The notes under the pieces: model-generated | The model's database searches: none | Told to the model about the DNA's origin: nothing | Seen by the model: the letters and a program-made list of their open reading frames with translations, nothing else | Assembly (NCBI GenBank): GCA_026705445.1 | Contig: JAPPAR010000011.1 | Location: 145,776 to 209,775 of the forward strand | DNA: 64,000 bases | Source: Candidatus Dadabacteria bacterium | GTDB lineage: Bacteria > Desulfobacterota_D > UBA1144 > Nemesobacterales > Nemesobacteraceae | Direction: 5' to 3' | Shown here: positions 1 through 64,000 of the stretch, piece by piece | Position numbering within the stretch: position 1 is the stretch's first letter | Layout: every line of letters starts with the position of its first letter | Program-made: the position numbers and the translations under genes

Positions 1-54
1 CGGATTTTCTCTCCAAAGGGGTTAGCGCAATAATAGTTTAAAGCCCTGATTTTG

Positions 55-513
55 TCAACCAGCCTGCGTGTGCGCGGTAACGATACTTTTAAGCGGCTCT
101 ATCTCCCCTTGGGTCATCTCCGCCGTGATCGCGCAATGCGCATCGTCGCAGAGAAAAATAAGGGAGAATACCCCGAGTCTTGCTAGGGTGGAGAGAAAAA
201 AAACCTCTTCCGAAGACTCAGTGAGGAAAAAGTATTCGTACTTCAGTTTCAGGTTCTTGCCCGTCGTTATCCTTATTTCCATGGCGACTGAGGGAAATTC
301 TTCTTTTTCAACCTCAAAAAACCGAGTTGATATTCCCCGGATATCACCAAGCACGGCGACTTTTTCCGGGCTTTCCTTGAAAATCATCACGCACTCTTCT
401 CCCGTTGCGTGCGGTACGCAGCCGTAGAGAATCTGCGAGAGCGCTATCTGCAGTTCTGTATCCTGCTCAAGCGTGTCATATGTTGTTTGAGGCGTTGAAA
501 AGATGCTTGACAT
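55..513 (-). CDS. hypothetical protein (152 aa)
   Basis: Intact ORF in the track. I recognised no motif. It is divergent from the small membrane protein gene at 622. Confidence 0.4.
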   Translation of the reverse strand: MSSIFSTPQTTYDTLEQDTELQIALSQILYGCVPHATGEECVMIFKESPEKVAVLGDIRGISTRFFEVEKEEFPSVAMEIRITTGKNLKLKYEYFFLTESSEEVFFLSTLARLGVFSLIFLCDDAHCAITAEMTQGEIEPLKSIVTAHTQAG

Positions 514-621
514 ATTGTTTCATGAATCAGTATCATTAAATGTAGGATTAAGGTTTTTGCGGACTCAGGTTCGTGGGCTTGGCATAGTAGTATAAAGAGT
601 ATCAGGAGGATAGATAGTCTC

Positions 622-870
622 ATGACAATACAAGGCAATGAGTTAGTGCTGTTAGCTATCGTAATTCTTATCATAGGGATAGTCCTTATGTTAAACGAAG
701 GAGGAGGAGGTGGGCAGCAGGCTGCCGAACCACCCGCTCCGCCTGAACCCCAGGAGCCCCAGAGCGATGCGGATCCTTTTCAGTCCGCCCAGGGAGCGCC
801 TCAGGAGGCTAGCGCCGCAGCTCCCGCAGCCCCCTCAGGAGATGCGGATCCCTTCCAGGCCCCGCAATAA
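622..870 (+). CDS. small single-pass membrane protein with a Pro/Ala/Gln-rich tail carrying DADPFQ repeats
   Basis: AGGAGG lies 10 nt upstream of the ATG. An N-terminal hydrophobic helix (LVLLAIVILIIGIVLML) is followed by a GGGGG stretch and a PAPPEPQEP low-complexity tail. SDADPFQ and GDADPFQ occur twice. Confidence 0.5.
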   Translation: MTIQGNELVLLAIVILIIGIVLMLNEGGGGGQQAAEPPAPPEPQEPQSDADPFQSAQGAPQEASAAAPAAPSGDADPFQAPQ

Positions 871-966
871 CCGAAAAAAGCCTGCAGATGGAAATGATTT
901 TTCACGTTTAGAACCGGGCTTGCCCTCGGTCGTTGCGTGAGTATGTGTGGGTTGCACTCCCGGCAG
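845..966. repeat. copy A of an ~125-bp direct repeat (3' end of the small ORF plus a conserved downstream block GAAATGATTTTTCACGTT...TCGGTCGTTGCG)
   Basis: I aligned it by eye to 1044..1171. Shared blocks are GAyCCyTTyCAGGCyCCG, GAAATGATTTTTCACGTT, TCGGTCGTTGCG and a terminal CCGsCAG. Confidence 0.55.
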
Positions 967-1043
967 TTCAGTGTTTTTGACCATGGGACTGTTTGTTATG
1001 TCGAATGGAAGTTTCTTCAGATTCCGATGCTGCCCCGCCTGAA

Positions 1044-1171
1044 GCGGACCTTTTTCAGGCTCCGAACTCTTAGCCGAGAAAGGTCTGAAGGTAGAAATGA
1101 TTTTTCACGTTCAGCACTGAATTATCCTTCGGTCGTTGCGGGAATATATCGGAGTGTATTATCCCCGCCAG
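1044..1171. repeat. copy B of the ~125-bp direct repeat; it overlaps the 3' end of the BtuF-like ORF on the opposite strand
   Basis: Same conserved blocks as copy A. Upstream it is preceded by a 22-codon remnant ORF ending ...PEADLFQAPNS* that parallels ...SGDADPFQAPQ* of the ORF at 622-870. Confidence 0.55.
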
Positions 1172-2020
1172 CAGTTCAATTCCGTCAACAACCCTTGGGG
1201 ATGATCTGCTGAAGTAAGAGTTGGCGTCCACTATGTAGCAATGACCTTTTTTTACTGCGCGCAGAGCGTGCCACTGCCTTACCCCGCCGGTCACTTCCTC
1301 TATTCTGTCAAGCGTTTCCTCTATGTCGAATCCGCAGGGCATCAGGATCAGATAGTCAGGCGATGATTCGAGTATTTCATCCCAGGTTGTCTTGAACGAA
1401 GGTTCTCCCACCTTTGAGATCAGCGGTTCTCCTCCCGCTATCTTTACCATCTCCGGCACCCAGTGTCCTGCCGCGTAAGGAGGCTCAAGCCACTCAAGGC
1501 AGAAGACCCCGGGGCGGCATCTTTCATTTAGGAGTTTCTTCTCGACAGCCTCGATTCTTCTGTTAAGACTGTCTGCCAGGGTCGTGGCCCTCTCCGCGGT
1601 TCCGGTGATTTCTCCGAGAAGCAGAATAGAGTCTATTATTTCCCCTACGGTTGCAGGATCAAGAGAAATTATTTCGGGGCTGTTCTCAAGAACTTCGCAT
1701 ACCTCCGTCACCTCGTTTTCCGCCACGGCGCATACATCGCAAAGCCCCTGGGTTATGATAAGGTCCGGCTTTATCTCCCTGAGGCGCTCTGAGTCTATCA
1801 GGTATACGCTTTTTCCCTCGGCGCGGCTTCTGCTTATAACTTCGTCTATTTGAGCACTTGAGGGTTTTTCCTTCCCTTCGAGAACGCTGTTTACGACCAC
1901 GGGTTTTCCGCGAACACCGGGCGGATAGTCGCATTCGTGGGTTACAGCAACCAGATCATCCTCAAGCCCGAGGGCAAACACTATCTCAGTTGAACTCGGA
2001 AGAAGCGAACATATTCTCAT
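1070..2020 (-). CDS. periplasmic-binding-protein fold, cobalamin/Fe3+-siderophore (BtuF-like) substrate-binding protein; no obvious signal peptide
   Basis: The N-terminus has the family-typical IVFALGLEDDLVAVTHECDYPPGV... pattern. It also has ...DLIITQGLCDVCA... and a C-terminal ...RVVDGIELLAGIIH. The last ~20 aa are encoded by repeat copy B. Confidence 0.65.
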   Translation of the reverse strand: MRICSLLPSSTEIVFALGLEDDLVAVTHECDYPPGVRGKPVVVNSVLEGKEKPSSAQIDEVISRSRAEGKSVYLIDSERLREIKPDLIITQGLCDVCAVAENEVTEVCEVLENSPEIISLDPATVGEIIDSILLLGEITGTAERATTLADSLNRRIEAVEKKLLNERCRPGVFCLEWLEPPYAAGHWVPEMVKIAGGEPLISKVGEPSFKTTWDEILESSPDYLILMPCGFDIEETLDRIEEVTGGVRQWHALRAVKKGHCYIVDANSYFSRSSPRVVDGIELLAGIIHSDIFPQRPKDNSVLNVKNHFYLQTFLG

Positions 2021-2303
2021 GGAGCTTATTATACAGTCTGCCGGAGCGTACTCCAGAACCGCTGTGAGGCAGTTGCTTAACTGAGTATGTCCATACAGGG
2101 CAAGGGATAGCTATCTATATGCCCGCTGAATGGGATTCTGCGGGGTTTAACGCTGGGTTTATCTGTCCGAATGGAGAGATTCCGGCTTGCAACGTGCCAG
2201 TGTACACGTACCGGGAAATTTGCAAACCGTTTTTTTCTGATGTAGAATAGCAAGCTAGAATCCGCAGTTTACCGAGATTTTTCCTTAAGATTCACGCGAG
2301 AGA

Positions 2304-2313
2304 GGGGGGGGGG
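2304..2313. repeat. homopolymeric G10 tract upstream of the giant surface-protein gene
   Basis: Direct read: agaGGGGGGGGGGtgaaatc. Confidence 0.9.
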
Positions 2314-2394
2314 TGAAATCATGAACAGCAAGGAATCTCAAAGAGGTTTTCAGCCAGTTAATGAGCCATCCTTGATTTCCCCAGGCAGAAAATT

Positions 2395-2403
2395 GGGGGG
2401 GGG
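2395..2403. repeat. homopolymeric G9 tract ~105 nt upstream of the giant-gene start, inside a 41-codon uORF
   Basis: Direct read: aaattGGGGGGGGGtaggcgc. The uORF is ATG at 2320 to TGA at ~2445. Confidence 0.9.
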
Positions 2404-2507
2404 TAGGCGCATGGGAAGACCGTTTACCGCCGTCCCGCTCTTCTGACCCATCCTGTCCGCATATCCTCAGGTGTTTTGCTTCCTGGTTACAGCATTTATT
2501 TCTTTGT

Positions 2508-5500
2508 TTGTTCTCGAGAGTGGGTGTCCGTCCTTACGCCTGCCGTCTGCGGCGCGGATTGTTTTCGGTCCTGCTCTCAATACCCGTTCTCGCCGGTTTC
2601 ACGGGTGAGGCCCAGGCCCAGGTTTCGCCGGCAACCGTCACCCCCAACTTCGTCTGCCAGGGCGAGACAAAGGATCTGGCTATCAGTGGGACGGCCCCAT
2701 TTTCAATTGTTAATTACAGTGTAGGTAGTAACTCAGCTGGTACCAGGGGAACCGATTGGAAGGCCCTGAATTCCGACGGAACTGAAAGAACCCAGAATAA
2801 TATTATCAGGCTAACCGGGCTAAGCGGGACGTATAGCACAACCCTCCGAGTGCAGAATATTTCGGCAGACGGAACGATAACGCTGACAGCATTCAATGCC
2901 AGCACCATTACGATCTATTTCCGCTCTTCCACCCATGCCGATTGTGCCGCCACCGACGGCGTGACGGTTTCGGAGACTACGCTGGCCCTGACGGAACTTG
3001 GGACTTCAAGCACGATTAAGAAGACCTATACTATGAAGTTGGACACAGATCCGGGCGCCGACGTGACGATCACGGTGAGCAACGGTGACGCCACCGCGGT
3101 TGAAGTGGACACGGATTCCGGCATGGCGGGCAACCAGAACACGCTGACATTCACCCACGGCAATGCGGGCAACTGGGGCACCACGCAGACGGTCACTGTA
3201 AGGGCGCTTAACGACGGCGATGCGGCGAACGAGACGGTCACCCTCACCCACGCGGCAACGGTCACGAACACCAGCAACCCCTACCACGGGATCGCGATCA
3301 GCGACGTCACGGTTACCACCGCCGACGCCGGCCACGGCGTGATCGTGTCCGAGGTGAGTCTGTCGGTGGCGGAGAACGACGATACCGGAACCTACATGTT
3401 GAGGTTAAAGAGCCAACCCGGCGGCACGGTGACGATCACGGCGACATCAAGCATGACGTCGAAGGCCACGGTGAACGGCCCGTTCAGCTTCAATAACAGT
3501 AACTGGGACACCGACAAGACGGTGACGGTCACCGGCAAGGACGACGGTTCGTCCACGATCAGCCACCGGGTGACCGGTCCCACGGCGAACTACCCGACGA
3601 GCACGACCATCCCCTCGGTGTCGGTCACGGTGACCGCGGTTAACAACGTCCCGACGGTGGCCAATGCGATCCCGGACCAGACGGCGACGGTGGGCACGAT
3701 GTTCAGCTACCAGTTCCCGACCAGTACCTTCAACGACGCGGATAACGATTCCCTTACCTACAGTGCGCTTAAATCAGACGGCAGTGCGCTTCCGACCTGG
3801 CTGACTTTCGCCCCGAACAACCGGACCTTCTCGGGCACGCCGCAGTCTACCGAAACGGTCTCTGTGAAGGTTACTGCCGATGACAGCAATGGCGGCAGTG
3901 TCAGCGACACCTTTGACATCGTGGTGTCGGCGGCGCCTACGCTCCCTGTCATCACCATTGCGCCGAAGTCAAACGCGGCGATAACGGAGGGCGGCAACGC
4001 GGTGTTTACAGTGACGGCGGACACGGCGCCGTCCTCAAACCTCGCGGTGAAGCTGACGGTGGAGGACGCGCCGAACTCGGATTTCGTGTCCTCGGCCAAC
4101 GAGGGCACCGGCAAGACCGTCACCATCACCTCTGGGAGCACAACGGCGGACTTCACTGTGGCGACGGTGGGCGACTCGGCGGACGAGCCGAACGGTCCGG
4201 TGAAGGTGACGGTGACCAACGGCACCGACTACACCGTGGGCAGCCCGTCCTCAGCCTCTATCACGGTAAACGATAACGACGCGACCTCGGTTACCCTGAC
4301 GGGCAACACGGACGCGGTGAACGAGGGGGCGACCAAGACCTTCACGGTCGCCATCGGTCGCGGCCTCTACAACGGCGAGAAGCTGGCGATCCCGCTGAGC
4401 TTCGCGGGCCAGGCGACGCGGGGCACAAGCGGCGACTACACGCTTGCCTGCGCGAGCACAACAGGCGTCACCTGCGCCAGCATGAACAGTGGCACGGCAA
4501 CGGTGACCTTCACCGGGCCGAACACAGGCCAGTCCGCGACCAGCGTCACCATAACGCTTACGGCGCGCTCGGACGGTACGACGGAGAGCGGCGGCGAGAC
4601 GGTTGATATCGGTCTCGGCTCGGTGACCGCAACCGGCACCACGGCGACGACTACGGACAGCTTCGGGCAGTTCACCATCAACGACCCGCCTGCTGCCCCG
4701 GTGGTGCAGTTCGCCGCCGCATCCTCGAACCCGGCGGAGAGTGCGGGGACGTCCAATGTGATGGTGAACCTCAACCCGGCTGCCCCAGTGGGCGGGCTGA
4801 CGCTGACCTACAATGTCACCGGCACTGCGACAGCGGGCAGCGGAAATGACTTCACCATCCAGAGCTCGGGCACGCTGTCGGTCTCTGTTGGAGATACCAC
4901 GGCAATGATTCCGGTAGTAATTAATGACGACAGTGTGGACGATGATGACGAGACGGTGGTGCTGACGCTCACCCCCGGCACGGGGTATACGCTGGGCTCT
5001 ACGACTGTACACACGCTGACCATAGCTGACAATGACGACCCGCCTGCTACCCCGACCCTCTCGGTCAGTATCTCCCCCACCTCCGCGAACGAAGGTAACT
5101 CGGGCAGCGCTTACGCCACGGTGACCATCACCCTGAGCGAGTCGCGCAGCCAGACCACGGAGTTCAAGGCATGTCTTGGGGCGAGCAGCACGGCTACCCG
5201 CGGCGCTACGGCGGACTACCAGTTAGTGAACTTCGGTAACGACGACCCACTTTCGCTGACAAACGGGTGTCACGACTACACCATCAGTGCCACTAAGACG
5301 CAAAGCCAGGTGAGGCTGCTGATCCGGGGCGACACCGACGTTGAGTCGAACGAGACCATAGTGGTCGAACTCCGGGATCCGCCGCAAGGGGTGCTCATCT
5401 CCTCTACGGACGGCTCGGCGACCTACACGATTCTCAACGACGATACCGGCACGACGCCACCCACGACACCGGTTGTGCAGTTTGCCTCAAACTCATCGAG

Positions 5501-7778
5501 TTTCAATGAGAGTGCCGGCACGTCCAATATAAGGGTGAATCTAAATCCGGCGGCGCCTTCAGGCGGACTCACGCTTAGTTACACTGTTACCGGCAGCGCG
5601 ACAGCGGGCAGCGATTATACCATCCAGAGCTCGGGCTCGGTATCGGTCCCCGCCAACGCGGCCAGCGTGAACATCCCGGTGGTCATCATCGACGACAACA
5701 TGGACGAGAATAACGAGACGGTAATCCTGACGCTCACAGACAACGCCGACTACGACCTTGGCAGCACAACCATCCACACGCTGACCATCATTGACAATGA
5801 CGATACACCAACAACTCCCTCTTCGGGTGGAGGAGGTGGCGGTTCTTCTCCCTCCTCAGCGCCAGTACCGGTAATAAACATAAGCGGAGGGGAAGGTGTA
5901 GATGAAGGAGAGACCCTTGTATTCACCATAAGAACTGAAACATCCGTAACCCAAGATACACAGGTAAAAATAACAGTAGAGCAGACAGGAGAGTACACGG
6001 AAACAGGAGAGAGAACGGTAACGATAAAGGCAGGGGATAAAGAAGCAGTCTATGAAGCAGCAACAACAGACGACAGCATAGATGAACAGGACGGAGAAGT
6101 AACGGTAACAGTACTCTCAGGCACAGGGTATGAAGTGGGTGAGGCAAGCAGCGTATCTTTAGAAGTAAGAGATAACGACCAAGCGGGTGTAAAGGTATCT
6201 GAAGTATCGGTAAAGGCCCACGTGGGAGGCAGCGTGAGTTACGGTGTTGCGCTTACCTCAGAGCCAATCTCTGAAGTAAGAATCAAACCAGTTCCAAACA
6301 ACAGTAATGTAGTGAAAGCAAGTGAAGTACTGGTTTTCACAGAGAAGAACTGGAATGAAGAACAAAGAGTAACTCTGACAGGGTATGAGCATGGCAGTAC
6401 AAAAATAGAGCATGAAGTAACCTCAGAAGACAGTATGTACGCAGCTCTTGAGCCTATGCCCGAAGTAGAGGTTGATGTGGAAGACACAGAGATGATAAGG
6501 GGAGCGGGACAGTGGCTTGGCAGGTTCGGCAGAACAGTTGCGGAGAGAGTGGTTGAAGCGGTGAGCACAAGGATGGAAGGCGGAAGAGAAGGAGGAGTAG
6601 AGATAGCGGGAGGGTATCCCGTTAAGAAAAGATCTGAAGGTATATGGGAAGAACAGGAGCAAAGAAGCACAGAAGTAGAAGATGTACTGCTTGGAAGTTT
6701 GTTTGAAGTTGGAAGAAGAGACTCTGCAGTGTTCTGGGCAAATGCACAAAGAAGCAGTTTTTCAGGAAACAACGCAAGTTTCACAGGAGATGGAGAGATA
6801 ACAATGGGAATGGGAGGAGTTGACTGGGAGGGGGAGAGTTTCCTTTTGGGGATAATGATAATAAGAGCCAATGGAGATGGGGAGTACGGAAGCAATGAAG
6901 TGGAGAGCTATCTTACCGCAGCGGTTCCTTACGCCGGGGGCAGGATAACGGATAATCTCTCAGTGTGGGGAGCAGCGGGAGCGGGAGTGGGGGAGATGAG
7001 AGTGAAGACGGAAGGAAGTAGCAGATGGAGTACGGACATAGGGTGGAAGATGGCATCCGGGGGGATAAGGGGAGATATAGTAAAAAGAGAAAGACTCGGG
7101 CTTGCGCTTGTGTCTGATGTGCTCTGGGCAAGGAGTGAATCAGAAGATCTTATAGACGATGTAAGCGTAAGCAGGATAAGGGCGGGAGTGGAAGGTACGT
7201 GGAAAGCAAGACTGGGAGAGAATGCGTTATTCATACCAAGAGTGGAAGCAGGGATGAGAAGGGACGGGGGAGACGCAGAGAGAGGATTCGGAGCAGAGCT
7301 TGGCGGAGGAGTTAAGTTAACTCACACGGATATAGGATTAACGCTTGATATAGGTGGCAGGGGAGTTGTATCACATGAGGACGGAGGGTTCGAGAGCAGA
7401 GGAATATCAGCTTCACTTGAGTGGGAGAAGGAGATGGGAGGCAATGGACCATCTTTGGCACTGAGACAGCAGTGGGGAGAGCCTGAATCAGGAGGGATAG
7501 AGTCACTTTTTTATGACGGAGGATTTGAGGAAACCGAGATATCATCGTATGCAAGCAGATTAAGCGCGGAAGCGGAGTATGGATTTACGGGTGAAGGCAT
7601 GAGGCAGTCTCCGTATGTGGATTACGGGCAGTGGGAAGAGGGAAGGGACTATGCATTGGGGTGGAGGGTATCTACGTTAAGCGAGGATGTGTCGGTTGAC
7701 GTAAACGCGACCAGAAGGGAAAGCGAACAGACAGATACTGAGCATGGAGTCGGAGTAAGGCTTGATGTGCGGTGGTAG
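2508..7778 (+). CDS. giant modular surface protein (1756 aa) with signal peptide, cadherin-like (He_PIG/dystroglycan-type) domain, repeated Calx-beta modules and an autotransporter-like C-terminal beta-barrel
   Basis: The start is TTG/GTG. The signal peptide is RLRRGLFSVLLSIPVLAGFTGEAQA|Q. The IPDQTATVGTMFSYQFP...DADNDSLTYSA...LPTWLTF...RTFSGTP motif is a cadherin-like repeat. Two ~75 %-similar Calx-beta-type modules occur (VQFAAASSNPAESAGTSNV... at ~4690 and VQFASNSSSFNESAGTSNI... at ~5470), each ending ...HTLTI(A/I)DNDD, with a third Calx-like module at ~5870-6180. The C-terminal ~430 aa are Gly/Arg/Glu-rich with alternating patterns and end ...HGVGVRLDVRW, an aromatic terminal residue typical of a type V beta domain. 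Confidence 0.8.
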   Translation: MFSRVGVRPYACRLRRGLFSVLLSIPVLAGFTGEAQAQVSPATVTPNFVCQGETKDLAISGTAPFSIVNYSVGSNSAGTRGTDWKALNSDGTERTQNNIIRLTGLSGTYSTTLRVQNISADGTITLTAFNASTITIYFRSSTHADCAATDGVTVSETTLALTELGTSSTIKKTYTMKLDTDPGADVTITVSNGDATAVEVDTDSGMAGNQNTLTFTHGNAGNWGTTQTVTVRALNDGDAANETVTLTHAATVTNTSNPYHGIAISDVTVTTADAGHGVIVSEVSLSVAENDDTGTYMLRLKSQPGGTVTITATSSMTSKATVNGPFSFNNSNWDTDKTVTVTGKDDGSSTISHRVTGPTANYPTSTTIPSVSVTVTAVNNVPTVANAIPDQTATVGTMFSYQFPTSTFNDADNDSLTYSALKSDGSALPTWLTFAPNNRTFSGTPQSTETVSVKVTADDSNGGSVSDTFDIVVSAAPTLPVITIAPKSNAAITEGGNAVFTVTADTAPSSNLAVKLTVEDAPNSDFVSSANEGTGKTVTITSGSTTADFTVATVGDSADEPNGPVKVTVTNGTDYTVGSPSSASITVNDNDATSVTLTGNTDAVNEGATKTFTVAIGRGLYNGEKLAIPLSFAGQATRGTSGDYTLACASTTGVTCASMNSGTATVTFTGPNTGQSATSVTITLTARSDGTTESGGETVDIGLGSVTATGTTATTTDSFGQFTINDPPAAPVVQFAAASSNPAESAGTSNVMVNLNPAAPVGGLTLTYNVTGTATAGSGNDFTIQSSGTLSVSVGDTTAMIPVVINDDSVDDDDETVVLTLTPGTGYTLGSTTVHTLTIADNDDPPATPTLSVSISPTSANEGNSGSAYATVTITLSESRSQTTEFKACLGASSTATRGATADYQLVNFGNDDPLSLTNGCHDYTISATKTQSQVRLLIRGDTDVESNETIVVELRDPPQGVLISSTDGSATYTILNDDTGTTPPTTPVVQFASNSSSFNESAGTSNIRVNLNPAAPSGGLTLSYTVTGSATAGSDYTIQSSGSVSVPANAASVNIPVVIIDDNMDENNETVILTLTDNADYDLGSTTIHTLTIIDNDDTPTTPSSGGGGGGSSPSSAPVPVINISGGEGVDEGETLVFTIRTETSVTQDTQVKITVEQTGEYTETGERTVTIKAGDKEAVYEAATTDDSIDEQDGEVTVTVLSGTGYEVGEASSVSLEVRDNDQAGVKVSEVSVKAHVGGSVSYGVALTSEPISEVRIKPVPNNSNVVKASEVLVFTEKNWNEEQRVTLTGYEHGSTKIEHEVTSEDSMYAALEPMPEVEVDVEDTEMIRGAGQWLGRFGRTVAERVVEAVSTRMEGGREGGVEIAGGYPVKKRSEGIWEEQEQRSTEVEDVLLGSLFEVGRRDSAVFWANAQRSSFSGNNASFTGDGEITMGMGGVDWEGESFLLGIMIIRANGDGEYGSNEVESYLTAAVPYAGGRITDNLSVWGAAGAGVGEMRVKTEGSSRWSTDIGWKMASGGIRGDIVKRERLGLALVSDVLWARSESEDLIDDVSVSRIRAGVEGTWKARLGENALFIPRVEAGMRRDGGDAERGFGAELGGGVKLTHTDIGLTLDIGGRGVVSHEDGGFESRGISASLEWEKEMGGNGPSLALRQQWGEPESGGIESLFYDGGFEETEISSYASRLSAEAEYGFTGEGMRQSPYVDYGQWEEGRDYALGWRVSTLSEDVSVDVNATRRESEQTDTEHGVGVRLDVRW

Positions 7779-7873
7779 CTTAAAAACAGGCTTTCATTCT
7801 GCGGAGCAAAAGCCCCGGCAATGCAGATCTTAACTCTGTGTGGTTTCTCCGCGGGACTATATGGGAATTATTC

Positions 7874-7951
7874 TGGCGTCCCCGAGGGGATTTGAACCCC
7901 TGTTACCGGCGTGAAAGGCCGATGTTTTAGGCCTGACTAGACGACGGGGAC
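7874..7951 (-). tRNA. tRNA-Glu (anticodon UUC)
   Basis: The minus-strand read GTCCCCGTCGTCTAGTCAGGCCTAAAACATCGGCCTTTCACGCCGGTAACAGGGGTTCAAATCCCCTCGGGGACGCCA folds as a cloverleaf. The anticodon stem is TCGGC/GCCGG, the loop is CTTTCAC and a CCA end is encoded. The gene sits just upstream of gltX. Confidence 0.8.
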
Positions 7952-7960
7952 GGCAAGAAT

Positions 7961-8028
7961 TGAGCCGTACAGGATTCGAACCTGTGACCCTTAAAAGGCA
8001 GTTGCTCTACCAGCTGATCTAACGGCTG
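7961..8028 (-). pseudogene. degenerate tRNA-Lys(UUU)-like element lacking the 3' strand of the anticodon stem
   Basis: The minus-strand read is CAGCCGTTAGATCAGCTGGTAGAGCAACTGCCTTTTAAGGGTCACAGGTTCGAATCCTGTACGGCTCA. The D arm, T arm (ACAGG-TTCGAAT-CCTGT), CTTTTAA anticodon loop and GGGTC variable loop match tRNA-Lys. The 5 nt that should pair with ACTGC are absent, position 1 mispairs (C:C), and there is no CCA. Total length is 68 nt. Confidence 0.4.
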
Positions 8029-8080
8029 AGGGAATGGCAGCATTTCTTTTTTTGACGCTTCGGCGTGTAGAATAGTCTCC

Positions 8081-9484
8081 ATGAAAATCGTGACAAGATT
8101 TGCCCCCAGTCCCACGGGCGCTCTTCATGTTGGAGCAGCGCGCACAGCCATTTTCAACTGGCTTTTCTCCGCGAGTCTCGGAGGAGATTTCCTGCTCAGA
8201 ATCGAGGATACCGACCGGGCACGCTCAGAGGAGAAATTCGAGCGGCAGATCATTGAATCGCTTAAGTGGCTCGGCCTTGAGTGGCATGGGGAAATCATCC
8301 GGCAGTCAGAGCGCCTTGCCGATTACGCCCGGCTTGCCGAGCGGCTCATTGACGAGGACAAGGCGTACAGGTGCTACGTTACTGCCGAAGAGCTCGGGAG
8401 GAGAAGGGAAGAAGCCCGGGATAAAGGAGAGGTTTTCAGGTACAGAAAAGAGTGGTCGCATATCGGTGCGGCTCCCGGGAAACCTTACGTGGTAAGGTTT
8501 TCCGTAACTCCGGGAGAGAAGATTTCCGTTGATGACCTTGTCCGCGGCGGGATAGTTTTTGACTCTTCTGAAATAGAAGACTTCGTGATACTGAAAGCCG
8601 ACGGATTTCCGACCTATAACTTCGCCGCGGCGGTTGATGACGCGCAGATGGATATATCTCACGTCATAAGAGGCGATGACCACATAATAAACGCCCCGAG
8701 ACAGATACTGATAGCCGAGGCGCTCGGCTTCTCAAAGCCGAAGCTTGCCCATGTTCCTATGATACTCGGTGAGGACGGGAAAAAACTCTCAAAGCGCCAT
8801 GGCGCGGAATCCGTTACGGAGTACCGACTGCGCGGATATCTCCCAGAAGCGGTGCTTAACTATCTGGTGAGGCTCGGCTGGTCTTTCGGGGATCAGGAGA
8901 TATTCGCAAAACAGGAGCTTGTTGAAAAATTCAGCCTGAAAGGCATCGGAAAATCTCCCTCGGTGTTTGACCCCAAGAAATTTCTCTGGCTAAACGGAAA
9001 GTACTTAAGAGATCTCCCCGAAGAGAGCATATCGGAGAAAATAGTTCCTCTCATCACCCAAAAGGGTTTCCCCCGGCCGTCTTCAGAGCGACTTTGTAAA
9101 ATAGTCGCGCAGATGCGGGAGCGCGCAGAGACTCTTAACGCAATAGTGGATCAGTCCCTTTACTTTTTCACCGATGATTTCGAGTACGACGAAAAGGCGG
9201 CGGAGAAGTTTCTGGTGGAGAGAAACAGTGAGATTTTCGGGCTCCTAGCGGAGGAGTTCTCCAGGGTGGAGGATTTTTCCCATGATAATATTCACGGGGG
9301 TTTCGAGCGCGTGATGCAGCGAACGGGCCTCGGGCTCGGGAAAATAGCTCAGCCTGCAAGGGTTGCGCTTACCGGCTCTACCAAGAGTCCCGGGATCTTT
9401 GATGTTGTAGAGATACTGGGCAAAGACACCGTAGCGCAGCGCCTGGAGAGGGCGATTGACTTTATAAACTCCCGCAGCGCCTGA
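8081..9484 (+). CDS. gltX: glutamyl-tRNA synthetase
   Basis: The HIGH-type motif is PSPTGALHVGAAR and the KMSKS-type motif is KLSKR. Length and pattern are class I GluRS. Confidence 0.95.
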   Translation: MKIVTRFAPSPTGALHVGAARTAIFNWLFSASLGGDFLLRIEDTDRARSEEKFERQIIESLKWLGLEWHGEIIRQSERLADYARLAERLIDEDKAYRCYVTAEELGRRREEARDKGEVFRYRKEWSHIGAAPGKPYVVRFSVTPGEKISVDDLVRGGIVFDSSEIEDFVILKADGFPTYNFAAAVDDAQMDISHVIRGDDHIINAPRQILIAEALGFSKPKLAHVPMILGEDGKKLSKRHGAESVTEYRLRGYLPEAVLNYLVRLGWSFGDQEIFAKQELVEKFSLKGIGKSPSVFDPKKFLWLNGKYLRDLPEESISEKIVPLITQKGFPRPSSERLCKIVAQMRERAETLNAIVDQSLYFFTDDFEYDEKAAEKFLVERNSEIFGLLAEEFSRVEDFSHDNIHGGFERVMQRTGLGLGKIAQPARVALTGSTKSPGIFDVVEILGKDTVAQRLERAIDFINSRSA

Positions 9485-9486
9485 AG

Positions 9487-10089
9487 ATGAAAATATACGG
9501 GCTTACAGGAAATATAGGTTCGGGCAAATCGACTGTGGCGGGAATGTTGCGCGAGTTCGGGGCGTTCACAGTGGATGCCGACGAGGTGGCGAGGGAAATC
9601 GTGCGGCCCGGGGAGCCTGCGCTTTCGGAAATCGTTGACTGTTTCGGCCGGGAGGTTCTCTGCGCGGACGGGACGCTTGACCGCGCGGCTCTTGCCGAAA
9701 TAGTGTTTGTAGACGAGGGGGAACGAAAGCGGCTCAACGACATAACCCATCCAAGGATTCTTGAGCGGATAAAGGAGAAGATATACGCCCGAGACGGCGA
9801 ACCGATCGTGTTTGTCGAGGCGTCGCTTATAGACCGCGGAAGCGGCGGTCTTGATGAATTAATCGACGGTCTTGTGGTGGTTACGTGTCCCGAGGAATTG
9901 AGGGAGCGCAGGGTGGCTTCCCGTGACGGCATGTCGCCTGAGGAAATACGCAGCCGCGTGGCCTCCCAGATGCCAGAAGAGGAAAAGGCCGCTCAGGCCG
10001 ATTTTCTCATAAAAAACTCCTCCGACACGCAGAGTCTGCGCGTCCGGGTCCATGCTCTGTTCGAGGCTCTCTGCGCCGCGGAACCTTGA
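9487..10089 (+). CDS. coaE: dephospho-CoA kinase
   Basis: The P-loop is GLTGNIGSGKST. The protein is ~200 aa, and DITHP is typical of CoaE. Confidence 0.9.
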   Translation: MKIYGLTGNIGSGKSTVAGMLREFGAFTVDADEVAREIVRPGEPALSEIVDCFGREVLCADGTLDRAALAEIVFVDEGERKRLNDITHPRILERIKEKIYARDGEPIVFVEASLIDRGSGGLDELIDGLVVVTCPEELRERRVASRDGMSPEEIRSRVASQMPEEEKAAQADFLIKNSSDTQSLRVRVHALFEALCAAEP

Positions 10090-10157
10090 AACGGCGCCTC
10101 TGCGTGTTATGATTCACTGATCCGTTTTTAACTGTGAATGGGTCTGGAGTACATCCG

Positions 10158-11702
10158 ATGAAAGAAAAAGTCAGAATTCTTGAAGATAAGGAAAAAGAAG
10201 CAAATCTGGGCGGCGGGGAAGCCAGAATCAAAAAGCAGCATGACTCGGGCAAGTACACGGCCCGAGAACGAATAGCCGAACTTCTTGACAGGGATACCTT
10301 CGTTGAACTTGACAAGTTTGTCCTGCACGGCTGCACGGACTTCGGCATGGAGAAAAGGAGAATTCTCGGCGACGGCGTGGTTACGGGCTACGGAAAGATT
10401 GAAGGACGCCAGGTGTTTGTCTACGCTCAGGACTTTACGGTTTTCGGCGGTTCCCTGGGTCTTGAACAGGGAAACAAGATATGCAAGATAATGGATCTGG
10501 CTCTTTCAACCGGGGCGCCCATCATCGGGCTTAACGATTCCGGCGGGGCGAGAATCCAGGAAGGGGTAAAGAGTCTCGGCGCGTACGGAGAGATATTTCT
10601 TCGGAACGTGATCTCCTCGGGAGTCATACCTCAGATATCCGCGATCATGGGTCCGTGCGCCGGGGGAGCGGTTTACTCCCCGGTAATGAACGATTTTACG
10701 ATCATGTCGAAAAACACAAGCTACATGTTCGTTACGGGTCCCGACGTGATAAAGACAGTTACCCATGAAGAGGTGTCCTCAGAAGAGCTCGGCGGCGCCA
10801 TGGTTCACAATTCCGTAAGCGGCGTCGCGCATTTCGCCTCGGAGGATGACGACGATTCAATAGAGATAATAAAGGAACTCCTCGGTTTTCTTCCCTCAAA
10901 CAACATGGAGGATCCTCCGGTGATCCCCTGCGATGACCCCCCGGACAGAAAAGAGACTAGCCTTCGCGGGCTTATCCCCGATAATCCCAACAAGCCTTAT
11001 GACATACTGGATGTGATTCGGCCTATAGTCGATCATTCGTATTTTTTCGAGGTGCAGGAGCACTACGCGAAGAACATAGTGGTAGGGTTTGCGAGGATGA
11101 ACGGACAGCCGGTCGGCGTGGTTGGAAATCAGCCCAAAGTGCTTGCGGGATGTCTTGATATAGACGCTTCGGTCAAGGCTGCCAGGTTCGCAAGGTTCTG
11201 CGACGCCTTCAATATCCCTCTGCTTACCTTTGTAGACGTGCCGGGTTTTCTCCCGGGAACCTCGCAGGAATGGGGAGGAATCATACGTCACGGCGCGAAA
11301 CTGCTTTACGCATACTGCGAGGCGACGGTTCCGAGGATTACCGTGATAACCAGAAAAGCCTACGGAGGCGCTTACGACGTCATGTCCTCAAAACATATAA
11401 GAGGAGACGTGAACCTTGCCTATCCCACCGCGGAAATCGCGGTCATGGGGCCTGACGGGGCCGTGAACATAATCTCCCGGGGGGAGATAGCCGCCGCGGA
11501 CGACCCGGACACGGAGAGAATCAGACTCATTGAGGAGTACAAGAAGAATTTCGCGAATCCTTACCGCGCCGCGAGCCTGGGTTATATAGACGAGGTCATA
11601 AAACCCGAGGACACGAGACCGAGAGTGATAGCGGCGCTTGAGATGCTTAACGGAAAAAGGCAGACGCTTCCGCCGAAAAAGCACGGAAACATTCCCCTCT
11701 GA
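10158..11702 (+). CDS. acyl-CoA carboxylase carboxyltransferase (beta) subunit (propionyl-/methylmalonyl-CoA carboxyltransferase family)
   Basis: It carries the carboxyltransferase family motifs [17 protein letters not shown] and [12 protein letters not shown] chose the internal ATG with a GGAG Shine-Dalgarno. Confidence 0.85.
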
Positions 11703-11718
11703 TCGGCCGGGTGAGAAG

Positions 11719-13215
11719 ATGTTTAAAAAAATACTGATAGCAAACAGGGGAGAGATAGCGGTAAGAATCATCAGGGCGTGCCGGGAGCTCGGAGTTGCCA
11801 CGGTGGCGGTTTATTCGGATGCCGACAGGAACGCTCTTCACGTTATGCTCGCGGACGAGGCCTATCATATAGGACCGTCGAAACCCTCTGAGAGCTACCT
11901 GGTCGGGGAGAAGATAGTTGCGGCCGCCAAGGAATCCGGGGCCGAAGCCATACATCCGGGGTTCGGGTTTCTTTCCGAAAACGATTCCTTCGCCGAGCTG
12001 TGCGAGAAAGAGGGAGTGGTTTTCATAGGGCCTTCCCCAGAAGCGATAAGGCTTATGGGGGACAAGGTAACCGCGAGAAAGATAGCCAGAGATGCGAACT
12101 TGCCCCTTGTTCCGGGATCCGAGGGAGCCGTATCCGATGTTGAAGCCTCAAGAGTGGCGAAGAAAATCGGATACCCGGTGATGATAAAGGCTTCTGCAGG
12201 CGGGGGCGGAAAGGGAATGAGACTCGTTAATTCCAGAGAGGAGTTTGAATCGTCCCTTCGTATGGCCAGAAGCGAGGCGTTTTCCTCTTTCGGAGACGAT
12301 TCGGTATTCATAGAAAAGTTCATTCAGACCCCGAGGCACGTCGAAGTCCAGGTTCTCGGAGACAGGCACGGAAATCTCCTGCACCTTTTTGAGCGCGAGT
12401 GCTCGATACAAAGACGCCACCAGAAGGTGATAGAGGAAGCTCCATCGGGATTCATAAGCCAGAAGACGAGAAAAAACATGTGCGAAGTTGCGCTTCGCAT
12501 AGCGAAGGCGGTTGATTATTCCGGGGCCGGAACGGTCGAGTTCATAATGGACCAGCAAGAAAATTTCTACTTTCTTGAGATGAATACCAGGGTGCAGGTC
12601 GAGCACCCGGTTACGGAAATGATTACGGGACTCGATATAGTGAAATGGATGATAAGGATAGCTTCGGGGGAAAAACTGCCTTTTAGGCAGTCTGCCATAA
12701 AAATGCAGGGCCATGCCCTTGAATGCAGGGTTTACGCGGAGGATCCCGCCACCAATTTTCTGCCCTCGCCCGGCCCCCTTCACTACGTGCGCGCTCCAAG
12801 CGGTCCGGGAGTGAGAGACGACTCGTCCGTTTACAGCGGCTGCGAGATAACGTCTTTTTACGATCCGATGCTCTCAAAGCTTGTCGTCTGGGGAAATTCC
12901 CGGGAGGACGCGGTAGACAGGATGCTCTCCGCCCTGAGGGAATACGTGGTTCTGGGAGTCAGGACCAACCTTGGATTTCTGATAAGGATGATGCGGGATC
13001 CTGAGTTCCGCAAGGCGCAGATTGACACGGGTTTTATAGAAAGGCATCCGGAACTTCTTGTGCCCGAGGAGTCCGATCCAGGTGCTATACTCATGGCCGC
13101 CGCCGTCGCCATAAACGGCGGCTCAAACCAGGTTGTGCAGGGGAAAACCGCCGCTTCTTCGGGCTGGAAGCTTTTTGCCAGAAGGGCAGGCGTATCCGGG
13201 AATCCGTTGTTATGA
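11719..13215 (+). CDS. accC: biotin carboxylase (acyl-CoA carboxylase alpha subunit, no fused BCCP)
   Basis: The N-terminus KILIANRGEIAVRIIRAC is typical of biotin carboxylases. The ATP-grasp signatures and ~499 aa length fit the family. Confidence 0.9.
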   Translation: MFKKILIANRGEIAVRIIRACRELGVATVAVYSDADRNALHVMLADEAYHIGPSKPSESYLVGEKIVAAAKESGAEAIHPGFGFLSENDSFAELCEKEGVVFIGPSPEAIRLMGDKVTARKIARDANLPLVPGSEGAVSDVEASRVAKKIGYPVMIKASAGGGGKGMRLVNSREEFESSLRMARSEAFSSFGDDSVFIEKFIQTPRHVEVQVLGDRHGNLLHLFERECSIQRRHQKVIEEAPSGFISQKTRKNMCEVALRIAKAVDYSGAGTVEFIMDQQENFYFLEMNTRVQVEHPVTEMITGLDIVKWMIRIASGEKLPFRQSAIKMQGHALECRVYAEDPATNFLPSPGPLHYVRAPSGPGVRDDSSVYSGCEITSFYDPMLSKLVVWGNSREDAVDRMLSALREYVVLGVRTNLGFLIRMMRDPEFRKAQIDTGFIERHPELLVPEESDPGAILMAAAVAINGGSNQVVQGKTAASSGWKLFARRAGVSGNPLL

Positions 13216-13703
13216 CTTATACTTTCAAGCTGGGAAACAAAACCTACAAGGTAGACTTCGAAGAGAAGGAAGGACTGAGCCTTTTCAGTATAGACGGTGA
13301 GCAGAAGGAAATAGAATTTCTGCGTATAGACGAAAGTGTCTATTCAATCCTGGTTGACAACCAGAGCATTACCGTAGGGATATACAGGGAAGGGAAGAAA
13401 ATACAGGTTTTCCACGAGGGCGATCTCTACGAGCTCGAGGCCATCTCCGGAAGGGACGCTTCCCAGACAGAAGGCCCGGGAAGTCTTAACATAACGGCGC
13501 CTATGCACAGCAGGGTGGTGAAAATTCTTAAAAAACAGGGAGAAAGCGTCGAGGTGGGAGACAGCGTGGTAGTGGTTGAGGCCATGAAGATGGAAAGCGA
13601 GCTTAAGGCATCCGCTTCTGGGACCATAAAAGAGATAAGGGTCAAGGAGGGGGAAACGGTTGAGAAGGACTCTGTTCTGGTTGCCCTCTCCGATAGCGAA
13701 TAA
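13212..13703 (+). CDS. biotin carboxyl carrier protein with an extra N-terminal domain
   Basis: The C-terminal biotinyl domain carries EAMKME, with the biotinylated Lys in the AMKM motif. Its start overlaps the accC stop by 4 nt (ATGA), indicating translational coupling. Confidence 0.85.
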   Translation: MTYTFKLGNKTYKVDFEEKEGLSLFSIDGEQKEIEFLRIDESVYSILVDNQSITVGIYREGKKIQVFHEGDLYELEAISGRDASQTEGPGSLNITAPMHSRVVKILKKQGESVEVGDSVVVVEAMKMESELKASASGTIKEIRVKEGETVEKDSVLVALSDSE

Positions 13704-13729
13704 CCATTGAAAAGACGGGGTGTTTTAAA

Positions 13730-14881
13730 GTGAAAAAAACAGCTGCGCTTTTACTTTTTGCTGTTATGGCTGCGGTCCTCGGTTTTGTTTCCTGCGGTGA
13801 GAACGGTGCCGACGGTGCCGAGGAGATTCTCGTCGGCGTCGTTGTTCCTCTCACGGGTGAGCTTGAATCGACGGGTCTTACGATGAAAAACGGCATGGAG
13901 CTTGCCCTTGGAGAAATTAACGGATCGTCGCTTCTTGGGGGAAAACAGATCAGATTCGTTACAGAGGATTCGGAGAGTACCGTGGAGGGCGTCCGGGAGG
14001 CGTACCGAAAGGTCATTGAAGAGGACGGCGTGGCAGCCGTATTCGGTCCCTTTACCTCAAATTCGACCAGAGAAGTTATTCCTATAGCTCACGAAAACAA
14101 AGTCGTATGCTTCAGTCCCACCTCAGCCGCAAGCGGTCTCAGCGCCTTAAGCGAATTTGCTTTCCGTGCTTCGCTTACAGTAGAGCATCTGGTGCCTGAG
14201 GGAGTGAGCGTCACCAAGGAACATCTTCGCTACAGCAGGGTGGCTACGATAACAAATTCTCTCGACACTTTTTCCCAAAGCAATTTCGAGCAGTTAAAAC
14301 GGGCGTTTGACAGTCAGGGGGTCACAATTGTAAGCGAGCAGAGCTATGTCCGTCCCCAAGAGGAACAGGTTCCCGACTTGACCGACCAGCTGACTGCGAT
14401 AAAGAACGCAAATCCCGACGCTGTTTTCATCTCCGCCCTGCCTCCCGGTCGCACAGGGGTTCTCGTTCAGGCGCACCGACTGGGTATAGAAGTTCCCTTG
14501 ATAGCAACCCTGCTCACGATAGCCGATGTAAGCAAGGCGAACGATCAGTCTGCGGGTGCGGGCGCGGGCGCGATCACCTTTACTAACTGGCTTGCCGCCG
14601 TCGACACGCCGGAGAATCGAGCCTTTCTTAGAAATTACCGGAGAAAATACGGACAGGAACCCAACGCCTTCGCCGCGCGGTCATACGGAGCTGTTCATAT
14701 CTTGGCTCAGGCTGTCGCCGATTCGGACTCAAGCTCTCCGCAGGCAATTCGCGACGCGATGGCCGATGTGAGGGTCGAGAACACTGTCTTCGGCGATTTC
14801 TATTTTGACCGCAATGGGGATGCGGTTTACGAACCGATTGTGGGGATAGTAGAAGACGGCCGTTTTGAAGTTCTCGAATAA
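13730..14881 (+). CDS. ABC transporter substrate-binding lipoprotein, branched-chain amino acid (LivK/type I PBP) family
   Basis: The signal peptide has a lipobox (GFVSC). ILVGVVVPLTGELESTG...AAVFGPFTS is the LivK-like fold pattern. Confidence 0.8.
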   Translation: MKKTAALLLFAVMAAVLGFVSCGENGADGAEEILVGVVVPLTGELESTGLTMKNGMELALGEINGSSLLGGKQIRFVTEDSESTVEGVREAYRKVIEEDGVAAVFGPFTSNSTREVIPIAHENKVVCFSPTSAASGLSALSEFAFRASLTVEHLVPEGVSVTKEHLRYSRVATITNSLDTFSQSNFEQLKRAFDSQGVTIVSEQSYVRPQEEQVPDLTDQLTAIKNANPDAVFISALPPGRTGVLVQAHRLGIEVPLIATLLTIADVSKANDQSAGAGAGAITFTNWLAAVDTPENRAFLRNYRRKYGQEPNAFAARSYGAVHILAQAVADSDSSSPQAIRDAMADVRVENTVFGDFYFDRNGDAVYEPIVGIVEDGRFEVLE

Positions 14882-14980
14882 CACCAGGTCAGGTATCGAG
14901 CCTGGTTATTTGGGCCTGGAAACAGTTCTTATGAAACAATCCGCAGGTATCGGGGTTTTCAAATTATTGCTGCGAAAACA

Positions 14981-16588
14981 TTGAAAAATCTTCTTTCGGC
15001 ACTCTGCTTTCTGCTTTTTATCTCCTGCGGTTCCGGAAACAAGGCCCCGGATGCCGCGGATATTTCCCGCAAGGACACGCTTAACATAAATATCGGCACC
15101 GAGCCTCCCACGCTTGACTGGTCTCTCGCCACCGATGTCACATCTTTTACGATCATAGAGAACATAATGGACGGCCTTGCGGCGTTTGATGAAAAATACG
15201 AGCCCGTGCCCGCTCTCGCGCGAAGCTGGCGGGTAAGCGGGGACGGAAGAACCTATACATTCAGAATAAGGAAAGAAGTCTTCTGGACAGACGGAGTGGG
15301 GCTTCGAGCCGGGGATTTCCTTTATTCATGGAAAAGGATTCTTAACCCCGAAACTGCCGGAAGCTATGCCTACTTCCTTTTTGACATAAAAAACGCCAGA
15401 AAGTTCAACTCAGGAGAGATAAAGGATTTCAGCGAAGTCGGGGTAAAGGCCCCGGATGATCATACTCTTGTTGTCACCCTTGAGAGGCCGCGGGCCTATT
15501 TTCTCAGTCTGGTTACTTTTATGTCCACTTTTCCGATGAGAAAGGATATTGTTGAGAAATACGGAACCAGGTGGACGGAAGCCGCAAACATAGTAACCCT
15601 GGGACCTTACAGATTAAAAGAATGGAAGCATCATAAGGAAGTTCTTATCGAGGAGTACGGGGACTACTGGGGAGAGAAACCCAAAAGCGCCAAGAAGGTA
15701 AAAATGATAATGAACGAGAATCCGGTATCCACCCTTGCACTTTATGAAAGCGGAGAACTCGATTTTCTTGACAGCAAGGGAATTCCCCTGCTTGAGATTC
15801 CAAGGGTTAAGAAGCTTCGGGATTTCAGGCAGAGCGTGGTTTTCAGAAACAACTACATAGGGTTTAATACAAAGAAGCCCCCGTTTGACAATCCCTTGGT
15901 GAGAAAAGCTTTCGCGAGTTCAATAGACAGGAAAAGCCTCGCGGGACTTCTCCAGGGGGCTGGAGAGCCCGTGACTTCATGGATACCGATTGACATGCTT
16001 GCCCACAATCCCCGGATTGGCATTTCGTTTGACGCGCAGAAGGCGAGGAAATTTCTTGAGATGGCCGGCTATCCGGGCGGAGAGAATTTTCCGAAGACCG
16101 CTTTTCTTTATCCGGATACCGGAAACAACAGAATTGTAGCCGAGGCGTTCCAGGGCATGTGGAAGGAGCATCTCGGCATCGAGGTGAAGCTTGTGAACCA
16201 GGAATGGACCGTCTATCTGAGCACGCTCAGAACGGATCCTCCGCCAGTATTCAGAGCCGGATGGCAGGCGGATTTTCCAGATCCTCACAATTTCATGAAT
16301 CTCTTTGAGTGCGGAAGCGGGAATAACCGTACCGGGTGGTGCGATCCGCAGTACGATCGATTAGTGGAGAAGGCGGCCGGGATTCTCGACCGCGGGCTAA
16401 GAACGGATCTTTACAACAGCGCCCAGAGAATCCTTGTGGAAACCGGCGTGCCGATAGTTCCTTATCTAAACTCGGTTCAGCAGAACATGATCAAGCCGTA
16501 CGTAAAAGGTCTTGAACCTGACCGCCTTAATTTTCTTTACTTCAGCAGAGTCGAGTTTGTGAACCATTCCAAATCCGGCGAGCGCTGA
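14981..16588 (+). CDS. ABC transporter substrate-binding lipoprotein, family 5 (oligopeptide/dipeptide/nickel type)
   Basis: The lipobox is LFISCGS. At 535 aa it has typical SBP_bac_5 length and pattern. Confidence 0.8.
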   Translation: MKNLLSALCFLLFISCGSGNKAPDAADISRKDTLNINIGTEPPTLDWSLATDVTSFTIIENIMDGLAAFDEKYEPVPALARSWRVSGDGRTYTFRIRKEVFWTDGVGLRAGDFLYSWKRILNPETAGSYAYFLFDIKNARKFNSGEIKDFSEVGVKAPDDHTLVVTLERPRAYFLSLVTFMSTFPMRKDIVEKYGTRWTEAANIVTLGPYRLKEWKHHKEVLIEEYGDYWGEKPKSAKKVKMIMNENPVSTLALYESGELDFLDSKGIPLLEIPRVKKLRDFRQSVVFRNNYIGFNTKKPPFDNPLVRKAFASSIDRKSLAGLLQGAGEPVTSWIPIDMLAHNPRIGISFDAQKARKFLEMAGYPGGENFPKTAFLYPDTGNNRIVAEAFQGMWKEHLGIEVKLVNQEWTVYLSTLRTDPPPVFRAGWQADFPDPHNFMNLFECGSGNNRTGWCDPQYDRLVEKAAGILDRGLRTDLYNSAQRILVETGVPIVPYLNSVQQNMIKPYVKGLEPDRLNFLYFSRVEFVNHSKSGER

Positions 16589-16874
16589 GGACCCGGGGTT
16601 AGATGAGAATGTCTCCGCGGATTAAAAAATAACGCATATTCTGGAAGTTGTTTTTTTCGTGTTTCTTGTCGTCGGTATGATTGGCCCGTCATTGCAGCTG
16701 CAGCATCAAAGCGAGATTCAAACACCCCAATGATTTTGTCAAACCCAACGCTTGCCCATCAGGGACAAGCCTGCCCAAATTGTTCCCAGGCATCTGAATG
16801 CGTACTCCGACTGAACATCGCTCCTTCCGTTTGGGAACCATCCCCGGAGTACCATCTTGATTGACGCGGTAGAC

Positions 16875-17930
16875 TTACTTGAAGTAAGGAATTATCTCTT
16901 TTGAGTAAGTTTCAAGCGCCAGATCCGGATCGGGGCTGAATCTGTAGAAAAGCACGAAATTCCTTACACCGGCATCTATGAACTTCTCGATTTTCTCTAT
17001 GCAGTCTTTTTTTGATCCCGTAATGGTGAAATCAAGTATGGCTTCTCTCGGGAAAAGCTGCCCGAGCTGTCTGAACCTCTGTCTCCCCTCTTCATCCGTC
17101 GGCACTATGTTGAAATAGTTAAGGCCGTGGTATTCCTCGGGTATCTCGACGTCGTAGCCCGCCTTGAGCAGCTGGTCCTGCATGACCAGCACGTACTTGA
17201 AGGGTTCAAGAGTCTCGTAGGCTGCGTCAACGCTTTCTCCAAGAGAGGTGAATACCCAAAGCGCCGGGTCAAAACCGTCGTCAATCGATCTTCCCACGTT
17301 ATCCGCCGCCGCCTTTATATCCCCGAGGTAACCCGAATAGAGATCGGGATTCAAGTCTATCGGCAGCCATCCGTCGCACTTTTCTCCCGTAAGCTGAAGT
17401 CCCTTGGGCGTGTGGGTGGCCATGTAAAACGGTATCTTGTTTCTCTCGTAGGGTTTTATCTGCAGAAACGCGTTCTCAAGTTTGTAGAACTGTCCGTCAA
17501 AATCCACGGGCTCGTCAGTTTCCCAGAGAAGCTCCATGACTTCTATTGATTCTCTTAGTTTCGAAAGGGGTTTTCCCCACTCGATTCCGAATGCGTCGAG
17601 ATTCATCGATTCCCCGACTCCGAGGGTTAGCACTACCCTGCCCTTTGAAAGCTGGTCAACGGTCGCGAGTCTCTGGGCGAAAACAGCGGGATGCATTCTG
17701 TGGGGATCAGAAACCGTCCCCAAAGCTATGTTTTCCGTTTTCATAGCTGCCGCCGCCGCCACGGTCCACGCCTCGGGAGCAATGGCTTCCGGCGCCACGA
17801 AAAGCAGATGGTCGGGGTACCATATGGTGTCGAATCCAAGCTGATCGGCTTTTATCGAGAAATTTACGAGTCCGTCAACGTCAGCTCCCGGCATCGGAGC
17901 GGAAAGTCCAAATTTTATTTCTTTTCCCAC
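16875..17930 (-). CDS. LLM-class (luciferase-like) flavin/F420-dependent oxidoreductase
   Basis: The N-terminus FGLSAPMPG...ADQLGFDTIWYPDHL and TLGVGES match the LLM family. Confidence 0.8.
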   Translation of the reverse strand: MGKEIKFGLSAPMPGADVDGLVNFSIKADQLGFDTIWYPDHLLFVAPEAIAPEAWTVAAAAAMKTENIALGTVSDPHRMHPAVFAQRLATVDQLSKGRVVLTLGVGESMNLDAFGIEWGKPLSKLRESIEVMELLWETDEPVDFDGQFYKLENAFLQIKPYERNKIPFYMATHTPKGLQLTGEKCDGWLPIDLNPDLYSGYLGDIKAAADNVGRSIDDGFDPALWVFTSLGESVDAAYETLEPFKYVLVMQDQLLKAGYDVEIPEEYHGLNYFNIVPTDEEGRQRFRQLGQLFPREAILDFTITGSKKDCIEKIEKFIDAGVRNFVLFYRFSPDPDLALETYSKEIIPYFK

Positions 17931-18039
17931 TGTATGGCACCTCGATTATGGTTTTGGAAGTAGATAACGATCACGGTAGAATTATGGTTGATTTGCCGTT
18001 TAAACGCAAATAACCAAACTTATATCCCGGAGGCATCAA

Positions 18040-19062
18040 ATGAGATTCGGCATCGGACTCTTCAGTATGCAGACCCACAAGGATCTTGACTACAGTCATG
18101 TGGATCTTTACAGAAATTCCCTGGACCACGTGAGACTTGCCGAAACGGTGGATTTCGATTCGGTATGGCTTTCCGAGCATCATTTTCTTGAGGATGGATA
18201 CTGCTCTTCCCCTCTTGGGATGGCCGCCGCGATGGCCGCTGTGACCGAGAGAGTGAGAATAGGCACGGGAGCCCTGATACTCACGCTTCATAACCCGGTG
18301 AGAGTGGCCGAAGACGCCGCCACGGTCGATCTCATTTCCGGCGGAAGATTCGATCTGGGAGTCGCGATAGGATACAGAAAAGAGGAATTCGAGGGGTTCG
18401 GAGTCCCGATGACGCAAAGACCCTCGAGAATCGAGGAAGGAATAGAGATAATCGAGAAATGCTGGGAAGAAGGGTCTTTTTCCTATGAAGGCAAGAGGTT
18501 CAGCTTTCGGGACATAGACGTTACCCCCAAACCCGTGCAGAGACCCATACCCATATACATAGGAGCTTTCGAGGAACCCGCCGTGCGGCGGGCCGGGCGC
18601 CTCGGGTACCCACTTCTTATCGGCCCCGGCAGGACGGTTCCCATGATAATGGATACCCTCGGGTGGTATAACGACGAGGCGGAAAAAGCCGGACGCGATC
18701 CGTCAGGAGCGGAGCACATACTGCTTCGGGAAACTTACGTGCGTGAAACCATGGAAGAAGCCACTGCGGGCGGAACCGAATACATAATAAACATGTACAG
18801 GTTCTACCTGAGCCTTGGGGTCAAGATAGTGATACGGGGAAAAAACATAACCGATCCTGACGACCCGTTTTTTGAATACATGGCGGAAGACCGTTTTATG
18901 ATCGGCACCCCCGGGCACTGCGTCGAAGAAGTGAGAAAGTACGCTGAGAAAACCGGAATACAAAACATAATGTGCAGGATGGTGTTTCCCCAGGCCTCCG
19001 CGGAAGTTATAGCGCATTCAATCGAGCTTTTCGGAAACCAGGTGATTCCCGAATTCAGATGA
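18040..19062 (+). CDS. LLM-class (luciferase-like) flavin/F420-dependent oxidoreductase, paralogue
   Basis: Pattern is FGIGLFS...AETVDFDSVWLSEHHF. It is divergent from the LLM gene at 16875. Confidence 0.8.
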   Translation: MRFGIGLFSMQTHKDLDYSHVDLYRNSLDHVRLAETVDFDSVWLSEHHFLEDGYCSSPLGMAAAMAAVTERVRIGTGALILTLHNPVRVAEDAATVDLISGGRFDLGVAIGYRKEEFEGFGVPMTQRPSRIEEGIEIIEKCWEEGSFSYEGKRFSFRDIDVTPKPVQRPIPIYIGAFEEPAVRRAGRLGYPLLIGPGRTVPMIMDTLGWYNDEAEKAGRDPSGAEHILLRETYVRETMEEATAGGTEYIINMYRFYLSLGVKIVIRGKNITDPDDPFFEYMAEDRFMIGTPGHCVEEVRKYAEKTGIQNIMCRMVFPQASAEVIAHSIELFGNQVIPEFR

Positions 19063-19176
19063 CGGATGCTCCGGCATGATAGGAAGCTGCCCGCTTACCC
19101 GAATCGCCGCCCCGGCAGGCTTGACTGAGCCTCGATTTTTTGCGTAAAGACAGCTTCCTGAAATCCGCCGGATCTG

Positions 19177-21114
19177 CTAACGAACCGCAGATATTCCGGA
19201 AATCATGCTGAACCCCGGAGATGAAAAACCGAAAACATTTTCGTAATCCTTGTTGAACAGGTTGTTTACCCTTGAAAACAGCCTGATTTTTTCAACAAAC
19301 CTTTTCACGCTGATTTCGTAGGAAGCCGCGGCGTCAACAATGAAAAAAGAATCGTTTCTGACTCTGGTACCTGGAAACATGCTCCAGTTGACATCCTCCC
19401 TGCTGCCTACGTAGTTTCCCGAAAGGCTGAGGTCAAAAACATTTTTTGAATATCCCGCGTTAAACGAGAACGAATGCTCGGGTATACGTATGAGTTTTTC
19501 TCCCTTCGAAAAAGCCGCGGACCCTGCTCCGCCGTCGTCAGTTACCTCCGCGTCGGTGTACGTATAGCCGGCACTGAGGGTCAGGCAGTCGTTCGGATAC
19601 AAGCTGATTACGCCCTCGACTCCCTTTGACTCCGTGCGGTTTATGTTTTCGTAGTTGGTTCCGTTTTCAAACGGGGTGCCGTTGTAGGCGATCATGTTTT
19701 TGAACTTGTTGCGGAAAAAGGAAAGATCAAGTTCGACCGCACCGTCAAGAAGACGCTGCCTTGCGCCTATTTCCGTGGTTAATGTTTCTTCGGGTTTGAG
19801 ATCGGGGTTTGGTATCGTGAAACCGCCAAAATCGCTGAAATTCTCATGGAAAGTGGCTTCCTTGATTCCCCCGCTTGCCCCTCCCCTTATCTCGGTTCCG
19901 CTCTGCCCGATTTTCCATCTGGCGAAAACACTCGGACTCCACTTGCCTCCGAAGGCTTCGTTATCGTCATACCTTACGCCTGTTGTGACAAAGAGGGTCC
20001 TCAGCAGATCAAGGTGGGTCTGAGTGTAGAAAGCGTAATTTTCTCTTGATTTGTCAAGAGGGTCTGCCTCAAAGTTCTCCTTTTCGTATTCAACTCCGCC
20101 TGAGGTTATGGTTGAGAGCTGGTCAAAGTCAACAAAAAAGCTGGAGCTGTATTCAAACGATACCCTTTTGTCGAGAGTCTCGGATGGGGATGCCCCGAAT
20201 GATCCCTCGGGTTCCGCGGGTCCGTCATAGTTCTCCCTGTCAAGCCTTGTGTAACCGATCTTAACAGAGTTTTCCCACCACTCGGTTGCGGAGAACAAGA
20301 TGTCAAAACCCGTAACGAGCGATTTGCTCCTTGTGCCGCTGTCCGGGTCAACCGGATCAAACCTGTCTCCCGCACTTCCGGTCGGAAATTCAAAATCGGA
20401 ATCCCTGTATATGGAGAAAAACGAGAGATCGAGATTGTCGGCTGCCTCAAGGTTCAGGTTTGCCGTGAAGCTGCGGTTTTTGTAATCGTTGTTTACCTCC
20501 AGAATTCCCTCATCGATGATTCTCTGGTGAGAAAGGAAATAGTCAAGCTTTTCAAGGCTGCCGGATAAGCTTGAGGAATGCTCAAGGATCATCGCGTCTT
20601 CGGCGCGGAATCCCAGTGCAACGGAATTTGTTTTTCTTGCTTTTCCGCTTCCGCGCTTCGTTATTATGTTTATAACGGAAGCCGCGGCGTCAGAACCGTA
20701 AAGAGACGAGTGCGCTCCCTTTATTATTTCTATTCTCTCTATGTTCTCGGTGGTAAGGGAAGAGATGTCAAAACCTCCCCCGGCCTGGTTTATCTGGACG
20801 CCGTTAATCATAACGAGGTTATGATCCGACTGTCCTCCTCTGGCGAAAATAGATGTGACGCCGCCGCGACTTCCCGAGCGCACCACTTTTAACCCAGGAA
20901 CCCTCGAAAATATTGACGCAATGTCCTTCTCGCCGCTTCTCTCAATTTCTTTCCTGTCGATAATGGTAACGGTGGAACCGAGACGGTCAGCGTCAATCCC
21001 GGTTTTTGTTCCCGTAACTATAATTTTCTCTAGTTCGGTTTCCTCCGAAAAACCCGCGGAAGGAAACAGAACCAGGATCAAAACAAAAGCGAAAAACATC
21101 CTAAGTCTGTTCAT
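19177..21114 (-). CDS. TonB-dependent outer-membrane receptor, probable corrinoid (BtuB-like) transporter
   Basis: It has a signal peptide and a plug domain (IIVTGTK...VPGLKVV...GGQSDHNLVMINGV). The start is an ATG behind GGAGG at 21114, and the cobalamin riboswitch lies immediately upstream. Confidence 0.85.
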   Translation of the reverse strand: MNRLRMFFAFVLILVLFPSAGFSEETELEKIIVTGTKTGIDADRLGSTVTIIDRKEIERSGEKDIASIFSRVPGLKVVRSGSRGGVTSIFARGGQSDHNLVMINGVQINQAGGGFDISSLTTENIERIEIIKGAHSSLYGSDAAASVINIITKRGSGKARKTNSVALGFRAEDAMILEHSSSLSGSLEKLDYFLSHQRIIDEGILEVNNDYKNRSFTANLNLEAADNLDLSFFSIYRDSDFEFPTGSAGDRFDPVDPDSGTRSKSLVTGFDILFSATEWWENSVKIGYTRLDRENYDGPAEPEGSFGASPSETLDKRVSFEYSSSFFVDFDQLSTITSGGVEYEKENFEADPLDKSRENYAFYTQTHLDLLRTLFVTTGVRYDDNEAFGGKWSPSVFARWKIGQSGTEIRGGASGGIKEATFHENFSDFGGFTIPNPDLKPEETLTTEIGARQRLLDGAVELDLSFFRNKFKNMIAYNGTPFENGTNYENINRTESKGVEGVISLYPNDCLTLSAGYTYTDAEVTDDGGAGSAAFSKGEKLIRIPEHSFSFNAGYSKNVFDLSLSGNYVGSREDVNWSMFPGTRVRNDSFFIVDAAASYEISVKRFVEKIRLFSRVNNLFNKDYENVFGFSSPGFSMISGISAVR

Positions 21115-21269
21115 TACTAGCTCCTCCAAGTGCTGGCAGACAGCTTTCCCCGAAAGAGCGGTTAAATGAATGAGTACATAGGGCGGAAAACGAAAACTGC
21201 GCGAACGCGCCGGAAAGAAAAAATATGTTTTTAATCGCCATACGCCTAACTCCCGAGGCAAAGCCACTA

Positions 21270-21475
21270 TAGATTGACGCAGGCAGGTCTTCCGACTTAA
21301 AGGGCTGCCTGTTATTGAAACAGAGCGACTTTTCCGGATACGGTCTTCCCGGCTGTGTTGAAGCCAGTGACCCGAAACGCAAGCACGCTTCGCATGGGCA
21401 CCGAAAAAACCCCTTATTACGGCTGCGGGAACAGTTCGGGACTCTCACCCGATTCCCTTAACCTGAATCTAAATA
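21270..21475 (-). promoter_or_regulatory. cobalamin (B12) riboswitch in the 5' leader of the TonB-dependent receptor
   Basis: The minus-strand RNA reads ...GGUUAAGGGAAUCGGGUGAGAGUCCCGAACUGUUCCCGCAGCCGUAA...GGUCACUGGC...AAGUCGGAAGACCUGCC. These are the conserved GGGAA/GGUG..UCC/CCCGC..GUAA core and the B12 box (AGYCMGGAAGRCCUGCC). Confidence 0.8.
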
Positions 21476-21533
21476 TAACTATACAACTTAGTAGTGGGGG
21501 TGTCAAAAGCCCCAAGTCAGCGGGAAGGCGTAA

Positions 21534-21806
21534 TCAGGAATCGCCTTGTGCTTGGGAAGCAAGCATGCGGTCAAGTTCCCCTGAGTGCTCAAGGGCCGCC
21601 AGATCGTCGTAGCCGCCTATGAACTGCTTGCCGACGAAGATCATGGGTACGGTTCTCCAGTTAAGTCTCTTGATAAGCTCCTCTCTTTTTTCCGGATTCT
21701 CGTCAAGCCTGATCTCTTCGTAATCCACCTGTTTTTTGTCAAGGAGTCTTTTTGCCCTTGCGCAGTAAGTGCAGTAAAAGCTTGTGTATATCGTTACTGA
21801 ACTCAA
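21534..21806 (-). CDS. glutaredoxin (Grx3-like) with a CTYC active site
   Basis: VTIYTSFYCTYCARAKRLL...TVPMIFVGKQFIGGYDDL is the glutaredoxin fold pattern. The start is probably TTG; the track ORF extends further upstream. Confidence 0.75.
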   Translation of the reverse strand: MSSVTIYTSFYCTYCARAKRLLDKKQVDYEEIRLDENPEKREELIKRLNWRTVPMIFVGKQFIGGYDDLAALEHSGELDRMLASQAQGDS

Positions 21807-21922
21807 TATCCTACCTCGGTTTGTTTTCAGATCAGATCCTATGATCCTTGGTTTTTGGCATGTATTCAAGTACTTTAAGCGGTTATATACGTCTCCCAGT
21901 CAAGCCGGGGAGTTATTGTCTT

Positions 21923-22474
21923 ATGCGCAAAGAGGCCTTGTTTTTCATAGCGTTTTCGCTGATTTTTCTTGTGAGTTCGTGTTCCGCGACAAGATTTCTG
22001 ATGAACTATGCGTCGGGGGATGACAGGAAGACAGGAAAGATGAAGGACTGGGTCTATACCACCGATCTTAACAGTTACCGTGTCGCGCCCCTTTCGCGGG
22101 ACTGGGAAAGGATACCGCTAGAAGGGGGAGACATGGCTTTTTACAACCCGAAGAGCGATCTCGTGTTGACGGTAAGTTCACTCTGCGCGGACCGGGATTA
22201 CGATCTTCAGACGCTCTCGGACTCTCTGGTCGTCGGCCTGGGCAAAAAGCGTGTCAGACTGCGAAAGGATATCGAGATTGACGGCGCCGCGGGGCTTTAC
22301 ACCGAGTACGAGGCGTCGCTTGGTGATGACAGCTTCTCCCTTGCGACGGTCGTGCACAAGTCTCCTGAATGCGATTACGATTTTAGCTATTCGGCGGCCC
22401 TGGACGGCTTCGAGGCGAATCTCGGAGAATTCATTGATTTCGTTTCAGGTTTCGAGGAACTCTGGGCCAGATGA
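21923..22474 (+). CDS. hypothetical lipoprotein
   Basis: The signal peptide has a lipobox (LVSSC). I recognised no motif. Confidence 0.45.
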   Translation: MRKEALFFIAFSLIFLVSSCSATRFLMNYASGDDRKTGKMKDWVYTTDLNSYRVAPLSRDWERIPLEGGDMAFYNPKSDLVLTVSSLCADRDYDLQTLSDSLVVGLGKKRVRLRKDIEIDGAAGLYTEYEASLGDDSFSLATVVHKSPECDYDFSYSAALDGFEANLGEFIDFVSGFEELWAR

Positions 22475-23259
22475 ACAGGTTCGCATCCGAAGTTATAACC
22501 AGTCTCGTTAACTTTGTTCTCGGCGTGGGAGAGGTCTGCTTTTTCTTCTGGAATTCAGTCGTAGCCACCGTTACCCCTCCCTACGATTACGGTCTTCTTA
22601 CTGTCCAGATATACGATATAGGCTATCGTTCCGTGTCGATAGTAGTGGTCTCCGCCATGGCTATCGGAATGGTGATGGTGGTGCAGATGGCGTGGGGATT
22701 CGCGTGGTTCGGGGCTAAGGGGCTCGTAGGTCCCGTGGTTACTCTCTCGTTTGTGAGGGAGCTCGGTCCCATAATAACCTCTCTTCTTGTGGGCGGCAGG
22801 GTAGGTTCCGGCATCACGGCCGAGATAAGCTCGATGAAGGTGACAGAGCAGATAGACGCCATAAAGACCCTTGGAGCCGATCCGATCAGAAAACTTGTCT
22901 CTCCAAGACTCATGGCGTGCATCATCTCTTTTCCGCTGCTTGCGGTAATATCGAACCTGGCGGGCATAGGAGGGGCGATGATCATCTCTCAGATGGAACT
23001 TAACGTGAAACCCACTCTTTTCATTGAAAGCATAAGGGGCTGGGTTTCCCTTGAAGACCTGATGACCGGTATTTCCAAGACGCTGTTTTTCGGAATCATA
23101 GTGGCGATCACGGGTTGCTATGTGGGAATGAAGGCCGAGGGGGGAACGCGCGGGGTCGGAAACGCCACCACTAAAACTGTTGTGATCTCGCTTTTTCTGA
23201 TAATACTTTTCGACTTCATTCTCTCGAAAATATTCGTTATTGCTTTTTATGACTTCTAA
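22471..23259 (+). CDS. MlaE/YrbE-family ABC transporter permease
   Basis: It is a multi-TM protein. The conserved ...EQIDAIKTLGADPIRKLVSPRL... signature belongs to the MlaE permease family. Confidence 0.8.
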   Translation: MNRFASEVITSLVNFVLGVGEVCFFFWNSVVATVTPPYDYGLLTVQIYDIGYRSVSIVVVSAMAIGMVMVVQMAWGFAWFGAKGLVGPVVTLSFVRELGPIITSLLVGGRVGSGITAEISSMKVTEQIDAIKTLGADPIRKLVSPRLMACIISFPLLAVISNLAGIGGAMIISQMELNVKPTLFIESIRGWVSLEDLMTGISKTLFFGIIVAITGCYVGMKAEGGTRGVGNATTKTVVISLFLIILFDFILSKIFVIAFYDF

Positions 23260-23347
23260 TCTTTTGTCCGGCCCGCTTAAATTTCTTTGACTTTGAGCTT
23301 ACATTCGGTAGAATCGATACCCTTAATTTATCCGAAGAGAGAATATT

Positions 23348-23776
23348 ATGAAGTCATACATGGCCAGAAACGACGATTTTGAAAAAAAGTGGTACCTGAT
23401 CGACGCTCGGGGAAAACCCGTCGGAAGGCTTGCAACCAAGGTGGTTTCGATTCTTAGGGGCAAGAACAAACCGCAGTTTGCTCCTCATTCGGATATCGGA
23501 GATTTCGTCGTTATAGTCAACGCCGACAAAGCCACGTTCTCTGGCAGGAAGTGGGAGCAGAAAACCTACTACAGCCATTCCCACTATCCCGGGGGACTTA
23601 AATCCGTTACTGCGCAAGAACTGGCTGAGAAAAAGCCGGGAGAGATAATCCGCAAGGCCGTCTGGGGGATGCTTCCCAAAAACAGGTGGCAGAAGAAACT
23701 CATACAGCGGATGAAAATCTATGTCGGAGACAAGCATCCGCACATGGCCCAAAATCCCGAGGTTCTGGAGGTCTGA
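23348..23776 (+). CDS. rplM: 50S ribosomal protein L13
   Basis: The sequence pattern WYLIDARGKPVGRLA...YYSHSHYPGG is characteristic. Confidence 0.95.
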   Translation: MKSYMARNDDFEKKWYLIDARGKPVGRLATKVVSILRGKNKPQFAPHSDIGDFVVIVNADKATFSGRKWEQKTYYSHSHYPGGLKSVTAQELAEKKPGEIIRKAVWGMLPKNRWQKKLIQRMKIYVGDKHPHMAQNPEVLEV

Positions 23777-23782
23777 TTCATT

Positions 23783-24178
23783 ATGCCTGAAACCGTTATT
23801 TACAATGGCACGGGGAGAAGAAAAACGTCAATCGCAAGAGTCTGGCTCAGGAGAGGCAGCGGTTCCATTACCGTGAACAAAAAATCCGTGGAAGAGTACT
23901 TTCCCAGAGAAGTATGGCAGATAAAGGCCCGTGAGCCGCTCAGCGTCACCGATACTTCCATGGAATATGACGTGATGGTCAGGGTGAAGGGAGGAGGACT
24001 TACCGGCCAGGCGGGAGCCATGAGCCACGGACTTGCCAGAGCCCTTCTCAAGGCCAACGAGTCGCTTCGCAAGAAACTCAAGGTTTCCGGACTGCTGAAA
24101 CGCGATCCCAGGATGGTTGAGAGCAAAAAGTACGGGAAACGCAAGGCGAGAAGGGGACAGCAGTTCTCCAAAAGGTAA
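23783..24178 (+). CDS. rpsI: 30S ribosomal protein S9
   Basis: The GGGLTGQAGAMSHGLARAL...KYGKRKARRGQQFSKR C-terminus is characteristic. Confidence 0.95.
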   Translation: MPETVIYNGTGRRKTSIARVWLRRGSGSITVNKKSVEEYFPREVWQIKAREPLSVTDTSMEYDVMVRVKGGGLTGQAGAMSHGLARALLKANESLRKKLKVSGLLKRDPRMVESKKYGKRKARRGQQFSKR

Positions 24179-24180
24179 TT

Positions 24181-25529
24181 CATACTTGACCGATCCAAAC
24201 CAGAAGTTCCAGAGAAAATTCGACATCCGCCCGGCCAAGGGAAAGCTAGGGGTGCTGATCCCCGGGATGAGCGGGGCGGTAAGCACAACTTTCATAGCGG
24301 GCTTAAAGGCGGTGGTAAAGGGAGTGGGAAGGCCCATCGGCTCCCTGACGCAGATGGGGAAAATCAGGCTCGGCAAAAGAACCGAGAAGAATTTTCCTCT
24401 CATAAAAGATTTGGTTCCGCTGGCCGAAATCCAGGACATGGTGTTTGCCGGATGGGACATACACGATGAAGACTGCCACGCCTCGGCGCTTCGGGCCGGA
24501 GTGCTCAGTCCCGAACTTCTCGGGAAGATAAGACGGGATCTTGAAAAAGAGTCTCCTATGCGGGCTGTTTTCGATAACAGGTACGTCCGTAATCTCAAGG
24601 GTTCCTACGTAAAGAAGGGCAAGACGAAGATGCATCTTGCCGAGGCCCTGATCAGGGACATAAAGAGATTCCAGAGGGAAAACGATATCGAAAGGCTGGT
24701 AATGCTCTGGTGCGGGAGTACCGAGGTATATCTTGAGCCGTCGGAAGTTCATGAAACCATAGAGGGTTTCGAGAAGGGGCTAAGGGAAAATCACGACGAT
24801 ATTCCCCCGAGCATGATCTACGCCTACGCGGCCATAAAATGCGGTGCCTCCTACGGAAACGGAGCCCCTAATCTGTCCGTGGACATCCCCGCGCTTCAGC
24901 AGCTCGCGATTGAAAACGAGGTTCCAATAGCCGGTAAAGACTTCAAAACCGGCCAGACACTCATGAAGACTATCTTGGCTCCGGGTCTTAAAAGCAGGAT
25001 GCTCGGGCTCAACGGGTGGTTTTCAACCAATATACTGGGTAACCGGGACGGAGAGGTGCTTGATGATCCCGGTTCTTTTAAAACCAAGGAAGAAAGCAAG
25101 CTGGGTGCGCTTGAGTACATATTTCAGCCCGAGATAAATCCTGAGCTTTACTCGGATTACTACCACAAGGTAAGAATAAACTACTACCCGCCGCGCGGAG
25201 ACGAAAAAGAGGCGTGGGACAATATAGACGTTTTCGGATGGCTTGATTATCCAATGCAGATAAAGGTCAATTTTCTCTGCCGCGACAGCATACTTGCCGC
25301 ACCGGTGGTTCTTGATCTCGTGCTGTTCCTAGATCTTGCGCATCGCGCTGGTATCTACGGGGTCCAAGAGTGGCTTTCCTTTTATTTCAAAAGCCCCATG
25401 GTCGATAAGAAGCTCTACCCCGAGCACGATCTTTTCGTTCAGTTCGCCAAGCTGCAGAACACGCTTCGCTACCTGCAGGGCGAGGAACTGATAAGCCATC
25501 TGGGGATTGATTACTACGGTTTCGGCTAA
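24181..25529 (+). CDS. myo-inositol-1-phosphate synthase (inositol-3-phosphate synthase)
   Basis: It carries the MIPS family pattern (LGVLIPGMSGAVSTTFIAGL, LWCGSTE, NGAPN...). The track ORF starts inside rpsI, so the real start is probably the TTG right after the rpsI stop. That start is uncertain. Confidence 0.75.
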
Positions 25530-25547
25530 ACGGGCCGCGTTTCTGCT

Positions 25548-26693
25548 CTACTGCTTGAGGAAGCTTTCCAGATCTTTTCTCACGCCGGAACTTGCGAGTT
25601 TCCCGAGGGCTGCCTTTTCTATCTGCCTTATTCTTTCCCTGGTCAGATTGAACCTCTTGCCGATCTCATCAAGAGTGTAGGTGCTCTGGCGTCCTATGCC
25701 GAAACGAAGCCTTATGATTTCCTCTTCTCTTTGATTCAGAAGAGTAAGAGCTTCCTTCAGCTTTTCTGCGAGAGACATCTTCGCTATTATCGTGTCGGGG
25801 ATTTTAGCTTCCTTATCCGCGACCGAATCAAGAAGCGTGGTCTTCTCCCCGTCGAGAACCGGCGTGTCGAGGCTTATGGCGTCGTTTGTGGAATTGAGAA
25901 TCCTGTTTATAACCTCTGCCGAGATTCCCGAGGCCTCCGCTATTTCCTTGGGCGTCGGCTTTCTTCCCATTTCCTTGCTAAGCTTCGCACTCGTCTTGTA
26001 AACCCTGTTTGCCTGCTCCAGCAGGTAGACAGGGACCTTTATAGTTCTGGTCTGTCCCTGAAGGGCCCTGAGTATGGCCTGGTGTATCCACCATGAGGCG
26101 TAGGTGGAGAACTTGTAGCCCTTTGTGTAATCAAATCTTTCAACCGCGCGCATTAGACCGAGGTTCCCTTCCTGGATGAGATCCGGAAGCGGCAGCCCCC
26201 TGCTCATGTATCTTCTCGAAATCGTTATTACGAGTCTCAGGTTGGCTTTTACGAACTTCTGCTTGAGTTTGAGCGCCCAGTCGACATAAATTTTCTCCAT
26301 AGCGCGCAGGACCGCTATTCTGTGTGCTATCGCACGCGCCTTGGCCGAGTTTTTTCTTGTGCGGATTTTCTCGTATTTTTCAATGCTCTTAGGAACCTTG
26401 GCCATCCTGATTTCGCACATCTTGATTCTCGCAGATATCTCGACTTCCTGCTTCGCGGCGAAAAGAGGCTCAACTGCCATGTCCTTAAAGTAGACGTAAA
26501 GAAGCCGGAGCTGTTCATCGGGGATCCACTTGTCCTTCTCTTTGTCCTTCCCCCTGGGTTTCAGTTCCTCTTCGTCCGAGCTGTCAAAACTCTCTTCGGT
26601 TTCGTTTTCCTCAATGTCGTCGTCAACATCATAGGATTCAAACCCGGAGTCATGTTCCGCATTATCCTGAAAACCTTTATATTTAATGTCCAT
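25548..26693 (-). CDS. RNA polymerase sigma-70 family factor (RpoD/SigA-like, short form)
   Basis: Regions 2-4 are present: LRLVITISRRYMSRGLPLPDLIQEGNLGLMRAVERFDYTKGYKFSTYASWWI, ...LDEIGKRFNLTRERIRQIE. The N-terminus is acidic. Confidence 0.85.
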   Translation of the reverse strand: MDIKYKGFQDNAEHDSGFESYDVDDDIEENETEESFDSSDEEELKPRGKDKEKDKWIPDEQLRLLYVYFKDMAVEPLFAAKQEVEISARIKMCEIRMAKVPKSIEKYEKIRTRKNSAKARAIAHRIAVLRAMEKIYVDWALKLKQKFVKANLRLVITISRRYMSRGLPLPDLIQEGNLGLMRAVERFDYTKGYKFSTYASWWIHQAILRALQGQTRTIKVPVYLLEQANRVYKTSAKLSKEMGRKPTPKEIAEASGISAEVINRILNSTNDAISLDTPVLDGEKTTLLDSVADKEAKIPDTIIAKMSLAEKLKEALTLLNQREEEIIRLRFGIGRQSTYTLDEIGKRFNLTRERIRQIEKAALGKLASSGVRKDLESFLKQ

Positions 26694-26857
26694 CTTGCTT
26701 TTTCACCAATTCCCTGATTGAAAAACGGAGGCAACAAAAAAGGTTTTCAAAACCCAAGCGGGCAATGAAAATTAGCACCTTCCGTCCCTAATAAGGGATT
26801 ATAAGATTTTTCGGACTAAAATGTAAGCGTTTTTTTCCGGGTGTGGTTTTGTGGGAA

Positions 26858-27469
26858 TTACTTCGCCCCGGTGAAGTTCTCCGAAACCTGTTCCCAGTTC
26901 ACCACATTCCACCACGCCTTCACGTAGTCGGGCCTTCTGTTCTGGTAGTTCAGATAATATGCATGCTCCCAGACGTCGAGACCCAGAATGGGCTTCAGTC
27001 CCTCGGAAACCGGGTTATCCTGGTTTGGGGTGGATGTTACCACGAGCCCTCCGCCCTCGTCCACGCAAAGCCACGCCCAGCCGCTTCCGAATCTGGTGGC
27101 GGCTGCCTTGGAGAATGCCTCGGCGAAAGCGTCGAAGCTTCCGAACGCGGAATCTATGGCATCGGCAAGCTCACCCGAAGGCGTTCCTCCGGAACCGGGA
27201 GCCATGCACGGCCAGAAAAGGCTGTGGTTCGCGTGCCCTCCGCCGTTGTTTCTTACCGCGGTTCTTATGTCTTCGGGAACGGAGTCAAGATCGCCGAGCA
27301 GTTCCTCAAGCGATTTGTCCGCCAACTCCGGATGTTTCTCCAGCGCTGCGTTTAAGTTGTTTACGTACCCTTGATGATGCTTTGAATGATGTATTCTCAT
27401 CGTTTCCGCGTCTATATGCGGCTCCAAAGCGTCATGATCATAAGGAAGATCAGGTAATTCGTGCGCCAT
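26858..27469 (-). CDS. Fe/Mn superoxide dismutase
   Basis: The pattern is [32 protein letters not shown]...DVWEHAYY. Confidence 0.95.
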
Positions 27470-28108
27470 TTTCCTCTCCTTTTAATCTCTCGAAATAAAA
27501 AGCCAAGTCTGGGATTATATATACAACTGCGGACAGTTGCAAGTAGAGTATACCAGAATGTCAGGGTAATCCTATGCTTGTTAGCGAATTCCGAAGCATA
27601 CCAGGCCGGGGAGTCCACAAACCCTGAACACGGGAGTTTCTACCGCAAGGCCGCTCTTTTTGCCCGTTTCGTCAGTGCGCGCGACCCTCACGACAACCTC
27701 CCGCGCATTGAACTCCGGACACCCGGCCTTTGAGGCTGGCAGTACGAAACCCGTGTTTACTGTTTATACCGGCTTCGGAGGGAAAAAGTCAGTGATTCTT
27801 TTTAACTCCCTGTGAATTTACGATTAAATCACTGACCAAGCCTAGCGTGGGATCGCCCTGACCAGAAGAGTACTGGAAATAAATTGAATTGACCGCCGTT
27901 TTGCAATGAATATAGATACGGTTCCATTCAGCCTGATTCAGGCTCTCTCAGCAACCCTGCACTTGTCTCTATGTACGTAAAAATGGTGGCAACATGTCTT
28001 CAACCGTAAGCCAAGAAGCGGTCGAAAAGATGGAACAGATAAAATGGGACCGCCGGAATTAACCGTCTTTCTTACGGAATCAGAGAGACTCTAGCCGGGA
28101 AATTCGCT

Positions 28109-29347
28109 TTACTTCCTTGACCGGTCTCTCCACCAAAACGCAATACAGATTGAGAACACTACCAAAAACAGGTTGAAAACAGCGCTCCAAGGCTTGCTGT
28201 TCGTCCCCGCAACAGCACATCCGTCGTCACCGTCACTACCCATTTCGCCAGCGCCATCCGGCTCGAACGGTTCATAAGTTCCGGAACCAAAAATGAAAAC
28301 TGTTCGCGGCCGGTGGTCAAATGTCACCGCTTCAACATAACTGGTCTTAAGCGATCTTCCGGGTGATCTCCCCTCCATATCAACATCGTCTTCTTCTATA
28401 GTCGGATTGTCCCATTTATACCTGACAAAACCCGACTCCCCGTGTTCTCCCGCAACTTTAAGAATCTCGGCCCCGACGTCAACCCCATCCTCGTCAAGGA
28501 TGTCTACAAAAGAATTCCCCGTGAATTCCGGGTTGTTTCCGTTAAGGATCACTAAGGGAGCTCTATTCCCTATTTTAGCCATGATAAAGAGGTATATGGA
28601 GCCTTCCTTCCAATGTCCTTTTCCGAGACATGCCGCCTTATTAAGGGCATCTTGGAGCCCCTGCGTACCTTGTGGTTCCTGCTTTAGCAAACCATCAATT
28701 CTCTTGATCGCCTCCTTTACAAAGTCCCTCAAGTCTTCGTCTGCTCCACTCTCGTTTACCTGTTGGGCCGTTACAGCGGGTTCGTAATCTGGACAGTCAG
28801 GGGGTGTTATAGCCGGGTCGTCCTTTGCATGATCAAAACCACCGATTAAGACACCCTTTATCTCTCGATTTACAGTGTCATATTGAACAGCGCAACTCCA
28901 CCTATCCATATCTCCGTACTGGACACAAGTTGCTTCCCCCGGAGCGACTTGTTCAAGCTTGGCAAGGAGCTCTCGTACAGTCTCAAGACCGGCTATGGAG
29001 TTCCCAAACAAGTCCTTGGTATAGATTCCATGATTTACTATGGCTCCACCGCTTTTGCCAATTGTAATGAGGTATACAGAATCATGGTTCCATGTTTCTT
29101 GTGTTCTCATTTGCCTGTTGAAAGCCGAAAGCGTGTCACGTCCTCCCCCAACGGCCTCATCCATGTGCTGCTTTGCGTGCAACACAAAGCTTTTCATTGT
29201 AGCTTCATCATTAGCAGAAGCCGCCTCGCTAGCCGTTGTTTGAGGATCGTCATGGGACCCATCGGCAAAAGCGGAAATGCCTGGGAAAAAAGTTATCGTA
29301 GCAAACATCACGCCTAACGTGATTACAAAACCTCGAAAACCCTTCAT
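28109..29347 (-). CDS. secreted tandem Cache-like (PDC-fold) sensor-type protein, C-terminally membrane-anchored, with no output domain
   Basis: The N-terminal signal peptide is present. Two modules carry YL(I/F)...G...H..(I/L)...G...GFVRYKWDNP-type signatures. The C-terminus is Cys + hydrophobic helix + WWRDRSRK. Confidence 0.55.
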   Translation of the reverse strand: MKGFRGFVITLGVMFATITFFPGISAFADGSHDDPQTTASEAASANDEATMKSFVLHAKQHMDEAVGGGRDTLSAFNRQMRTQETWNHDSVYLITIGKSGGAIVNHGIYTKDLFGNSIAGLETVRELLAKLEQVAPGEATCVQYGDMDRWSCAVQYDTVNREIKGVLIGGFDHAKDDPAITPPDCPDYEPAVTAQQVNESGADEDLRDFVKEAIKRIDGLLKQEPQGTQGLQDALNKAACLGKGHWKEGSIYLFIMAKIGNRAPLVILNGNNPEFTGNSFVDILDEDGVDVGAEILKVAGEHGESGFVRYKWDNPTIEEDDVDMEGRSPGRSLKTSYVEAVTFDHRPRTVFIFGSGTYEPFEPDGAGEMGSDGDDGCAVAGTNSKPWSAVFNLFLVVFSICIAFWWRDRSRK

Positions 29348-29602
29348 AATATCTCCTCCTGAATTACAATTCTGAAGCAGGTTGTGCCTTTATAAAAGCA
29401 ATTGAGGCTGTAAAAGAATAATCTGGAATCTCTTTGGACAAGTCCAGCGAAACCAGTTCCCGCATTCCCCCACTGCCTTCTTGGGTCTGGAAGCTTCGCC
29501 GGATAATGCAAAACCCCGGAATATCTCCACAGTCTCATATAACTTACTCTCTATATCCCATTTTTACATACAGTTACGATAAAGTAAACTCCTGAGGTTC
29601 CC

Positions 29603-30340
29603 ATGTCGGAAAACATAATCGAAATGACGGATGTGTGTAAGTCCTTTGACGGAAAGATTGTTCACAGGGGAATAAATCTTTCCGTAAGAAGCGGAGAGAT
29701 CATTACCGTCTTGGGGGAGAGCGGAGTCGGGAAAAGCGTTTTGCTAAAAGAGATAAACGGTCTCGTTAAACCCGACAGCGGAAAGGTCGTGGTTCTGGGA
29801 GAGGATACGGTGCAGATGGACGAGAAGCAGCTTGTCAAAATAAGAAAGGAGACGGGCATGCTGTTTCAGGGCTCCGCCCTTTTTGACTCGCTTACCGTAG
29901 AGGAGAATATAGCTTATCCCCTGATTGAAAATTCAGATCTTTCCCCCGAGGAGATAAAAAAAGCGGTCGCACGAAACCTTGAACTGGTCGATCTTCCGGG
30001 AATCGAAGACAAGTACCCTGGGGAACTGAGCGGAGGGATGAAAAAAAGGGTGGCTCTTGCAAGAGCGATCGCCACCCGCCCGAGGATTCTTCTCTACGAC
30101 GAGCCCACGACCGGTCTTGATCCTCCCAATATAAAAAGGATCGCCAAACTGATAAAGAACATGAGAGACCGGCTCAGGATAACCGGGGTCGTAATTACCC
30201 ACGACATAGGCACCGCCTACGAGGTTTCTGACAGGATAGCGTTTCTTTACGAGGGAGAAATTGTGTTCACGGGAACTGTGCCCGAGGCCCGCGAGAGCAA
30301 CATTTCCACATTCAGGAATTTTCTCGATAGCAAGATGTAG
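29603..30340 (+). CDS. ABC transporter ATP-binding protein (MlaF-like)
   Basis: Walker A is GESGVGKS, the ABC signature is LSGGMKKRV and Walker B is LLYDEPTTGLD. Confidence 0.85.
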   Translation: MSENIIEMTDVCKSFDGKIVHRGINLSVRSGEIITVLGESGVGKSVLLKEINGLVKPDSGKVVVLGEDTVQMDEKQLVKIRKETGMLFQGSALFDSLTVEENIAYPLIENSDLSPEEIKKAVARNLELVDLPGIEDKYPGELSGGMKKRVALARAIATRPRILLYDEPTTGLDPPNIKRIAKLIKNMRDRLRITGVVITHDIGTAYEVSDRIAFLYEGEIVFTGTVPEARESNISTFRNFLDSKM

Positions 30341-30419
30341 AGGCATTAAAACCGGATTCGATCGGAGTAACTGCACCAACTCTTGAGTTCCAAGAGCGGA
30401 AAGGAGCTTTTCCAAAGAA

Positions 30420-30908
30420 TTATGGTTTCGGTGGATCCGGGCTTAGGCACGCTGAAGCCATGGCTGCTATACCTTCTTTTCTTCCTGTAAAACCCAAGCC
30501 TTCGGCCGAAGTTCCCTTTACGTTTATGGCATCGCTCGAAATTCCCAGGGCATCGGCGATTTTCTCCTCCATAGCGGATGAGTGAGGAGAAATTCTTGGC
30601 TCCTCGCACACCACCGTGCAATCAATATTTTCTATGCGGTAGCCCTTGCCTGCCATCATCCGGGCGACTCGGGAGAGAATTGAGAGGCTTGAAGCATCCT
30701 TGTATTTTGGGTCGTTCGGCGGAAAATGTTTTCCTAGGTCTCCCTCGCCGATAGCTCCCAAAATAGCGTCAGCAACCGCGTGGGAAAGCACGTCAGCGTC
30801 GGAATGACCGGCAAGCCCCCGGCAGCCCTGAATCTCAACGCCGCCCAGTATGAGCGCTCTTTCCTCGCAAAACGCGTGCGCGTCAAACCCCGTTCCTATT
30901 CTGTACAT
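30420..30908 (-). CDS. ispF: 2-C-methyl-D-erythritol 2,4-cyclodiphosphate synthase
   Basis: The pattern is RIGTGFDAHAF...GHSDADVLSHA. Confidence 0.9.
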   Translation of the reverse strand: MYRIGTGFDAHAFCEERALILGGVEIQGCRGLAGHSDADVLSHAVADAILGAIGEGDLGKHFPPNDPKYKDASSLSILSRVARMMAGKGYRIENIDCTVVCEEPRISPHSSAMEEKIADALGISSDAINVKGTSAEGLGFTGRKEGIAAMASACLSPDPPKP

Positions 30909-31611
30909 TGACCACTTCTCCTTTGCTTACGATAAGCTGAGCTATTTTGAAATCGGCTGCGGTTGTGATTTTTATGTTAAGGTCGTCTCCCGCTGCCACG
31001 CTTACCCTTATTCCCTTCGCTTCGGCAAGCGCCGATTCGTCGGTCGCGTCAAGATCTGCGATGCCGTCTGAGCAATAGATTTCCGCGAGTATCTCCCGGC
31101 GAAAAGCCTGCGGAGTCTGGGCTCTCCAGAGTTTCTCCCTTGGAACCGTTTCCGAAATAAACGGTCCGGGCTCATGCGCCCGCTTCAACGTGTCCGTAAC
31201 GGGAACGGCGCATATGCAAGCGCCTGTGCGGGCGCAGCCCTCTATGACTCTTTTGATCGTGTCATTATCAACGAAAGGTCTCGCAGCGTCGTGAATTAGC
31301 ACCATGTCACTGTCCGGGGGTGTGGCGCGAAAACCGTTTCTTACGGATACATGCCTTTTTTCGCCCCCGGCGACTACCGAGGTGATTTTTTCAAACCCGA
31401 AGCTCTCGAGCAGTTCCCTTGAGCGCGAAATTTCGTCCTCGGGCACTACGACCACTACGCTTGTTATGAGTCCGCTCGACTCGAAAGTCGAAAGGCAGTA
31501 GGTAAGAAGAGGTTTTCCGCCGAGTGCGGCGAACTGCTTTTTCCCATGAGTGGAGAATCTTTTAGAAAGACCGGCGGCCGCCACTATGGCTGAGACTTTT
31601 GGGGTACTCAC
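30883..31611 (-). CDS. ispD: 2-C-methyl-D-erythritol 4-phosphate cytidylyltransferase
   Basis: The N-terminus is VSAIVAAAGLSKRF. It overlaps ispF by 26 nt. Confidence 0.9.
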   Translation of the reverse strand: MSTPKVSAIVAAAGLSKRFSTHGKKQFAALGGKPLLTYCLSTFESSGLITSVVVVVPEDEISRSRELLESFGFEKITSVVAGGEKRHVSVRNGFRATPPDSDMVLIHDAARPFVDNDTIKRVIEGCARTGACICAVPVTDTLKRAHEPGPFISETVPREKLWRAQTPQAFRREILAEIYCSDGIADLDATDESALAEAKGIRVSVAAGDDLNIKITTAADFKIAQLIVSKGEVVNVQNRNGV

Positions 31612-31615
31612 GGGG

Positions 31616-32602
31616 TCAGCCCTCTTTTTTCAGTTTTGCGAAAACTATCCTTCCGGTCGGTGTCTGAACCATGCTTCTCACTGAAACGTCCACGTCTTTT
31701 CCTATCTGTCTTGAGGCGTTGTCCGTTACCACCATTGTTCCGTCGTCGAGATAGCCGACCGCCTGATGCTGTTCCTTTCCGGGTTTTACGAGGCTTATTT
31801 TTATTGTCTGCCCCTGTTCCACAACAGGTCTCAGAGCGTGGTTCAGGTTGTTTATGTTAAGCACGGTGATTTTCTCGAGATCGGCGATCTTCTTTAGGTT
31901 ATAGTCGTTGGTGACCAGTATACCGTTCAATTTCTTCGAGAGCTCAATGAGTTTTATGTCCGCGTCTTTTATGTGTTCGAAATCATGATCGGTGATGCTG
32001 ACGCTTATCGAGGGGACGTCGTTTTGCATCCTGTTTATAATGTCAAGCCCCCTTCTGCCGCGAGTTTTCCTTGCGGGGTCCGAGGAATCCGCTATGTACT
32101 GAAGTTCCTGGATGATGAATTTGGGTATTATCAGTTCTCCTTGGAGAAATCCCGTTTCGGCGATGTCGGCGATGCGCCCGTCTATTATGACGCTCGTGTC
32201 AAGTATTTTCGGGGCAAGCGCCTCCGGCTGCCTGAAAAACGAATCGGATGCTGTCGTGGCAAGGGATGTTTTGTCAAAACCTATTACCGCGCCCACGCAA
32301 ACGAGAAGCAAGAAGATTCCCGCTTTTACATGGGGAAGCAGGGGCCCGGCTAGCGGAAAGCTGTTAAGGATAGTGAGCAGCGCGAGGTATATGAAAGTGG
32401 CTGTGAGCATTCCGACTGACATTCCGAGTGCCTGGCGAAGCGAGATTTTCCTGAAAAGCATCCGGAAACCCGCAAGAACCACAAAAGCGAATATTCCGCA
32501 GCCGACGGCCGTGAGAACCGAGCGGGAAAGTGAAAGGTAGTCGGGACCGAGGGCAAACGCAGCAAGTGCAAACGCTATGGAAAGTGTAATAGAGAGTCTC
32601 AT
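31616..32602 (-). CDS. PIN/TRAM-domain membrane protein (YacL-like)
   Basis: N-terminal TM helices are followed by a PIN-like domain (ILDTSVIIDGRI) and a C-terminal TRAM-like beta domain. The yacL-ispD-ispF gene order is conserved elsewhere. Confidence 0.7.
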   Translation of the reverse strand: MRLSITLSIAFALAAFALGPDYLSLSRSVLTAVGCGIFAFVVLAGFRMLFRKISLRQALGMSVGMLTATFIYLALLTILNSFPLAGPLLPHVKAGIFLLLVCVGAVIGFDKTSLATTASDSFFRQPEALAPKILDTSVIIDGRIADIAETGFLQGELIIPKFIIQELQYIADSSDPARKTRGRRGLDIINRMQNDVPSISVSITDHDFEHIKDADIKLIELSKKLNGILVTNDYNLKKIADLEKITVLNINNLNHALRPVVEQGQTIKISLVKPGKEQHQAVGYLDDGTMVVTDNASRQIGKDVDVSVRSMVQTPTGRIVFAKLKKEG

Positions 32603-32800
32603 TAATAATCCGGCCCTTCCGAGGGAACAGCTATAGAATATATGAAAGCTTGGGTTTTAACAAGTTCTCCGTTTCGGGCTCGGGGAGACGGTCGGTGGTT
32701 TTTCACCGATTTCTACTGGTCAGTTATAATTACTGCATTCCGGGCGAAATGCACCGTTTTTTTGATTTTCCACACAGCCGGGTTTTCGCGTGGACGAAAC

Positions 32801-33619
32801 ATGATGAAATTCTGCACTCTTGCCAGCGGCAGTTCTGGCAACTCGCTTTATCTTGAGTCGAAATACTCAAAAATACTGATTGACGCGGGGATTAGCTTCC
32901 GAAGGATCTCGCGGAGTCTCGGGGATATGGGTATAGCCGTGACCGATCTTGACGCTGTGGTGCTTTCGCACGAGCACGAGGACCACTCAAGATCTGTCGG
33001 GAGAATGTCCGCAGTGCCTGTTTACGTGTCGGGTGAAACCGTTGGTTTCTGGGAAGGAAAAAGAAACGGACGCAATAACGGAAACGGCGCCAAGGCTTCA
33101 CGTTTGCCCAATGGCGGGATAGAGGAACTGAGGGAATTTGACTCAGAAGAACCGTTTCGTATTAACGATCTTACCCTTACTCCCTTCTCGGTGGCGCACG
33201 ACGCCATCGACCCGGTCGGTTTCACCGTAACCGATGGCCGCGTCAAAGTAGGCATAGTTACCGACATAGGGAAACCCACGGCGCTTGTGAGGGAGAGCCT
33301 TAAAAACTGCGACGCCCTCGTTCTCGAATCGAATCATGACAGGGAAATGCTTTTCTCGGGTTCCTACCCGCCGTACCTCAAGCAGAGAATAAGCGGAGGG
33401 CACGGGCACCTGTCGAATGATCAGTCAGCATCCCTTCTGGGCGATGTTCTGCACGACGGGTTAAAATACGTTCTGCTGGCGCACCTAAGCGCGAGTAACA
33501 ACACTCCCGAGATGGCGCTTGGATGCTCGCTTGAAATTCTGCGCCGAAGAGGCGCTGAAGGCCGTGTCGATTTGGCCGTGGCTCCGCGGAGCGCGGCCGG
33601 GGAGGTTATAACGATTTGA
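32801..33619 (+). CDS. MBL-fold metallo-hydrolase
   Basis: The metal-binding motif HEHEDH is present. I chose the internal ATG at 32801. Confidence 0.75.
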   Translation: MMKFCTLASGSSGNSLYLESKYSKILIDAGISFRRISRSLGDMGIAVTDLDAVVLSHEHEDHSRSVGRMSAVPVYVSGETVGFWEGKRNGRNNGNGAKASRLPNGGIEELREFDSEEPFRINDLTLTPFSVAHDAIDPVGFTVTDGRVKVGIVTDIGKPTALVRESLKNCDALVLESNHDREMLFSGSYPPYLKQRISGGHGHLSNDQSASLLGDVLHDGLKYVLLAHLSASNNTPEMALGCSLEILRRRGAEGRVDLAVAPRSAAGEVITI

Positions 33620-34914
33620 TCTCAAGGTACTCCAGAGAGGAAATGTCGCAGATATGGTCGGATGAGAACCGCTACCGCATCTGGCTCGAAGTGGAGCTCG
33701 CCGTGTGCGAAGCGTGGGCGCACTACGGGGAGATTCCTGACGACTCTTTATCCAGCATAAAGGAAAAAGCCGCCTTTGACGTAGAAAGAATTGCCGAGCT
33801 TGAAAGGGGACTTAAGCACGACGTTCTGGCTTTTCTCACCTGCGTTTCCGAGTACGTAGGAGATGATTCGAGGTTCATTCACCTCGGAATGACTTCTTCA
33901 GATGTTCTTGACACCGCTTTTTCTATACAGCTTCGCAATGCGGGAGGACTGATAGTCGGGGGTCTTGAGAAGTTGCTCGGGATTCTCCGCAAAAAGGCGT
34001 TTGACTACAAGGATACTCAGATGATCGGGCGCTCCCACGGCATACACGCCGAACCCAGAACTCTGGGCTTGGTGTTTGCCCTGTGGTATGACGAGATGAG
34101 AAGGAACCTTGAGAGAATGAATTCAGCGCGGGACGCCGTGAGCGTGGGGATGATGTCGGGCGCCGTCGGCACTTACGCCAACATAACTCCGGAGGTTGAG
34201 CGTTACGCGTGCGAGCTGCTTGGGCTCCGTCCTGCGGGGATATCGACGCAGGTGATACAAAGAGACATTTACGCGCAGTATTTTCTCTGTCTTTCTCTCA
34301 TGGCGGCTTCGGTGGAGAAAATTGCTACCGAGATAAGACATTACCAGAGAACCGAGGTAGGAGAGATGGAAGAACCTTTTACCGAGGGGCAGAAAGGGTC
34401 TTCCGCAATGCCGCACAAGAGAAACCCTGTGCTTTCGGAAAACCTCTGCGGACTCTCAAGGATAGTAAGGTCCCACTCTGCCGCGGCTCTTGAAAACATA
34501 GCCCTCTGGCACGAAAGGGACATAAGTCACTCCTCCGTCGAGAGGGTCATAGGTCCCGACGGAACAATACTTGTTGATTTCATGCTTGAGAGGCTCTGCG
34601 GCCTGATCGAGGGCCTGCGGGTCTATCCCGACAAGCTCGAGAGCAACATCTGGATTACCCAGGGACTTGTTTTTTCCCAGAAGGTTCTCCTTAAGCTTGT
34701 AAAAGAGGGTCTTTCAAGGGAGGAGGCCTACTTGCTTGTGCAGCGAAACGCCATGGAGTGCTGGGAGGGAAAAAAGGATTTCCGGGATTTGCTGAAAACC
34801 GACTTGCAGATAACGGGTATCCTTTCGGATGAAGAGATCGATTCGTGTTTTGAACTTGAAGAAGATCTAAAAAACATAGACCATATCTTCGCCACCGTTT
34901 TCGGCGAATCATAA
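33616..34914 (+). CDS. purB: adenylosuccinate lyase
   Basis: It has fumarate-lyase family signatures and a typical PurB N-terminus (RYSREEMSQIWSDENRY). Confidence 0.95.
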   Translation: MISRYSREEMSQIWSDENRYRIWLEVELAVCEAWAHYGEIPDDSLSSIKEKAAFDVERIAELERGLKHDVLAFLTCVSEYVGDDSRFIHLGMTSSDVLDTAFSIQLRNAGGLIVGGLEKLLGILRKKAFDYKDTQMIGRSHGIHAEPRTLGLVFALWYDEMRRNLERMNSARDAVSVGMMSGAVGTYANITPEVERYACELLGLRPAGISTQVIQRDIYAQYFLCLSLMAASVEKIATEIRHYQRTEVGEMEEPFTEGQKGSSAMPHKRNPVLSENLCGLSRIVRSHSAAALENIALWHERDISHSSVERVIGPDGTILVDFMLERLCGLIEGLRVYPDKLESNIWITQGLVFSQKVLLKLVKEGLSREEAYLLVQRNAMECWEGKKDFRDLLKTDLQITGILSDEEIDSCFELEEDLKNIDHIFATVFGES

Positions 34915-34935
34915 CTGGCAAGGAGCTTCCACAAT

Positions 34936-35979
34936 ATGAGAAAAGAAGTATTCTCCCGAAAGGCGAGAGAATCTGTTTTTGCGACGGCTGTTTTAGCGAT
35001 CCTGGCAGCGGTTTTTCTTTCCCCCACGAGTCTATTCGCACTCGATAACATTGACCCCGGGAAACTCGAGTACCACTTCAAGAACCGCTATGGGGTTTAT
35101 CTTCCAGCTGGCTTTACGGTAAAGGCGGTTAAGGGGGAAGATTCTGAGATGAAGGGATTCAAGAAGGGCAAATACGAAGTCGGATTTTCTGACGGCAAAA
35201 ACCGGAGCTTCCCGTTTCTTGTAAGTCGTGACGGGAATTTTTTGATAATGGGCAACGTGTCCATCGTAAAGGTGAATGAGATGAAGGAGACGGGTGTTCC
35301 GGGAGTCAGGCAAGGGTTTATTGCCTCGGAAGGCGGACAGGTTCCCATCCTGGTTTCAGGAGACCGCAAAACAATAATGGTCGGCAGGCTTGAAAATCTC
35401 GACAAAGATCCAGCAGCCGAGGCAGCCCAGAAGATCTCTCTTGAGAATGTTCCTTCAAAAGGAAATCCTGATGCCCCGATAACCGTGGTTGAGTACTCGG
35501 ATTTTCAATGTGGCTACTGTGCCAGGGCAGCAACCGAGGTCGAAGACTTTCTCAAGGACTACCAGGGCAAAGTCAGATTGTTTTACAAGCAGTTCCCGCT
35601 TTCGTTTCACAAGTGGGCCGAGGATGCCTCAATCGCCTCTCTTTGCGTGTACGACCAGGCAAACGACAAATTCTGGGAGCTCCATGACACCATTTTCGAA
35701 AAGCAGGGTGAAATAAAGGTTGCCGACGCCAAAGAGACCTTTGCGGAGATGGCGCGCAAACTCGGTGTCGATATGAAAAAATACAATCAGTGCGTTGAAT
35801 CCGAGGAAACCAAGCGAAGGGTCGCTTCGGAAATGGATGAGGGCAAATCGATCGGGGTAAGCGGCACTCCGACATTCGTGGTTGACGGCTTCGTGATTTC
35901 GGGAGGGGCCAACATGAAAGCGATTAGAAACGCCGTGGATTATCGACTTTCCCTGAAGTCTGAAAGTTCTGGGATGTAG
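34936..35979 (+). CDS. DsbA-family thiol:disulfide oxidoreductase with an N-terminal extra domain
   Basis: A signal peptide is present. The thioredoxin-fold CxxC is VVEYSDFQCGYCA. Confidence 0.8.
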   Translation: MRKEVFSRKARESVFATAVLAILAAVFLSPTSLFALDNIDPGKLEYHFKNRYGVYLPAGFTVKAVKGEDSEMKGFKKGKYEVGFSDGKNRSFPFLVSRDGNFLIMGNVSIVKVNEMKETGVPGVRQGFIASEGGQVPILVSGDRKTIMVGRLENLDKDPAAEAAQKISLENVPSKGNPDAPITVVEYSDFQCGYCARAATEVEDFLKDYQGKVRLFYKQFPLSFHKWAEDASIASLCVYDQANDKFWELHDTIFEKQGEIKVADAKETFAEMARKLGVDMKKYNQCVESEETKRRVASEMDEGKSIGVSGTPTFVVDGFVISGGANMKAIRNAVDYRLSLKSESSGM

Positions 35980-35998
35980 CTTCGGCGGGGTTCCCACC

Positions 35999-36787
35999 AT
36001 GAAATGTCCTGAGTGCGGCTACACGAGCTTTGATTATCTTGAGGAGTGCAAGAAATGCGGGGCCGCCCTGTCTCCCGTACCTATTTTCAAGTATCTCTAT
36101 GAAGACGAGTTGAGCACGGAGGTGGTTATTGACAGGAGCGTGCAGCCCGTTGCCGACGATGTTCTAGCCGGGGTCAAGACAGTTGGGGCGACATTTGAAC
36201 TCAGCCCTGCGAGCGATCATCAATACGAAGGGTTGCCCGAGGGCGAACTTGAGGATTTTCTTGTCTTTGAAAGAGATCTGGGCGAGGAGACCGCGGAACA
36301 AGAAGAGCAGCAGGAGCAGGAAGAGCAAATAGAAAAAGAGAGTCCACCGTCCCTGCCCCAAGGGATGGTTCCCGCGGCCTTCGGGGAGAGACTTTTCGCA
36401 TTTTCCGTCGATCTCCTGTTTACTCTTTGCGTTGCCGCAGCCGCGCTCTTCTCGGGGGCGAATCTCATCGGAGAAACTTTTTTCCCGGGCTTCGGAGAAT
36501 TTGTTTCCATATGGGGGTGGATATGTCTTTCTGCTTACGTGCTGGCGACCACATATTTCATTTTTCTTCCCTCCTGGTGCGGGACGACTCTTGGAAACTC
36601 GGTTGCGGGTATCCGCGTGGTGATGCGGGACGGCTCTGCTGCCGGGTTTCAGACGAATTTGCTCAGGTGGGTCGGCTGGATTTTTTCTGTGGCTACTGTT
36701 TTCGCGGGTTTTGCGCTCTCAATACTTGACCCGCAACGTAAGACTTTCAGCGACCGTCTCTGCGGAACTTTCGTCGTGAAGGCCTGA
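35999..36787 (+). CDS. RDD-family membrane protein with an N-terminal zinc ribbon
   Basis: The N-terminus is CPECGY...CKKCG. An acidic linker is followed by C-terminal TM helices of RDD type. Confidence 0.65.
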   Translation: MKCPECGYTSFDYLEECKKCGAALSPVPIFKYLYEDELSTEVVIDRSVQPVADDVLAGVKTVGATFELSPASDHQYEGLPEGELEDFLVFERDLGEETAEQEEQQEQEEQIEKESPPSLPQGMVPAAFGERLFAFSVDLLFTLCVAAAALFSGANLIGETFFPGFGEFVSIWGWICLSAYVLATTYFIFLPSWCGTTLGNSVAGIRVVMRDGSAAGFQTNLLRWVGWIFSVATVFAGFALSILDPQRKTFSDRLCGTFVVKA

Positions 36788-36798
36788 TCTGGCGTACG

Positions 36799-38019
36799 AT
36801 GCTTATAGAGCAGCTTGAAAGAAATATCGCTAGCAAACGCGGGGAGATTTCCCGCTGGATAGAGTTCCATTGCGAAAAGGTCATGGTACCGCTTTACAGT
36901 TCCGTTGACCTGCGTTTCTCCGAGCATAAGATTGCCCCTATAGACACCAATGTTTTTCCCGCAGGCTTTAACAACCTTTCTGCGGGATTCAGGAAAAATG
37001 CGGGAAAGCTCTTCAGGGAATATCTTTTTTCCAGGTACCCGAGTGCCGAAAAAATCCTTTTGGTTCCCGAGCTCAATACCAAAAACGCCTATTACTGGGA
37101 AAATGTCTGGGTAATAAAGTCCGTTTTGGAGGATGTGGGCTACGAGGTGTGCGTCGGCATTGCGAACGAGGAATTTCGAAGGGAAACTGTCTCGTTCAGT
37201 TCGGCAAGCGGTCAGGTAATCGAGGCGAAGCGGGTTTTTCAGGAAGAGGGCTCGGCGATGATAGATGGATTCGTGCCCGATATCATAATGATAAACAACG
37301 ATTTTTCGGAGAAGTGTCCGAAAACCCTGCACAATTTGCGCCAGCCCGTCTTACCGCCCGTTGAAATAGGGTGGCATGCGAGAAAAAAGGACGTGCATTT
37401 TGAGTTCTATAACCGTCTCTGCAGCGAACTTGCCGACATACTGGAAGTGGACCCCTGGGTGATGTCGGTTGAAACTGTTTTGGAAACCGGAGTGGATTTT
37501 GATTTCCCCGAGGACAGGGAGCGGGTTTCCCAGAAAGCCGGAGAAATTCTCTCAAGGGTTAGAGAAGAATATTCGAAAAGAGACATAGACCACGAACCCT
37601 CGCTTTTCGTCAAGAGCAATTCAGGCACCTACGGCATGGCAGTTTCGAGCTTCAGCGACCCGCGGAGCATAGCGGAGATGAACTCGCGCGACCGCAAGAG
37701 GATGCGGGTTTCGAAGGGAGGAGTGCCGGTTAGGGACGTGGTAATACAGGAGTGTGTACCGACCTCGCTTCGCGTCGGGGAAGATTTTGTCGGTGAACCG
37801 GTTGTTTACCTTGTTCAGTCCCAAGTGGCAGGGATGTTCTACAGGGTTAACCCCATTCGAGGCGAACTTGAAAATCTTAACTCAAAGGGGATGGAATTTC
37901 TTCCGTACGATGACTCCTTAGCAAACGGCATCTCTCCGGCATTTGATCTTGTCTGCAAGGTTGCTACTATCGCCGCGGGCTACGAGATAGAAAAAGTGCT
38001 TAGGGACGTGGATTGCTGA
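36799..38019 (+). CDS. putative glutamate-cysteine ligase-like / ATP-grasp-like enzyme
   Basis: The LYSSVDLRFSEHKIAPIDTNVFPAGFNNL and FVKSNSGTYGMAV motifs resemble the GshA-type family from memory. I cannot verify this without a search. Confidence 0.4.
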   Translation: MLIEQLERNIASKRGEISRWIEFHCEKVMVPLYSSVDLRFSEHKIAPIDTNVFPAGFNNLSAGFRKNAGKLFREYLFSRYPSAEKILLVPELNTKNAYYWENVWVIKSVLEDVGYEVCVGIANEEFRRETVSFSSASGQVIEAKRVFQEEGSAMIDGFVPDIIMINNDFSEKCPKTLHNLRQPVLPPVEIGWHARKKDVHFEFYNRLCSELADILEVDPWVMSVETVLETGVDFDFPEDRERVSQKAGEILSRVREEYSKRDIDHEPSLFVKSNSGTYGMAVSSFSDPRSIAEMNSRDRKRMRVSKGGVPVRDVVIQECVPTSLRVGEDFVGEPVVYLVQSQVAGMFYRVNPIRGELENLNSKGMEFLPYDDSLANGISPAFDLVCKVATIAAGYEIEKVLRDVDC

Positions 38020-38049
38020 GATGTGCGGTTATGCTTTAAGCGGGGAAGG

Positions 38050-38433
38050 TTAAAGTGCTGGGTCCAATATATGTTGTTTTAAAGAAACATCAACAGAATT
38101 TTTATCCTTCTTCGATAAACATCCTAGTCGTCTGATAATCATCGATTTTTCTAACGTAAAGAGTTTTAAGCGCACTACCGACGGCACTGCTAAATTGGCG
38201 TCGGCGGGGTCTTTGAGTTTGATATCGCTTTGCCAAGAACTACGCTTGGCGGTTGTGACCATCGCTAAAATCAATTGATCGTGGTTTTCATTGAACTCTT
38301 CGGATGATATAACCAAAGCGGGCCTGCGCTTTTTAACAGAAGAATCGGTAAAGGGGAAAGAAACAACTACAATATCATGGGGTTTAAAGGTTACGCCATG
38401 CATCTTCATCCTCATCTGATAGCCATTCCTCAA
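38050..38433 (-). CDS. MazF/PemK-family toxin (mRNA interferase)
   Basis: The pattern DIVVVSFPFTDSSVKKRRPALVIS matches PemK/MazF. The true start is probably one of the internal Met (M7/M9/M11), and it overlaps the upstream antitoxin. Confidence 0.7.
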   Translation of the reverse strand: MRNGYQMRMKMHGVTFKPHDIVVVSFPFTDSSVKKRRPALVISSEEFNENHDQLILAMVTTAKRSSWQSDIKLKDPADANLAVPSVVRLKLFTLEKSMIIRRLGCLSKKDKNSVDVSLKQHILDPAL

Positions 38434-38608
38434 GGTTTGAAGAAATGCTATCCAAATAAGTGTCTTTAGTGGGCTTGAGCTTGGTTACAATAACACGGTC
38501 TCCGTCTAACTCGAAAACAAGCTTGTCACCTGTTTTAAAGTGTGCGGCCTTACGCAATCCATGAGGAATAGTGACTTGGCCTTTCGAAGTGATTTTGGAA
38601 ATTTCCAC
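38384..38608 (-). CDS. AbrB/MazE/SpoVT-family antitoxin
   Basis: The start is GTG behind GGAGG. The ISKITSKGQVTIPHGLRKAAHFKTGDKLVFELDGDRVIV stretch is a swapped-hairpin (SpoVT/AbrB) domain. The acidic C-terminus is typical of antitoxins. Confidence 0.7.
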   Translation of the reverse strand: MEISKITSKGQVTIPHGLRKAAHFKTGDKLVFELDGDRVIVTKLKPTKDTYLDSISSNLEEWLSDEDEDAWRNL

Positions 38609-38720
38609 AACAACGTACCTCCTTACATGTAAGGATAACAAGGAAGCGAAAATATGCAAGGACATCGAAAACAGTACGACACTACTGAAATGGTAGCAGC
38701 AGTCTCGCCTCCAAGGCTGG

Positions 38721-40127
38721 TTACGCTATATCTCTCAGTTGGATTGAGTCTATGCCGGCGGTAGTTATAACGTCCGATACCAGCACTACAAGATCACCCT
38801 GTTCCAGCACCTGCTTTTCTTTCAGCAGCCCGAAAGCATCCTGTATTCTCTGTTCGGGATCTTCGGATTTCTCCATGAGATGCGCGGTTACGGACCTGTT
38901 CAAACAGAGCTGCCGTTTTATTCCGCTGTCGAAAGTTACCGCATGAATAGGTGTTTTGGCAGGCCTGCAGTTTGTTGTCAATTGAGCCATCAGTCCTTTC
39001 TTCGTTATTACAACAAGACATTTGGCGTTGACAGATTCGGCGAGTTCAACCGCCGAAGCCGCTATATGCTGCTTGAGATCTTGTTTAACAAGGAGCCTGC
39101 CCATCTGCAGACTCCTGAGGCTTTCCGCCTTTAAGGCTATCTTGTCGAGATGTTCTATTGATTTTACGGGATGTTTTCCGGTTGTCGTCTCGCCCGAGAG
39201 CATAAGGGCGTCGACTTCCTCATAGACCGCGTTTGAAACGTCAGTTACTTCCGCCCGGGTAGGAATCGGGTTGTCGATCATCGATTCAAGAAGATGGGTG
39301 GCGACTATTACTCTTTTGCCTTTCTCCTGGCATTTGCCGACTATCACTCTTTGCACATCCGGCAGTTCCTCAATGCTTATCTCGATGCCGAGATCTCCTC
39401 TCGCAACCATAACAGCGTCCGATGCCTCAACGATTTCCTCAACGTTTCGCACCCCTTCCTGATCCTCAATCTTTGAGATGATTTTTATTTTCTCCCCATC
39501 AACTCCCAGCAGTTCCCTGAGTTTAAAAACGTCCTGTGCTTCCCTGACGAAGGAAAGGGCTATGTAATCCACTCCGTTTCTTGCTCCGAACTCTATGTCC
39601 GCCTTGTCCTTGTCCGTTATTGAAGGGAGATTGACTTTTACCCCGGGCAGATTGACATGGCGCTTGCTTTTCATGGTTCCGCCGTCGATAACTCTGCATT
39701 TCATGGTTCCGTGGTCCTTCTTGAGCACTTCAAGGTTTATGAGACCGTTGTCCACGGTTATTTTCTCGCCTACCTGCACTTCGTTGATAATGTCCTCGTA
39801 ATTTATATGAATCGAGGACTCTTCGACGTCATCGGGTCTTACGGAAACCGTAATCACGTCTCCCTCGCTTATATGCAGGTCGCTTTGCAGAACCCCGGTT
39901 CTGATTTCCGGTCCCTGAGTGTCGAGTATAAGGGCGATTGAATCCCCAACTTCCCTGTTGATCGATTTCACCGTTTCGATTACTCCAAGGTGGCTTTCGT
40001 GAGTGCCGTGCGACATGTTGAGGCGCACGGCGTTCATTCCCGCCTCGTACATTTTCATCAACATTTCGTACGAACTTGTGGAGGGGCCGGCGGTGCAGAT
40101 TATTTTCGTTTTTCTAAATGGTTTCAT
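38721..40127 (-). CDS. pyk: pyruvate kinase
   Basis: The pattern is KTKIICTAGPST...RLNMSHG...DTQGPEIR. Confidence 0.95.
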   Translation of the reverse strand: MKPFRKTKIICTAGPSTSSYEMLMKMYEAGMNAVRLNMSHGTHESHLGVIETVKSINREVGDSIALILDTQGPEIRTGVLQSDLHISEGDVITVSVRPDDVEESSIHINYEDIINEVQVGEKITVDNGLINLEVLKKDHGTMKCRVIDGGTMKSKRHVNLPGVKVNLPSITDKDKADIEFGARNGVDYIALSFVREAQDVFKLRELLGVDGEKIKIISKIEDQEGVRNVEEIVEASDAVMVARGDLGIEISIEELPDVQRVIVGKCQEKGKRVIVATHLLESMIDNPIPTRAEVTDVSNAVYEEVDALMLSGETTTGKHPVKSIEHLDKIALKAESLRSLQMGRLLVKQDLKQHIAASAVELAESVNAKCLVVITKKGLMAQLTTNCRPAKTPIHAVTFDSGIKRQLCLNRSVTAHLMEKSEDPEQRIQDAFGLLKEKQVLEQGDLVVLVSDVITTAGIDSIQLRDIA

Positions 40128-40337
40128 AGGCGGGGAAATATGTCGGGAAATTTAAAAAATGCAAAATCTTGTTAATCAAAAACTAATAATATGGAGACAG
40201 GACAAAGCGATTCCATTTAAATTCTAGAAATTATACTTTGAATTTGCAAGACTAGTTCGGTGATATTAAATCAAAAGGAAGTTTGCGCTAAGTGGTTATG
40301 AAACAAAAGAGCTTCGTGGTTGTAAAATGCCGAAAGC

Positions 40338-41090
40338 CTAAGTTCGCAAAGGCTGATGAGCACAAACTTTTTTCCTTGAGTTTTTCTTTTTCAGTATTTG
40401 TTGTATCTGTTTTGCGAGTTCTTCCGGCACCTTTTCTTCTTTTCCGAGTGAAAGAAGCAACCTGAAAAAATCATTCTTTAGGGTGTCTTTTGAGTGATGT
40501 CTATGAAGTTGCAACAAAACTTCACTGTGACATTCTCGAACCTTCAATCTGCTTTTGCAAGGGCAGGGAAGATGGCCACGGTAGCCATACTCGAAAAGAA
40601 AAGCGAGCATTGTTAATATGTTGACATGACTACCTAAGCCCAGATCATCTCTGTAATACTCAATAATTCCCTCAACACCATGTGCACGCTCGCCAAAAGG
40701 GTGCTGGCCGTACTTTTTCCAATAGCAGTAACCGTATAAATATGGAATAACTAGATGATTTACGAACCCGAGTAAGGACTCTTGTTCTAGGAAAAACAAG
40801 CGTTTCTCAATTGGGGTAGCCAGACAGAGGGTCCCATCTTGATTCAGGTGTTCATAGTTTTGGTCGATTTTTCCACCTATTTCTCTTACAACCGGAAGAA
40901 CTTCTGGGTAAGCACTGGGAATAGCAAGTTCGATGTCAAAGCAGTCTGTAATCACTGGGAACCCATCGAAGGACGCTTCAAACGAAAGAGGACCTTTTAT
41001 AACTGTTTTCCGGTTCTGAAGAGATATATCTGTAAGGCCTCTATGAGTTTTTTTTAATTCGCAAATTTGGCTTCCGACCTTATTCTTCAT
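40338..41090 (-). CDS. E2 (UBC-fold)-like protein, Cap2-short-type CBASS accessory, with a Cys/His-rich C-terminal extension
   Basis: The UBC-like pattern is ...GPLSFEASFDGFPVITDCFDIELAIPSAYPEVLP...YEHLNQDGTLCLATP (compare HPN...G.ICL). The extra ~90 aa carry CPCKSRLKVRECH...HRHH. The low-GC context is shared with the two upstream genes. Confidence 0.55.
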   Translation of the reverse strand: MKNKVGSQICELKKTHRGLTDISLQNRKTVIKGPLSFEASFDGFPVITDCFDIELAIPSAYPEVLPVVREIGGKIDQNYEHLNQDGTLCLATPIEKRLFFLEQESLLGFVNHLVIPYLYGYCYWKKYGQHPFGERAHGVEGIIEYYRDDLGLGSHVNILTMLAFLFEYGYRGHLPCPCKSRLKVRECHSEVLLQLHRHHSKDTLKNDFFRLLLSLGKEEKVPEELAKQIQQILKKKNSRKKVCAHQPLRT

Positions 41091-41094
41091 TCAT

Positions 41095-42294
41095 TTAGTT
41101 TCTCCATGGCTTTCGTGGTCTGGAAATATGAATCTTCGGTGGGCTTTCGATTTCTCTAGGTGGTACTATCTGTTCCAAATTTCCCAGCACGGGTACACTG
41201 CCTAAAGCAGAAGTAAGAGTTCTTTGGACTTCATTTCGGTTATCTTTACCCAATATATCAACCAGATCTTCTTGTAGACACCTTAACCACATGAAGAAAG
41301 CCTCCGCTCTAGCATGATTATCTTCGTGCCACCTGTCTGCAAAGTTTTCCTCTGGATTAACCGGATTGCCTATATACCACTTCCCATCGGGAGTCCTCTT
41401 TATGGGGCTAATTGACTCTAGGGTTGGTTCAAGTGCTCGACCCTCAAACAGCGCTACGTGTGCACTTAAACTGGCCACGATGTTCTTCAGAGCGGAGTAA
41501 ACATCTGATTCATTTCGATAAAAATATGCGGAGAGGGTTGTAATAATTATTGAGATTGGAGCATAGTCAACACGCTCTGCATTATTGAACTTAATATCAC
41601 GGTGACGCTTCATAATTTGAATCGTGCGTTGAAGAGGGGTACGTACCAACTGATCTGGTACATCTTCAATTTTTGCATATATCTCGGGCACTCGATTTTG
41701 AATAAATTTCTTCTGCTCAGCATATACGAGGTCGAACGCAGGCTTGTTCCGGCCATCAAACCATAGACCATACCCTTTAGGGTCGCTTATTGACCATCTA
41801 TAGAGGGAAAGAAATTTATTTGTTATTGCAATTGCTGTATTCAGATAGCCTTTTGGATAAGGGACTGATGGCAGAACATCTAAGTGAAAACCTACATTGT
41901 CTTCCTCAGAGTATATTAGAGTCCAGCACCTCTTGCCTTCCTCATCTAGCATTCTCTTATACCTGTCATGTTCTTTTAGCCTGTCACCGACTAACTGCTT
42001 TACGTACTCAGGCTTGGCCCACTCTTTTAGCAAGGGGATTTCGCACACAAGATCAATGTCATAATCTGCTTCAATACCGTTCCTTATTGGTCTTGTGACT
42101 GTGCCTAACCGAAATGAACCTTGTGGATAGATGTCTAACCCAGAATCACAAGATCCGGGGTAATCTCCGCCTTCCAGCCATTTTGCAACAGCTTGGTAGC
42201 GCTCGACAGCATCTTTGTACTTGACCGGGGAAATATCTAGGTCCCCTGCAACTTCGTTTAAAAAGTTAGAATATCTAGCTTCATCAATTCTCAT
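41095..42294 (-). CDS. cGAS/DncV-like nucleotidyltransferase (CD-NTase)
   Basis: The Pol-beta-type NTase motif is GSFRLGTVTRPIRNGIEADYDIDLV (GS...[DE]x[DE]). At ~400 aa the length is typical, and it is sandwiched between a patatin and an E2-like gene. Confidence 0.75.
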   Translation of the reverse strand: MRIDEARYSNFLNEVAGDLDISPVKYKDAVERYQAVAKWLEGGDYPGSCDSGLDIYPQGSFRLGTVTRPIRNGIEADYDIDLVCEIPLLKEWAKPEYVKQLVGDRLKEHDRYKRMLDEEGKRCWTLIYSEEDNVGFHLDVLPSVPYPKGYLNTAIAITNKFLSLYRWSISDPKGYGLWFDGRNKPAFDLVYAEQKKFIQNRVPEIYAKIEDVPDQLVRTPLQRTIQIMKRHRDIKFNNAERVDYAPISIIITTLSAYFYRNESDVYSALKNIVASLSAHVALFEGRALEPTLESISPIKRTPDGKWYIGNPVNPEENFADRWHEDNHARAEAFFMWLRCLQEDLVDILGKDNRNEVQRTLTSALGSVPVLGNLEQIVPPREIESPPKIHISRPRKPWRN

Positions 42295-42296
42295 TC

Positions 42297-43304
42297 TTAA
42301 TCCTCCAACTTATAATATGGTTTGAAAGCTTCTACTGGTTTGTCGAAAAATATAGCTTCGAGGCTGGGTTGCCAGCTTCGCCCCTCGGAGTGGCCGAGTC
42401 CTTTTAAGTCTTGTATGGTCTTTGTGTCGTCCATTTTATAGGTGTTATATGGAACCGTCTGATTTACTCTGTATATAGCGGTACGTTCATGTTCATGACC
42501 CGTTAACAGTTTTGCGATACCCATAGCCCCCTGGGACTGTCCGTCCATGAATAGGTTAATAATTCTTGAGTTAAGCGTTCCGAGACCAGCGCGTTTTGGT
42601 ATATTGTACGCCTCCTGCAGACACCCTAGACTTAAGACGCGAAGCGACTCTCTTGGCCAGTTCAGCAGGGAGATGGCCTCAACAACAGCAATCGCTACAG
42701 GATTGTTTGCCCATATACCGCCGTCAATGAGGGCGACACCATGCTGTGTAACGTGTTGCTTGAAATAGGAAGGAGCTGCTGATGTCGCCATAGCTACATC
42801 AACTGCGCTTGATTTGTAATCTGTTTTTAGCCGAGGATGATGTGCTGTTTTATAGATATAGACGGAATTAGCAACCGGATTCCAAGCTGGAATAAGTAAC
42901 CGGGTTTTTGCTTCACCGATGCGTTTTTCCCCAAGCACATCATGAAGAACAGCTCGGAGAGGTTCAGAATTATACTTTCTTAGAAAACACCATTTAACTG
43001 CTCGGATTTTCCTGAGGAGAAAATTCAGAAACGGTCCATTATTTTTACCAAATACCTCATAACTTCTGTTTTCGTAAAAATTCAATAGTTGCGATGCTGA
43101 AACTCCCATGCTGAGACCAAGCGCAATGATTCCTCCTGTGGAACTTCCCGCAATTAGGTCGAAATACTTTCCAATAGGGTGATCAAGGTGTTTTTCCAGT
43201 TCAGCAAGAAATGCCGCAGGAAAAGTACCGAGGACTCCCCCTCCGTCAATACATAGGATTCGTTTTTTTGCTATTCCGGTATTTTCTTTCTTAACCCTGT
43301 TCAA
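42297..43304 (-). CDS. patatin-like phospholipase (CapV-like CBASS effector)
   Basis: The oxyanion motif is DGGGVLG, the nucleophile elbow is GSSTGG (GxSxG), and the catalytic Asp lies in ...IDGG... Confidence 0.85.
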   Translation of the reverse strand: MNRVKKENTGIAKKRILCIDGGGVLGTFPAAFLAELEKHLDHPIGKYFDLIAGSSTGGIIALGLSMGVSASQLLNFYENRSYEVFGKNNGPFLNFLLRKIRAVKWCFLRKYNSEPLRAVLHDVLGEKRIGEAKTRLLIPAWNPVANSVYIYKTAHHPRLKTDYKSSAVDVAMATSAAPSYFKQHVTQHGVALIDGGIWANNPVAIAVVEAISLLNWPRESLRVLSLGCLQEAYNIPKRAGLGTLNSRIINLFMDGQSQGAMGIAKLLTGHEHERTAIYRVNQTVPYNTYKMDDTKTIQDLKGLGHSEGRSWQPSLEAIFFDKPVEAFKPYYKLED

Positions 43305-43526
43305 TTTTTCTTCTTGCGATCTTTGTTATTAGGTGCAACAGTAAAAAATACTTGAAAAAGGTCCCTGTTTCTTTTATAATGTTGACTGTTACAAGCTACA
43401 TATTTTATTCTAAGGAAGTTATTTTTTTATTTTGTTTTAGCAAGCTAGCGCAGCATGTTGCCTAGTACAGACAACAGAATAATTGATCTTTTTTGCTTGT
43501 CAAGAATTTTCTCAAAATAATATAGA

Positions 43527-43910
43527 ATGTCTTTTGGTTATGCTTTGAAAAAGTTTCGTGAAGGGCGTGGTTTAACCCTTCGAGAGCTTGGGAAACTGTG
43601 TGGAATAGACCATACCTATATCCATCGATTGGAAAAAGAAGAAAGGACTTCCCCATCGGAAGAAACTGTCGACTCTCTCATTAATACACTCAAGCTCCGT
43701 GGACGCAAGGCTCGCCTGTTGCGTTTTCTTGTTGGACAGACAGTCAGTGACCAGCTTGTTGAAGTCTTTCTAGAGGATGAAGAACGCCCCATAGAAATTT
43801 TTGAGTCTTTGGCCTTCATGAGCTTCAGAGGAAAACAACCTAAAACTAAAGAAGAATGGCGCAAGTGGGCTGAACGGCTGGAAGAGTTTATGAAGAATGA
43901 GCAAAGATAA
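43527..43910 (+). CDS. XRE-family HTH transcriptional regulator (CapH-like)
   Basis: The helix-turn-helix is LTLRELGKLCGIDHTYIHRLE. It is divergent from the CBASS operon and overlaps the downstream peptidase gene. Confidence 0.7.
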   Translation: MSFGYALKKFREGRGLTLRELGKLCGIDHTYIHRLEKEERTSPSEETVDSLINTLKLRGRKARLLRFLVGQTVSDQLVEVFLEDEERPIEIFESLAFMSFRGKQPKTKEEWRKWAERLEEFMKNEQR

Positions 43911-44802
43911 AGCAAAAGAGCTTGAAATTGTTTTAAAGGCTCGCGATTTCATTAGAGAATCTGGAATAAATTCCGTGCCTGTTGATCTTAAGCGTTACTG
44001 TGCGGTTGCTAAGGCTAAAATTAAGGTTCGCTATGATCTCGATGATGAAGAATCAGGCCAGACTTTTCCCTTGAACAGTAAAAATATTATCACTGTTAAC
44101 GGTAATCATACGGAAGAAAGGCAACGATTTACAGTTCTGCACGAGATTGGTCATATTATTCTGGAACTACCCTCAAGGCATCAAAATGGTTGTATAAAAA
44201 CAACTGATTTGATCAGTTACAGGCAACGCCCAGAAGAAGAGGTCCTATGCGATATTTTTGCGGCGGAATGCCTCTTGCCGTATGATTTTTTCGAGAAGGA
44301 TATTGAAGATGTTGACATATGTCTCGATACGATAAAGAACCTGTCAAAACGTTACAAAGCTTCTATACACTCTACAGGTTCCAGGTTTGCTGCTAATTGT
44401 GAAGGGCTTTGTTCTTTTGTTCTTATTGAAGAAGGTAAAATTCGCTATGTATCCAGTTCAAAATCTCTGCGTGAACTTAAGGGCTGGATTGACATCGGTG
44501 TGCCAGTTCCTCAAAACAGCGCAGCTTTTCAACTGATCAAAAATCGATCTGAGACTGAGCATTACGATGATGAAATTCCTACTGAGATTTGGTTCAACAA
44601 TGGTATCGGAAATTACGATATGTTGTGTGAGGAAGCAATCTTTATAAAAGAATGGAATCAATGTCTTTCCATTCTTTGGTTTGATGAAAACTTGAGACCT
44701 GCAGGTGAAATCGAACCTTACGATGTTGATTATGGGGAATCGTCATTACCCAGAGAATTTGATGGAGTATTGACGTGGCCATCAAGAAGTCGGAGGAGAT
44801 AA
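43897..44802 (+). CDS. ImmA/IrrE-family zinc metallopeptidase (CapP-like)
   Basis: The HEIGH motif (VLHEIGHIILE) is followed by a downstream Glu/Cys-rich region. It is paired with the XRE HTH. Confidence 0.75.
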   Translation: MSKDKAKELEIVLKARDFIRESGINSVPVDLKRYCAVAKAKIKVRYDLDDEESGQTFPLNSKNIITVNGNHTEERQRFTVLHEIGHIILELPSRHQNGCIKTTDLISYRQRPEEEVLCDIFAAECLLPYDFFEKDIEDVDICLDTIKNLSKRYKASIHSTGSRFAANCEGLCSFVLIEEGKIRYVSSSKSLRELKGWIDIGVPVPQNSAAFQLIKNRSETEHYDDEIPTEIWFNNGIGNYDMLCEEAIFIKEWNQCLSILWFDENLRPAGEIEPYDVDYGESSLPREFDGVLTWPSRSRRR

Positions 44803-44868
44803 GCAGAGTTAAAAACTAGCTGTTTTACTTATTACGCCTAACAACTAAAGACATACTAAAAAAGAAAA

Positions 44869-45942
44869 ATGTATACAGACTATACTGTTTCAGAAACAGA
44901 CTCCCAAAATTGTCCTGATAACGGAAGACACTTCTGTAGATATTTTCAACTCCAAAACAGACGGTATTTAGGAAACAAATACAAGTTACTTGGATTTATT
45001 GAGAATGTAATTTCTCAAAAGTGCGAGTCGGTAGCCTCTTTGTGTGATATTTTTGCCGGTACCGGTGCAGTTTCTGAAAGATTCAATAGTTTGGAAGTTA
45101 AAATTATTTCCAATGATCTTCTTTTTGCTAACTATGTTTGCTTGAATGCGTTTTTAGGAATTGCCGGCTACCAGTTAGCAAATATTTTTGAAAAAATAGA
45201 ATATCTTAATAGTCTGCCGAGCGATGAAGAAAACTATTTTTCGAAACACTTTGGTGGAACGTATTTCTCAGACGAGAACGCAAGGAAAATTGGAGCGGTA
45301 CGCGAGGAAATAGAAAAAATCGCGGAAAATGAGGAGGAAAGAAACGTCCTGATTTGTTCGTTGCTTTATGCGGCGGATAAGGTTGCCAATACAGTGGGTC
45401 ACTACGACGCTTTCCGTAAGAAGTTGGACATGCTACAGCCGGTAACTCTTCTGATTCCTTCTATTGACTATTCACGTAATTTGAACAACGAGATTTACAA
45501 GGAGGATGCAAACGTGCTGATTGAAAAGATTTCTTGCGATGTCTTGTATGTCGATCCACCATATAATTCACGTCAATACTCTGACGCATATCATCTTTTG
45601 GAAAATCTTGCGGAATGGAAGAAGCCCGAGGTTATTGGTGTAGGCAAGAAAATGGACCGTTCTCATATAAAGAGTGCCTATTGTCTCAAGGATGCAGCGA
45701 CCGCGTTTGCAGACTTGGTCGAAAAGGCGAACTGTAACCATATTCTGCTTTCTTATAACAATACTGGTGATTCAAAGGATGGGCGCTCAAATGCAAGAAT
45801 GAGTGATGATGAGATTCTCCAAATTCTGGATGATAAAGGAGAAATTGAAGTTTTTGAAAAGGATTACAAACCCTTTACAACGGGAAAGAGTAATGGAGAG
45901 AGCAACGCGGAACGAATTTTCTATTGCAGAGTAACGAAATAA
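44869..45942 (+). CDS. D12-class (Dam-like) N6-adenine DNA methyltransferase
   Basis: The N-terminus RYLGNKYKLL, the AdoMet motif DIFAGTGAVS and the catalytic DPPY (YVDPPYNS) are present. Confidence 0.8.
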   Translation: MYTDYTVSETDSQNCPDNGRHFCRYFQLQNRRYLGNKYKLLGFIENVISQKCESVASLCDIFAGTGAVSERFNSLEVKIISNDLLFANYVCLNAFLGIAGYQLANIFEKIEYLNSLPSDEENYFSKHFGGTYFSDENARKIGAVREEIEKIAENEEERNVLICSLLYAADKVANTVGHYDAFRKKLDMLQPVTLLIPSIDYSRNLNNEIYKEDANVLIEKISCDVLYVDPPYNSRQYSDAYHLLENLAEWKKPEVIGVGKKMDRSHIKSAYCLKDAATAFADLVEKANCNHILLSYNNTGDSKDGRSNARMSDDEILQILDDKGEIEVFEKDYKPFTTGKSNGESNAERIFYCRVTK

Positions 45943-47759
45943 TGACGAAAAAACCTTGGTCGGTTACAACAACGGTACGAAACCCCGACAGATTAAGAGG
46001 CTTTTTGGCCGTTTTGCAAGAGCTTGAAGGCTCGGATTGGAACCATGAGAATCAGAAAAAGTATCAAATTCTTCTGATTCAATCTAGGCTATACGGTTAC
46101 GGAAAACAGCAGTTTTACAACGGACTTACGGACGAACAAATTGAATTAATTGATAACCCGTCAACGGAGATTTCTTTTGAACAAGCAGAGGAGATTTTCG
46201 ATGAGAAAAATTACGAAGATCCTCCAATGCGTGGAAGACAATCATTAAACCCTTTGAAAAAGTTCGGATTTGCTGTAATCAAAAATAGAAAAATATTTAT
46301 TACGGACTTGGGAAGGTTGTTTTTACAGGATGATTTTAAAGATAATCTTGGAGAAATTTTTCTTAAAAGTTTCCTAAAGTGGCAATTACCGAATCCTGAT
46401 AGTCAAGACTATCCAAAGGACACATATTACGATGTCAAGCCCTTTGTTGCCACGCTTCATTTAATTAACAAAGTAAATCAAAAAGAAATCGATTGTGACA
46501 ACAAACCAAAAGGGCTCAGCAAACAGGAATTCTCTCTTTTTGTTCCAACACTACTGCACTACAAAGATATAGCTTTCTATGCCCAAAGAATCGTTGACTT
46601 GAGACGAGAAGGAACAACAAGAAGTGGGGTTGTTTCAGAAAGCTACAAAAAACAGTTTGCAGAGAAATTCCTGGAAACTGATAACCCCGAGGAAGTAGAT
46701 AAGCTCCTAAAAAACCTGAAGGACTATGGGGATAATACCATTCGTTATTTTCGGTTAATTCCATATGTTTACATTCATGGTGGTGACTTCTATGTTGACT
46801 TGGAGCCGAGAAGAAAAATTGAAATCGAATCACTGCTCAATCATAACAACGCGCAGACAAAAAGCTTTGAGTCAAAAGAAGAATATTTTGCATATATATC
46901 TGATATTTCTAGACCACAGCTTCCTTGGGAGACTTTTGAGAAACGTATTGAGATTATTAAAGAGCTTATTGAGAAAGTACATCAATGCGAAAGAGTTTTG
47001 CAGAAGGAAAATATAGAGATCAGGAACTACTTGAAGATGCAAAATGATGAGTTGGGAGATTACATAACGGAATTAAGGAATTACAGACGATCATTGCTGG
47101 AAGAGAAAAATCGCAAAAAATCTCAATCAGTTGAACAAATTAAGTCTTGTATTAAAAACCTGAAAAATATTCATCATTCTGAAGGCGATCGCCCGATACT
47201 ACTTGAGAAACTGGCTACACTCGGTTTACATGCACTTGATGACGCAAGGGAAATAAAACCCAATTAACCAGTCGGGGATGACAATGAACCGACTTTTACG
47301 GCCCCGGGAGATGTTCCAGACATTGAATGTTTTTATAAAAGCTTCAATGCAATTTGCGAAGTTACGATGTTAACCGGTCGGAATCAATGGTACTACGAAG
47401 GGCAGCCGGTGATGAGGCATTTCAGGGATTTTGAAGATGAGCACAAAGACAAACTATCTTACTGCGTGTTTATTGCCCCAAAGTTGCATAGAGATACCAT
47501 CAATACTTTTTGGAATGCGGTAAAGTATGGATACGAAGGGCAACGGCAAAAAATAATTCCACTTTCAATTAGTAACTTTGTTTCTATTTTAAAATCCTTG
47601 CTTGATATGAAAACGAAACAAAAATCTTTGAGGCATGAAAATCTTTCTTCGCTGTATGACCAGATATTGTCCTCTACTAATTCTTTTAGTGATTCAAATG
47701 AATGGTTGGGAAGTATCAGAGCTACTATTTCCTCGTGGCAGAAAGACATCGCTTCGTAA
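45924..47759 (+). pseudogene. large Type IIS-like restriction endonuclease gene (possibly AlwI/BstNBI family) interrupted by one in-frame TAA at 47265-47267
   Basis: The track ORFs 45924..47267 and 47367..47759 are in the same frame. Translating across the gap gives ...REIKPN*PVGDDNEPTFTAPGDVPDIECFYKSFNAICEVTMLTGRNQWYYEG..., a PD-x(n)-E-x-(K/T)-like nuclease core downstream of the stop. It is flanked by two methyltransferases. Confidence 0.5.
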
Positions 47760-47773
47760 ATGCGAGGGCAGAT

Positions 47774-48544
47774 ATGAGAACGGGGATTATATACAATGGT
47801 GATTGCGTCAAAGTGATGAGAGAGAAAATCGATGAAAAATCCATCGATTTAATTTTCGCTGACCCTCCTTACAATCTTTCTGGAAGTGGCTTAAAATGGG
47901 AAGGAAACAAAACCGGCGGCAACTGGTACATGATCAATGAAAATTGGGACAAAATGACAGCTCCTGAGTATATGCAATTTACGAGACAGTGGATCAGTTC
48001 TTGTCATAGGGTTTTGAAGGATAACGGGTCAATTTACATTGCATGCAGTTATCACAATATAAGCGAGGTGATGATTGTATTAAAACAACTTGATTTCAAA
48101 ATCAATAACGTTATTACTTGGCGCAAGACAAACGCGATGCCGAATATGACAAAAAGAGTTTTCACGCACTCAACGGAGTTTATAGTTTGGGCGGTAAAAG
48201 GAAGAGGTTGGACATTCAATTATGAAGAAATAAAGGAAATAAATCCCGAAAAACAAAAGGACGGAAGCCCCAAACAGATGCGCGACTTTTGGGAATTGCC
48301 GCTTGTACAAGGGCGAGAAAGATTGCGGGGTGAAGATAACCGTGCTTTGCACCCTACACAAAAACCGGAAGAAATGCTTAAAAGAATCATATTAGCAAGT
48401 TCTAATGAAGGCGAAGTAGTTCTTGACCCTTTTCTTGGGAGTGGGACAACGACTTATGTGGCAAGAAAATACGGTCGTAAGTGGATTGGAATTGAGCAGA
48501 ATAGTGAGTATGTAGGAATTGCTAAGAAAAGAATGAAAAAGTAA
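47774..48544 (+). CDS. beta-class N6/N4 DNA methyltransferase
   Basis: The catalytic motif is DPPYN. HPTQKP...DPFLGSGTT is the AdoMet motif in the order typical of beta-class enzymes. Confidence 0.85.
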   Translation: MRTGIIYNGDCVKVMREKIDEKSIDLIFADPPYNLSGSGLKWEGNKTGGNWYMINENWDKMTAPEYMQFTRQWISSCHRVLKDNGSIYIACSYHNISEVMIVLKQLDFKINNVITWRKTNAMPNMTKRVFTHSTEFIVWAVKGRGWTFNYEEIKEINPEKQKDGSPKQMRDFWELPLVQGRERLRGEDNRALHPTQKPEEMLKRIILASSNEGEVVLDPFLGSGTTTYVARKYGRKWIGIEQNSEYVGIAKKRMKK

Positions 48545-48739
48545 TTGAAAGCACGAACTAAATTACTCGTAATTCCTTGCCGATTTGCTCAATTGTATAA
48601 TTTCGATTTTTTGTTTCTGATTTGATAAACTCCCATAATTTTCTAATCAACCATAAGCTTTTTTGACAGCACTCCCGTTTTGTGATAGTAAACTGCTTTT
48701 TAATCTAACAAGAACCCCCAAGTTCCCCAAGACGAGACA

Positions 48740-50017
48740 ATGGAATACGTACAGCATTTATCAGTAGAAAAATTCATTCTTTATCTTCTGATAATCCTTG
48801 TTTTCGCCAAGGCCTTCGGCCGGCTGGCAGAAAAAATCGGGCAGCCCTCGGTTCTCGGGGAGCTTCTGGCCGGAGTTGTTCTCAGCGCAAGCGTTCTGGC
48901 GCTTGTTCCGTCCACCGAAGGGATGGTCGGATACGACATATTTCACCTGCTTGCGGAAATAGGGGTCGTTCTTCTTCTTTTCGAAATAGGCCTTGAAACC
49001 AGACTTGCTGACCTCATAAAAGTGGGGCCGGTCTCGGCGCTCGTAGCGGTAGTCGGGGTGGTTCTGCCTTTTGCGCTGGGGTATTTCTGCGTAATTTATT
49101 TCCAGAAGTTCGCGATACTCAATCTTGAAGCCAACATGGTCGGGCTTGTGGCCATAGTAATGGGTGCAACGCTCACCGCCACGAGCGTCGGAATCACGGC
49201 CAGGGTTCTGGCTGACCTTGACAGGCTCCAGACAAAAGAGGCCAGAATAGTTCTTACCGCCGCCATAATCGACGACGTCATCGGGCTTATTATTCTCGGG
49301 GTCGTAAGCGGCATAGCGAGTTCTTTTCAATCGGGAGGCGGAACAGAGCAGTTGACCCTCTCTTCGATCTCATTTATAACAGCTAAGGCCTTCGGTTTTC
49401 TCGCCGTTTCCATAGTTGTCGGCAGGATTGTCGCTCCCAGGATTTTCGGGTTTTTCGCCCGGATCGACAGAAGCAATCTCGTCTGGATCATGGCGATAGC
49501 CTTCTGCTTTGTCTATGCGTACTGTTCAAATCTTTTTTCTCTCGCTCCCATAGTGGGGGCGTTCGCGGCCGGTCTGGTTCTTCGCGAAACGGAGCAGTTC
49601 AAGACTATTGAGGCGAGCATAAAGCCCGTTTCTCACTTTTTCGCCCCGATATTTTTCGTGATGGTAGGGGCGGCCGTGGATGTTTCTGTATTTAACCCCT
49701 TTGTATCTGAAAATATTATGGTAATATCAATCGCTTTAATTCTTTTCGCGGTGGCGGTTATAGGTAAGTACGCGAGCGGTTACGTAGTCTATGAAAAAGG
49801 CGTAAGAAAAAGCATAATTGGCATCGGAATGATCCCGCGAGGCGAGGTCGGGCTTATTTTCGCGAAGATCGGTCTTGCGTACGGCGTTTTCAAAACCGAT
49901 CTTTTCTCCGCCGTCACTGCTATGGTCATACTGACAACATTTATAGTGCCCCCGCTTTTAAAATGGATGTTTGAAAGGGAGGACAAGGAGCGCAAGCTGG
50001 CCGAAAGTGCGGTCTAG
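48740..50017 (+). CDS. monovalent cation:proton antiporter (Na+/H+ exchanger family)
   Basis: At 425 aa it is a multi-TM protein. LGELLAGVVL...GLE and the overall pattern fit CPA-type exchangers. Confidence 0.8.
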   Translation: MEYVQHLSVEKFILYLLIILVFAKAFGRLAEKIGQPSVLGELLAGVVLSASVLALVPSTEGMVGYDIFHLLAEIGVVLLLFEIGLETRLADLIKVGPVSALVAVVGVVLPFALGYFCVIYFQKFAILNLEANMVGLVAIVMGATLTATSVGITARVLADLDRLQTKEARIVLTAAIIDDVIGLIILGVVSGIASSFQSGGGTEQLTLSSISFITAKAFGFLAVSIVVGRIVAPRIFGFFARIDRSNLVWIMAIAFCFVYAYCSNLFSLAPIVGAFAAGLVLRETEQFKTIEASIKPVSHFFAPIFFVMVGAAVDVSVFNPFVSENIMVISIALILFAVAVIGKYASGYVVYEKGVRKSIIGIGMIPRGEVGLIFAKIGLAYGVFKTDLFSAVTAMVILTTFIVPPLLKWMFEREDKERKLAESAV

Positions 50018-50043
50018 CGAATAACCTTGAAGCTAGGTTAATC

Positions 50044-50553
50044 ATGAGATTCTACGGTCTTAGGACATTTCTGCATGCTGCGATTTTTGCCTTGGCGCTC
50101 ACTCCCTCGGCAAATGCCGCCGAGAACATGCTGAGCGTCGATAAGACGCTTGTGGTTCAGCTTGTTATTTTCCTGGTAGGACTTTTTCTGCTGAACCGCC
50201 TCGTGTTCCGCCCGCTTATCGGGGTCTGGGACAGGAGGGAGGAACTAACCGCGGGCACGATCAGAAAAGCCGAGGAAATGACCCGCAAGGCCGAGGGTGC
50301 CATCGCCGAGTACAACGAGAAAATTGCCGAGGCTAGGGCCCAGGCCACCGAGACAAGAAACGAACTCCGCCAGCAGGGACAGGGCGAATCTTCAAGGATG
50401 CTTCTTTCGGCGAGAGAAGCCGCCCAGGCGGACCTTGAGGGCGCGAGAGGGACTCTTGAGAGTGAGGTCACAAAGATAAGGGCGGACCTTGAGAGCGAGG
50501 TAGAGTCGCTTGCGGCGGAGATAAGTGACCGTGTCCTGAGGAAGGGGGTGTAG
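50044..50553 (+). CDS. F0F1 ATP synthase subunit b'
   Basis: It is a b-type subunit with a signal/anchor helix followed by a long Ala/Glu/Arg-rich helix. It is the first gene of the atp cluster. Confidence 0.65.
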   Translation: MRFYGLRTFLHAAIFALALTPSANAAENMLSVDKTLVVQLVIFLVGLFLLNRLVFRPLIGVWDRREELTAGTIRKAEEMTRKAEGAIAEYNEKIAEARAQATETRNELRQQGQGESSRMLLSAREAAQADLEGARGTLESEVTKIRADLESEVESLAAEISDRVLRKGV

Positions 50554-50598
50554 TGCTGATGGCTGCTGCGGATTTTAATTTTCCGGGGGAAACCGAGA

Positions 50599-51108
50599 TT
50601 GGATAGTCATTTCAACTGGGCGTTTGTAATAAAATACGCTGTTAATCTGGGTCTTCTTCTGGCCCTTCTCATATACCTTATCAGAAAACCTTTCCTGTCT
50701 TTTCTCAAAAACAGGAAGGAAAGGCTCCGCTCGGAGGTTGACCGCGCCGCGGCGGCGGCCGAGCAGGCAAAAATGACGCTTGAGCAATACTCGGCGAAAC
50801 TTGACGCGGTAGCCTCGGAAATAGCTTCTCTTCAGGAAAACATAAGAAAACAGGGTGAGAATGAAAGGGACGAGCTTGTCTCCGCGGCGGAGAAAAGCTG
50901 CGAGATGATAAAAAAAGAGGTTGAGGACACGATTCGTCTTGAGACCACCAAGGCGGTCTCAGAGATACAGTCCGAAGTGGTCTCTTCGGCGCTTGCGCTT
51001 GCCGAGGAGATGATAAAGGAACGGGTGGACGCGGATTTTACGACCGATTCGGTCGACGATTTCGTAAAAATGATTGAGGAAGGAAAATGGCAACAGTTGC
51101 GACACTGA
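50599..51108 (+). CDS. atpF: F0F1 ATP synthase subunit b
   Basis: It is a b-type subunit with an N-terminal TM helix and a long charged helix. Confidence 0.7.
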   Translation: MDSHFNWAFVIKYAVNLGLLLALLIYLIRKPFLSFLKNRKERLRSEVDRAAAAAEQAKMTLEQYSAKLDAVASEIASLQENIRKQGENERDELVSAAEKSCEMIKKEVEDTIRLETTKAVSEIQSEVVSSALALAEEMIKERVDADFTTDSVDDFVKMIEEGKWQQLRH

Positions 51109-51629
51109 GAGATCTCGTCTCGGCGCTTGTGGATTCCGCGGCAGATGAAAGTGAACTTTCGGGGGTAAGATCCGATATGGAGAGTTTCTTTGAGCGGGTT
51201 GCCGATTCGGGCGAGCTTCGGGATGTTCTTTTAAGCGCGGTGTTTTCGATGGAGGAGAAAAAGTCGGTCCTTGGGGATTTTCTCGAGGCGGCGTCTTCTC
51301 TTGAAATTACGAGAAGATTTCTTCTGCTGGTTGTGGAGATGGAGAAGGTCGCGGCGCTTCTTGGCTCAAGGGAAGCCGTGCTCGCGAGACTTGACGAAGC
51401 GGTTGGAAAAATAACGGCTGAAATTACCTCGGCCAGAGATCTTAGCCAAAACGACGTCGAGAGGCTCAGCGCGGCGCTTCGTGCGGCGACCGGAAAAACG
51501 GTTGAGGTGTCGCTTAAGGTTGATCCTTCCATGATAGGCGGAATAAAAGCCCAGGTGGGTGACAAGGTTTACGATAACAGCGTCAGGACGCAGCTTGAGA
51601 GAATAAGAGGCGTTCTTTCTCCGTCCTGA
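51087..51629 (+). CDS. atpH: F0F1 ATP synthase subunit delta (OSCP)
   Basis: It has OSCP family length and pattern and sits between b and alpha. Confidence 0.8.
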
Positions 51630-51655
51630 CCCGAATAATTCCAAAGGAGCTAGTA

Positions 51656-53173
51656 ATGCAGGAACTAAGAGCAGAGAGTATAGGCGAGATTCTGAGAAAC
51701 AGGATAAAGGGCTATGAACGGAAAGTTGATACCGAAGAAGTCGGGACGGTTATTTCCGTCGGCGACGGTATCGCTAGGGTTTACGGTCTTGATCAGGCGG
51801 TAGCGGGAGAGCTCGTCGAGTTTGACGGCGGAATCACCGGACTTGTTCTTAACCTTGAAGAGGATAATGTCGGTGTCGCTCTTTTCGGAGAGGATTCCCA
51901 CCTGAGCGAAGGAGGAATGGTAAAGCGAACGGGACGCATCGCCGAGGTGCCTGTCGGAGACGCTCTCGGCGGAAGGGTGGTCGATGCTCTCGGAAGACCG
52001 ATTGACGGTCTCGGAGAAATAGCCGCCGCTGAAACAAGGCAGATCGAGGTGAAGGCCCCCGGAGTTATTTACCGCCAGTCGGTAAACGAGCCCCTTCAGA
52101 CGGGACTTAAGGCCGTTGATTCCATGATACCGATAGGAAGAGGCCAGAGAGAACTTATTCTGGGAGACCGTCAGGTCGGAAAGACCGCTATCGCGATCGA
52201 TACGATAATAAACCAAAAAGAAGAGAATGTTCACTGCATATACGTTGCCGTAGGACAGAAACAGTCAACCGTGGCCCAGGTAGTCGATAAGCTCAAGGAG
52301 CACGACGCCATGAAGTACACGACAATAGTTTCCGCCACGGCCAGCACCCCGGCTCCTTTTCAGTTCCTTGCTCCTTTTTCCGGCTGTGCCATGGGGGAAT
52401 ATTTCAGAGACACCGGCCGACACGCGCTCATAATATACGATGATCTGACGAAACACGCGTGGTCCTACCGCCAGCTTTCTCTTCTTCTAAAGAGACCGCC
52501 GGGACGCGAGGCTTACCCTGGAGATGTTTTCTATCTTCACTCAAGGCTCCTTGAGCGCGCCGCCAAAATGAGAGACGAGGACGGAGGCGGCTCCCTTACG
52601 GCGCTTCCTATAATCGAAACCCAGGCTGGTGACGTGTCCGCCTACATTCCCACGAACGTGATTTCCATCACCGACGGGCAGATATACCTTGAGAGCGATC
52701 TTTTCTACTCGGGTGTGCGACCCGCCATTAACGTCGGTCTTTCGGTTTCAAGGGTGGGAGGGAGCGCTCAGATAAAGGCGATGAAAAACATCGCCGGAAC
52801 ACTGAGGCTTGAGCTTGCCCAGTACAGGGAAGTCGAGGCGTTTGCGCAGTTCGCTTCCGACCTTGACAGGGTAACACAGAACCAGCTTGCCCGCGGAAGC
52901 AGGCTTGTCGAGGCCCTCAAACAGGATCAGTACGAACCACAGGCGGTTGAAAAGCAGATCCTGATCATATTTGCAGTTACAAACGGCTATGTTGACGACT
53001 ATCCGGTATCCGCAGTGAGAAAATACGAGAGGGAGCTTTCTTCTTTCATGGAATCGAAGTATCCTCAGTATCTTGCGGAGATAAAAGAGAAGAAAGTTGT
53101 TTCGGACGAACTTGAGGAAAAGCTCGCAGCAGCGCTTGACGAGCTTAAAAACCAGTTGGGCGAGCTTGCCTGA
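51656..53173 (+). CDS. atpA: F0F1 ATP synthase subunit alpha
   Basis: The P-loop is GDRQVGKT. Typical alpha-subunit signatures are present. Confidence 0.95.
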
Positions 53174-53193
53174 TATAGCAGCGGGAAAGGATA

Positions 53194-55553
<2,360 letters not shown>

Positions 55554-55568
55554 CGGGAGATCTGAAAA

Positions 55569-55970
55569 TTGGCTGAAAAACTGCGACTCAAAATAATAAC
55601 CCCCGAGAGGCTCGTGTTTGACGGCGAGGTCGAGGAACTGGTAGCCCCCGGCCAGATGGGGGAATTCGGTGTTTTGCCGGGTCACGTGCCTTTTCTTTCT
55701 GTGCTTTTTCCGGGGAGACTCAGGTTCAAAACCGAGGAGTCGGGAGAAAGCACTCTCATAATCCATGGTGGCCTCGCGGACGTAAAGGATGACACCATCA
55801 GTATTCTTACCGACCAGCCGGAGAATCCCGAAGAGGTTGACGTCGCGGCCGCCAGAAAAGACGCCGAGGTCTTTCAGAAGGAAATTGATGAGCTTCAGGA
55901 CACAGAAGCTTCGGAAAGAGAGGAGCTTGATAGGAAGCTCAGGATAGCACGCGCTCGAACTGGAGAATAA
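55569..55970 (+). CDS. atpC: F0F1 ATP synthase subunit epsilon
   Basis: Length and pattern fit the epsilon subunit. It is the last gene of the cluster. Confidence 0.85.
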   Translation: MAEKLRLKIITPERLVFDGEVEELVAPGQMGEFGVLPGHVPFLSVLFPGRLRFKTEESGESTLIIHGGLADVKDDTISILTDQPENPEEVDVAAARKDAEVFQKEIDELQDTEASEREELDRKLRIARARTGE

Positions 55971-56009
55971 CCTTTCTTTGGAACTTGCCTTAACTGCGCT
56001 AACAGCGGT

Positions 56010-58487
56010 CTAGCTGCACTTTGAGAACCCGCATCCCCTACAGGTAACACAGCCGGATTCAAATGCAAGAGCCTTGCTTCCGCAGTCCGGGCACTGCTCA
56101 AGCATAAGATCCGTTGAAACCTTCTGGGTGCCGCCGTTTGCCTCCGCGACAGGATTGGCTTCGTCGCTGGCTTTCTCTTTTGTTACGAAGTGGCTTCTCA
56201 GCACCTTCGCTATGGCGTCGGGGACGGACATTATGACCCTTCCCCCTGAAAAAACTGGCGAGGAACCTCCAATGGCCTCCAGCTGTTCCACGACATCTCT
56301 GACATCGACCCCAGACCTCAGAGACAGAGATATCAGCCTTCCAGTTGCCTCGGCATCCGCCATCGTGGTAAATCCAGATTTTCCAATCTGGACAAAAACT
56401 TCAAACGGCTTGCCTTCGTAACTGTTGACAGTCACGTAGAGATTCCCGTACCCAGTTTTTATCGCCTCGGTAAAACCTTCCAAGACTGTTGGTCTCGTGA
56501 CAGGTTTTACCGCTTCTTTTTGAGTGGGATGAGGGGATGGTGTGAGGTTGGAGTGGGTGGTTGACATCCCTTCATCCCGGGGTGGAGAGTTTGTTTTGTC
56601 TTTCGCTTGTTCTTCCGTTATCAGTATTCCTTCCCTGGAACCTTCCCTGTAGACGGTTACTCCCTTGCAGCCGAGTTTCCAGGAGAGGAAATATATCTTC
56701 TCGACCTCTTCGAGGCTTATGTCCCTGGGGAGATTAACGGTGCTTGATATGCATGAATCTATGTGCTTCTGAATAGCGGCCTGCATGCGGACCCGCTGTT
56801 CCGGCTTTATCTCATGTGAGGTAACGAACGTATCCGGAAGGTCTGCCTCGTCATCCAGCCCGAATTTCTCCATGTACTCAGATACCAGAGGGTGGTAGAC
56901 CTTGAATTCCTCTTCCGACAGGGATTCTGAGCGCCTGAGATAGGACAGGGCGAACATGGGCTCAACACCGCTTGTGGTTCCCGCGAGAACCGAGCCGCTT
57001 CCGACGGGCGGAACCGTGAGTATGCACGCGTTTCTGAGGCCCTGCTTCTTTATTTTGTTCATCACGTTATCGCGCATGGTTTTTACGAACGGATTCGCGA
57101 TATGGGTTTCCAGGTCAAACACGGGAAAGGTGCCCTTCTCATTGGCAAGGTCTGAGCTGGCTTCATAGACTATGTTCTTTATATGCTCAAAAAGCTCGTC
57201 AGTGAATTTTATGCCTTCAGCCGTGTCGTATTTTATGTTGAGCTTGGCAAGCATGTCCCCCAGGCCGGTGAATCCGACCCCTATTCTCCTCGACCTCGAA
57301 GACGCTTTTGTCTGGAAGCTCAGGGGATGCTTTTCAATGTTGTAATCCAGTATGTCGTCAAGGAACCTGACGCTGTATTGAAAAGCCTTTTCAAGCTCTT
57401 CCCATTCTATTGCGGCGGTTTCTTCGAAAGCGTTTTTGACGAACATGGAGAGATTCACGTTCCCGAGGCAACAGTTGCCGTAGTCCTCAAGCGCCTGCTC
57501 GCTGCAGGGGTTCACGCCATTTACTTCCATGTTGGCGTATTCGGTCGGGGAATATCTTTTAACTGTGTCCCAGAATATAAGTCCAGGCTCGGCCGAGGAC
57601 CATGCTGACTGAACGAGCTTGTCCCATATCTTGCGGGCCCGCACGGTTCTTTTTATTTCGGTTTTCTCGTTTGAGAAGCTGAGTTCGTAGTCAGTGTCTT
57701 TTTCCACGGCTTCCATGAACTTGTCATCAACCTTCACCGAGATATTGGCAAACTGTACCTTTGATCTTGCCTCATCGTTCTTTATGTCGAGGAAGTCCAT
57801 TATGTCGGGGTGATCGACTTTCATGGTTATCATGAGGGCCCCTCTTCTTCCCGCCTGTCCTATGGTTCCGGTAGTTGTGGAGAGAAGATCCATGAACGAT
57901 ACCGCTCCCGTTGAGTATATGGCCGAATTGTTCACCGGCGAGCCTTTCGGTCTCAGGATAGATATATCGGTTCCGACTCCTCCGCCGAAAGAGTAAGTCC
58001 TGGCGGCCTCCTTGCACCACTCGAATATTCCCTCTATGGAATCTTCCTTTATCGGCATGTAGTAGCAGTTAAGGAGTGTGGCCCTTCTGTTCTGGCCGGC
58101 ACCGAACAGTATTCTCCCGCCGGGTATGAACTTGAAATCGGAGAGGAGCCAGTAGAAGTTTTCCTCCCACTGCTTTCTCAGTTCCTTTTTTTCCTCGGGG
58201 GACGCTATTTCCCTGGCCACCCTTCGCCACATCTGCTCCGGAGTTTTCTCTGTTATTTCTCCTTTTTCGTTGCGAAGAGCGTATTTCTCGTAGAAAACGC
58301 GCGCCCTGAGTGTGTCTCCGCCGAAGGCGTCGATGGTTTTCGCGGGAATTTCTATGGTGTCGCTTGGAGCTTTGACATGCTCCAGAGAGGGTTCCTGAGT
58401 CTGGGTTTCTTGTTCATCGACGGCTGCAGTTTTAAGATCGGATGTTCCATTCGCAACGATTTCAGGGTGGTTTTTATCTCCAGGCAC
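56010..58487 (-). CDS. nrdJ: adenosylcobalamin-dependent class II ribonucleotide reductase
   Basis: RNR core signatures are present (...IPGGRILFGAG..., NPCSEQAL..., active-site Cys region). The C-terminal CPDCGS...CVTCRGCG zinc ribbon is typical of NrdJ. Confidence 0.9.
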   Translation of the reverse strand: MPGDKNHPEIVANGTSDLKTAAVDEQETQTQEPSLEHVKAPSDTIEIPAKTIDAFGGDTLRARVFYEKYALRNEKGEITEKTPEQMWRRVAREIASPEEKKELRKQWEENFYWLLSDFKFIPGGRILFGAGQNRRATLLNCYYMPIKEDSIEGIFEWCKEAARTYSFGGGVGTDISILRPKGSPVNNSAIYSTGAVSFMDLLSTTTGTIGQAGRRGALMITMKVDHPDIMDFLDIKNDEARSKVQFANISVKVDDKFMEAVEKDTDYELSFSNEKTEIKRTVRARKIWDKLVQSAWSSAEPGLIFWDTVKRYSPTEYANMEVNGVNPCSEQALEDYGNCCLGNVNLSMFVKNAFEETAAIEWEELEKAFQYSVRFLDDILDYNIEKHPLSFQTKASSRSRRIGVGFTGLGDMLAKLNIKYDTAEGIKFTDELFEHIKNIVYEASSDLANEKGTFPVFDLETHIANPFVKTMRDNVMNKIKKQGLRNACILTVPPVGSGSVLAGTTSGVEPMFALSYLRRSESLSEEEFKVYHPLVSEYMEKFGLDDEADLPDTFVTSHEIKPEQRVRMQAAIQKHIDSCISSTVNLPRDISLEEVEKIYFLSWKLGCKGVTVYREGSREGILITEEQAKDKTNSPPRDEGMSTTHSNLTPSPHPTQKEAVKPVTRPTVLEGFTEAIKTGYGNLYVTVNSYEGKPFEVFVQIGKSGFTTMADAEATGRLISLSLRSGVDVRDVVEQLEAIGGSSPVFSGGRVIMSVPDAIAKVLRSHFVTKEKASDEANPVAEANGGTQKVSTDLMLEQCPDCGSKALAFESGCVTCRGCGFSKCS

Positions 58488-58534
58488 ACTTTCCTCCTTT
58501 TCTGTTCCTTATAAACACTTCCTTCCGGTCTATG

Positions 58535-58591
58535 CACAAGATGTATTGCTTATCTTGTGCGTGGATTTTATTTAAACACAATATATTGATA
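58535..58591. promoter_or_regulatory. two palindromic operator-like sites upstream of nrdJ, possibly NrdR boxes
   Basis: CACAAGAT-N9-ATCTTGTG is a perfect 8-bp inverted repeat at 58535-58559. ACACAATATATTGATA at 58576-58591 resembles the NrdR box consensus acaCaAtATaTtGtgt. Confidence 0.35.
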
Positions 58592-58807
58592 CTTGTCAAG
58601 GAACTATTTTGTTTTCGTTAAGATAAAATTAAAAGGGTTTTTGCAAAGAGAGATCATCGGACCCTGAAATTCAAGTGAGATCAGGTGCTTGCCTCTTCAC
58701 CCTGAAAGTTTTTCGGCAGCTATGAAACGATAAAATTTTTCTTCACAAGTGCGGAGGGGAAGATTCAGGGTCGGATGGTACGGCTCTTGTGAGAGCCCTG
58801 TTTCCCT

Positions 58808-59464
58808 GTGTTATACTCTCAGGATATGAGAAAGGAAGAAGTTTTTGCCGCGGGGGGAACCGAAGCAGTCTCCGAGGTGCTGGATTTCTGGTTCGGCGAG
58901 CTGCGCGAGGGAGAGCTGCCGGATAAAGAGAAGCAGATGACCTGGTGGGCGAAATCGGAGGAGTTCGACGATCTCGTAAGGCGGAGGTTCGAGAAATATG
59001 TCCTGTTTGCCGAAAAAGGAGAACTTTCCCGCTGGCTCGAAACCCCCTTGGGCACAGTGGCGTTTATAGTCGTCGTCGATCAGTTTCCAAGGAACATCTA
59101 CCGCGACACACCGGGAGCGTTTTCAACGGACTCGCTGGCTCTTCGCGCCTGTCTTCGGGGCATTGAGAAGGGATTTGACAGGGACCTTCACCCGGCGCAC
59201 AGGACGTTTTTCTACCTGCCGCTTATGCACTCGGAGGACCTTGAGATCCAGGAGATGAGTGTTCTTAAGTACTCCGCTCTTGAAAACGAGTATGCCTCGC
59301 ACCCCCAAATCAAGGAAACCCTTGCCTGTTCAACGGATTTTGCGGGACGGCACTCTGACATAATAAAGAAATTCGGAAGATATCCCCACAGAAACGCGGC
59401 TTTGGGAAGAGAATCCACCCCGGAAGAAACCGAGTTTCTAAAAGAGCCTGGAAGCTCTTTCTGA
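58808..59464 (+). CDS. DUF924-family protein
   Basis: The pattern is ...VLDFWFG...QFPRNIYR... Confidence 0.65.
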   Translation: MLYSQDMRKEEVFAAGGTEAVSEVLDFWFGELREGELPDKEKQMTWWAKSEEFDDLVRRRFEKYVLFAEKGELSRWLETPLGTVAFIVVVDQFPRNIYRDTPGAFSTDSLALRACLRGIEKGFDRDLHPAHRTFFYLPLMHSEDLEIQEMSVLKYSALENEYASHPQIKETLACSTDFAGRHSDIIKKFGRYPHRNAALGRESTPEETEFLKEPGSSF

Positions 59465-59569
59465 ATTCTTTCCACTGACTTTTTTTGTTGTTTAAGGTTA
59501 TTCAAGCGGGTATTTATATGATGGCCGTAGCGCAGGGCGGGCGTATTTTGTATCAGGGAGAACGTTTGA

Positions 59570-60661
59570 TTGAACATCGAGGAAATATTTAGCCGGACTT
59601 ACTTGGGCAATCCCACCGAATCGTGGCTCTGGGCTCTGGGGGCGGCGATTGTTTTAGCCTTAGTTTTTAACTTCATTCTGAAAAGGTTCGTAAGGGGGTT
59701 TGCCAATCTTGCCGAGAAGACCGAGACAGATCTCGACGATCTGGTTTCAACACTCTTAGGAAAAACCAGCATAGTGCTGATCATAATTTTTTCGGTCTAC
59801 GTGGCTACCTTCTTCCTTGACCTCACCCAGCAGGTAAGGGAATTCCGGAAAAGCGTGGTGATTATCTGTCTTCTCCTTCAGATCGGTTTATGGGGAGGAG
59901 GTTTCATCGACTACTACGTAGCGAAAAAGCTCTCGAAAATCGGCTCCGGTTCCGGCGCCTCCATAACGCACATAAGGAGTCTGGGTTTTTTCGCAAAATC
60001 GGTCCTCTGGATAATTCTCGTAATTCTAACGATCGACAACCTAGGTTTTGATCCGACTACGATAATCGCCGGGCTCGGCGTGGGCGGTATAGCAGTGGCG
60101 CTTGCTCTCCAGAATGTTCTGGGCGACCTGATAGCTTCGCTTTCCATTATTTTTGACAAGCCTTTTGAAGTCGGGGATTTCATAGTAGTAGACGATATAA
60201 GGGGGGATGTCGAGCACATAGGGCTTAAGACCACGCGCCTCAGGAGTCTTTCCGGCGAGCAGCTTGTTTTATCGAATAACGACCTGCTTCAAAGCCGCAT
60301 AAAAAACTACAAGAGGATGGATTCCCGCAGGATTAATTTTTCTCTGGGCGTGATTTACGAGACATCCTACGATAACGTTGAGAGAATCCCCGGGCTGATA
60401 AAAGATATAATAGAGTCGGAAGAGAAAGCGAGGTTCGTCAGAGCGCATTTCAGCAGTTACGGTGATTTTTCCCTTAACTACGACATAGTCTACTTTGTTC
60501 TTAGTCCTTTATTTGATGATTATATGGATATACAGCAGAGGATTAATCTGAAGATATTCAAAAAGTTCTCCGATGAGGGAATAGAGTTTGCCTATCCCAC
60601 ACGCAAGATCTTTCTTGATTCGGTAGAAACTGCGTCGACCGGCGCAGGGGCGGGAGACTGA
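59570..60661 (+). CDS. mechanosensitive ion channel (MscS family)
   Basis: It has TM helices. FEVGDFIVVDDIRGDVEHIGLKTTRLRS is the MscS beta-domain signature. Confidence 0.8.
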   Translation: MNIEEIFSRTYLGNPTESWLWALGAAIVLALVFNFILKRFVRGFANLAEKTETDLDDLVSTLLGKTSIVLIIIFSVYVATFFLDLTQQVREFRKSVVIICLLLQIGLWGGGFIDYYVAKKLSKIGSGSGASITHIRSLGFFAKSVLWIILVILTIDNLGFDPTTIIAGLGVGGIAVALALQNVLGDLIASLSIIFDKPFEVGDFIVVDDIRGDVEHIGLKTTRLRSLSGEQLVLSNNDLLQSRIKNYKRMDSRRINFSLGVIYETSYDNVERIPGLIKDIIESEEKARFVRAHFSSYGDFSLNYDIVYFVLSPLFDDYMDIQQRINLKIFKKFSDEGIEFAYPTRKIFLDSVETASTGAGAGD

Positions 60662-60662
60662 A

Positions 60663-62048
60663 TTGGCCAAAAAAGCGTGGGGAGGCCGCTTTGCTTCCCA
60701 GACACACAATATCGCCGAGAAGTTCTCAGAATCGGTAAGTTTCGACAGGCGTCTTTACAAAGAAGACATAAGGGGAAGTATCGCCCACGTGAAGATGCTT
60801 CGCGAGACCGGGATTATTTCCCGTAAAGACGCATCCCGAATAACCAAGGGTCTTCGGGAGATCGAAAAGGAAATAGACCGCGGGGAGTTTGCCTTCAGCG
60901 AGAGCTACGAGGATATCCATCTCAACATAGAAAAAAGGCTTATCGAGAAAACGGGGTCTTCGGGTGCCATGGTACACACCGCAAGGAGCAGGAACGACCA
61001 AGTTCTAACCGACACGAGGCTTTACCTGAGGGGGGAGACAGAAGAGATAATTTCACTTGTGTGCGCCTTGGCGGAGCAGTTCGTTGAACTTTCCGCAAGG
61101 AACTTGGGGGTGGTCATACCTCTCTACACCCACATGCAGCGTGCACAGCCGGTGCTTCTGTCCCACCATCTTCTGGCTTACTACGAAATGCTAAAGCGCG
61201 ACCGCGAGAGGTTTATTAACTGCCTTGCAAGGGTGAATGTGAGCCCGCTTGGAAGCTGTGCCGGGGCGGGAACCTCGTTTCCGATAGACAGAGAGATGAC
61301 CGCTGAGGATCTGGGGTTTAAATCAGTTTCCAGAAACAGCATTGACGCTGTGAGCGACCGTGATTTCTGCGCGGAGTTCGTATTCTGCTGCTCGATTCTG
61401 ATGATGCACCTGAGCAGGCTTTCCGAGGAACTTGTTTTGTGGAGTGCAAAGGAGTTTGACTTCGTTGACCTCGGGGACGGGTTCACCACGGGTTCTAGCA
61501 TAATGCCCCAGAAAAAGAATCCCGACATGTCGGAACTCACCCGGGGAAAAACCGCTAGGGTCTACGGAAACCTGAGTGCACTTCTGACTTTGATGAAAGG
61601 ACTTCCGCTTTCCTACAACAGGGACATGCAGGAGGATAAAGAGCCTCTTTTCGATACGGTTGACACGGTAAAGCTTTGCCTTCGGGTTAATGTCGAGATG
61701 CTGAAGACGCTTGAATTCAAGGAAGAGAACATGAAGAAGGCCCTTGAGGGAGGCTTCGTTACCGCGACCGATGTGGCGGACTACCTGGCCCGCAAGGGTG
61801 TCCCGTTCCGTTCGGCCCACGAAACCGTGGGGAAGATAGTTTCTTACGCCGAGCGGGGGGGGAAGGAGCTTTCAGATCTTAAGCTTTCCGAATTCCGCAG
61901 ATTTTCCAGAAAAATCGACGAGGACATTTTCAAGGTGATAACGTTCTCGGGTTCCGTTGAGAGCAGGAATTCCCTGGGCGGCACTTCAACCTCGAACGTG
62001 AGAAAAGAAATAGCAAGTGCCAGAAGGTTCCTCAAAAGATGCATGTAG
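60663..62048 (+). CDS. argH: argininosuccinate lyase
   Basis: The fumarate-lyase signature is GSS.MP.K.NPD. The ArgH N-terminus is WGGRF. Confidence 0.95.
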   Translation: MAKKAWGGRFASQTHNIAEKFSESVSFDRRLYKEDIRGSIAHVKMLRETGIISRKDASRITKGLREIEKEIDRGEFAFSESYEDIHLNIEKRLIEKTGSSGAMVHTARSRNDQVLTDTRLYLRGETEEIISLVCALAEQFVELSARNLGVVIPLYTHMQRAQPVLLSHHLLAYYEMLKRDRERFINCLARVNVSPLGSCAGAGTSFPIDREMTAEDLGFKSVSRNSIDAVSDRDFCAEFVFCCSILMMHLSRLSEELVLWSAKEFDFVDLGDGFTTGSSIMPQKKNPDMSELTRGKTARVYGNLSALLTLMKGLPLSYNRDMQEDKEPLFDTVDTVKLCLRVNVEMLKTLEFKEENMKKALEGGFVTATDVADYLARKGVPFRSAHETVGKIVSYAERGGKELSDLKLSEFRRFSRKIDEDIFKVITFSGSVESRNSLGGTSTSNVRKEIASARRFLKRCM

Positions 62049-62087
62049 CCGTTTTTCCGGAAGAGTCGGCAATGATTTTCATTCTGT

Positions 62088-62741
62088 TTGCGGTGCGCCA
62101 TGGGTTTTAAGCTCGGGGGACTTTACGTGATTACCGACGAGGGGCTGATTCCGCGCGGTTCTTTCTGCGAAACAGTTGAGAAATCGTTGGCGGGAGGAGC
62201 TGACATCGTTCAGTTAAGGGACAAAACTTCTCCGCGCTCGGAAGTCGTCGCCTTGGGCAGGGAACTTCTCGGTATTACGAAGAGGTACGGCGTGCCGCTT
62301 ATAATAAACGACTCCCCGGAACTCATGATGGAAATAAAGGCCGACGGGGTGCATCTGGGGGAGAATGACCCGAACATAATACCCACGAGAAAAAAACTGG
62401 GTAACGGCGCTATCATAGGCGTTTCCTGTTACGGTTCTCTTCCAAGAGGTATACACGCCGAGAGAATGGGTGCCGATTACGTTGTTTTCGGAACTCCCTG
62501 GGCTACTCCGACAAAACCCGGCAGAATCCCCACCCCTTTTGAGACTCTGGTTGAGGCGAGGACCGCTATCACGGGGATTCCGATATTTGCCATAGGGGGA
62601 ATATTCTCCCATAATGCGGCACAGGTGCTTGCTACCGGGGTGGACGGTGTAGCAGTCATAACGAGCGTTTTTGGGTCAGATGATCCGGAAGGTGCTTCGA
62701 GGGACCTTCGCTCCGTTCTTAAGGGTCACCCGGCTGTGTGA
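62088..62741 (+). CDS. thiE: thiamine-phosphate synthase
   Basis: The pattern is LYVITDE...ADIVQLRDK...GVHLG... Confidence 0.9.
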   Translation: MRCAMGFKLGGLYVITDEGLIPRGSFCETVEKSLAGGADIVQLRDKTSPRSEVVALGRELLGITKRYGVPLIINDSPELMMEIKADGVHLGENDPNIIPTRKKLGNGAIIGVSCYGSLPRGIHAERMGADYVVFGTPWATPTKPGRIPTPFETLVEARTAITGIPIFAIGGIFSHNAAQVLATGVDGVAVITSVFGSDDPEGASRDLRSVLKGHPAV

Positions 62742-62756
62742 CCATACGGGGAAACC

Positions 62757-63572
62757 CTATTCGGGCTTTGAGCATATGACGAGATGATTTGAGGCTCTTC
62801 CCTCGTCAACCAGCCCCAGATACGTATCGAAATACTCAATGTGATAGCGGGTGTTTTCCTCGCCCTGCTCTTCGGCAATCACGGCGGAATGCTTTTTGTA
62901 AGCGTCTCCCCAGTTTTTAACCTGAACCCGGAAATCCGCCACGTACTCGGTTATTTCCTCGATACGAAATCCGGCCGATTCAAGCTTTTCCCTGTAACTT
63001 TGAAGCGAGTCGTAATATTGCGGGATAAGATAGCCCCTGGCCATCTTCTCTTTTGTTTCCTCGTCACCGGATATCTCGAAGGTGCCGCTTAGAAACGCCC
63101 ACGTTCCGGAAGGCTTAAGCACCCTGAGAACTTCCCTGAAAAGACCCGTCTTGTCAGAAAACACGTTCATCACGTTAAGACTTATTGCCAAGTCAAATGT
63201 GTTTTCTGTAAACGGCATTTCCATCGCGTCGCCCAGATAAAATTCCGTTTGTTCCTCAAGCCCGGAGTTTTTCGCGAGTTTTCCTGATACGTCGACTCCC
63301 ACTTCGTTAATTTCTATTCCGGATACCCTGCATCCGGTCCTGTCGGCTATGTATATCGCGGGACCGCCCGCTCCGCTTCCCACGTCAAGAACATGCGTTG
63401 TTTTCTCTATGCAGAACCTGGGGATCAACTGATCAAGATAACGGGGAGTAATGAACGACTGCTGTCCTATGTCATCCTCTATTCCCCATATGGATTCTCT
63501 TATGAGCCTGTTTGCGGGACTGTCGAGCTGGTGAAGCTCGGAATAATCTACCCCTATCCGTTTTTCGTTCAT
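62757..63572 (-). CDS. class I SAM-dependent methyltransferase
   Basis: The AdoMet motif I is VLDVGSGAGGP. Motif post-I is EI (acidic) and motif II is KPSG. Confidence 0.75.
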   Translation of the reverse strand: MNEKRIGVDYSELHQLDSPANRLIRESIWGIEDDIGQQSFITPRYLDQLIPRFCIEKTTHVLDVGSGAGGPAIYIADRTGCRVSGIEINEVGVDVSGKLAKNSGLEEQTEFYLGDAMEMPFTENTFDLAISLNVMNVFSDKTGLFREVLRVLKPSGTWAFLSGTFEISGDEETKEKMARGYLIPQYYDSLQSYREKLESAGFRIEEITEYVADFRVQVKNWGDAYKKHSAVIAEEQGEENTRYHIEYFDTYLGLVDEGRASNHLVICSKPE

Positions 63573-64000
63573 CCGCAGTATGGTGCCTCCGATTGAATTT
63601 CAGGAATTTTCGTAATTGAATCTACACTCTAACTGGCTAAACGCAATAAGCGATCCTTGAGCAGAGCGTCATTTGCTGCTGAGTGCGCAATGGGACTGAA
63701 TTCTGAGACGCTGCGACGTGTTTCGGCCGGACCGGCATCTCATCACTAATATGCGAACCGCTCATTTGGCCGGATGTTCGATTTTTCCGCCAAAACGGCG
63801 GAGAACTCTCTTTAGGTGGGCACGGAAAAGAATTTTCGGAATTGACCGACGGCGGGGTGAAAAAAAAGAGGAGGTACTAAAAAGAACCTTTCGGATTCCC
63901 TTCAAGTACCTCCCCAATTAAATTGATCAAAACGCTAAAGACTCTAAAACAGCAAACCGAAGTCCGACAGACTCCTAGAATATCTGAACGTCAAAGTCAT

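Follow-up and report, generated by a model that had tools for sequence, protein, structure and literature searches.

A low-GC block of anti-phage genes between pyk and a cation/proton antiporter gene in Candidatus Dadabacteria is probably a composite, two-module defense island that occupies a site of widely variable content in these bacteria, entered on a ~14-kb tract of homologous recombination, and carries an inactivated restriction endonuclease. The 8.4-kb, AT-rich island lies within a 64,000-nucleotide stretch of DNA (the window), which we compared with about 30 related Candidatus Dadabacteria genomes. Its first module is an E2-only CBASS operon with a divergently encoded CapH/CapP pair, and its second is an AlwI-family restriction-modification (R-M) system.

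The pyk–antiporter interval has a GC content of 0.398 (39.8%), compared to 0.506 (about 51%) in the adjoining core genes. In 1-kb windows, GC averages 0.401 with a maximum of 0.451 inside positions 40128–48740 and 0.516 ± 0.032 outside (z = −3.6), and the tetranucleotide distance is highest over 40–48 kb. GC3 ranges from 0.33 to 0.42 in seven island open reading frames and from 0.47 to 0.67 in the 41 other long frames of the window, with no overlap; this comparison covers frames of at least 150 aa and leaves out capH (127 aa), which falls below the cut-off. A preliminary description of this DNA had contrasted a low-GC block with flanks at ~55% GC. The contrast is confirmed by GC, tetranucleotide composition and GC3, whereas the flanks themselves measure about 50–52%. 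Pfam and PADLOC searches, which identify the island genes, likewise bear out its list of defense genes, except that the endonuclease stands between two methyltransferases and is interrupted by a stop codon that had been missed. Deviant composition combined with an empty site in close relatives marks the block as a horizontally acquired genomic island. On the right, the antiporter gene is followed by atpF, atpF′, atpH, and atpA, each matched to an ATP synthase family. No DNA similarity to E. coli genomes, plasmids, or phages was found for the island or its flanks.

Table 1 Features of the island and its surroundings, in window coordinates.
Feature	Position	Strand	Basis
Probable recombinant tract (approximate, ~14 kb)	37450..51450		Window vs L025 identity
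pyk (pyruvate kinase), left core flank	38721..40127	-	Pfam PK + PK_C, TIGR01064
Left junction	40128..40337		MAFFT alignment of pyk-proximal regions; blastn
E2-only Cap2-like protein, 250 aa	40338..41090	-	PADLOC E2 PDLC00871 4.3e-77; weak Pfam Prok-E2_B
CD-NTase, clade-G-like	41095..42294	-	PADLOC cyclase 3e-111; Pfam DncV-like_NTFase (PF21654); PDB hits
Patatin-like phospholipase effector, CapV-like	42297..43304	-	Pfam Patatin 6.6e-29; PADLOC phospholipase effector 2e-99
Shared regulatory region between patatin and capH, 222 bp	43305..43526		Promoter scan, repeats, alignment
capH, XRE-type HTH repressor, 127 aa	43527..43910	+	Pfam HTH_31, HTH_3; PADLOC capH 1.2e-13
capP, M78/IrrE-type metallopeptidase	43897..44802	+	Pfam Peptidase_M78 1.2e-14; PADLOC capP 1e-49
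D12-class N6-adenine DNA methyltransferase	44869..45942	+	Pfam MethyltransfD12 4.4e-34; PADLOC MTase_II 2.8e-114
AlwI-family restriction/nicking endonuclease, predicted pseudogene	45942..47759	+	Pfam RE_AlwI split over two ORFs
N6_N4-class DNA methyltransferase	47702..48544	+	Pfam N6_N4_Mtase 1.3e-63; PADLOC MTase_II 2.5e-87
Right junction	48545..48739		MAFFT alignment of antiporter-proximal regions
CPA2-family cation/proton antiporter, right core flank	48740..50017	+	NCBIfam TIGR00932

The CBASS operon encodes, in order of transcription, a patatin, a CD-NTase, and an E2, and runs divergently from capH and capP. Judged by sequence, this gene set is an E2-only (type II short) CBASS. The patatin gene uses a TTG start and retains intact DGGG, GSSTG, and DGG motifs; by analogy with known systems, its product is the predicted effector of the adjoining cyclase and would be activated by a cyclic nucleotide. 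The nucleotidyltransferase motifs of the CD-NTase are also intact (GSFRLGT, DYDID (DYDIDL), and HLDVLP), and its PDB matches include 9woo (3e-42) and SmCdnG 8hsb (5e-28). E2-CBASS is known to occur with clade-G cyclases (PMC12948482). The CD-NTase C-terminus, ...ALGSVPVLGNLEQIVPPREIESPPKIHISRPRKPWRN (ending in ...PWRN), contains internal Gly residues and no terminal Gly. The E2 protein aligns with positions 4–240 of the 241 in the PADLOC model (full length), has no sequence match in the PDB, and probably carries its catalytic Cys within a GTLCL motif. It stands alone, as the operon ends at pyk without an E1 domain or a JAB gene.

CapP matches its PADLOC model over the full length and contains a HEIGH (HExxH) motif. 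A promoter scan of the regulatory region shared by capH and the CBASS operon finds promoter-like sites facing rightward (43352–43380) and leftward (43503–43476). The same region holds an imperfect palindrome, TGTTGCC-N-GGCAACA, at 43456–43476 and a related box at 43379–43400, and alignment A1 shows it conserved in seven copies linked to CBASS or Bil. We infer that the palindrome and the related box are CapH operators. The hairpin stability of the palindrome as single-stranded DNA is no different from that of shuffled sequences, a property irrelevant to a double-stranded operator. CapH/CapP pairs accompany CBASS types I–III and phospholipase effectors (Lau et al. 2022, bioRxiv 10.1101/2022.04.27.489752); links to phospholipase CBASS and to Bil operons, as well as CapH–CapP fusions, have been described (10.1101/2022.04.27.489752), and 15% of Bil operons carry CapH/CapP (PMC10557695).

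Both methyltransferases of the R-M module are full length relative to their PADLOC models and retain intact motifs (DPPY and FAGTG in the D12-class enzyme, DPPY and FLGSG in the N6_N4-class enzyme). The endonuclease gene between them is interrupted by one in-frame TAA at 47265–47267, the sole stop in an otherwise single frame. Translation would end at residue 441, ahead of the PD...EVT catalytic motif, with no in-frame restart before 47367. Similarity to N.BspD6I continues past the stop, through the linker and catalytic domain. Four relatives carry TAT (Tyr) at this codon while L001 shares the TAA, and the homologs are intact at about 605 aa (605–606 aa in L105, L106/107, and L108–111). A Tyr-to-stop (TAT→TAA) nonsense mutation is thus predicted to have killed the endonuclease in the window lineage, leaving behind two orphan methyltransferases that are probably active. 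In a k-mer avoidance analysis of 55 kb, GGATC is mildly under-represented (z = −2.2, rank 16 of 512), GATC occurs 430 times where 524 are expected, and GAGTC is not depleted; over this length, the signal is too weak to fix the recognition site.

The same chromosomal site is empty in 11 related species, where pyk and the antiporter gene are separated by a 103–346 bp spacer. These include L025, the closest relative, which has a 239-bp spacer and distal flanks 98% identical to those of the window. Twelve other species carry 0.66 to >9 kb of unrelated cargo here, including ParDE, a tyrosine integrase, a type IIG enzyme with an HKD-SNF2 helicase, IS transposases, and M78 with SocA. Three further lineages share the R-M genes, with or without CapH/CapP, at about 87% DNA identity. 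In L108–111 the R-M module occurs by itself; in L106/107 it is joined by CapH/CapP and a Bil ubiquitin-like operon that takes the place of CBASS downstream of the same CapH promoter region; and in L105 an integrase and M78 gene accompany CBASS, CapH/CapP, and R-M. The replacement of CBASS by Bil begins just past effector codon 6. Turnover at the site is recent: the flanks of the filled L106 and the empty L026 are 99.7–99.8% identical around 9.64 kb and 145 bp, respectively, although the adjoining 391 bp of pyk are only 95.4% identical. The five-gene capH–capP/patatin–CD-NTase–E2 cassette also occurs at other genomic sites in L100 and L102 and on a short contig in L104, with CD-NTase identities of 77–93%. 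Cassette GC is 0.41–0.42 in all three, compared to 0.49–0.54 in the surrounding DNA of L100 and L102; for L100–L104, cassette similarity and GC are all that point to Dadabacteria, and we claim no membership.

At the left junction, positions 40128 to about 40195 correspond to a pyk leader conserved in all relatives, about 40196–40304 are confined to this strain, and homology to the L105 island begins at 40305. At the right junction, homology to the empty sites returns at about 48590–48630, ahead of a conserved antiporter/atp promoter TTGACA at 48663–48668, and a single blastn HSP over 44940–53000 makes this side collinear with L108. No tRNA lies within 30 kb of the island (the nearest are at 7.9 kb in window coordinates), and no other RNA target is close to it. 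The window has no integrase or transposase gene here, and tblastn detects no remnant in it of the integrase and M78 genes of the L105-type island. Direct and inverted repeats near the junctions are short, chance-level matches (70–94% identity), none of which bracket the boundaries. Without an integrase or att repeats, the island does not qualify as an integrative element of the tyrosine-recombinase type.

The window and L025 are 97–100% identical over 30.2–37.2 kb and 51.5–53.7 kb but only 80–93% identical within 37.45–40.13 and 48.74–51.45 kb. The divergent tract comprises the island, about 2.7 kb of core DNA on the left (the gshA 3′ end, mazEF, and pyk), and about 2.7 kb on the right (the antiporter gene, atpF, atpF′, and atpH). 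Across the near flanks, six relatives are mostly 90–95% identical to one another (88–95% overall), and the window stands apart from them as an outgroup at 87–90%. Since L025 matches the window at 98% distally, yet the near flanks fall outside all six close relatives, the window is the recombinant. The low identity of core genes inside the tract indicates that the island most likely arrived together with flanking housekeeping DNA on a ~14-kb tract by homologous recombination. Crossovers would lie in gshA (about 37.3–37.5 kb) and atpH/atpA (about 51.3–51.5 kb), and the donor would be a member of the Dadabacteria about 10% divergent. Because no candidate donor exceeded 93% identity to the near flanks, the imported tract is reconstructed from one side only, and the direction of the event is one that we infer. 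Identity between L025 and L015 also drops near the site, from 96–98% to 93–95%. Regions adjacent to hotspots are generally more diverse, and locally raised diversity could explain part of the contrast.

Composition, empty sites, and repeat searches, the three checks suggested in the preliminary description, together support the horizontally acquired island that it had proposed, although not as a single insertion, as its modules recur at a site that varies across Dadabacteria. The repeat, tRNA, and tblastn searches also uphold its failure to see mobility genes, an RNA target, or convincing flanking repeats. It had considered the insertion mechanism invisible; the divergent 37.45–51.45 kb tract now points to homologous recombination.

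Other histories are conceivable. A tyrosine recombinase might have inserted the island into the pyk–antiporter spacer, with the integrase and att sites later deleted in the window lineage. In L105, a 322-aa Phage_integrase gene and an M78 gene lie between pyk and an 87%-identical CBASS–CapH/CapP–R-M island, so an older, integrase-mediated origin may be possible. An 86%-identical integrase occupies the same site in L004, related copies or fragments occur in L010, L019, and L020, and the 'empty' sites of L013 and L016 retain the 3′ end of an integrase gene. The side of the site on which the integrase lies, however, varies among genomes, and the window retains neither a trace of an integrase nor repeats above chance. 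Integration would also not leave pyk and the antiporter–atpH segment about 10% divergent from a relative that is otherwise 98% identical. We therefore consider this route unlikely for the window. It is similarly improbable that the island is ancestral and vertically inherited in these Dadabacteria, with independent losses in the empty-site relatives and no horizontal gain in the window lineage. Such a history would fit the collinear R-M/antiporter junction of the window and L108, as well as the R-M DNA identity among the window, L105, L106, and L108 (86.7–89.1%), which about equals that of the core (86.4–89.8%). In the core tree, however, the R-M carriers are spread over three distinct clades, all of which have sisters with empty sites, and the recombinant near flanks speak against uninterrupted descent. 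A lasting GC of 0.39–0.42, though seen in all copies, is also hard to reconcile with long vertical residence.

That the low-GC block is foreign DNA joined to a Dadabacteria contig during assembly or binning might be suspected from the abrupt compositional shift and from the metagenome-assembled origin of the window. Three other metagenome assemblies from different samples (L001–L003) carry identical junctions at 99.985–100% identity, which shows that the junctions are not an assembly chimera. Syntenic relatives of the island also occupy the same site in complete-chromosome MAGs (1.5–2.4 Mb in the comparison; 1.85 Mb for L106). Repeated junctions and complete chromosomes effectively refute a chimera, which we regard as extremely improbable.

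Under the favored reading of a composite island imported by homologous recombination rather than site-specific integration, published homologs suggest how its parts would work. The clade-G-like CD-NTase would make a cyclic nucleotide that activates the patatin phospholipase, killing the infected cell, and the E2 would covalently regulate the cyclase. CapH, encoded divergently, would repress the CBASS operon until DNA damage leads the CapP metallopeptidase to cleave it, de-repressing the operon. The AlwI-family (type IIS-like) R-M system would employ one methyltransferase per strand; in this lineage, the nonsense mutation would leave both as orphans. A more speculative proposal, which we consider a long shot, is that the capH–capP–M–R–M block forms a functional unit, a two-tier circuit in which restriction comes first and suicide follows, the cargo of the second tier being exchangeable. 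Breaks or nicks introduced by the AlwI-family enzyme into unmethylated phage DNA would produce the ssDNA or damage that switches on CapP, and CapP in turn would lift repression from the abortive-infection cargo, whether CBASS or Bil, that sits behind the conserved CapH-controlled promoter. If so, loss of the endonuclease has uncoupled the circuit in the window lineage.

E2-CBASS, CapH/CapP, and AlwI-type R-M have all been described before, so the genes taken by themselves are unremarkable. What the locus offers is a comparative view of defense-gene mobility in a small-genome phylum without cultured members. A single site between core genes is loaded again and again, the exchange of modules takes place exactly at a regulated promoter, and whole alleles, filled or empty, appear to spread through homologous recombination unaided by mobility genes. 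The locus also provides a natural example of an R-M system observed shortly after losing its endonuclease, in which two orphan methyltransferases could still shape the methylome.

The CBASS module shares with the Serratia marcescens SmCdnG–SmE2 E2-CBASS (PMC12948482) an effector, a CD-NTase, and a lone E2 without E1 or JAB, and its cyclase resembles the clade-G CdnG of that system (PDB 8hsb, 5e-28). It differs in its host, an uncultured member of the Dadabacteria, in protein identities of about 30% or lower to the studied proteins, and in a CD-NTase with no evident C-terminal Gly for E2 ligation. Similar to described CapH/CapP pairs (10.1101/2022.04.27.489752), an XRE repressor and an M78 HEIGH peptidase are divergent to an immune operon and have a promoter region in common with it. 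Unlike those pairs, R-M genes follow capH–capP on the same strand after a 66-bp gap, and the same capHP-plus-promoter block is linked, at one chromosomal site, to either CBASS or Bil. The R-M module has the RE_AlwI architecture of the AlwI, N.BstNBI, and BspD6I type IIS systems over about 605 aa and the two separate adenine methyltransferases expected for an asymmetric site, but its endonuclease stops prematurely before the catalytic domain. Defense-island hotspots and flexible islands swapped via flanking homologous recombination are known from marine Vibrio, Prochlorococcus, and E. coli. As in these, the pyk–antiporter site is fixed and core-flanked, holds varied defense cargo that is present or absent in near-identical genomes, has divergent recombinant flanks, and carries many cargo variants without dedicated mobility genes. 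In contrast to the known hotspots, it lies in Candidatus Dadabacteria and mixes integrase-bearing, IS-bearing, and mobility-gene-free cargo.

The pyk-antiporter interval is AT-rich, with 0.36-0.46 GC against about 0.49-0.56 in its flanks (500-bp windows). Mean GC in 1-kb windows is 0.401 inside and 0.516 ± 0.032 outside (z = -3.6), and the interval as a whole has 0.398 GC, below both the adjacent core genes (0.506) and the entire window (0.499). GC3 spans 0.33-0.42 in seven island ORFs and 0.47-0.67 in the other 41 long ORFs, without overlap (ORFs of at least 150 aa, a cut-off that leaves out the 127-aa capH), and tetranucleotide distance peaks over 40-48 kb. The island thus deviates in sliding GC and tetranucleotide usage alike; the 38-42% GC given for it in the preliminary description is right, while the ~55% given for the flanks was a little too high. 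Three further metagenome assemblies (L001-L003) have this sequence and its junctions at 99.985-100% identity, so we reject an assembly artefact. The window's other compositional outlier, a 1756-aa ORF (tetranucleotide distance 0.41, GC 0.567), adjoins two tRNA genes. A cobalamin riboswitch lies upstream of a 696-aa ORF.

Features of the window in and around the defence island, with side features
Feature	Position	Strand	Evidence or remarks
1756-aa ORF	2508-7778	+	He_PIG Ig-like and Calx-beta domains
tRNA-Glu and second tRNA	7874-7951 and 7961-8028	-	
696-aa ORF	19177-21267		
Cobalamin riboswitch	21265-21481	-	Rfam RF00174, 73 bits
MazE/PemK (MazF-like) toxin-antitoxin pair	38050-38665	-	between gshA and pyk; GC 0.42-0.47, slightly low
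pyk	38721-40127	-	left flank of interval
Stand-alone E2, 250 aa	40338-41090	-	PADLOC E2 4.3e-77; probable catalytic Cys in GTLCL
CD-NTase	41095-42294	-	Pfam and PADLOC; GSFRLGT, DYDID, HLDVLP intact
Patatin phospholipase	42297-43304	-	Pfam and PADLOC; DGGG, GSSTG, DGG motifs intact
Rightward promoter-like site	43352-43380		TTGAAA-17-TATAAT
Box related to palindrome	43379-43400		
Imperfect palindrome	43456-43476		TGTTGCC-N-GGCAACA
Leftward promoter-like site	43503-43476		TTGACA-16-TATTCT
capH (XRE HTH)	43527-43910	+	PADLOC capH 1.2e-13
capP (M78 peptidase)	43897-44802	+	PADLOC capP 1e-49; HEIGH motif
D12-class adenine MTase	44869-45942	+	Pfam/PADLOC; DPPY and FxGxG kept
AlwI-family endonuclease	45942-47759	+	RE_AlwI over two ORFs, one frame
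TAA within endonuclease	47265-47267		
N6_N4 MTase	47702-48544	+	Pfam/PADLOC; DPPY and FxGxG kept
Antiporter/atp promoter TTGACA	48663-48668		
CPA2 cation/proton antiporter	48740-50017	+	right flank of interval

The patatin, CD-NTase and E2 genes form an operon from which capH and capP (together capHP) are transcribed divergently; neither an E1 nor a JAB gene was found alongside the three by Pfam or PADLOC. Patatin, CD-NTase and E2 constitute an E2-only, type II short CBASS. The CD-NTase matches solved CdnG-type enzymes (9woo, 3e-42; SmCdnG 8hsb, 5e-28), and E2-CBASS cyclases are reported to belong mostly to clade G (PMC12948482). The patatin, CD-NTase, E2-like, and HTH plus metallopeptidase genes that had been named from sequence alone are all matched by Pfam or PADLOC. 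The R-M genes follow capP on the same strand in the order methyltransferase, endonuclease, methyltransferase. Both methyltransferases keep their motifs. The endonuclease gene is in two ORFs that share a frame and are split by a single TAA. Joined, they align to N.BspD6I across the stop, with the PD...EVT catalytic motif downstream of it; because no in-frame start lies between the TAA and 47367, the catalytic residues would need read-through. The codon reads TAT (Tyr) in 4 syntenic relatives, and protein-database homologues show no such break (about 605 aa, at most 85% identity), the window's own entry being a 441-aa truncation. L001, an independent assembly two SNPs from the window, carries the same TAA. 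The endonuclease gene is a pseudogene, and the R-M module thus comes down to two orphan methyltransferases. In the host DNA, GGATC is mildly depleted and GAGTC is not.

The intergenic region between capH and its cargo is conserved across copies linked to CBASS and to Bil, the BilABCD ubiquitin-like operon (alignment A1). The palindrome and its related box are putative CapH operators, and they coincide in part with the -10 or start regions. Of the promoter-like sites, the best two (43352-43503) face each other, the rightward site upstream of the leftward, so that the two 5' leaders would be antisense to each other over about 100 nt; this arrangement is kept in 7/7 copies. In L106, a relative carrying Bil, the homology extends further and takes in a vestige of patatin codons 1-6 (ATGAACGAAGTTAAAAAATAA) that lies 5' of bilA; this indicates that Bil replaced CBASS just 3' of the regulated promoter.

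Among the Candidatus Dadabacteria/Thermodesulfobacteriota MAGs compared, gshA-pyk ... antiporter-atpFF'HA synteny is common to about 30 species. The pyk-antiporter spacer is only 103-346 bp in eleven species (L007, L008, L009, L013, L015, L016, L022, L023, L024, L025 and L034), supplying the empty site that the preliminary description had proposed to look for. In twelve other species it measures 0.66 to >9 kb, and no homologues of the window's island genes were found in these. Alternative cargo at the site includes ParD/ParE adjoining pyk, a tyrosine integrase, IS transposases (L019, L021, L035), an M78 protein with SocA antitoxin (L010) and DUF6338 (L006). In L004 (958-9332) and L014 (1750-8489), a tyrosine integrase accompanies a type IIG-like enzyme (1105 aa, PADLOC REase_MTase_IIG score 1130) and a DrmD-like 1073-aa HKD(PLD)-SNF2 helicase (PADLOC 'HKD+Snf2'), a pair with 0.378 GC. 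Some "empty" sites retain remnants, either the 3' end of an integrase gene (L013, L016) or parE (L023, L024). The pyk-gshA interval varies too: it is about 50 bp long in L011, L023 and L034 and reaches about 9 kb in L006, so pyk is bracketed by two hotspots. In L026, an empty-site genome, a 1.78-kb insertion (8223-10000) splits pyk after codon 109; the 479-aa ORF within it matches nothing in Pfam.

Alignment to empty sites places the island bounds at about 40196 and about 48590-48630, leaving the conserved antiporter/atp promoter untouched. We found no flanking repeats above chance level, no tRNA close to the island and no integrase remnant in the window, bearing out the initial impression that integrase, tRNA target and repeats are absent.

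The five-gene capH-capP/patatin-CDN-E2 cassette recurs in other genomic settings with cyclase identities of 77-93%: between isocitrate lyase and mgtE (L100), within a larger island (L102), and on a short contig (L104). All close copies have 0.41-0.42 GC, against 0.49-0.54 in the surrounding DNA where flanks exist (L100, L102); versions at about 60% identity share the GC of their hosts. The best matches of the window's cassette are mosaic: L100 supplies that of patatin, L104 that of the cyclase and L102 that of capHP. In L102 (4768-11990), capH-capP sits between two CBASS operons, with patatin-CDN-E2 to one side and, after capP on its strand, a 508-aa CD-NTase with a SAVED-2TM effector; the slot 3' of capP therefore holds differing defence cargo among genomes. 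The larger L102 island also carries Dcm/Vsr and HNH/HATPase genes. In L104, which has the most similar CD-NTase (93%), capH and capP are fused into one 397-aa protein (248-1441); such fusions were reported by Lau et al.

The R-M module, with an intact endonuclease, occupies the same pyk-antiporter site in other Dadabacteria, alone (L108-L111), with capHP and Bil (L106/L107), or with CBASS, capHP, an integrase and an M78 gene (L105). GC is about 0.39 in all these copies, and their DNA identity (86.7-89.1%) is near that of core genes (86.4-89.8%). R-M-bearing genomes fall into three separate clades of the core tree (antiporter-atpA), each with empty or otherwise-loaded sisters; pure vertical inheritance of the island with many losses is a minority reading. 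Between L106 (filled) and L026 (empty), flanks are 99.7-99.8% identical and 9.64 kb corresponds to 145 bp, with the adjoining 391 bp of pyk only 95.4% identical. An older integrase-mediated origin, likewise a minority reading, draws support from L105, where the integrase lies beside CBASS, capHP and R-M.

The window's closest relative, L025, has an empty site. The two are 97-100% identical over 30.2-37.2 kb and 51.5-53.7 kb, but identity is only 80-93% close to the island, on the left starting at about 37.45 kb and including pyk, on the right beginning with the antiporter and ending at about 51.45 kb. These near flanks place the window as an outgroup (87-90%) to L025, L015, L018, L022, L008 and L009, whose mutual identity is mostly 90-95% (88-95% overall). 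The simplest reading, which we consider fairly probable, is that homologous recombination brought a ~14-kb tract into the window lineage. Its donor would be a more divergent Dadabacteria, and besides the island it would comprise the pyk/mazEF alleles on one side and the antiporter/atpF/atpH alleles on the other, the crossovers falling within gshA and close to where atpH meets atpA. We rate this reading no higher because no donor genome was found among the relatives compared and because sequence diversity around the hotspot is raised in general. At about 53.7 kb, identity to L025 drops from about 98% to 89-95%, a second recombination boundary, while L015 holds 95-98% identity until about 56.9 kb; the window flanks are mosaics of several relatives.

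A more speculative and improbable reading is that the conserved capHP-R-M linkage is functional, so that restriction damage would feed the CapP sensor; support for it is weak, because the linkage is confined to the pyk-antiporter site and could be purely historical. Taken together, these results support well the preliminary reading of a defence island, albeit a largely ordinary one. Each of its systems belongs to a known family, save that the R-M module has no intact endonuclease, and the linkage of CapH/CapP with CBASS types I-III and Bil operons (15%), as well as their fusions, is already published. What this locus adds is a new host phylum, a detailed view of how a core-flanked hotspot is reloaded, the probable recombination tract, and the precise CBASS/Bil swap behind one putatively CapH-controlled promoter.

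Follow-up and report, generated by a model that had tools for sequence, protein, structure and literature searches.

A predicted five-gene type II-short CBASS module with an E2-only ancillary protein and CapH/CapP regulators in Candidatus Dadabacteria

Described systems and gene content of the locus

The E2-CBASS of Serratia marcescens (SmCdnG-SmE2; PDB 8hsb/8yjy; 10.1101/2022.05.25.493364, PMC12948482) is the biochemically characterized form of a CBASS with a stand-alone E2. Its E2 comprises ~160 aa, its cyclase ends in G406-E407, with the penultimate glycine being essential for conjugation, and its effector is SAVED-fused and accompanied by an exonuclease. Canonical type II CBASS, as exemplified by DncV-CapV-Cap2-Cap3 of Vibrio cholerae, combines a clade-A cyclase that makes cGAMP with the patatin phospholipase CapV, which kills by membrane degradation, and regulates the cyclase C terminus in a ubiquitin-like manner by means of Cap2, an E1-E2 fusion, and the JAB isopeptidase Cap3. 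The VcCdnG-Cap5 and EcCdnG-Cap2/3-Cap5 systems (PMC12804361, PMC12991175) make 3'2'-cGAMP and use the HNH-SAVED nuclease Cap5 as effector; herein, ancillary genes are either absent or present as full Cap2/Cap3, and EcCdnG has a protease-sensed activation loop. Transcriptional control is described for the type III CBASS of E. coli MS115-1, where the XRE HTH repressor CapH and the IrrE-like HExxH peptidase CapP are encoded upstream of, and divergently from, the core genes; the pair is reported for CBASS of types I-III and in association with phospholipase effectors (10.1101/2022.04.27.489752). E2-only CBASS with a CapV effector is already catalogued, PADLOC holds full-length models for all three core proteins, and CapH/CapP control is published.

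The locus described here belongs to a defence island of low GC content in a Candidatus Dadabacteria MAG, within a window of 64 kb, which is the whole stretch of DNA that was analysed. It consists of five intact genes with all catalytic residues kept, as judged from the sequence and from Pfam, PADLOC and NCBIfam:

40338..41090, minus strand: E2-only Cap2-like protein, 250 aa (UBC fold, profile match)
41095..42294, minus strand: CD-NTase, apparently clade-G-like, 399 aa (PADLOC, Pfam, PDB, invariant columns)
42297..43304, minus strand: capV-like patatin phospholipase effector, 335 aa, TTG start (Pfam, NCBIfam, PADLOC, PDB)
43527..43910, plus strand: capH, XRE-type HTH repressor, 127 aa (Pfam, PADLOC, motif)
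43897..44802, plus strand: capP, IrrE/ImmA-like Zn metallopeptidase, 301 aa (Pfam, PADLOC, HEIGH at aa 82-86)

The three co-directional ORFs of the core had been delimited in the initial annotation and are present exactly so, all on the minus strand and in the order patatin, NTase, E2 (5' to 3'). The spacing is short, as had been noted, with the patatin gene ending 2 nt upstream of the cyclase gene and 4 nt separating the latter from the E2 gene, but the overlaps also mentioned there do not occur. The profile searches proposed at the time yield strong PADLOC matches to all three proteins, with scores far beyond chance (phospholipase effector 2e-99, cyclase 3e-111, E2 4e-77). None of the neighbouring ORFs contains an E1 or JAB domain, in agreement with the earlier reading; the neighbours are pyk, capH and capP and contain no ThiF or JAB match. 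A CD-NTase catalytic signature with an adjacent effector gene identifies the locus by gene content as CBASS, and a UBC/E2-fold ancillary protein with a catalytic cysteine, in an operon without E1 or JAB/Cap3, places it in type II-short. The effector-cyclase-E2 architecture originally assigned is thus supported by profile matches and gene content.

In all probability, the five genes form a complete CBASS abortive-infection module of type II-short (E2-only) with CapH/CapP transcriptional control. This confidence covers the identity of the module and its overall logic; the step between E2 and cyclase tail and the activation and product of the cyclase are its least certain parts. Phage defence and cyclic oligonucleotide synthesis are predicted by homology to characterized systems. 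Several features set the locus apart from the Serratia system: a longer E2 (250 aa) that shows no detectable similarity in sequence to SmE2 and contains a SEC-C-like zinc knuckle, a cyclase ending in KPW-R-N, an upstream gene for a patatin lipase as effector, and the CapH/CapP regulators. The likeness to Vibrio cholerae lies in the predicted pairing of a cGAMP-type cyclase with a CapV-like phospholipase and in the likely ubiquitin-like regulation of the cyclase C terminus, here with neither E1 nor JAB. The initial annotation was incomplete rather than wrong: it missed CapH, CapP and their putative operator, and it assumed the published E2 mechanism although the glycine on which that mechanism depends is absent. 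The locus represents a compact example of a complete regulated CBASS module in an uncultivated phylum.

Patatin effector and cyclase

The effector shows the patatin fold of CapV with its GGGxxG oxyanion motif, GxSxG nucleophile and DG[GA] aspartate. The two motifs recognized at first sight are in place, DGGGVLG as the oxyanion motif at aa 20-26 and GSSTGG at aa 53-58, the latter containing the nucleophile G-S-S55-T-G (aa 53-57); the Asp motif is D194-G-G (aa 194-196). Pfam Patatin matches with 6.6e-29, the NCBIfam equivalog NF041079 ("CBASS cGAMP-activated phospholipase") is passed with 243 bits at a cut-off of 200, and CapV structures in the PDB match with ~1e-31.

The 399-aa cyclase has the length (~400 aa) and the GS...[DE]x[DE] signature that had been ascribed to it, but G59-S60 and D79-x-D81 are separated by 18 residues instead of the 9-13 given. 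The third acid is D139 (FHLD). The NTase fold and active-site triad, on which this assignment depended, hold up: the protein aligns nearly end to end with solved CD-NTases, and 38 homologues show no variation at G59/S60, D79/D81 or D139. Pfam DncV-like_NTFase is matched with 30.1 bits (cut-off 24.9), the NCBIfam cGAS (DncV-type) model with only 42.9 bits (cut-off 150). A nucleotidyltransferase from outside CBASS was considered and rejected, as the profile scores speak against it.

The clade had been thought impossible to read from the sequence, yet the nearest solved relatives and two lid residues point to a clade-G-like enzyme. The best three PDB sequence matches are all CdnG, namely VcCdnG (9woo, 3e-42), which is the closest solved cyclase, SmCdnG (8hsb, 5e-28, residues 6-369) and BdCdnG (7ljn, 1e-12); the next one, DwCdnB, reaches only E~2e-3, and no clade A, C, D or E match is found at E<=0.01 in this search. 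S170 (invariant) and Y175 (near-invariant) align with S167 and Y172 of SmCdnG, lid residues that contact GTP. E2-CBASS cyclases are mostly of clade G and longer than average (PMC12948482), a pattern into which the length of 399 aa and the clade-G affinity fit.

The AF2 model of the cyclase, built on the 38-sequence alignment, has a mean pLDDT of 59.7, with the N-lobe below 50 and the C-terminal 30 residues at ~57-59 with no β-sheet assigned. Because of this low confidence, the activation loop and the E2-recruiting C-terminal helix/β-sheet are not visible in it, and the model was kept out of any reading of active-site geometry, activation loop or C-terminal motif. Foldseek with this low-confidence model returned CD-NTases for all of the top 37 matches, with SmCdnG first.

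CapV-type lipases are documented with 3'3'-cGAMP, and characterized clade-G cyclases make 3'2'-cGAMP. By analogy, the product would be a cGAMP-type dinucleotide, most likely 3'2'-cGAMP as made by VcCdnG (PMC12804361), an assignment that is tentative for this locus because of the 3'3'-cGAMP documented for its type of lipase.

E2 protein and cyclase tail

The N-terminal part of the E2 adopts a UBC fold with H81-L-N83 and the catalytic C89; the core HLNQDGTLCLATP by which it was initially recognized spans aa 81-93, and the fold itself, named then as a point on which the reading would stand or fall, is confirmed. The C-terminal part is a helical extension with the SEC-C-like zinc knuckle C176-P-C178...C187-H188. 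Of the PADLOC E1-E2 models, the protein covers the E2 part alone. Pfam Prok-E2_B reaches 19.2 bits, which is below its cut-off, so that Pfam alone would leave the protein unassigned, and NCBIfam has no model for it. A PDB sequence search gives no match at E<=1, SmE2 included, and no structural match was found for the C-terminal ~120 residues. With no similarity to SmE2 and ~90 additional residues, the step between E2 and cyclase tail may work differently here. A catalytically dead UEV was likewise rejected, as the profile scores and the invariant Cys89 speak against it.

The zinc knuckle is a property of the family. CPC...CH is present in 119 of 120 close E2 homologues, and a zinc-knuckle-like CxC...C[H/C] in 140 of 150 diverse ones (strict CPC in 125); the branch to which the E2 belongs comprises 2,267 clusters at 50% identity, almost all of which carry a SEC-C-like knuckle. 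The Serratia E2-CBASS papers do not mention a zinc knuckle, and the literature searched, mostly outside subscription journals, holds nothing relevant on SEC-C or zinc in E2-CBASS.

The cyclase ends in a conserved tail, ...PKIHI-x4-KPW-R398-N399, which has no Serratia-type conserved glycine near the C terminus. P396 and W397 are invariant in the 120 closest homologues; the following residue is R in 104, G in 8, K in 6, and Q and M in 1 each, and in all 120 it is followed by 1-3 (rarely 6) variable residues. The PW-tail pattern recurs in 48 of 52 species-level genome loci (post-PW residue R in 32, G in 6, K in 5), with Gly being common among the most divergent of them but not elsewhere. In natural fusions of cyclase and E2, PW[R/S] is retained before the linker. 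A PDB sequence search with the last 49 residues of the cyclase gives no match. The glycine-less tail together with the zinc-knuckle E2 is the sole non-textbook feature of the locus, and it is family-wide.

This feature raises a less probable alternative, namely that the system is the same but its E2 chemistry is not, with Serratia-type glycine-dependent "cGASylation" missing from the whole SEC-C-knuckle E2 subfamily. Either the cyclase would be conjugated via a non-glycine C terminus (Arg398, or Trp397 after trimming), or the role of the E2 would be confined to that of a cysteine protease specific for the tail or of a non-covalent clamp, the zinc knuckle then offering an additional binding surface. 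The invariant PW followed mostly by R argues for this, given that G406V and G406L abolish linkage in SmCdnG, as do the PW[R/S] retained in the fusions, the widespread zinc knuckle that the Serratia accounts lack, and the extension without structural match. The conserved UBC fold, His81 and Cys89 of the E2 homologues are, however, what is expected of a thioester-forming E2, and a tail that is processed and conjugated would look exactly like this, with a few disposable residues behind a conserved motif. In addition, the Gly found after PW in some members suggests that this position is homologous to the Serratia glycine. Comparison of R/K tails with G tails shows differences at E2 positions 78 and 83, close to the active site; it includes only six Gly-class loci, of which four are the most divergent, and is confounded by phylogeny.

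It is possible, though less likely than not, that this very large, uncharacterized E2-CBASS branch differs in mechanism from the only E2-CBASS studied. If so, an E2 thioester or isopeptide with the PW-R tail would mean ubiquitin-like conjugation via a non-glycine C terminus (Arg or Trp); if no such adduct forms, an E2 fold would serve as a zinc-assisted tail protease or sensor instead of a ligase. Most stand-alone CBASS E2 proteins are long, contain a zinc knuckle and pair with a PW-R cyclase tail, unlike the biochemically characterized form, and hence the published "conserved glycine" rule may not generalise.

Predicted CapH/CapP control and genomic context

CapH and CapP are encoded upstream of the CBASS core and divergently from it, the same arrangement of HTH repressor and HExxH IrrE-like peptidase as in E. 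coli MS115-1, where it accompanies type III instead of type II-short CBASS. CapH matches Pfam HTH_31 and HTH_3 (1e-10) and PADLOC capH (1.2e-13). Its C-terminal region contains an SFRGxRP motif that is invariant in 18 of 18 homologues, and F100|R101 is the candidate CapP cleavage site, by analogy with the Phe|Arg junction of E. coli CapH, which is cut between F82 and R83 (10.1101/2022.04.27.489752). The capP gene overlaps capH by 14 nt, and CapP matches Pfam Peptidase_M78 (1.2e-14) and the whole 242-position PADLOC capP model (1e-49). A cysteine-switch loop occurs in only 33% of CapPs (10.1101/2022.04.27.489752); here, Cys99 has the spacing seen in Thauera CapP (HExxH+13), but among 18 homologues this copy alone has Cys at that position, and a cysteine switch is not claimed.

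The intergenic region contains the following elements:

43476..43503, minus strand: putative CBASS promoter toward capV, -35 TTGACA, 16-nt spacer, -10 TATTCT (consensus scan 10/12)
43456..43476, no strand assigned: putative CapH operator O1, 21-bp palindrome TGTTGCCT-AGTAC-AGACAACA (palindrome search, conservation)
43352..43400, plus strand: putative capH-capP promoter TTGAAA-17-TATAAT (43352-43380) and O2 (consensus scan 11/12, best in the island)

Both promoters are consensus matches with an inferred function. O1 starts at the last base of the CBASS promoter -10 and covers the expected transcription start; it is the sole TGTTG-N10/11-CAACA match in the window, with 0.01 expected. O2 (TGTTGACTGTTACAAGCTACA, 43380-43400) directly follows the capH-capP promoter as an imperfect second operator copy and is the direct-repeat partner of O1 (73% identical, repeat family D1). 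A TTGAC[AG]-N17-TAxxxT element at the equivalent position, as well as the capH-capP promoter with O2, is conserved in four further loci (L004, L006, L008, L009). A single O1-type palindrome is found at the corresponding intergenic position in L001, L002 and L004-L008, and the palindrome is present in 14 of the 17 genome loci bearing capH/capP. Binding of CapH to O1 and O2 is putative; the candidate operator TGTTGTCy-N4/5-rGACAACA is precise and conserved across phyla, and no palindromic operator is described in the E. coli MS115-1 CapH/CapP paper (10.1101/2022.04.27.489752).

By homology to characterized systems, the module would be kept at low expression by a CapH dimer on the palindrome at the CBASS promoter -10 and on the weaker copy at its own promoter. 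ssDNA from DNA damage or phage replication would activate CapP, which would cut CapH, probably at F100|R101, and thereby de-repress the operon. The E2 (Cys89) would engage the conserved cyclase tail and hold or prime the cyclase, which infection would then switch on, plausibly via cleavage of a surface loop by a phage protease, for which EcCdnG is a precedent; almost every clade A or clade G cyclase has such a protease-triggered loop (PMC12991175). The resulting cGAMP-type dinucleotide would activate the CapV-like lipase (Ser55/Asp194), and degradation of membrane phospholipids would kill the cell before phage release.

A restriction-modification system (44869..48544, plus strand) adjoins the module; its two methylases flank an AlwI-family nuclease that carries a nonsense codon. 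With capH-capP-M-R-M all on the plus strand and a gap of only 66 nt from capP to the first methylase, CapH/CapP could primarily or additionally control these genes in the manner of a C-protein, rather than the CBASS operon. CapH also weakly matches PADLOC R-M "control protein" models (~1e-3), and in L006 and L007 capH-capP is followed by a second, co-directional CBASS operon, making read-through control of downstream genes plausible. This reading is nevertheless improbable, since capH/capP stays divergently paired with patatin-cyclase-E2 in the different genomic contexts of L004, L006, L008 and L009 as well as in the 17 genome loci, whereas the genes that follow capP differ each time (isocitrate lyase, McrBC, group II intron RT, type I CBASS); moreover, the perfect palindrome abuts the promoter facing capV, and the PADLOC capH and capP scores far exceed the control-protein ones. 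Control of the CBASS operon by CapH/CapP is thus the preferred reading.

The in-frame TAA (47265-47267, also in independent assemblies) of the adjacent AlwI-family nuclease indicates that genes of the island can be lost and might suggest that the module, too, is only the inactive remainder of a system in a decaying island. This is very unlikely, given five ORFs of full length against their profiles with every catalytic residue kept, an intact operator and promoter architecture, and 99.98% identity of the 9-kb island in separate metagenomes.

No tRNA or integrase lies beside the island borders (40.1-48.7 kb). The same five genes occur together in unrelated genomic contexts and in different phyla; in the 52 species-level genome loci, the cyclase gene directly precedes the E2 gene in all 52, the patatin gene is present in 38, and capH with capP in 17.

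Composition of the operon

The locus is a type II-short CBASS with CapH/CapP regulators, a known class here occurring in an uncultivated phylum, and its genes are those by which gene content defines that class. The ORF listing places the three core genes co-directionally on the minus strand, exactly at the limits given in the initial annotation; the gaps of 2 and 4 nt agree with its proposed spacing of 1–4 nt, but the overlaps it also allowed for are absent. That annotation captured the core operon but overlooked the CapH/CapP regulators and the candidate operator. The operon lies inside a low-GC stretch at ~40.1–48.7 kb (GC 0.36–0.45 versus ~0.50–0.54 in the flanks).

Features of the CBASS locus (window positions)
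41090–40338, minus: E2 gene, 250 aa
42294–41095, minus: CD-NTase gene, 399 aa
43304–42297, minus: patatin gene, 335 aa, TTG start
43352–43380, plus: predicted promoter P_capH toward capH, consensus match TTGAAA-17-TATAAT
43380–43400: imperfect palindrome copy, abutting the predicted plus-strand promoter
43456–43476: putative operator O1, 21-bp palindrome TGTTGCCTAGTACAGACAACA, directly abutting predicted P_CBASS
43503–43476, minus: predicted promoter P_CBASS toward capV, consensus match TTGACA-16-TATTCT
43527–43910, divergent from the operon: capH, XRE-type HTH (PADLOC capH 1.2e-13)
43897–44802, divergent from the operon, 14-nt overlap with capH: capP, IrrE/ImmA-type metallopeptidase (PADLOC capP 1e-49, whole model)

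The patatin protein contains the motifs first quoted for it, DGGGVLG (aa 20–26) and GSSTG (aa 53–57), as the E2 does HLNQDGTLCLATP (aa 81–93). It matches Pfam Patatin (6.6e-29) and the PADLOC CBASS phospholipase effector model (2e-99), scores above the NCBI curated equivalog "CBASS cGAMP-activated phospholipase" (243 bits versus a cut-off of 200), and has CapV structures as its nearest solved relatives (~1e-31).

The 399-aa protein matches the PADLOC oligonucleotide cyclase (3e-111) and exceeds the Pfam DncV-like_NTFase cut-off, with only 42.9 bits against the NCBIfam cGAS model (DncV-type; cut-off 150). Solved CD-NTases aligning with it are 9woo (3e-42), 8hsb SmCdnG (5e-28, residues 6–369), and 7ljn BdCdnG (1e-12); 9woo is Vibrio cholerae CdnG, a clade G enzyme with the product 3'2'-cGAMP (PMC12804361). 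The following PDB matches are DwCdnB entries (E ~2e-3), and the PDB sequence search returned no clade A, C, D, or E structure at E ≤ 0.01. Judged by these nearest relatives in sequence, the cyclase belongs to clade G, which forms the majority (73.65%) of E2-associated cyclases, themselves exceeding other type II cyclases in length (PMC12948482). Its nucleotidyltransferase signature comprises G59-S60, D79-x-D81, and, as third acid, D139, with 18 residues between S60 and D79 rather than the 9–13 first proposed. All these residues are invariant among 38 homologues, as is S170; Y175 is near-invariant. The aligned counterparts of S170 and Y175 in SmCdnG are the lid residues S167/Y172, which contact GTP. 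The AF2 model of the cyclase is poor (mean pLDDT 59.7, residues 48–217 below 50) and is therefore not relied on; the CD-NTase fold is assigned from sequence homology to solved structures. The top 37 Foldseek matches of this low-confidence model are all CD-NTases, SmCdnG first (E 1e-8) and BdCdnG among them.

The E2 protein and the cyclase tail

The 250-aa protein matches the PADLOC CBASS E2 model end to end (4e-77), stays sub-threshold for Pfam Prok-E2_B (19.2 bits versus 25.4), and has no match in NCBIfam or the PDB sequence search. AF2 modelled it with high confidence from an alignment of 41 sequences (mean pLDDT 88.6, pTM 0.79), and the top Foldseek matches are only UBC-superfamily folds (Tsg101 UEV, UFC1, UBE2N), as had been anticipated. 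These alignments span only ~105–129 residues; hence, the UBC fold occupies the N-terminal half, and nothing matches the C-terminal ~120 residues. The two outcomes named in advance as refuting the initial annotation, a 399-aa protein without the NTase fold or active-site triad and a 250-aa protein without a UBC fold, did not occur. Both H81 and C89 are invariant, as is C176-P-C178...C187-H188. A SEC-C motif is recognised by Pfam in 15 of the 41 family members; CPC...CH occurs in 119 of 120 close homologues. Among 150 diverse ones, 140 have a zinc-knuckle-like CxC...C[H/C] (strict CPC in 125). Zinc and SEC-C are both unmentioned in the accessible E2-CBASS literature, and full-text search linked them with E2-CBASS nowhere relevant.

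The only characterized E2-CBASS is that of Serratia, whose ~160-aa E2 cuts off the last cyclase residue, E407, and joins the penultimate G406 first to its own Cys101 and later to lysines; linkage is lost with the substitutions G406V and G406L, and the C-terminal glycine is reported to be highly conserved in E2-associated cyclases (10.1101/2022.05.25.493364; PMC12948482). The window E2 is ~90 residues longer than SmE2, and the window cyclase, ending in ...PPKIHISRPRKPW-R398-N399, lacks the conserved C-terminal glycine. The locus is therefore filed under the type II-short class and not under the Serratia-specific mechanism. P396 and W397 are invariant in the 38 homologues. All 120 closest cyclases have PW, after which comes R (104), G (8), K (6), Q, or M; 1–3, rarely 6, variable residues complete the tail. 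Of the 52 genome loci, 48 keep this PW-x pattern, and Gly is common only among the most divergent members. A conserved motif with a disposable end resembles a processed tail; thus, reaction with the cyclase tail is still the most likely role of the E2, though perhaps by a chemistry other than that published. That the E2 performs a different chemistry within the same CBASS system is conceivable, if rather unlikely. What merits experimental work here is the tail and zinc-knuckle observation, which concerns the whole family.

Two natural cyclase-E2 fusions from the exhaustive profile search, P0258 (651 aa) and P0319 (616 aa), keep PW[R/S] before a linker of 10–35 residues and an E2 domain with CPC...CH, and would help in modelling the contact between tail and E2.

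Regulators, candidate operator, and proposed mechanism

Hundreds of CBASS operons of types I, II, and III, some of them with phospholipase effectors, have the repressor/peptidase pair CapH/CapP encoded upstream in the opposite orientation; once activated by ssDNA, CapP cuts CapH between F82 and R83, de-repressing the operon (10.1101/2022.04.27.489752). The window CapP contains HEIGH at aa 82–86, and SFRGxRP, with F100|R101 as the candidate cut in the window CapH, is invariant in 18 of 18 CapH homologues. Within the 222-bp capV-capH intergenic region, TGTTG-N10/11-CAACA has its one occurrence in the 64-kb window (0.01 expected), and related loci have a single copy in the corresponding place. 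TGTTGTCy-N4/5-rGACAAC[A/G] lies ~40–50 nt from the capH start in 14 of 17 capH/capP-bearing loci of different phyla. Because of this rarity and recurrence, the palindrome is a strong candidate operator.

The predicted promoters face each other (43352–43503), P_capH at the capV end and P_CBASS at the capH end, so the two 5' leaders would overlap antisense by roughly 80 nt. The arrangement is kept in the related loci L004, L006, L008, and L009. Besides repression by CapH, transcriptional interference could thereby act on these genes.

The same 9-kb island occurs in independent assemblies (99.98% identity), an identical cyclase has been annotated in a Candidatus Dadabacteria MAG, and the layout of capH/capP divergent from patatin-cyclase-E2 is kept in homologues at 81%, 77%, and ~60% identity in unrelated contexts.

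Related loci in other assemblies
L004: module between isocitrate lyase and mgtE
L006: second CBASS, type I, after capP
L008: module from Ca. Tenderia
L009: module from Methylocaldum
L010: HTH-peptidase fusion

CapH/CapP might control the co-directional R-M genes, additionally to or instead of CBASS, but their pairing with CBASS is conserved while the downstream genes change, and such control is improbable. With five genes intact and catalytic residues kept, it is very hard to credit that the module is an inactive remnant.

By homology, CapH would repress via the palindrome until ssDNA-activated CapP cleaves it; the E2 would hold or prime the clade-G-like cyclase through its C-terminal tail, and infection would trigger the cyclase. 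Clade-G EcCdnG is documented to be triggered by protease cleavage of a surface loop, and such cleavage is predicted to apply to nearly all enzymes of clades A and G (PMC12991175). The dinucleotide then made by the cyclase would be of the cGAMP type, and destruction of the membrane by the patatin lipase (Ser55/Asp194) would follow. Characterized clade-G enzymes make 3'2'-cGAMP, whereas CapV is documented with 3'3'-cGAMP (PMC12480259).

Family distribution and neighbouring genes

A scan of species-representative genomes using the E2 alignment found 52 loci. They come from many groups, among them Latescibacterota, Nitrospinaceae, Rhodothermales, Binatia, Alpha- and Gammaproteobacteria, Nitrospira, Spirochaetia, Collinsella, and Gemmataceae. 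The cyclase immediately precedes the E2 in all 52; 38 have a patatin gene and 17 strong capH+capP. In loci without a patatin, ten neighbouring ORFs were scanned: nine encode SAVED-domain effectors (five Saf_2TM-SAVED, one HNH-SAVED, three SAVED only) and one has no match. Exhaustive profile search yielded 2,267 E2 clusters at 50% identity, 371 of them at E ≤ 1e-30.

In the 77%-identical relative (L006/L007, 2768–6773), capH-capP is followed by a co-directional type I CBASS with a 508-aa AGS_C-domain CD-NTase and a Saf_2TM-SAVED effector. Two CBASS operons thus flank one regulator pair, which may act on both of them.

Beside the module, an AlwI-family type IIS/nicking endonuclease gene (45924–47759, plus) has a single in-frame TAA at 47265–47267, past which the frame resumes cleanly (…REIKPN*PVGDDNEP…). 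The stop recurs in the independent assemblies L001 and L002, and the flanking methylases (D12-class, 44869–45942; N4/N6, 47702–48544) are intact; the nuclease is probably inactivated, with the methylases surviving. In L001 (18676–19494), a metallo-beta-lactamase-fold gene with a weak precomputed match to the Anti-Pycsar Apyc1 family lies ~8.7 kb from the operon, past an adenylosuccinate lyase gene and corresponding to just left of window ~33600; L004 has a similar gene near the module. It may be coincidental housekeeping (RNase Z/Lactamase_B). Just past the island-bordering pyruvate kinase gene are a MazE-like antitoxin (93 aa) and PemK/MazF-like toxin (127 aa; 38050–38665, minus). The compositional outliers of the window (GC up to 0.65, GC skew ~0.39) fall on a 1,756-aa ORF (2508–7778, plus) that has He_PIG and Calx-beta domains and probably encodes a large protein of the surface or adhesin type; no tandem DNA repeats were detected. 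The window also contains a cobalamin riboswitch (21265–21481, minus; Rfam RF00174, 73 bits), tRNA-Glu (7874–7951), and a second, weaker tRNA match (7961–8028) without an ARAGORN call.

What the first reader, a model, noticed from the sequence alone, without database searches (positions are those of the whole stretch)
40338..41090. E2-like Cap2 carries an unusual ~90-aa Cys/His-rich C-terminal extension
E2-only Cap2 proteins of short Type II CBASS are usually ~150-170 aa. Here the UBC-like core is followed by ...GYRGHLPCPCKSRLKVRECHSEVLLQLHRHH... with a CPC...C.H...HRHH cluster that looks like a metal-binding or zinc-finger-like module, and then a Lys-rich tail. An appended zinc module on a CBASS E2 could be a target-recognition or auto-regulation domain. 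As far as I can tell from the sequence this is not a described feature of these systems.
Basis: inference. Interest (0 to 1): 0.55.

Follow-up and report, generated by a model that had tools for sequence, protein, structure and literature searches.

The report
CBASS E2 with SecA-type zinc knuckle
The Cys/His cluster is a real, invariant SecA-type (SEC-C) metal-binding motif, but it is the standard architecture of a very large family of E2 regulators of CBASS phage defence, not a peculiarity of this gene, and its role is untested.

Summary
The ORF at 40338-41090 (-) is real. It is the last gene of a capV (patatin) / CD-NTase / E2 CBASS operon, with capH and capP transcribed divergently. The protein has a complete UBC/E2 core (residues 1-168, invariant H81 and C89). 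This is followed by CPCKSRLKVRECH (C176, C178, C187, H188) and three helices.

The cluster is a SecA-type SEC-C metal-binding motif with the fixed spacing CxCx8CH:
- The four ligands are 100% conserved in 74 of 75 genome loci, down to 29% identity.
- 45 of 121 homologues hit Pfam SEC-C.
- A family profile hits the SecA zinc-domain structures 1TM6, 1OZB and 1SX0.

The extension is not unusual:
- Typical homologue length is 243 aa.
- About 1,650 50%-identity clusters match at E<=1e-10.
- Seven PADLOC CBASS E2 models of 216-241 positions span the motif.
- RefSeq already names plasmid homologues "SEC-C metal-binding domain-containing protein".

I found no solved structure and no paper on this E2 family.

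The likely role, which is inferred, is a metal clasp. It would fix a helical subdomain onto helices alpha2/alpha3 and the active-site loop, helping to handle the CD-NTase tail. That tail carries an invariant (K/R/Q)PW motif and no conserved glycine.

Verdict: an ordinary member of a known kind, carrying an under-studied domain.

The parts
40338..41090 (-). E2-like CBASS regulator gene, 250 aa plus stop. The start codon lies 4 nt after the CD-NTase stop codon.
   Evidence: ORF listing. PADLOC E2 model PDLC00871 matches residues 2-241 to profile positions 4-240 of 241, E=4e-77. Junction sequence read directly.
40587..41090 (-). UBC/E2 core, residues 1-168: alpha1, beta1-beta4, active-site loop, alpha2-alpha4.
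   Evidence: AlphaFold2 model with pLDDT 93 and its DSSP elements. Foldseek hits to UFC1 and TSG101-UEV with probability 0.99-1.0. Weak Pfam Prok-E2_B hit on residues 46-98.
40824..40850 (-). Active-site segment H81-L-N...C89, an E2 'HPN...Cys'-like motif.
   Evidence: H81 and C89 are invariant in 121 homologues and in 75 genome loci. Codons verified.
40527..40565 (-). SEC-C (SecA-type) metal-binding motif C176-P-C178-K-S-R-L-K-V-R-E-C187-H188, spacing CxCx8CH.
   Evidence: The ligands are 100% conserved and the spacing is fixed in 258 of 259 motif-bearing homologues. 45 of 121 homologues hit Pfam PF02810. The family profile hits SecA zinc-domain chains 1TM6, 1OZB and 1SX0, and YchJ 9L6B.
40359..40526 (-). 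C-terminal helical subdomain, residues 189-244: helices 189-198, 201-213 and 223-244, including the Lys-rich stretch 234-241.
   Evidence: pLDDT is 87-95. L192, L195, T203, D207, F208, L225 and R231 are >=90% conserved among close homologues. Co-variation links residues 195, 199, 203 and 204 to core helices alpha2/alpha3.
40341..40358 (-). Non-conserved extreme C-terminus, residues 245-250 (HQPLRT).
   Evidence: These columns are gaps in 88-96% of homologues. The last 10-residue block has pLDDT 62.
41095..42294 (-). CD-NTase (cGAS/DncV-like cyclase), 399 aa.
   Evidence: Pfam DncV-like_NTFase. PADLOC Cyclase model PDLC00780, E=3e-111. Nearest solved relatives are 9WOO (E=3e-42) and SmCdnG 8HSB (E=5e-28).
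41104..41112 (-). K395-P396-W397 tail motif of the CD-NTase, followed by R-N-stop.
   Evidence: (K/R/Q)-P-W(Y) is present in 72 of 74 associated CD-NTases, usually 2-4 residues from the C-terminus. Codons verified.
42297..43304 (-). CapV-type patatin phospholipase effector, 335 aa.
   Evidence: Pfam Patatin, E=7e-29. NCBIfam CBASS_lipase scores 243 bits against a cut-off of 200. PADLOC Effector/Phospholipase, E=2e-99.
43527..43910 (+). capH-like HTH regulator, transcribed divergently from the operon.
   Evidence: Pfam HTH_31 and HTH_3. PADLOC capH, E=1e-13.
43897..44802 (+). capP-like M78/IrrE metallopeptidase. It overlaps capH by 14 nt.
   Evidence: Pfam Peptidase_M78, E=1e-14. PADLOC capP, E=1e-49.

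Best explanation
The gene encodes the E2-like regulator of an E1-less, JAB-less ('type II short' / E2-CBASS) operon, capV / CD-NTase / E2. The operon sits under a divergent capH/capP control module.

The protein belongs to a large, phylogenetically broad E2 family with a fixed three-part architecture:
1. A complete UBC core with an H...C active site (H81, C89).
2. A SecA-type SEC-C metal-binding knuckle, CxCx8CH (C176, C178, C187, H188).
3. A three-helix C-terminal bundle.

The 'extension' is therefore ancestral to the family and is not a local addition.

Shown: the identity of the motif, its invariance, the family size, the strict pairing with an upstream CD-NTase, and existing database annotation.

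Inferred:
- The four ligands bind one Zn(II), or possibly Fe as reported for SecA-like domains.
- The knuckle acts mainly as a structural clasp. It locks the C-terminal helices onto helices alpha2/alpha3 and buttresses the alpha2-alpha3 loop (P131, E134, H137) that flanks the catalytic Cys.
- Together these elements form the platform that holds and processes the CD-NTase C-terminal tail, which carries an invariant (K/R/Q)PW motif. Processing would be by E1-independent cleavage and thioester or isopeptide attachment, by analogy with SmE2.
For: Operon and family:
- Searches identify the operon genes.
- PADLOC E2 models of 216-241 positions cover residues 2-241 of this protein. They also cover the motif region in distant relatives.

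Motif identity:
- The CxCx8CH spacing is fixed in 258 of 259 motif-bearing homologues.
- The ligands are 100% conserved in 74 of 75 genome loci, down to 29% identity, equal to C89 and H81.
- Pfam SEC-C hits 45 of 121 homologues.
- The top PDB hits of the family profile are SecA zinc-binding domains.

Not unusual:
- Median length is 242-243 aa.
- 2,325, 1,648 and 395 cluster representatives match at E<=1e-3, 1e-10 and 1e-30.
- RefSeq uses the name 'SEC-C metal-binding domain-containing protein' beside a nucleotidyltransferase gene or an S-4TM effector gene.

Coupling to the cyclase:
- A CD-NTase lies immediately upstream in 73 of 75 loci.
- Natural CD-NTase::E2 fusions P0139 and P0200 retain RPW or QPW internally.
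- The tail motif is present in 72 of 74 associated CD-NTases.

Integration of the module:
- pLDDT is 87-97 across residues 170-240, consistent with one compact body.
- Co-variation pairs W124-T203, G120-L195, I142-H199, F166-L204, G138-R171, T92-R135 and A91-R135 link the extension to the core and the loop to the active site.

Analogy: SmE2 cleaves the cyclase C-terminus and forms thioester and isopeptide bonds without an E1.
Against: - No metal can be seen in silico.
- The window's own protein does not reach any Pfam SEC-C hit, because it has K179 and R181 where 93% of homologues have Gly.
- The structural-clasp role rests on an AlphaFold model whose coordinates I could not inspect. It also rests on mean-field co-variation at Neff of about 257, which has moderate reliability.
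- The SmE2 analogy crosses families with no detectable sequence similarity.
- The glycine that SmE2 uses (G406) is not conserved here. The residue after W is R in 37, G in 18 and K in 8 of 72 tails. The chemistry may therefore differ.
- The conserved basic residues of the knuckle (K/R at motif positions 7, 8 and 10) would also fit a partner-binding role like that of SecA.
Confidence: 0.75

Rival explanations
1. The SEC-C knuckle is chiefly a docking or targeting element, as in SecA, where it binds SecB, the ribosome and anionic lipids. Here it would tether the E2 / CD-NTase pair to a cellular partner or to the membrane, near the CapV lipase substrate or a PspA-like acceptor.
For: - The family profile matches the SecA metal-binding domain, including the peptide crystallised with SecB in 1OZB.
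- Basic residues in the knuckle are conserved: K/R at motif positions 7 and 8, and R at position 10 in 219 of 258.
- In a B. cereus type II CBASS the cyclase is partly membrane-associated and is conjugated to PspA.
- Patatin lipases are the commonest effector in these loci.
Against: - The motif is internal and flanked by highly conserved, confidently folded segments. In SecA it is a flexible terminal tail.
- The family occurs with non-membrane effectors and in very diverse phyla, so no common partner is evident.
- The aromatic residue of the SecA motif (Tyr; from my own knowledge of SecA) is replaced by V, L or I.
Confidence: 0.2
2. The module is an E3-like substrate-recognition zinc finger. 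The protein would then be a self-contained E2/E3 hybrid that selects lysines on targets other than itself or the cyclase.
For: Some eukaryotic E2s use C-terminal extensions for target or chain specificity (established knowledge).
Against: - There are only four ligands and so one metal site. There is no RING or cross-brace signature, and no Pfam zinc-finger or RING hit.
- Foldseek finds nothing for the C-terminal part.
- The strict one-to-one pairing with a CD-NTase, and the natural fusions to it, point to the cyclase itself as the partner.
Confidence: 0.08
3. The Cys3His site is a redox- or metal-sensitive switch. It would release or activate the E2 / CD-NTase pair under infection stress (auto-regulation).
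For: Zn-thiolate sites can act as redox switches, and SecA-like domains have been reported to bind iron in vivo. Both points are from my own knowledge and were not tested here. CapH/CapP indicate stress-linked control of the locus.
Against: No specific evidence supports this. Invariance of the ligands is equally expected for a purely structural site.
Confidence: 0.05
4. The extension is an artefact: a chance Cys/His cluster, or an ORF lengthened by a frameshift or a fusion with a downstream gene.
For: None beyond the non-conserved last 6-9 residues.
Against: Hundreds of homologues from many phyla have the same length and motif. The model is confident across the region.
Confidence: 0.01

Closest known systems
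CBASS 'E2' proteins as catalogued in PADLOC-DB (models PDLC00859, 861, 865, 870, 871 and 872, plus PDLC00833), i.e. type II-short / E2-CBASS accessory proteins
   Same: There is a full-length match: residues 2-241 align to positions 4-240 of the 241-position model, E=4e-77. The operon context is the same: CD-NTase immediately upstream, an effector, and no E1 or JAB gene.
   Different: Nothing architectural. The window protein has K179 and R181 in place of the usual Gly-x-Gly of the motif, and a few extra non-conserved C-terminal residues.
SmE2 of Serratia marcescens E2-CBASS (PDB 8HSB, 8YJY, 9KKB; Yan et al. 2024; Xiao et al. 2026, PMC12948482)
   Same: It is also an E1-less E2 encoded next to a clade-G-like CD-NTase. 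It has a catalytic Cys in the loop after beta4. It is expected to engage the cyclase C-terminal tail. The window's CD-NTase is homologous to SmCdnG (E=5e-28).
   Different: - SmE2 is 18 kDa, with last residue cited R162. It lacks helices alpha3 and alpha4, ends in a Lys-bearing loop, and no zinc is mentioned.
- There is no detectable sequence similarity to this family, even with a family profile at E<=10.
- SmCdnG uses a conserved C-terminal Gly (G406). Here the tail is (K/R/Q)PW plus 2-4 residues, and Gly follows W in only 18 of 72 tails.
SecA C-terminal metal-binding domain / Pfam SEC-C (PF02810); also YchJ and YecA
   Same: The ligand set and spacing are identical (CxCx8CH), with a conserved Pro, Ser and basic residues: CPCGSGxKVRxCH here against CPCGSGKKYKQCH in SecA.
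   Different: - The motif here is internal, followed by about 55-60 residues of helices and embedded in a folded domain. It is not a terminal tail.
- The aromatic Tyr position is aliphatic (V, L or I).
- The host protein is an E2, not a translocase ATPase.
Cap2 (E2-E1 fusion of canonical type II CBASS; Pfam Prok-E2_B)
   Same: It is a distantly related E2 active-site region (Prok-E2_B hit on residues 46-98, E=0.0012) that also regulates a CD-NTase.
   Different: There is no E1 adenylation domain and no partner Cap3/JAB gene. The Pfam score of 19.2 bits is below the 25.4-bit cut-off. A 602-position PADLOC E1-E2 model matches only residues 51-92.

Membership tests
CBASS E2-only accessory protein (type II short / E2-CBASS) | UBC/E2 fold with a conserved catalytic Cys preceded by a conserved His | tested here: met
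   PADLOC E2, E=4e-77. Foldseek hits to UFC1 and UEV. H81 and C89 invariant.
CBASS E2-only accessory protein (type II short / E2-CBASS) | Encoded in an operon with a CD-NTase and an effector | tested here: met
   capV / CD-NTase / E2 are separated by 2-nt and 4-nt gaps. A CD-NTase lies upstream in 73 of 75 related loci.
CBASS E2-only accessory protein (type II short / E2-CBASS) | No E1 (ThiF-like) domain and no JAB/Cap3 gene in the system | tested here: met
   The protein is 250 aa with no E1 hit. The neighbours are pyruvate kinase, capH/capP, and methyltransferase and restriction-endonuclease genes.
CBASS E2-only accessory protein (type II short / E2-CBASS) | Covalent attachment of the CD-NTase C-terminus to the E2 (thioester or isopeptide) | not testable with these tools
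   Needs biochemistry. The only indirect support is the natural CD-NTase::E2 fusions and the conserved tail motif.
SmE2-type E2-CBASS (Yan et al. 2024) | About 160-aa E2 with detectable sequence relatedness to SmE2 | tested here: not met
   Neither the single sequence nor the family profile hits any SmE2 chain in the PDB at E<=10. The length is 250 aa against about 162 aa.
SmE2-type E2-CBASS (Yan et al. 2024) | Conserved Gly at the CD-NTase C-terminus used for linkage | tested here: not met
   The window's cyclase ends ...KPWRN. Gly follows W in only 18 of 72 family tails.
SEC-C / SecA-like metal-binding domain (PF02810) | Cys-x-Cys-x8-Cys-His/Cys ligand pattern with the conserved Pro and Ser | tested here: met
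   The window has C176-P-C178-x-S180-...-C187-H188. The x8 spacing holds in 258 of 259 motif-bearing homologues.
SEC-C / SecA-like metal-binding domain (PF02810) | Significant match to the curated profile | tested here: inconclusive
   The window protein has no SEC-C hit at E<=1. 45 of 121 homologues hit at E<=0.01. The family profile hits SecA zinc-domain chains at E=0.004-0.016.
SEC-C / SecA-like metal-binding domain (PF02810) | Binds Zn (or Fe) through the four ligands | not testable with these tools
   Requires metal analysis of purified protein.
Cap2 (E2-E1 fusion, Prok-E2_B) | C-terminal E1 adenylation domain and a Pfam Prok-E2_B match above the cut-off | tested here: not met
   Prok-E2_B scores 19.2 bits against a 25.4-bit cut-off, and there is no E1 domain.

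The most novel reading that the evidence does not exclude
The SEC-C knuckle and helical subdomain are not just scaffolding. They would be the sensing or targeting device of this E2 family. For example, they could bind a host machine (ribosome, membrane, or a PspA- or SecB-like partner) or a phage product. Binding would gate an unusual glycine-independent cleavage and conjugation at the cyclase (K/R/Q)PW tail. That would define a second, mechanistically distinct class of E1-less ubiquitin-like regulation in CBASS.
Probability: 0.15. Interest if true: 0.65.

Novelty: new member of a known kind. Interest (0 to 1): 0.3.

Why it matters
The locus itself is an ordinary, well-recognised CBASS. The useful points are comparative.

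- The only biochemically and structurally characterised E1-less CBASS E2 (SmE2) represents a short family.
- A separate and very large family is unrelated in sequence to SmE2, has no solved structure, and always carries a SecA-type metal site. About 1,650 50%-identity clusters match it at E<=1e-10.
- This family is paired with cyclases whose tails end in (K/R/Q)PW rather than a conserved Gly.
- In the paper library I could search, no CBASS paper discusses a SEC-C motif in the E2 protein.
- If the metal site or the tail chemistry prove functionally distinct, models of E2-CBASS regulation built on SmE2 would not generalise.

Tried and rejected
- phmmer of the E2 against PDB sequences found nothing at E<=10.
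- NCBIfam has no model for the E2.
- Foldseek against the PDB gave only weak UBC/UEV matches to the N-terminal 110-140 residues and nothing for the extension.
- Foldseek against viral structures gave nothing significant.
- Burroughs et al. 2015, the original SMODS/E2 comparative paper, is not held. I could not check whether it mentions SEC-C.
- A PDB search with the CD-NTase tail peptide found nothing, so I could not compare the SmCdnG tail residue by residue.
- Three literature calls failed on term length.
- I rejected a chance cluster or ORF artefact because of conservation.
- I rejected a RING or zinc-finger E3 module because there are only four ligands and the SEC-C signature is present.
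- I rejected a 'local addition to a short E2' because the whole family has the module.
- I considered predicting a CD-NTase-E2 fusion or complex. I did not run it because the tool returns no coordinates or contacts, so no interface could be read.

Full report
**Observation**

It is the last gene of a tightly packed minus-strand operon:
- A patatin phospholipase at 42297-43304. It hits Pfam Patatin, NCBIfam CBASS_lipase above its cut-off, and PADLOC Effector.
- A CD-NTase at 41095-42294. It hits Pfam DncV-like_NTFase and PADLOC Cyclase at E=3e-111.
- The E2 itself.

The intergenic gaps are 2 nt and 4 nt. A capH-like HTH gene (43527-43910) and a capP-like M78 peptidase gene (43897-44802) are transcribed divergently. 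No E1 or JAB gene is present. This is an E1-less 'type II short' / E2-CBASS.

**Anatomy of the protein**

An AlphaFold2 model built on 121 sequences is confident (mean pLDDT 93, pTM 0.86). Its elements, in order:
- alpha1 (residues 2-15)
- four strands (21-70)
- an active-site loop
- helices 93-102, 106-127, 138-149 and 155-168
- a short non-helical segment (169-188)
- helices 189-198, 201-213 and 223-244

Foldseek against the PDB returns UFC1 and TSG101-UEV, which have E2/UEV folds. Probabilities are 0.99-1.0 but E-values are weak, and only 110-140 columns align. H81 and C89 are invariant in the family. The UBC core therefore ends near residue 168, and the extension is about 82 residues.

**What the Cys/His cluster is**

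The segment C176-P-C178-K-S-R-L-K-V-R-E-C187-H188 has the ligand pattern CxCx8CH.
- Among 259 motif-bearing homologues, the spacing is x8 in 258. The consensus is CPCGSGxKVRxCH.
- 45 of 121 homologues hit Pfam SEC-C (PF02810) at E<=0.01.
- A profile of the family searched against all PDB sequences finds SecA C-terminal zinc-binding domain peptides as its best hits (1TM6, 1OZB, 1SX0). YchJ (9L6B) follows more weakly, at E=0.5.
- The window's own copy has Lys and Arg at the two Gly positions. This explains why Pfam does not flag it directly.
- The four ligands are 100% conserved in 74 of 75 genome loci spanning many phyla, down to 29% identity. That matches the conservation of the catalytic Cys.
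- Of the 'HRHH' residues, only H199 is conserved, and only among close relatives.
- The last 9-12 residues are lineage-specific.

**Is it unusual?**

No.
- The 120 best database homologues are mostly 240-249 aa.
- An exhaustive profile search of 1.84 billion cluster representatives finds 2,325 matches at E<=1e-3 and 1,648 at E<=1e-10. The median length is 242 aa.
- Of the best 150 representatives, 140 have the strict motif. Six more have a C-x-H or similar variant, and four are truncated or frameshifted.
- PADLOC's CBASS E2 models (859, 861, 865, 870, 871, 872 and 833; 216-241 positions) align across the motif region, both in this protein and in distant relatives.
- RefSeq already names plasmid-borne homologues 'SEC-C metal-binding domain-containing protein'. 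These lie beside a 'nucleotidyltransferase' gene or an S-4TM effector gene. One NCBI metagenome-assembled-genome homologue carries a similar name.

The second (residues not conserved) is not met.

The single characterised E1-less CBASS E2, SmE2 from Serratia marcescens, is 18 kDa, and the last residue cited in the papers is R162. It lacks helices alpha3 and alpha4 and ends in a Lys-bearing loop over the active site. The two papers describing it do not mention zinc. Neither the window protein nor the family profile detects SmE2 or Cap2 in the PDB at E<=10.

The long SEC-C form is therefore a separate E2 family with no solved structure. Full-text searches for CBASS or CD-NTase together with SEC-C returned only papers in which SEC-C refers to unrelated proteins. 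The Krüger et al. type II paper contains neither term. I could not access Burroughs et al. 2015.

**Context and the partner cyclase**

- A CD-NTase lies immediately upstream of the E2 in 73 of 75 related loci. It is often accompanied by a patatin effector and by capH/capP.
- The closest locus is a Candidatus Dadabacteria metagenome-assembled genome with the same gene order. Its patatin is 93% identical, its CD-NTase 80% and its E2 72%.
- The associated cyclases share a striking tail: ...P-(R/K)-(I/V)-H-I-(T/S)-x-P-A-(K/R/Q)-P-W. It is usually followed by 2-4 residues and is present in 72 of 74.
- The residue after W is R in 37 tails, G in 18 and K in 8. The glycine used by SmCdnG is therefore not conserved here.
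- Two natural CD-NTase::E2 fusions keep RPW or QPW at the junction (P0139, 651 aa; P0200, 616 aa). This is consistent with the motif being a recognition or processing site for the E2.

**Likely mechanism (inferred)**

By analogy with SmE2, the E2 would bind the cyclase tail. It would cleave near the PW motif and hold the cyclase as a thioester or isopeptide adduct that controls activation. SmE2 cleaves the cyclase C-terminus and forms thioester and isopeptide links without an E1.

For the extension, the evidence favours an integrated structural role:
- pLDDT is high throughout residues 170-240.
- The flanks of the knuckle are strongly conserved: Y170-R171-G172-H173, L192 and L195.
- A mean-field co-variation analysis (Neff about 257) recovers UBC-like pairs, such as L12-V110, F37-I47 and E54-R69.
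- The same analysis couples the extension to helices alpha2 and alpha3 (W124-T203, G120-L195, I142-H199, F166-L204).
- It also couples R171 to G138, and the 128-137 loop to the active-site segment (T92-R135, A91-R135).

I therefore propose that a Zn (or Fe) clasp fixes the C-terminal helices against alpha2/alpha3. The clasp would also buttress the loop carrying the near-invariant residues P131, E134 and H137 beside C89, helping to form the tail-binding platform. This role is plausible but unproven.

A SecA-like docking role for the basic knuckle remains open, with the ribosome, the membrane or a chaperone-like partner as possible targets. So does a redox or metal switch.

**Verdict**

- The sequence observation is correct.
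- The metal-binding reading is supported and can be sharpened to 'SEC-C / SecA-type metal-binding motif'.
- The claims of unusualness and of being unannotated are not supported.
- The locus is a new member of a known, catalogued kind.
- Residual interest lies at family level: an abundant, structurally uncharacterised E2 class with an invariant metal site and a non-glycine cyclase tail.

Noticed in passing
window 41104-41112 (-); loci L001-L075, CD-NTase C-termini: CD-NTases paired with this E2 family end in a near-invariant ...(I/V)-x-I-(T/S)-x-P-A-(K/R/Q)-P-W motif (72 of 74), usually followed by 2-4 residues. The residue after W is R in 37, G in 18 and K in 8, so the C-terminal Gly reported as conserved for SmCdnG-type cyclases is not conserved here.
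   Followed up: partly
proteins P0139 (651 aa) and P0200 (616 aa): These are natural single-chain CD-NTase::E2(SEC-C) fusions. They keep RPW or QPW at the domain junction, which suggests processing in cis.
   Followed up: partly
window 38050-38665 (-): A MazF/PemK toxin gene and a MazE/AbrB antitoxin gene overlap each other. They lie just downstream of pyruvate kinase, beside the CBASS.
   Followed up: partly
window 44869-48544 (+): A restriction-modification cluster: a D12-class N6-adenine methyltransferase, an AlwI-family endonuclease and an N6_N4 methyltransferase. The endonuclease appears split into two ORFs: 45924-47267 matches profile positions 3-325, and 47367-47759 matches positions 365-441. 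It may be a disrupted gene.
   Followed up: partly
window 43897-43910: capH and capP overlap by 14 nt. The capP-capH / capV-cdn-E2 arrangement is syntenic with the Candidatus Dadabacteria locus L001 and about 20 other loci.
   Followed up: partly
window 40548-40556 (-), residues K179 and R181: The window's SEC-C motif reads CPCKSR instead of the family consensus CPCGSG, where Gly is 93% conserved at both positions. The closest homologues, P0001 and P0002, share K179 but keep G181. This is why Pfam SEC-C does not flag this copy.
   Followed up: yes
representatives P0180, P0184, P0219, P0229, P0233, P0269: A minority variant of the last ligand pair: C-x-H (in one case C-x3-H) instead of C-H. A four-ligand site is still preserved.
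   Followed up: no
locus L053, 3780-4166: One related locus has a truncated 128-aa E2 lacking the SEC-C region. It is probably a pseudogene or an assembly break.
   Followed up: no
PDB entry 9WOO chain A: The closest solved relative of the window's CD-NTase (E=3e-42) is a 396-aa 'Cyclic GMP-AMP synthase' deposited as a single chain. I could not determine whether it comes from a SEC-C-type E2 operon.
   Followed up: no

Follow-up and report, generated by a model that had tools for sequence, protein, structure and literature searches.

The locus considered here raises the question of what a small gene pair, encoding a helix-turn-helix protein and a metallopeptidase and placed next to a CBASS operon, serves to regulate. 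The pair was investigated in a 64-kb stretch of DNA from a Candidatus Dadabacteria MAG; the whole of this stretch is referred to below as the window. The repressor gene capH (XRE-HTH protein of 127 aa, 43527–43910, plus strand) is followed by capP (M78 Zn-metallopeptidase of 301 aa with the motif HEIGH at residues 82–86, 43897–44802, plus strand), and according to the ORF list the two genes overlap by 14 nt (43897–43910). Both are transcribed divergently from a minus-strand CBASS operon encoding a patatin, a CD-NTase and an E2-only protein, and the intergenic region between the patatin gene and capH (43305–43526) measures 222 bp with 29.3% GC. The two protein lengths, the overlap and an AT-rich divergent promoter region of about 220 bp facing the CBASS genes had been given in a preliminary description of the DNA, and these coordinates bear them out. 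Taken as a whole, the analysis indicates that capH and capP (together capHP) probably form a CapH/CapP-type, DdrO/IrrE-like repressor–protease switch controlling the divergent E2-only type II CBASS operon. Sequence analysis, structure prediction and comparison with related loci established the family membership of both proteins, their linkage to CBASS or other defence cargo in many genomes and, between the two sets of genes, the conservation of a palindrome and of two sigma-70-like promoters.

The genes of the operon were assigned from profile matches. The first gene (42297–43304, minus strand) encodes the CBASS effector, a patatin-like phospholipase of the CapV type (Pfam Patatin, 6.6e-29; PADLOC effector, 2e-99; NCBIfam CBASS_lipase, 243 bits vs. 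a cutoff of 200). The CD-NTase, an oligonucleotide cyclase (41095–42294, minus strand), was matched by the PADLOC cyclase model (3.1e-111) and by Pfam DncV-like_NTFase (9.7e-07), and the E2-only Cap2-like protein of 250 aa (40338–41090, minus strand) was matched over its full length by the PADLOC E2 model (4.3e-77) and weakly by Pfam Prok-E2_B. No E1 or JAB gene is present in the ORF list between 40128 and 43304. Because a CD-NTase, an effector and an E2-only Cap2-like protein are found together without E1 or JAB, the operon was classified as type II "short" CBASS.

HMM searches placed both regulatory proteins in the families that had been proposed for them. CapH matches Pfam HTH_31 (9.9e-11) and HTH_3 (3.6e-10) as well as the PADLOC capH model (1.2e-13, profile positions 5–99 of 103); CapP matches Pfam Peptidase_M78 (PF06114, 1.2e-14) as well as the PADLOC capP model (1e-49, profile positions 6–242 of 242). 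The AF2 model of CapH (pLDDT 92.6) consists of a five-helix HTH domain followed by three C-terminal helices. Comparison of this model with solved structures by Foldseek returned DdrO (6jq1 and 6rnx) as the top matches, and the C-terminal domain was recognised as the three-helix form of the DdrO type; the XRE HTH and the C-terminal helical oligomerisation domain of a CapH are thus both found with Pfam, PADLOC and AF2. With phmmer, CapH was aligned over its full length to DdrO and also to the N-terminal domain of E. coli CapH.

In DdrO the bond that is cleaved is L106/R107, within the loop that connects the last two helices (PMC6868357). In the phmmer alignment the CapH stretch SF/RGKQPKTKEEW lies on the nearly identical DdrO cleavage loop EL/RGKRPRDKQDW, F100/R101 being aligned with the L106/R107 bond, and in the CapH model this position falls in the loop joining the last two helices. 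Among 72 CapH homologues R101 never varies, and conservation of F100 and of G102 is at least 90%. From alignment and model together, F100/R101 is the predicted scissile bond of CapH. A hydrophobic residue followed by Arg in the C-terminal domain is also what is seen in the known CapH proteins: E. coli CapH is cleaved at F82/R83, and Thauera CapH has a comparable F/R-G site (AFF/RGY). CapH differs from the E. coli/Thauera type, which has 107 aa and a two-helix C-terminal domain, and its similarity to Thauera CapH went undetected by BLASTP (no alignment). A PDB search with the C-terminal half of CapH alone gave noise only. Residues of E. coli CapH that contact DNA or CapP are replaced in the phmmer alignment (S32 by T30, W35 by H33, R40 by E38 and R44 by S42).

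For CapP, the structure of Thauera CapP (7t5t) was the only solved structure matching the peptidase by sequence in a PDB search (3.5e-12). The two proteins are only about 25% identical; a profile built from 114 CapP homologues was aligned to Thauera CapP by hhalign with 98.7% probability at 24% identity. [quoted passage not shown] The same three-domain fold as in E. coli/Thauera CapP is therefore supported by the model, by Foldseek and by the coverage of the PADLOC profile. Residues H82, E83, H86 and E115, that is, the HExxH motif with the catalytic Glu and a downstream Glu as third ligand, were aligned with the zinc-site residues H96, E97, H100 and E129 of Thauera CapP and are kept in 113–114 of the 114 homologues. 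The CapH/CapP-like identity put forward in the preliminary description is supported by the PADLOC matches to both models and by Thauera CapP as the nearest solved CapP structure.

Five residues of E. coli CapP (R90, K195, W196, Y264 and W280) bind ssDNA (Calloji et al. 2026, 10.64898/2026.05.16.725639), and their equivalents in the present CapP are R75, R183, Y184, W253 and W294. The first four were placed by means of the Thauera alignment; W294 lies outside the aligned region and was placed solely by the common C-terminal WP motif (EVWPPRER in Thauera, LTWPSRSRRR in the window). All five are basic or aromatic, and each is kept in at least 98% of the 114 homologues. On this conservation the residues of the ssDNA groove appear to be retained, and R75, R183, Y184, W253 and W294 are candidate contacts.

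The cysteine switch, by contrast with E. coli/Thauera CapP, appears not to be conserved in this CapP clade, as judged from the homologue alignment. CapP does have a loop similar in length to the cysteine-switch loop (modelled by AF2 with low confidence), in which C99 is aligned with Thauera C113. Among the 114 homologues this Cys is found in the window protein alone, the position being taken by N, T, K or S in the others, so the protease may be gated in another way; invariant in the loop are instead S93, H95, Y108, R111 and P112. The cysteine-switch loop occurs in about 33% of CBASS-linked CapP proteins and so is non-obligatory. Four other cysteines are specific to the clade: three of them (C118, C125 and C172) do not vary at all, and the fourth, C256, is present in 111 of the 114 homologues. 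The tail of CapP (residues 264–301) is made up of an acidic linker, including an insertion of about 21 aa before the WP motif that distinguishes it from E. coli/Thauera CapP, and then WPS-RSRRR.

Two small overlapping genes of this kind would also be expected of a type II toxin–antitoxin system of the Xre/COG2856 type, in which the peptidase would be the toxin and the HTH protein the antitoxin, serving to stabilise the island and taking no part in the expression of CBASS, and PDB entry 7t5t is in fact labelled "CapP toxin". Such a system is scarcely credible here. The NCBIfam match to the spr1629 repressor/antitoxin family that would speak for it is weak and lies far under the cutoff (24 vs. 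335 bits), whereas capP is matched over its full length, including the GAF domain and the conserved ssDNA-groove residues. The pair is, moreover, consistently divergent to defence cargo, with a conserved palindrome on the cargo-facing promoter (see below).

The arrangement of the genes was compared with that of known systems. In the CapH/CapP systems of type III CBASS from E. coli MS115-1 and from Thauera sp. K11 (Lau et al. 2022, 10.1101/2022.04.27.489752; Calloji et al. 2026, 10.64898/2026.05.16.725639), as in the window, capH comes first and overlaps capP, both genes diverge from the CBASS operon, and a palindromic site is present in the common promoter region. This gene order, with capH directly upstream of capP and the promoter region common with the defence operon, and the divergence towards CBASS agree with Lau et al. 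(2022), in line with the earlier reading of the pair as a CBASS regulator. The cargo differs, being here an E2-only type II CBASS whose effector is a patatin, and a type III CBASS in E. coli and Thauera, and so does the operator sequence (GTTGTC-N6/7-GACAAC here, AGTTCG-N7-CGAACT in the Thauera region).

The structural matches point at the same time to DdrO/IrrE (PprI) of Deinococcus, whose protease is ssDNA-activated (PMC6868357, PMC10904395). DdrO/IrrE is a global regulator with a regulon of dispersed DNA-repair genes and a 17-bp RDRM, whereas a single operator locus and no RDRM-like regulon were found in the 64 kb of the window; here, furthermore, the two genes are adjacent and lie in a low-GC defence island of a Candidatus Dadabacteria host. 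On the analysis as a whole, the pair would work like DdrO/IrrE yet is not that regulon, its probable target being the CBASS operon.

The regulatory region was then considered. In the preliminary description the palindrome CTTGTCAAG and TTGACT/TATAAT-like elements had been noted here. All of these elements are present (CTTGTCAAG at 43496–43504, TTGACT at 43382–43387 and TATAAT at 43375–43380), but a reading of CTTGTCAAG as operator and of TTGACT as −35 did not stand. Inspection of 43305–43526 for palindromes did yield an operator candidate at another position, namely the 21-bp palindrome TGTTGCC-TAGTACA-GACAACA at 43456–43476, designated O1. It occurs once in the 64-kb window, with 0 occurrences expected by chance, and the 12 related loci looked at first have a single copy apiece. 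A scan of genome contigs with single-protein patterns yielded 3 loci, and a metagenome scan with the alignment added 80. The 200 nt upstream of capH were searched in 59 non-identical loci with enough upstream sequence: the exact palindrome is found within this distance in 40 of the 59 loci, and in 37 of those 40 its end lies 30–51 nt upstream of capH.

The spacer of the window was also aligned with those of nine relatives, including alphaproteobacterial loci with 55% CapP identity. Four blocks are conserved in these ten loci: a plus-strand −35, its −10, the palindrome and TGTCAAG. The palindrome block reads TGTTGYC-N6/7-GRCAACA. Its arms vary from T to C on the left and from A to G on the right, and all five variants are non-compensatory, which favours a protein site over a hairpin; for this reason, and because an Rfam search of the regulatory region returned no match, an RNA hairpin or a known RNA element within the leader was rejected. 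O1 of the window is the most degenerate palindrome among close relatives (6 of 9 arm pairs, 7-nt spacer). From its conservation and position, O1 is most likely the (main) CapH operator. Further operator copies above chance were not found in the 64-kb window, weaker matches occurring at chance level.

CTTGTCAAG was discarded as operator because in relatives the corresponding sequence is no longer a palindrome (CTGTCAAGG, CATGTCAAGG, CCGTCAAGA) while the minus-strand TTGAC(A/G) and a spacing of 16–17 nt to a TAnnnT box are kept. It is better read as holding the −35 element of the CBASS promoter, which on the minus strand is TTGACA. This promoter is predicted at 43476–43503 on the minus strand and is composed of the −35 TTGACA (43503–43498), a 16-nt spacer and the −10 TATTCT (43481–43476), with 10 of 12 consensus matches. 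TGTCAAG, the minus-strand TTGACA, is invariant in the ten aligned loci, as are T1, A2 and T6 of the −10; in a wider set of 39 loci these three positions are present in 28, 28 and 37, respectively. The capHP promoter is predicted at 43352–43380 on the plus strand (−35 TTGAAA, 17-nt spacer, −10 TATAAT; 11 of 12 consensus matches). Across the ten loci its CTTG and TAT columns are invariant, the −35 being CTTGAAA or TTGTCA and the −10 following exactly 17 nt on, and equivalent elements (−35, 17 nt, TAnnnT) were seen in distant clades as well. Both assignments are consensus matches of a kind that, in the window alone, is not enriched over shuffles. Because of these matches and their conservation, the capHP and CBASS promoters appear to face each other, with transcription overlapping by about 80 nt. 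A back-to-back arrangement, with a capH promoter near O1 reading to the right, was rejected: the conserved positions there fit TAnnnT on the minus strand only.

The TTGACT at 43382 lies directly after the conserved TATAAT and reads as the left half of an operator-like element, O2 (43381–43399, GTTGAC-TGTTACA-AGCTAC), which directly follows the capHP −10 and is tentatively regarded as a weaker operator. An imperfect GTC...GAC palindrome is found at this position, after the plus-strand −10, in all clades. O2 and O1 are separated by 76 bp from centre to centre and belong to the direct-repeat family D2 (73% identity). By these coordinates O1 would abut the −10 of the CBASS promoter and cover its start site, predicted near 43469 on the minus strand, and O2 would lie on the start site of the predicted capHP promoter, expected near 43387 on the plus strand.

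The cassette of patatin, CD-NTase, E2, capH and capP was also found in other Dadabacteria and on many metagenomic contigs (11 classified loci), and the capH–capP pair, overlapping or abutting, is seen again in almost every one of some 90 related loci. Among the classified loci with the same palindrome, 11 carry patatin/CD-NTase/E2-only cargo, three a full type II CBASS and others DUF3892 or unknown cargo. Alternative cargos under the same operator next to close CapH/CapP relatives are DUF3892 with a full type II CBASS, DUF3892 with unknown genes, and a pair of 316 aa and 503 aa with no assigned function. As the cargo varies while capHP and the promoter block stay together, the pair would appear to regulate any cargo that lies divergent to it. 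On the downstream side of capP the loci have no conserved neighbour, and the gene there is often convergent. In L005, a syntenic relative, the cassette has next to it a tyrosine integrase and another M78 peptidase.

These neighbourhoods bear on the possibility that the pair is an ImmR/ImmA-type module conferring immunity in a prophage or an integrative element and controlling excision or lytic genes, not CBASS. ICEBs1 and phage phi105 have a module of this kind (ImmR/ImmA), likewise with an XRE repressor, an M78 peptidase and a divergent promoter, and with repressor cleavage upon DNA damage. The island is also low in GC (0.38–0.43 vs. 0.50–0.53 in the flanks), and the integrase and second peptidase in L005 would fit such an element. 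Nevertheless, the island (40.2–48.6 kb) contains only CBASS, capHP and an R-M system, placed between pyruvate kinase and Na+/H+ exchanger genes, and is without integrase, excisionase, lytic or phage structural genes that the pair could control. No convincing att-like direct repeats flank it and no tRNA lies near it, the only tRNA in the window being at 7874–7951. In 12 inspected relatives the genes divergent from capHP either serve defence or are unknown, and phage modules were never encountered there; the genes downstream of capP vary. In addition, CapP has a GAF domain and is closer to CapP and IrrE, its best matches, and the conserved predicted operator sits on a promoter that reads into the cargo. 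Activation of ImmA is reported to proceed via RecA or RapI, not by direct ssDNA binding. The finding of defence genes and no phage genes in the relatives argues against the prophage module, the alternative that the preliminary description itself had named, and makes it highly improbable.

A third possibility concerns the other side of the pair. AlwI-type R-M genes, the first of which encodes a D12 methylase, start 67 nt downstream of capP in the same direction, with no terminator-like site between capP and the methylase gene, and transcription from the capHP promoter could continue into them; CapH might then have the control of these genes, in the manner of a C protein, as its main or as an additional role. 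The capP–methylase junction is found in L005 too, a second CBASS follows capP co-directionally at 49–150 nt in L004 and L006, and CapH weakly matches R-M controller proteins. Against this, the gene downstream of capP is not a constant one and is convergent in many loci, the R-M genes have no copy of the operator in their vicinity, and the restriction gene in the window has a premature stop. A controller of the R-M genes is accordingly considered unlikely, if less so than either a prophage module or a toxin–antitoxin system.

For the preferred reading, in which capHP controls the divergent CBASS operon, a mechanism can be proposed on the model of E. coli/Thauera CapH–CapP and Deinococcus DdrO–IrrE. 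CapH dimers, or dimers of dimers, would bind O1 (43456–43476), and as this site lies on the CBASS −10 and start site, binding would hold CBASS expression low; CapH may also bind the weaker O2 at the start site of its own promoter. CapP, with R75, R183, Y184, W253 and W294 as candidate contact residues, would upon activation cut CapH between F100 and R101 and thereby deprive the dimerisation domain of its final helix. CapH would then leave the DNA, and CBASS transcription would rise. The earlier statement that this CBASS is inducible rather than constitutive is overstated in this respect: in E. coli, basal expression already protects, and the CapP-dependent boost after DNA damage is not needed for phage protection (Lau et al. 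2022, 10.1101/2022.04.27.489752).

A more elaborate control logic is conceivable, though rather doubtful. It would combine two operators about 76 bp apart on the start sites of face-to-face promoters, colliding transcription, and an invariant S93-x-H95 loop gating the protease in place of a cysteine switch, in a portable module with varied cargos; C118, C125, C172 and C256 and the tail with its acidic linker and WPSKSRRR may join in the gating. If this were true, collision of CBASS and capHP transcription would give a sharper, switch-like response.

Under the simpler CapH/CapP-type switch, the pair would be a divergent, DdrO-like member of an already known regulator family, for which the operator and promoter layout is newly predicted from conserved sequence. 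The understanding of how such systems work is left unchanged by this. Candidatus Dadabacteria and the E2-only form of type II CBASS would be added to the range of the CapH/CapP DNA-damage switch, and a concrete predicted operator (TGTTGTC-N6/7-GACAACA) with its promoter layout becomes available for a large uncharacterised DdrO-like branch, which forms a link between DdrO/IrrE of Deinococcus and CapH/CapP of E. coli/Thauera. CapP is deposited as MCY3624884.1 with the annotation "ImmA/IrrE family metallo-endopeptidase"; this annotation, like "helix-turn-helix protein", may be read as that of a defence regulator.

The low-GC island of the window (40200-48600) comprises the E2-only type II CBASS, the regulator pair capHP (capH, XRE-HTH repressor; capP, M78 peptidase) and restriction-modification (R-M) genes, and is bounded by pyruvate kinase and a Na+/H+ exchanger. 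A mobile origin of this island is hinted at by the syntenic relative L005, where the stretch between pyk and the CBASS also encodes a tyrosine integrase together with an M78 peptidase of 381 aa (L005 945-3405). Neither att repeats nor a tRNA flanking the island were found within the window. Directly past pyruvate kinase and outside the low-GC island, at 38050-38665, one gene matches a PemK/MazF toxin (1e-16) and another an antitoxin of the MazE/AbrB type (8e-11). Among the R-M genes, an AlwI-family restriction endonuclease gene (45942-47759) is interrupted by a single in-frame stop at 47265-47267 (Tyr to stop, codon 442 of 605), and its flanking methylases (44869-45942 and 47702-48544) are both apparently intact. 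The orthologue in L005 is uninterrupted and 82% identical; the interruption in the window reflects either an R-M system in decay or a sequencing error.

In two related loci, a second CBASS, encoding a CD-NTase and a Saf-2TM/SAVED effector, begins 49-150 nt downstream of capP and is co-directional with it (L004 9058-11636; L006 8952-11591), and defence systems therefore lie on either side of the regulator pair. The capHP island is also recurrently adjoined, on varying sides and in varying orientations, by two genes, one for a sigma-70-family protein of 285 aa and the other HSP70/DnaK-like (L004 678-3484; L007 9111-11917; L008 6711-9517; L011 6687-9490). Sigma factors next to some capHP systems were mentioned by Lau et al. 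(10.1101/2022.04.27.489752); these neighbours may be host core genes that mark a hotspot, or they may belong to the system. The relatives L011 (5007-5090) and L012 carry DUF3892 and a full type II CBASS as cargo and keep, immediately adjoining the promoter block, approximately 55 nt resembling the patatin 5' end of the E2-only cassette (compared with L004 7392-7448). This stretch looks like the scar of a recombinational cargo replacement.

The capH leader of the window (43504-43526) was compared with L006-L012; it is AT-rich, AATTTTCTCAAAATAATATAGAATG, and no recognisable Shine-Dalgarno sequence precedes capH there or in the closest relatives. More distant relatives carry AAGGAGG or AAGGGG upstream of capH, immediately 3' of TGTC. 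Upstream of capH in the distant relatives L082 and L084 (CapP identity 34-36%), exact GTTG(T/C)C-N6-G(A/G)CAAC palindromes are spaced by approximately 100 bp and accompanied by an additional GACAAC half-site, which supports a design with more than one operator.

Within this CapP clade, the loop S93-x-H95...Y108-x-x-R111-P112 (residues 93-112) is invariant and takes the place of a conserved cysteine switch. Residues C118, C125 and C172 are likewise invariant, and C256 is kept in 111 of 114 homologues; the characterised Thauera CapP has none of these four cysteines. Residues 264-301 form an acidic linker followed by the conserved tail LLxELDGxLPWPSKSRRR.
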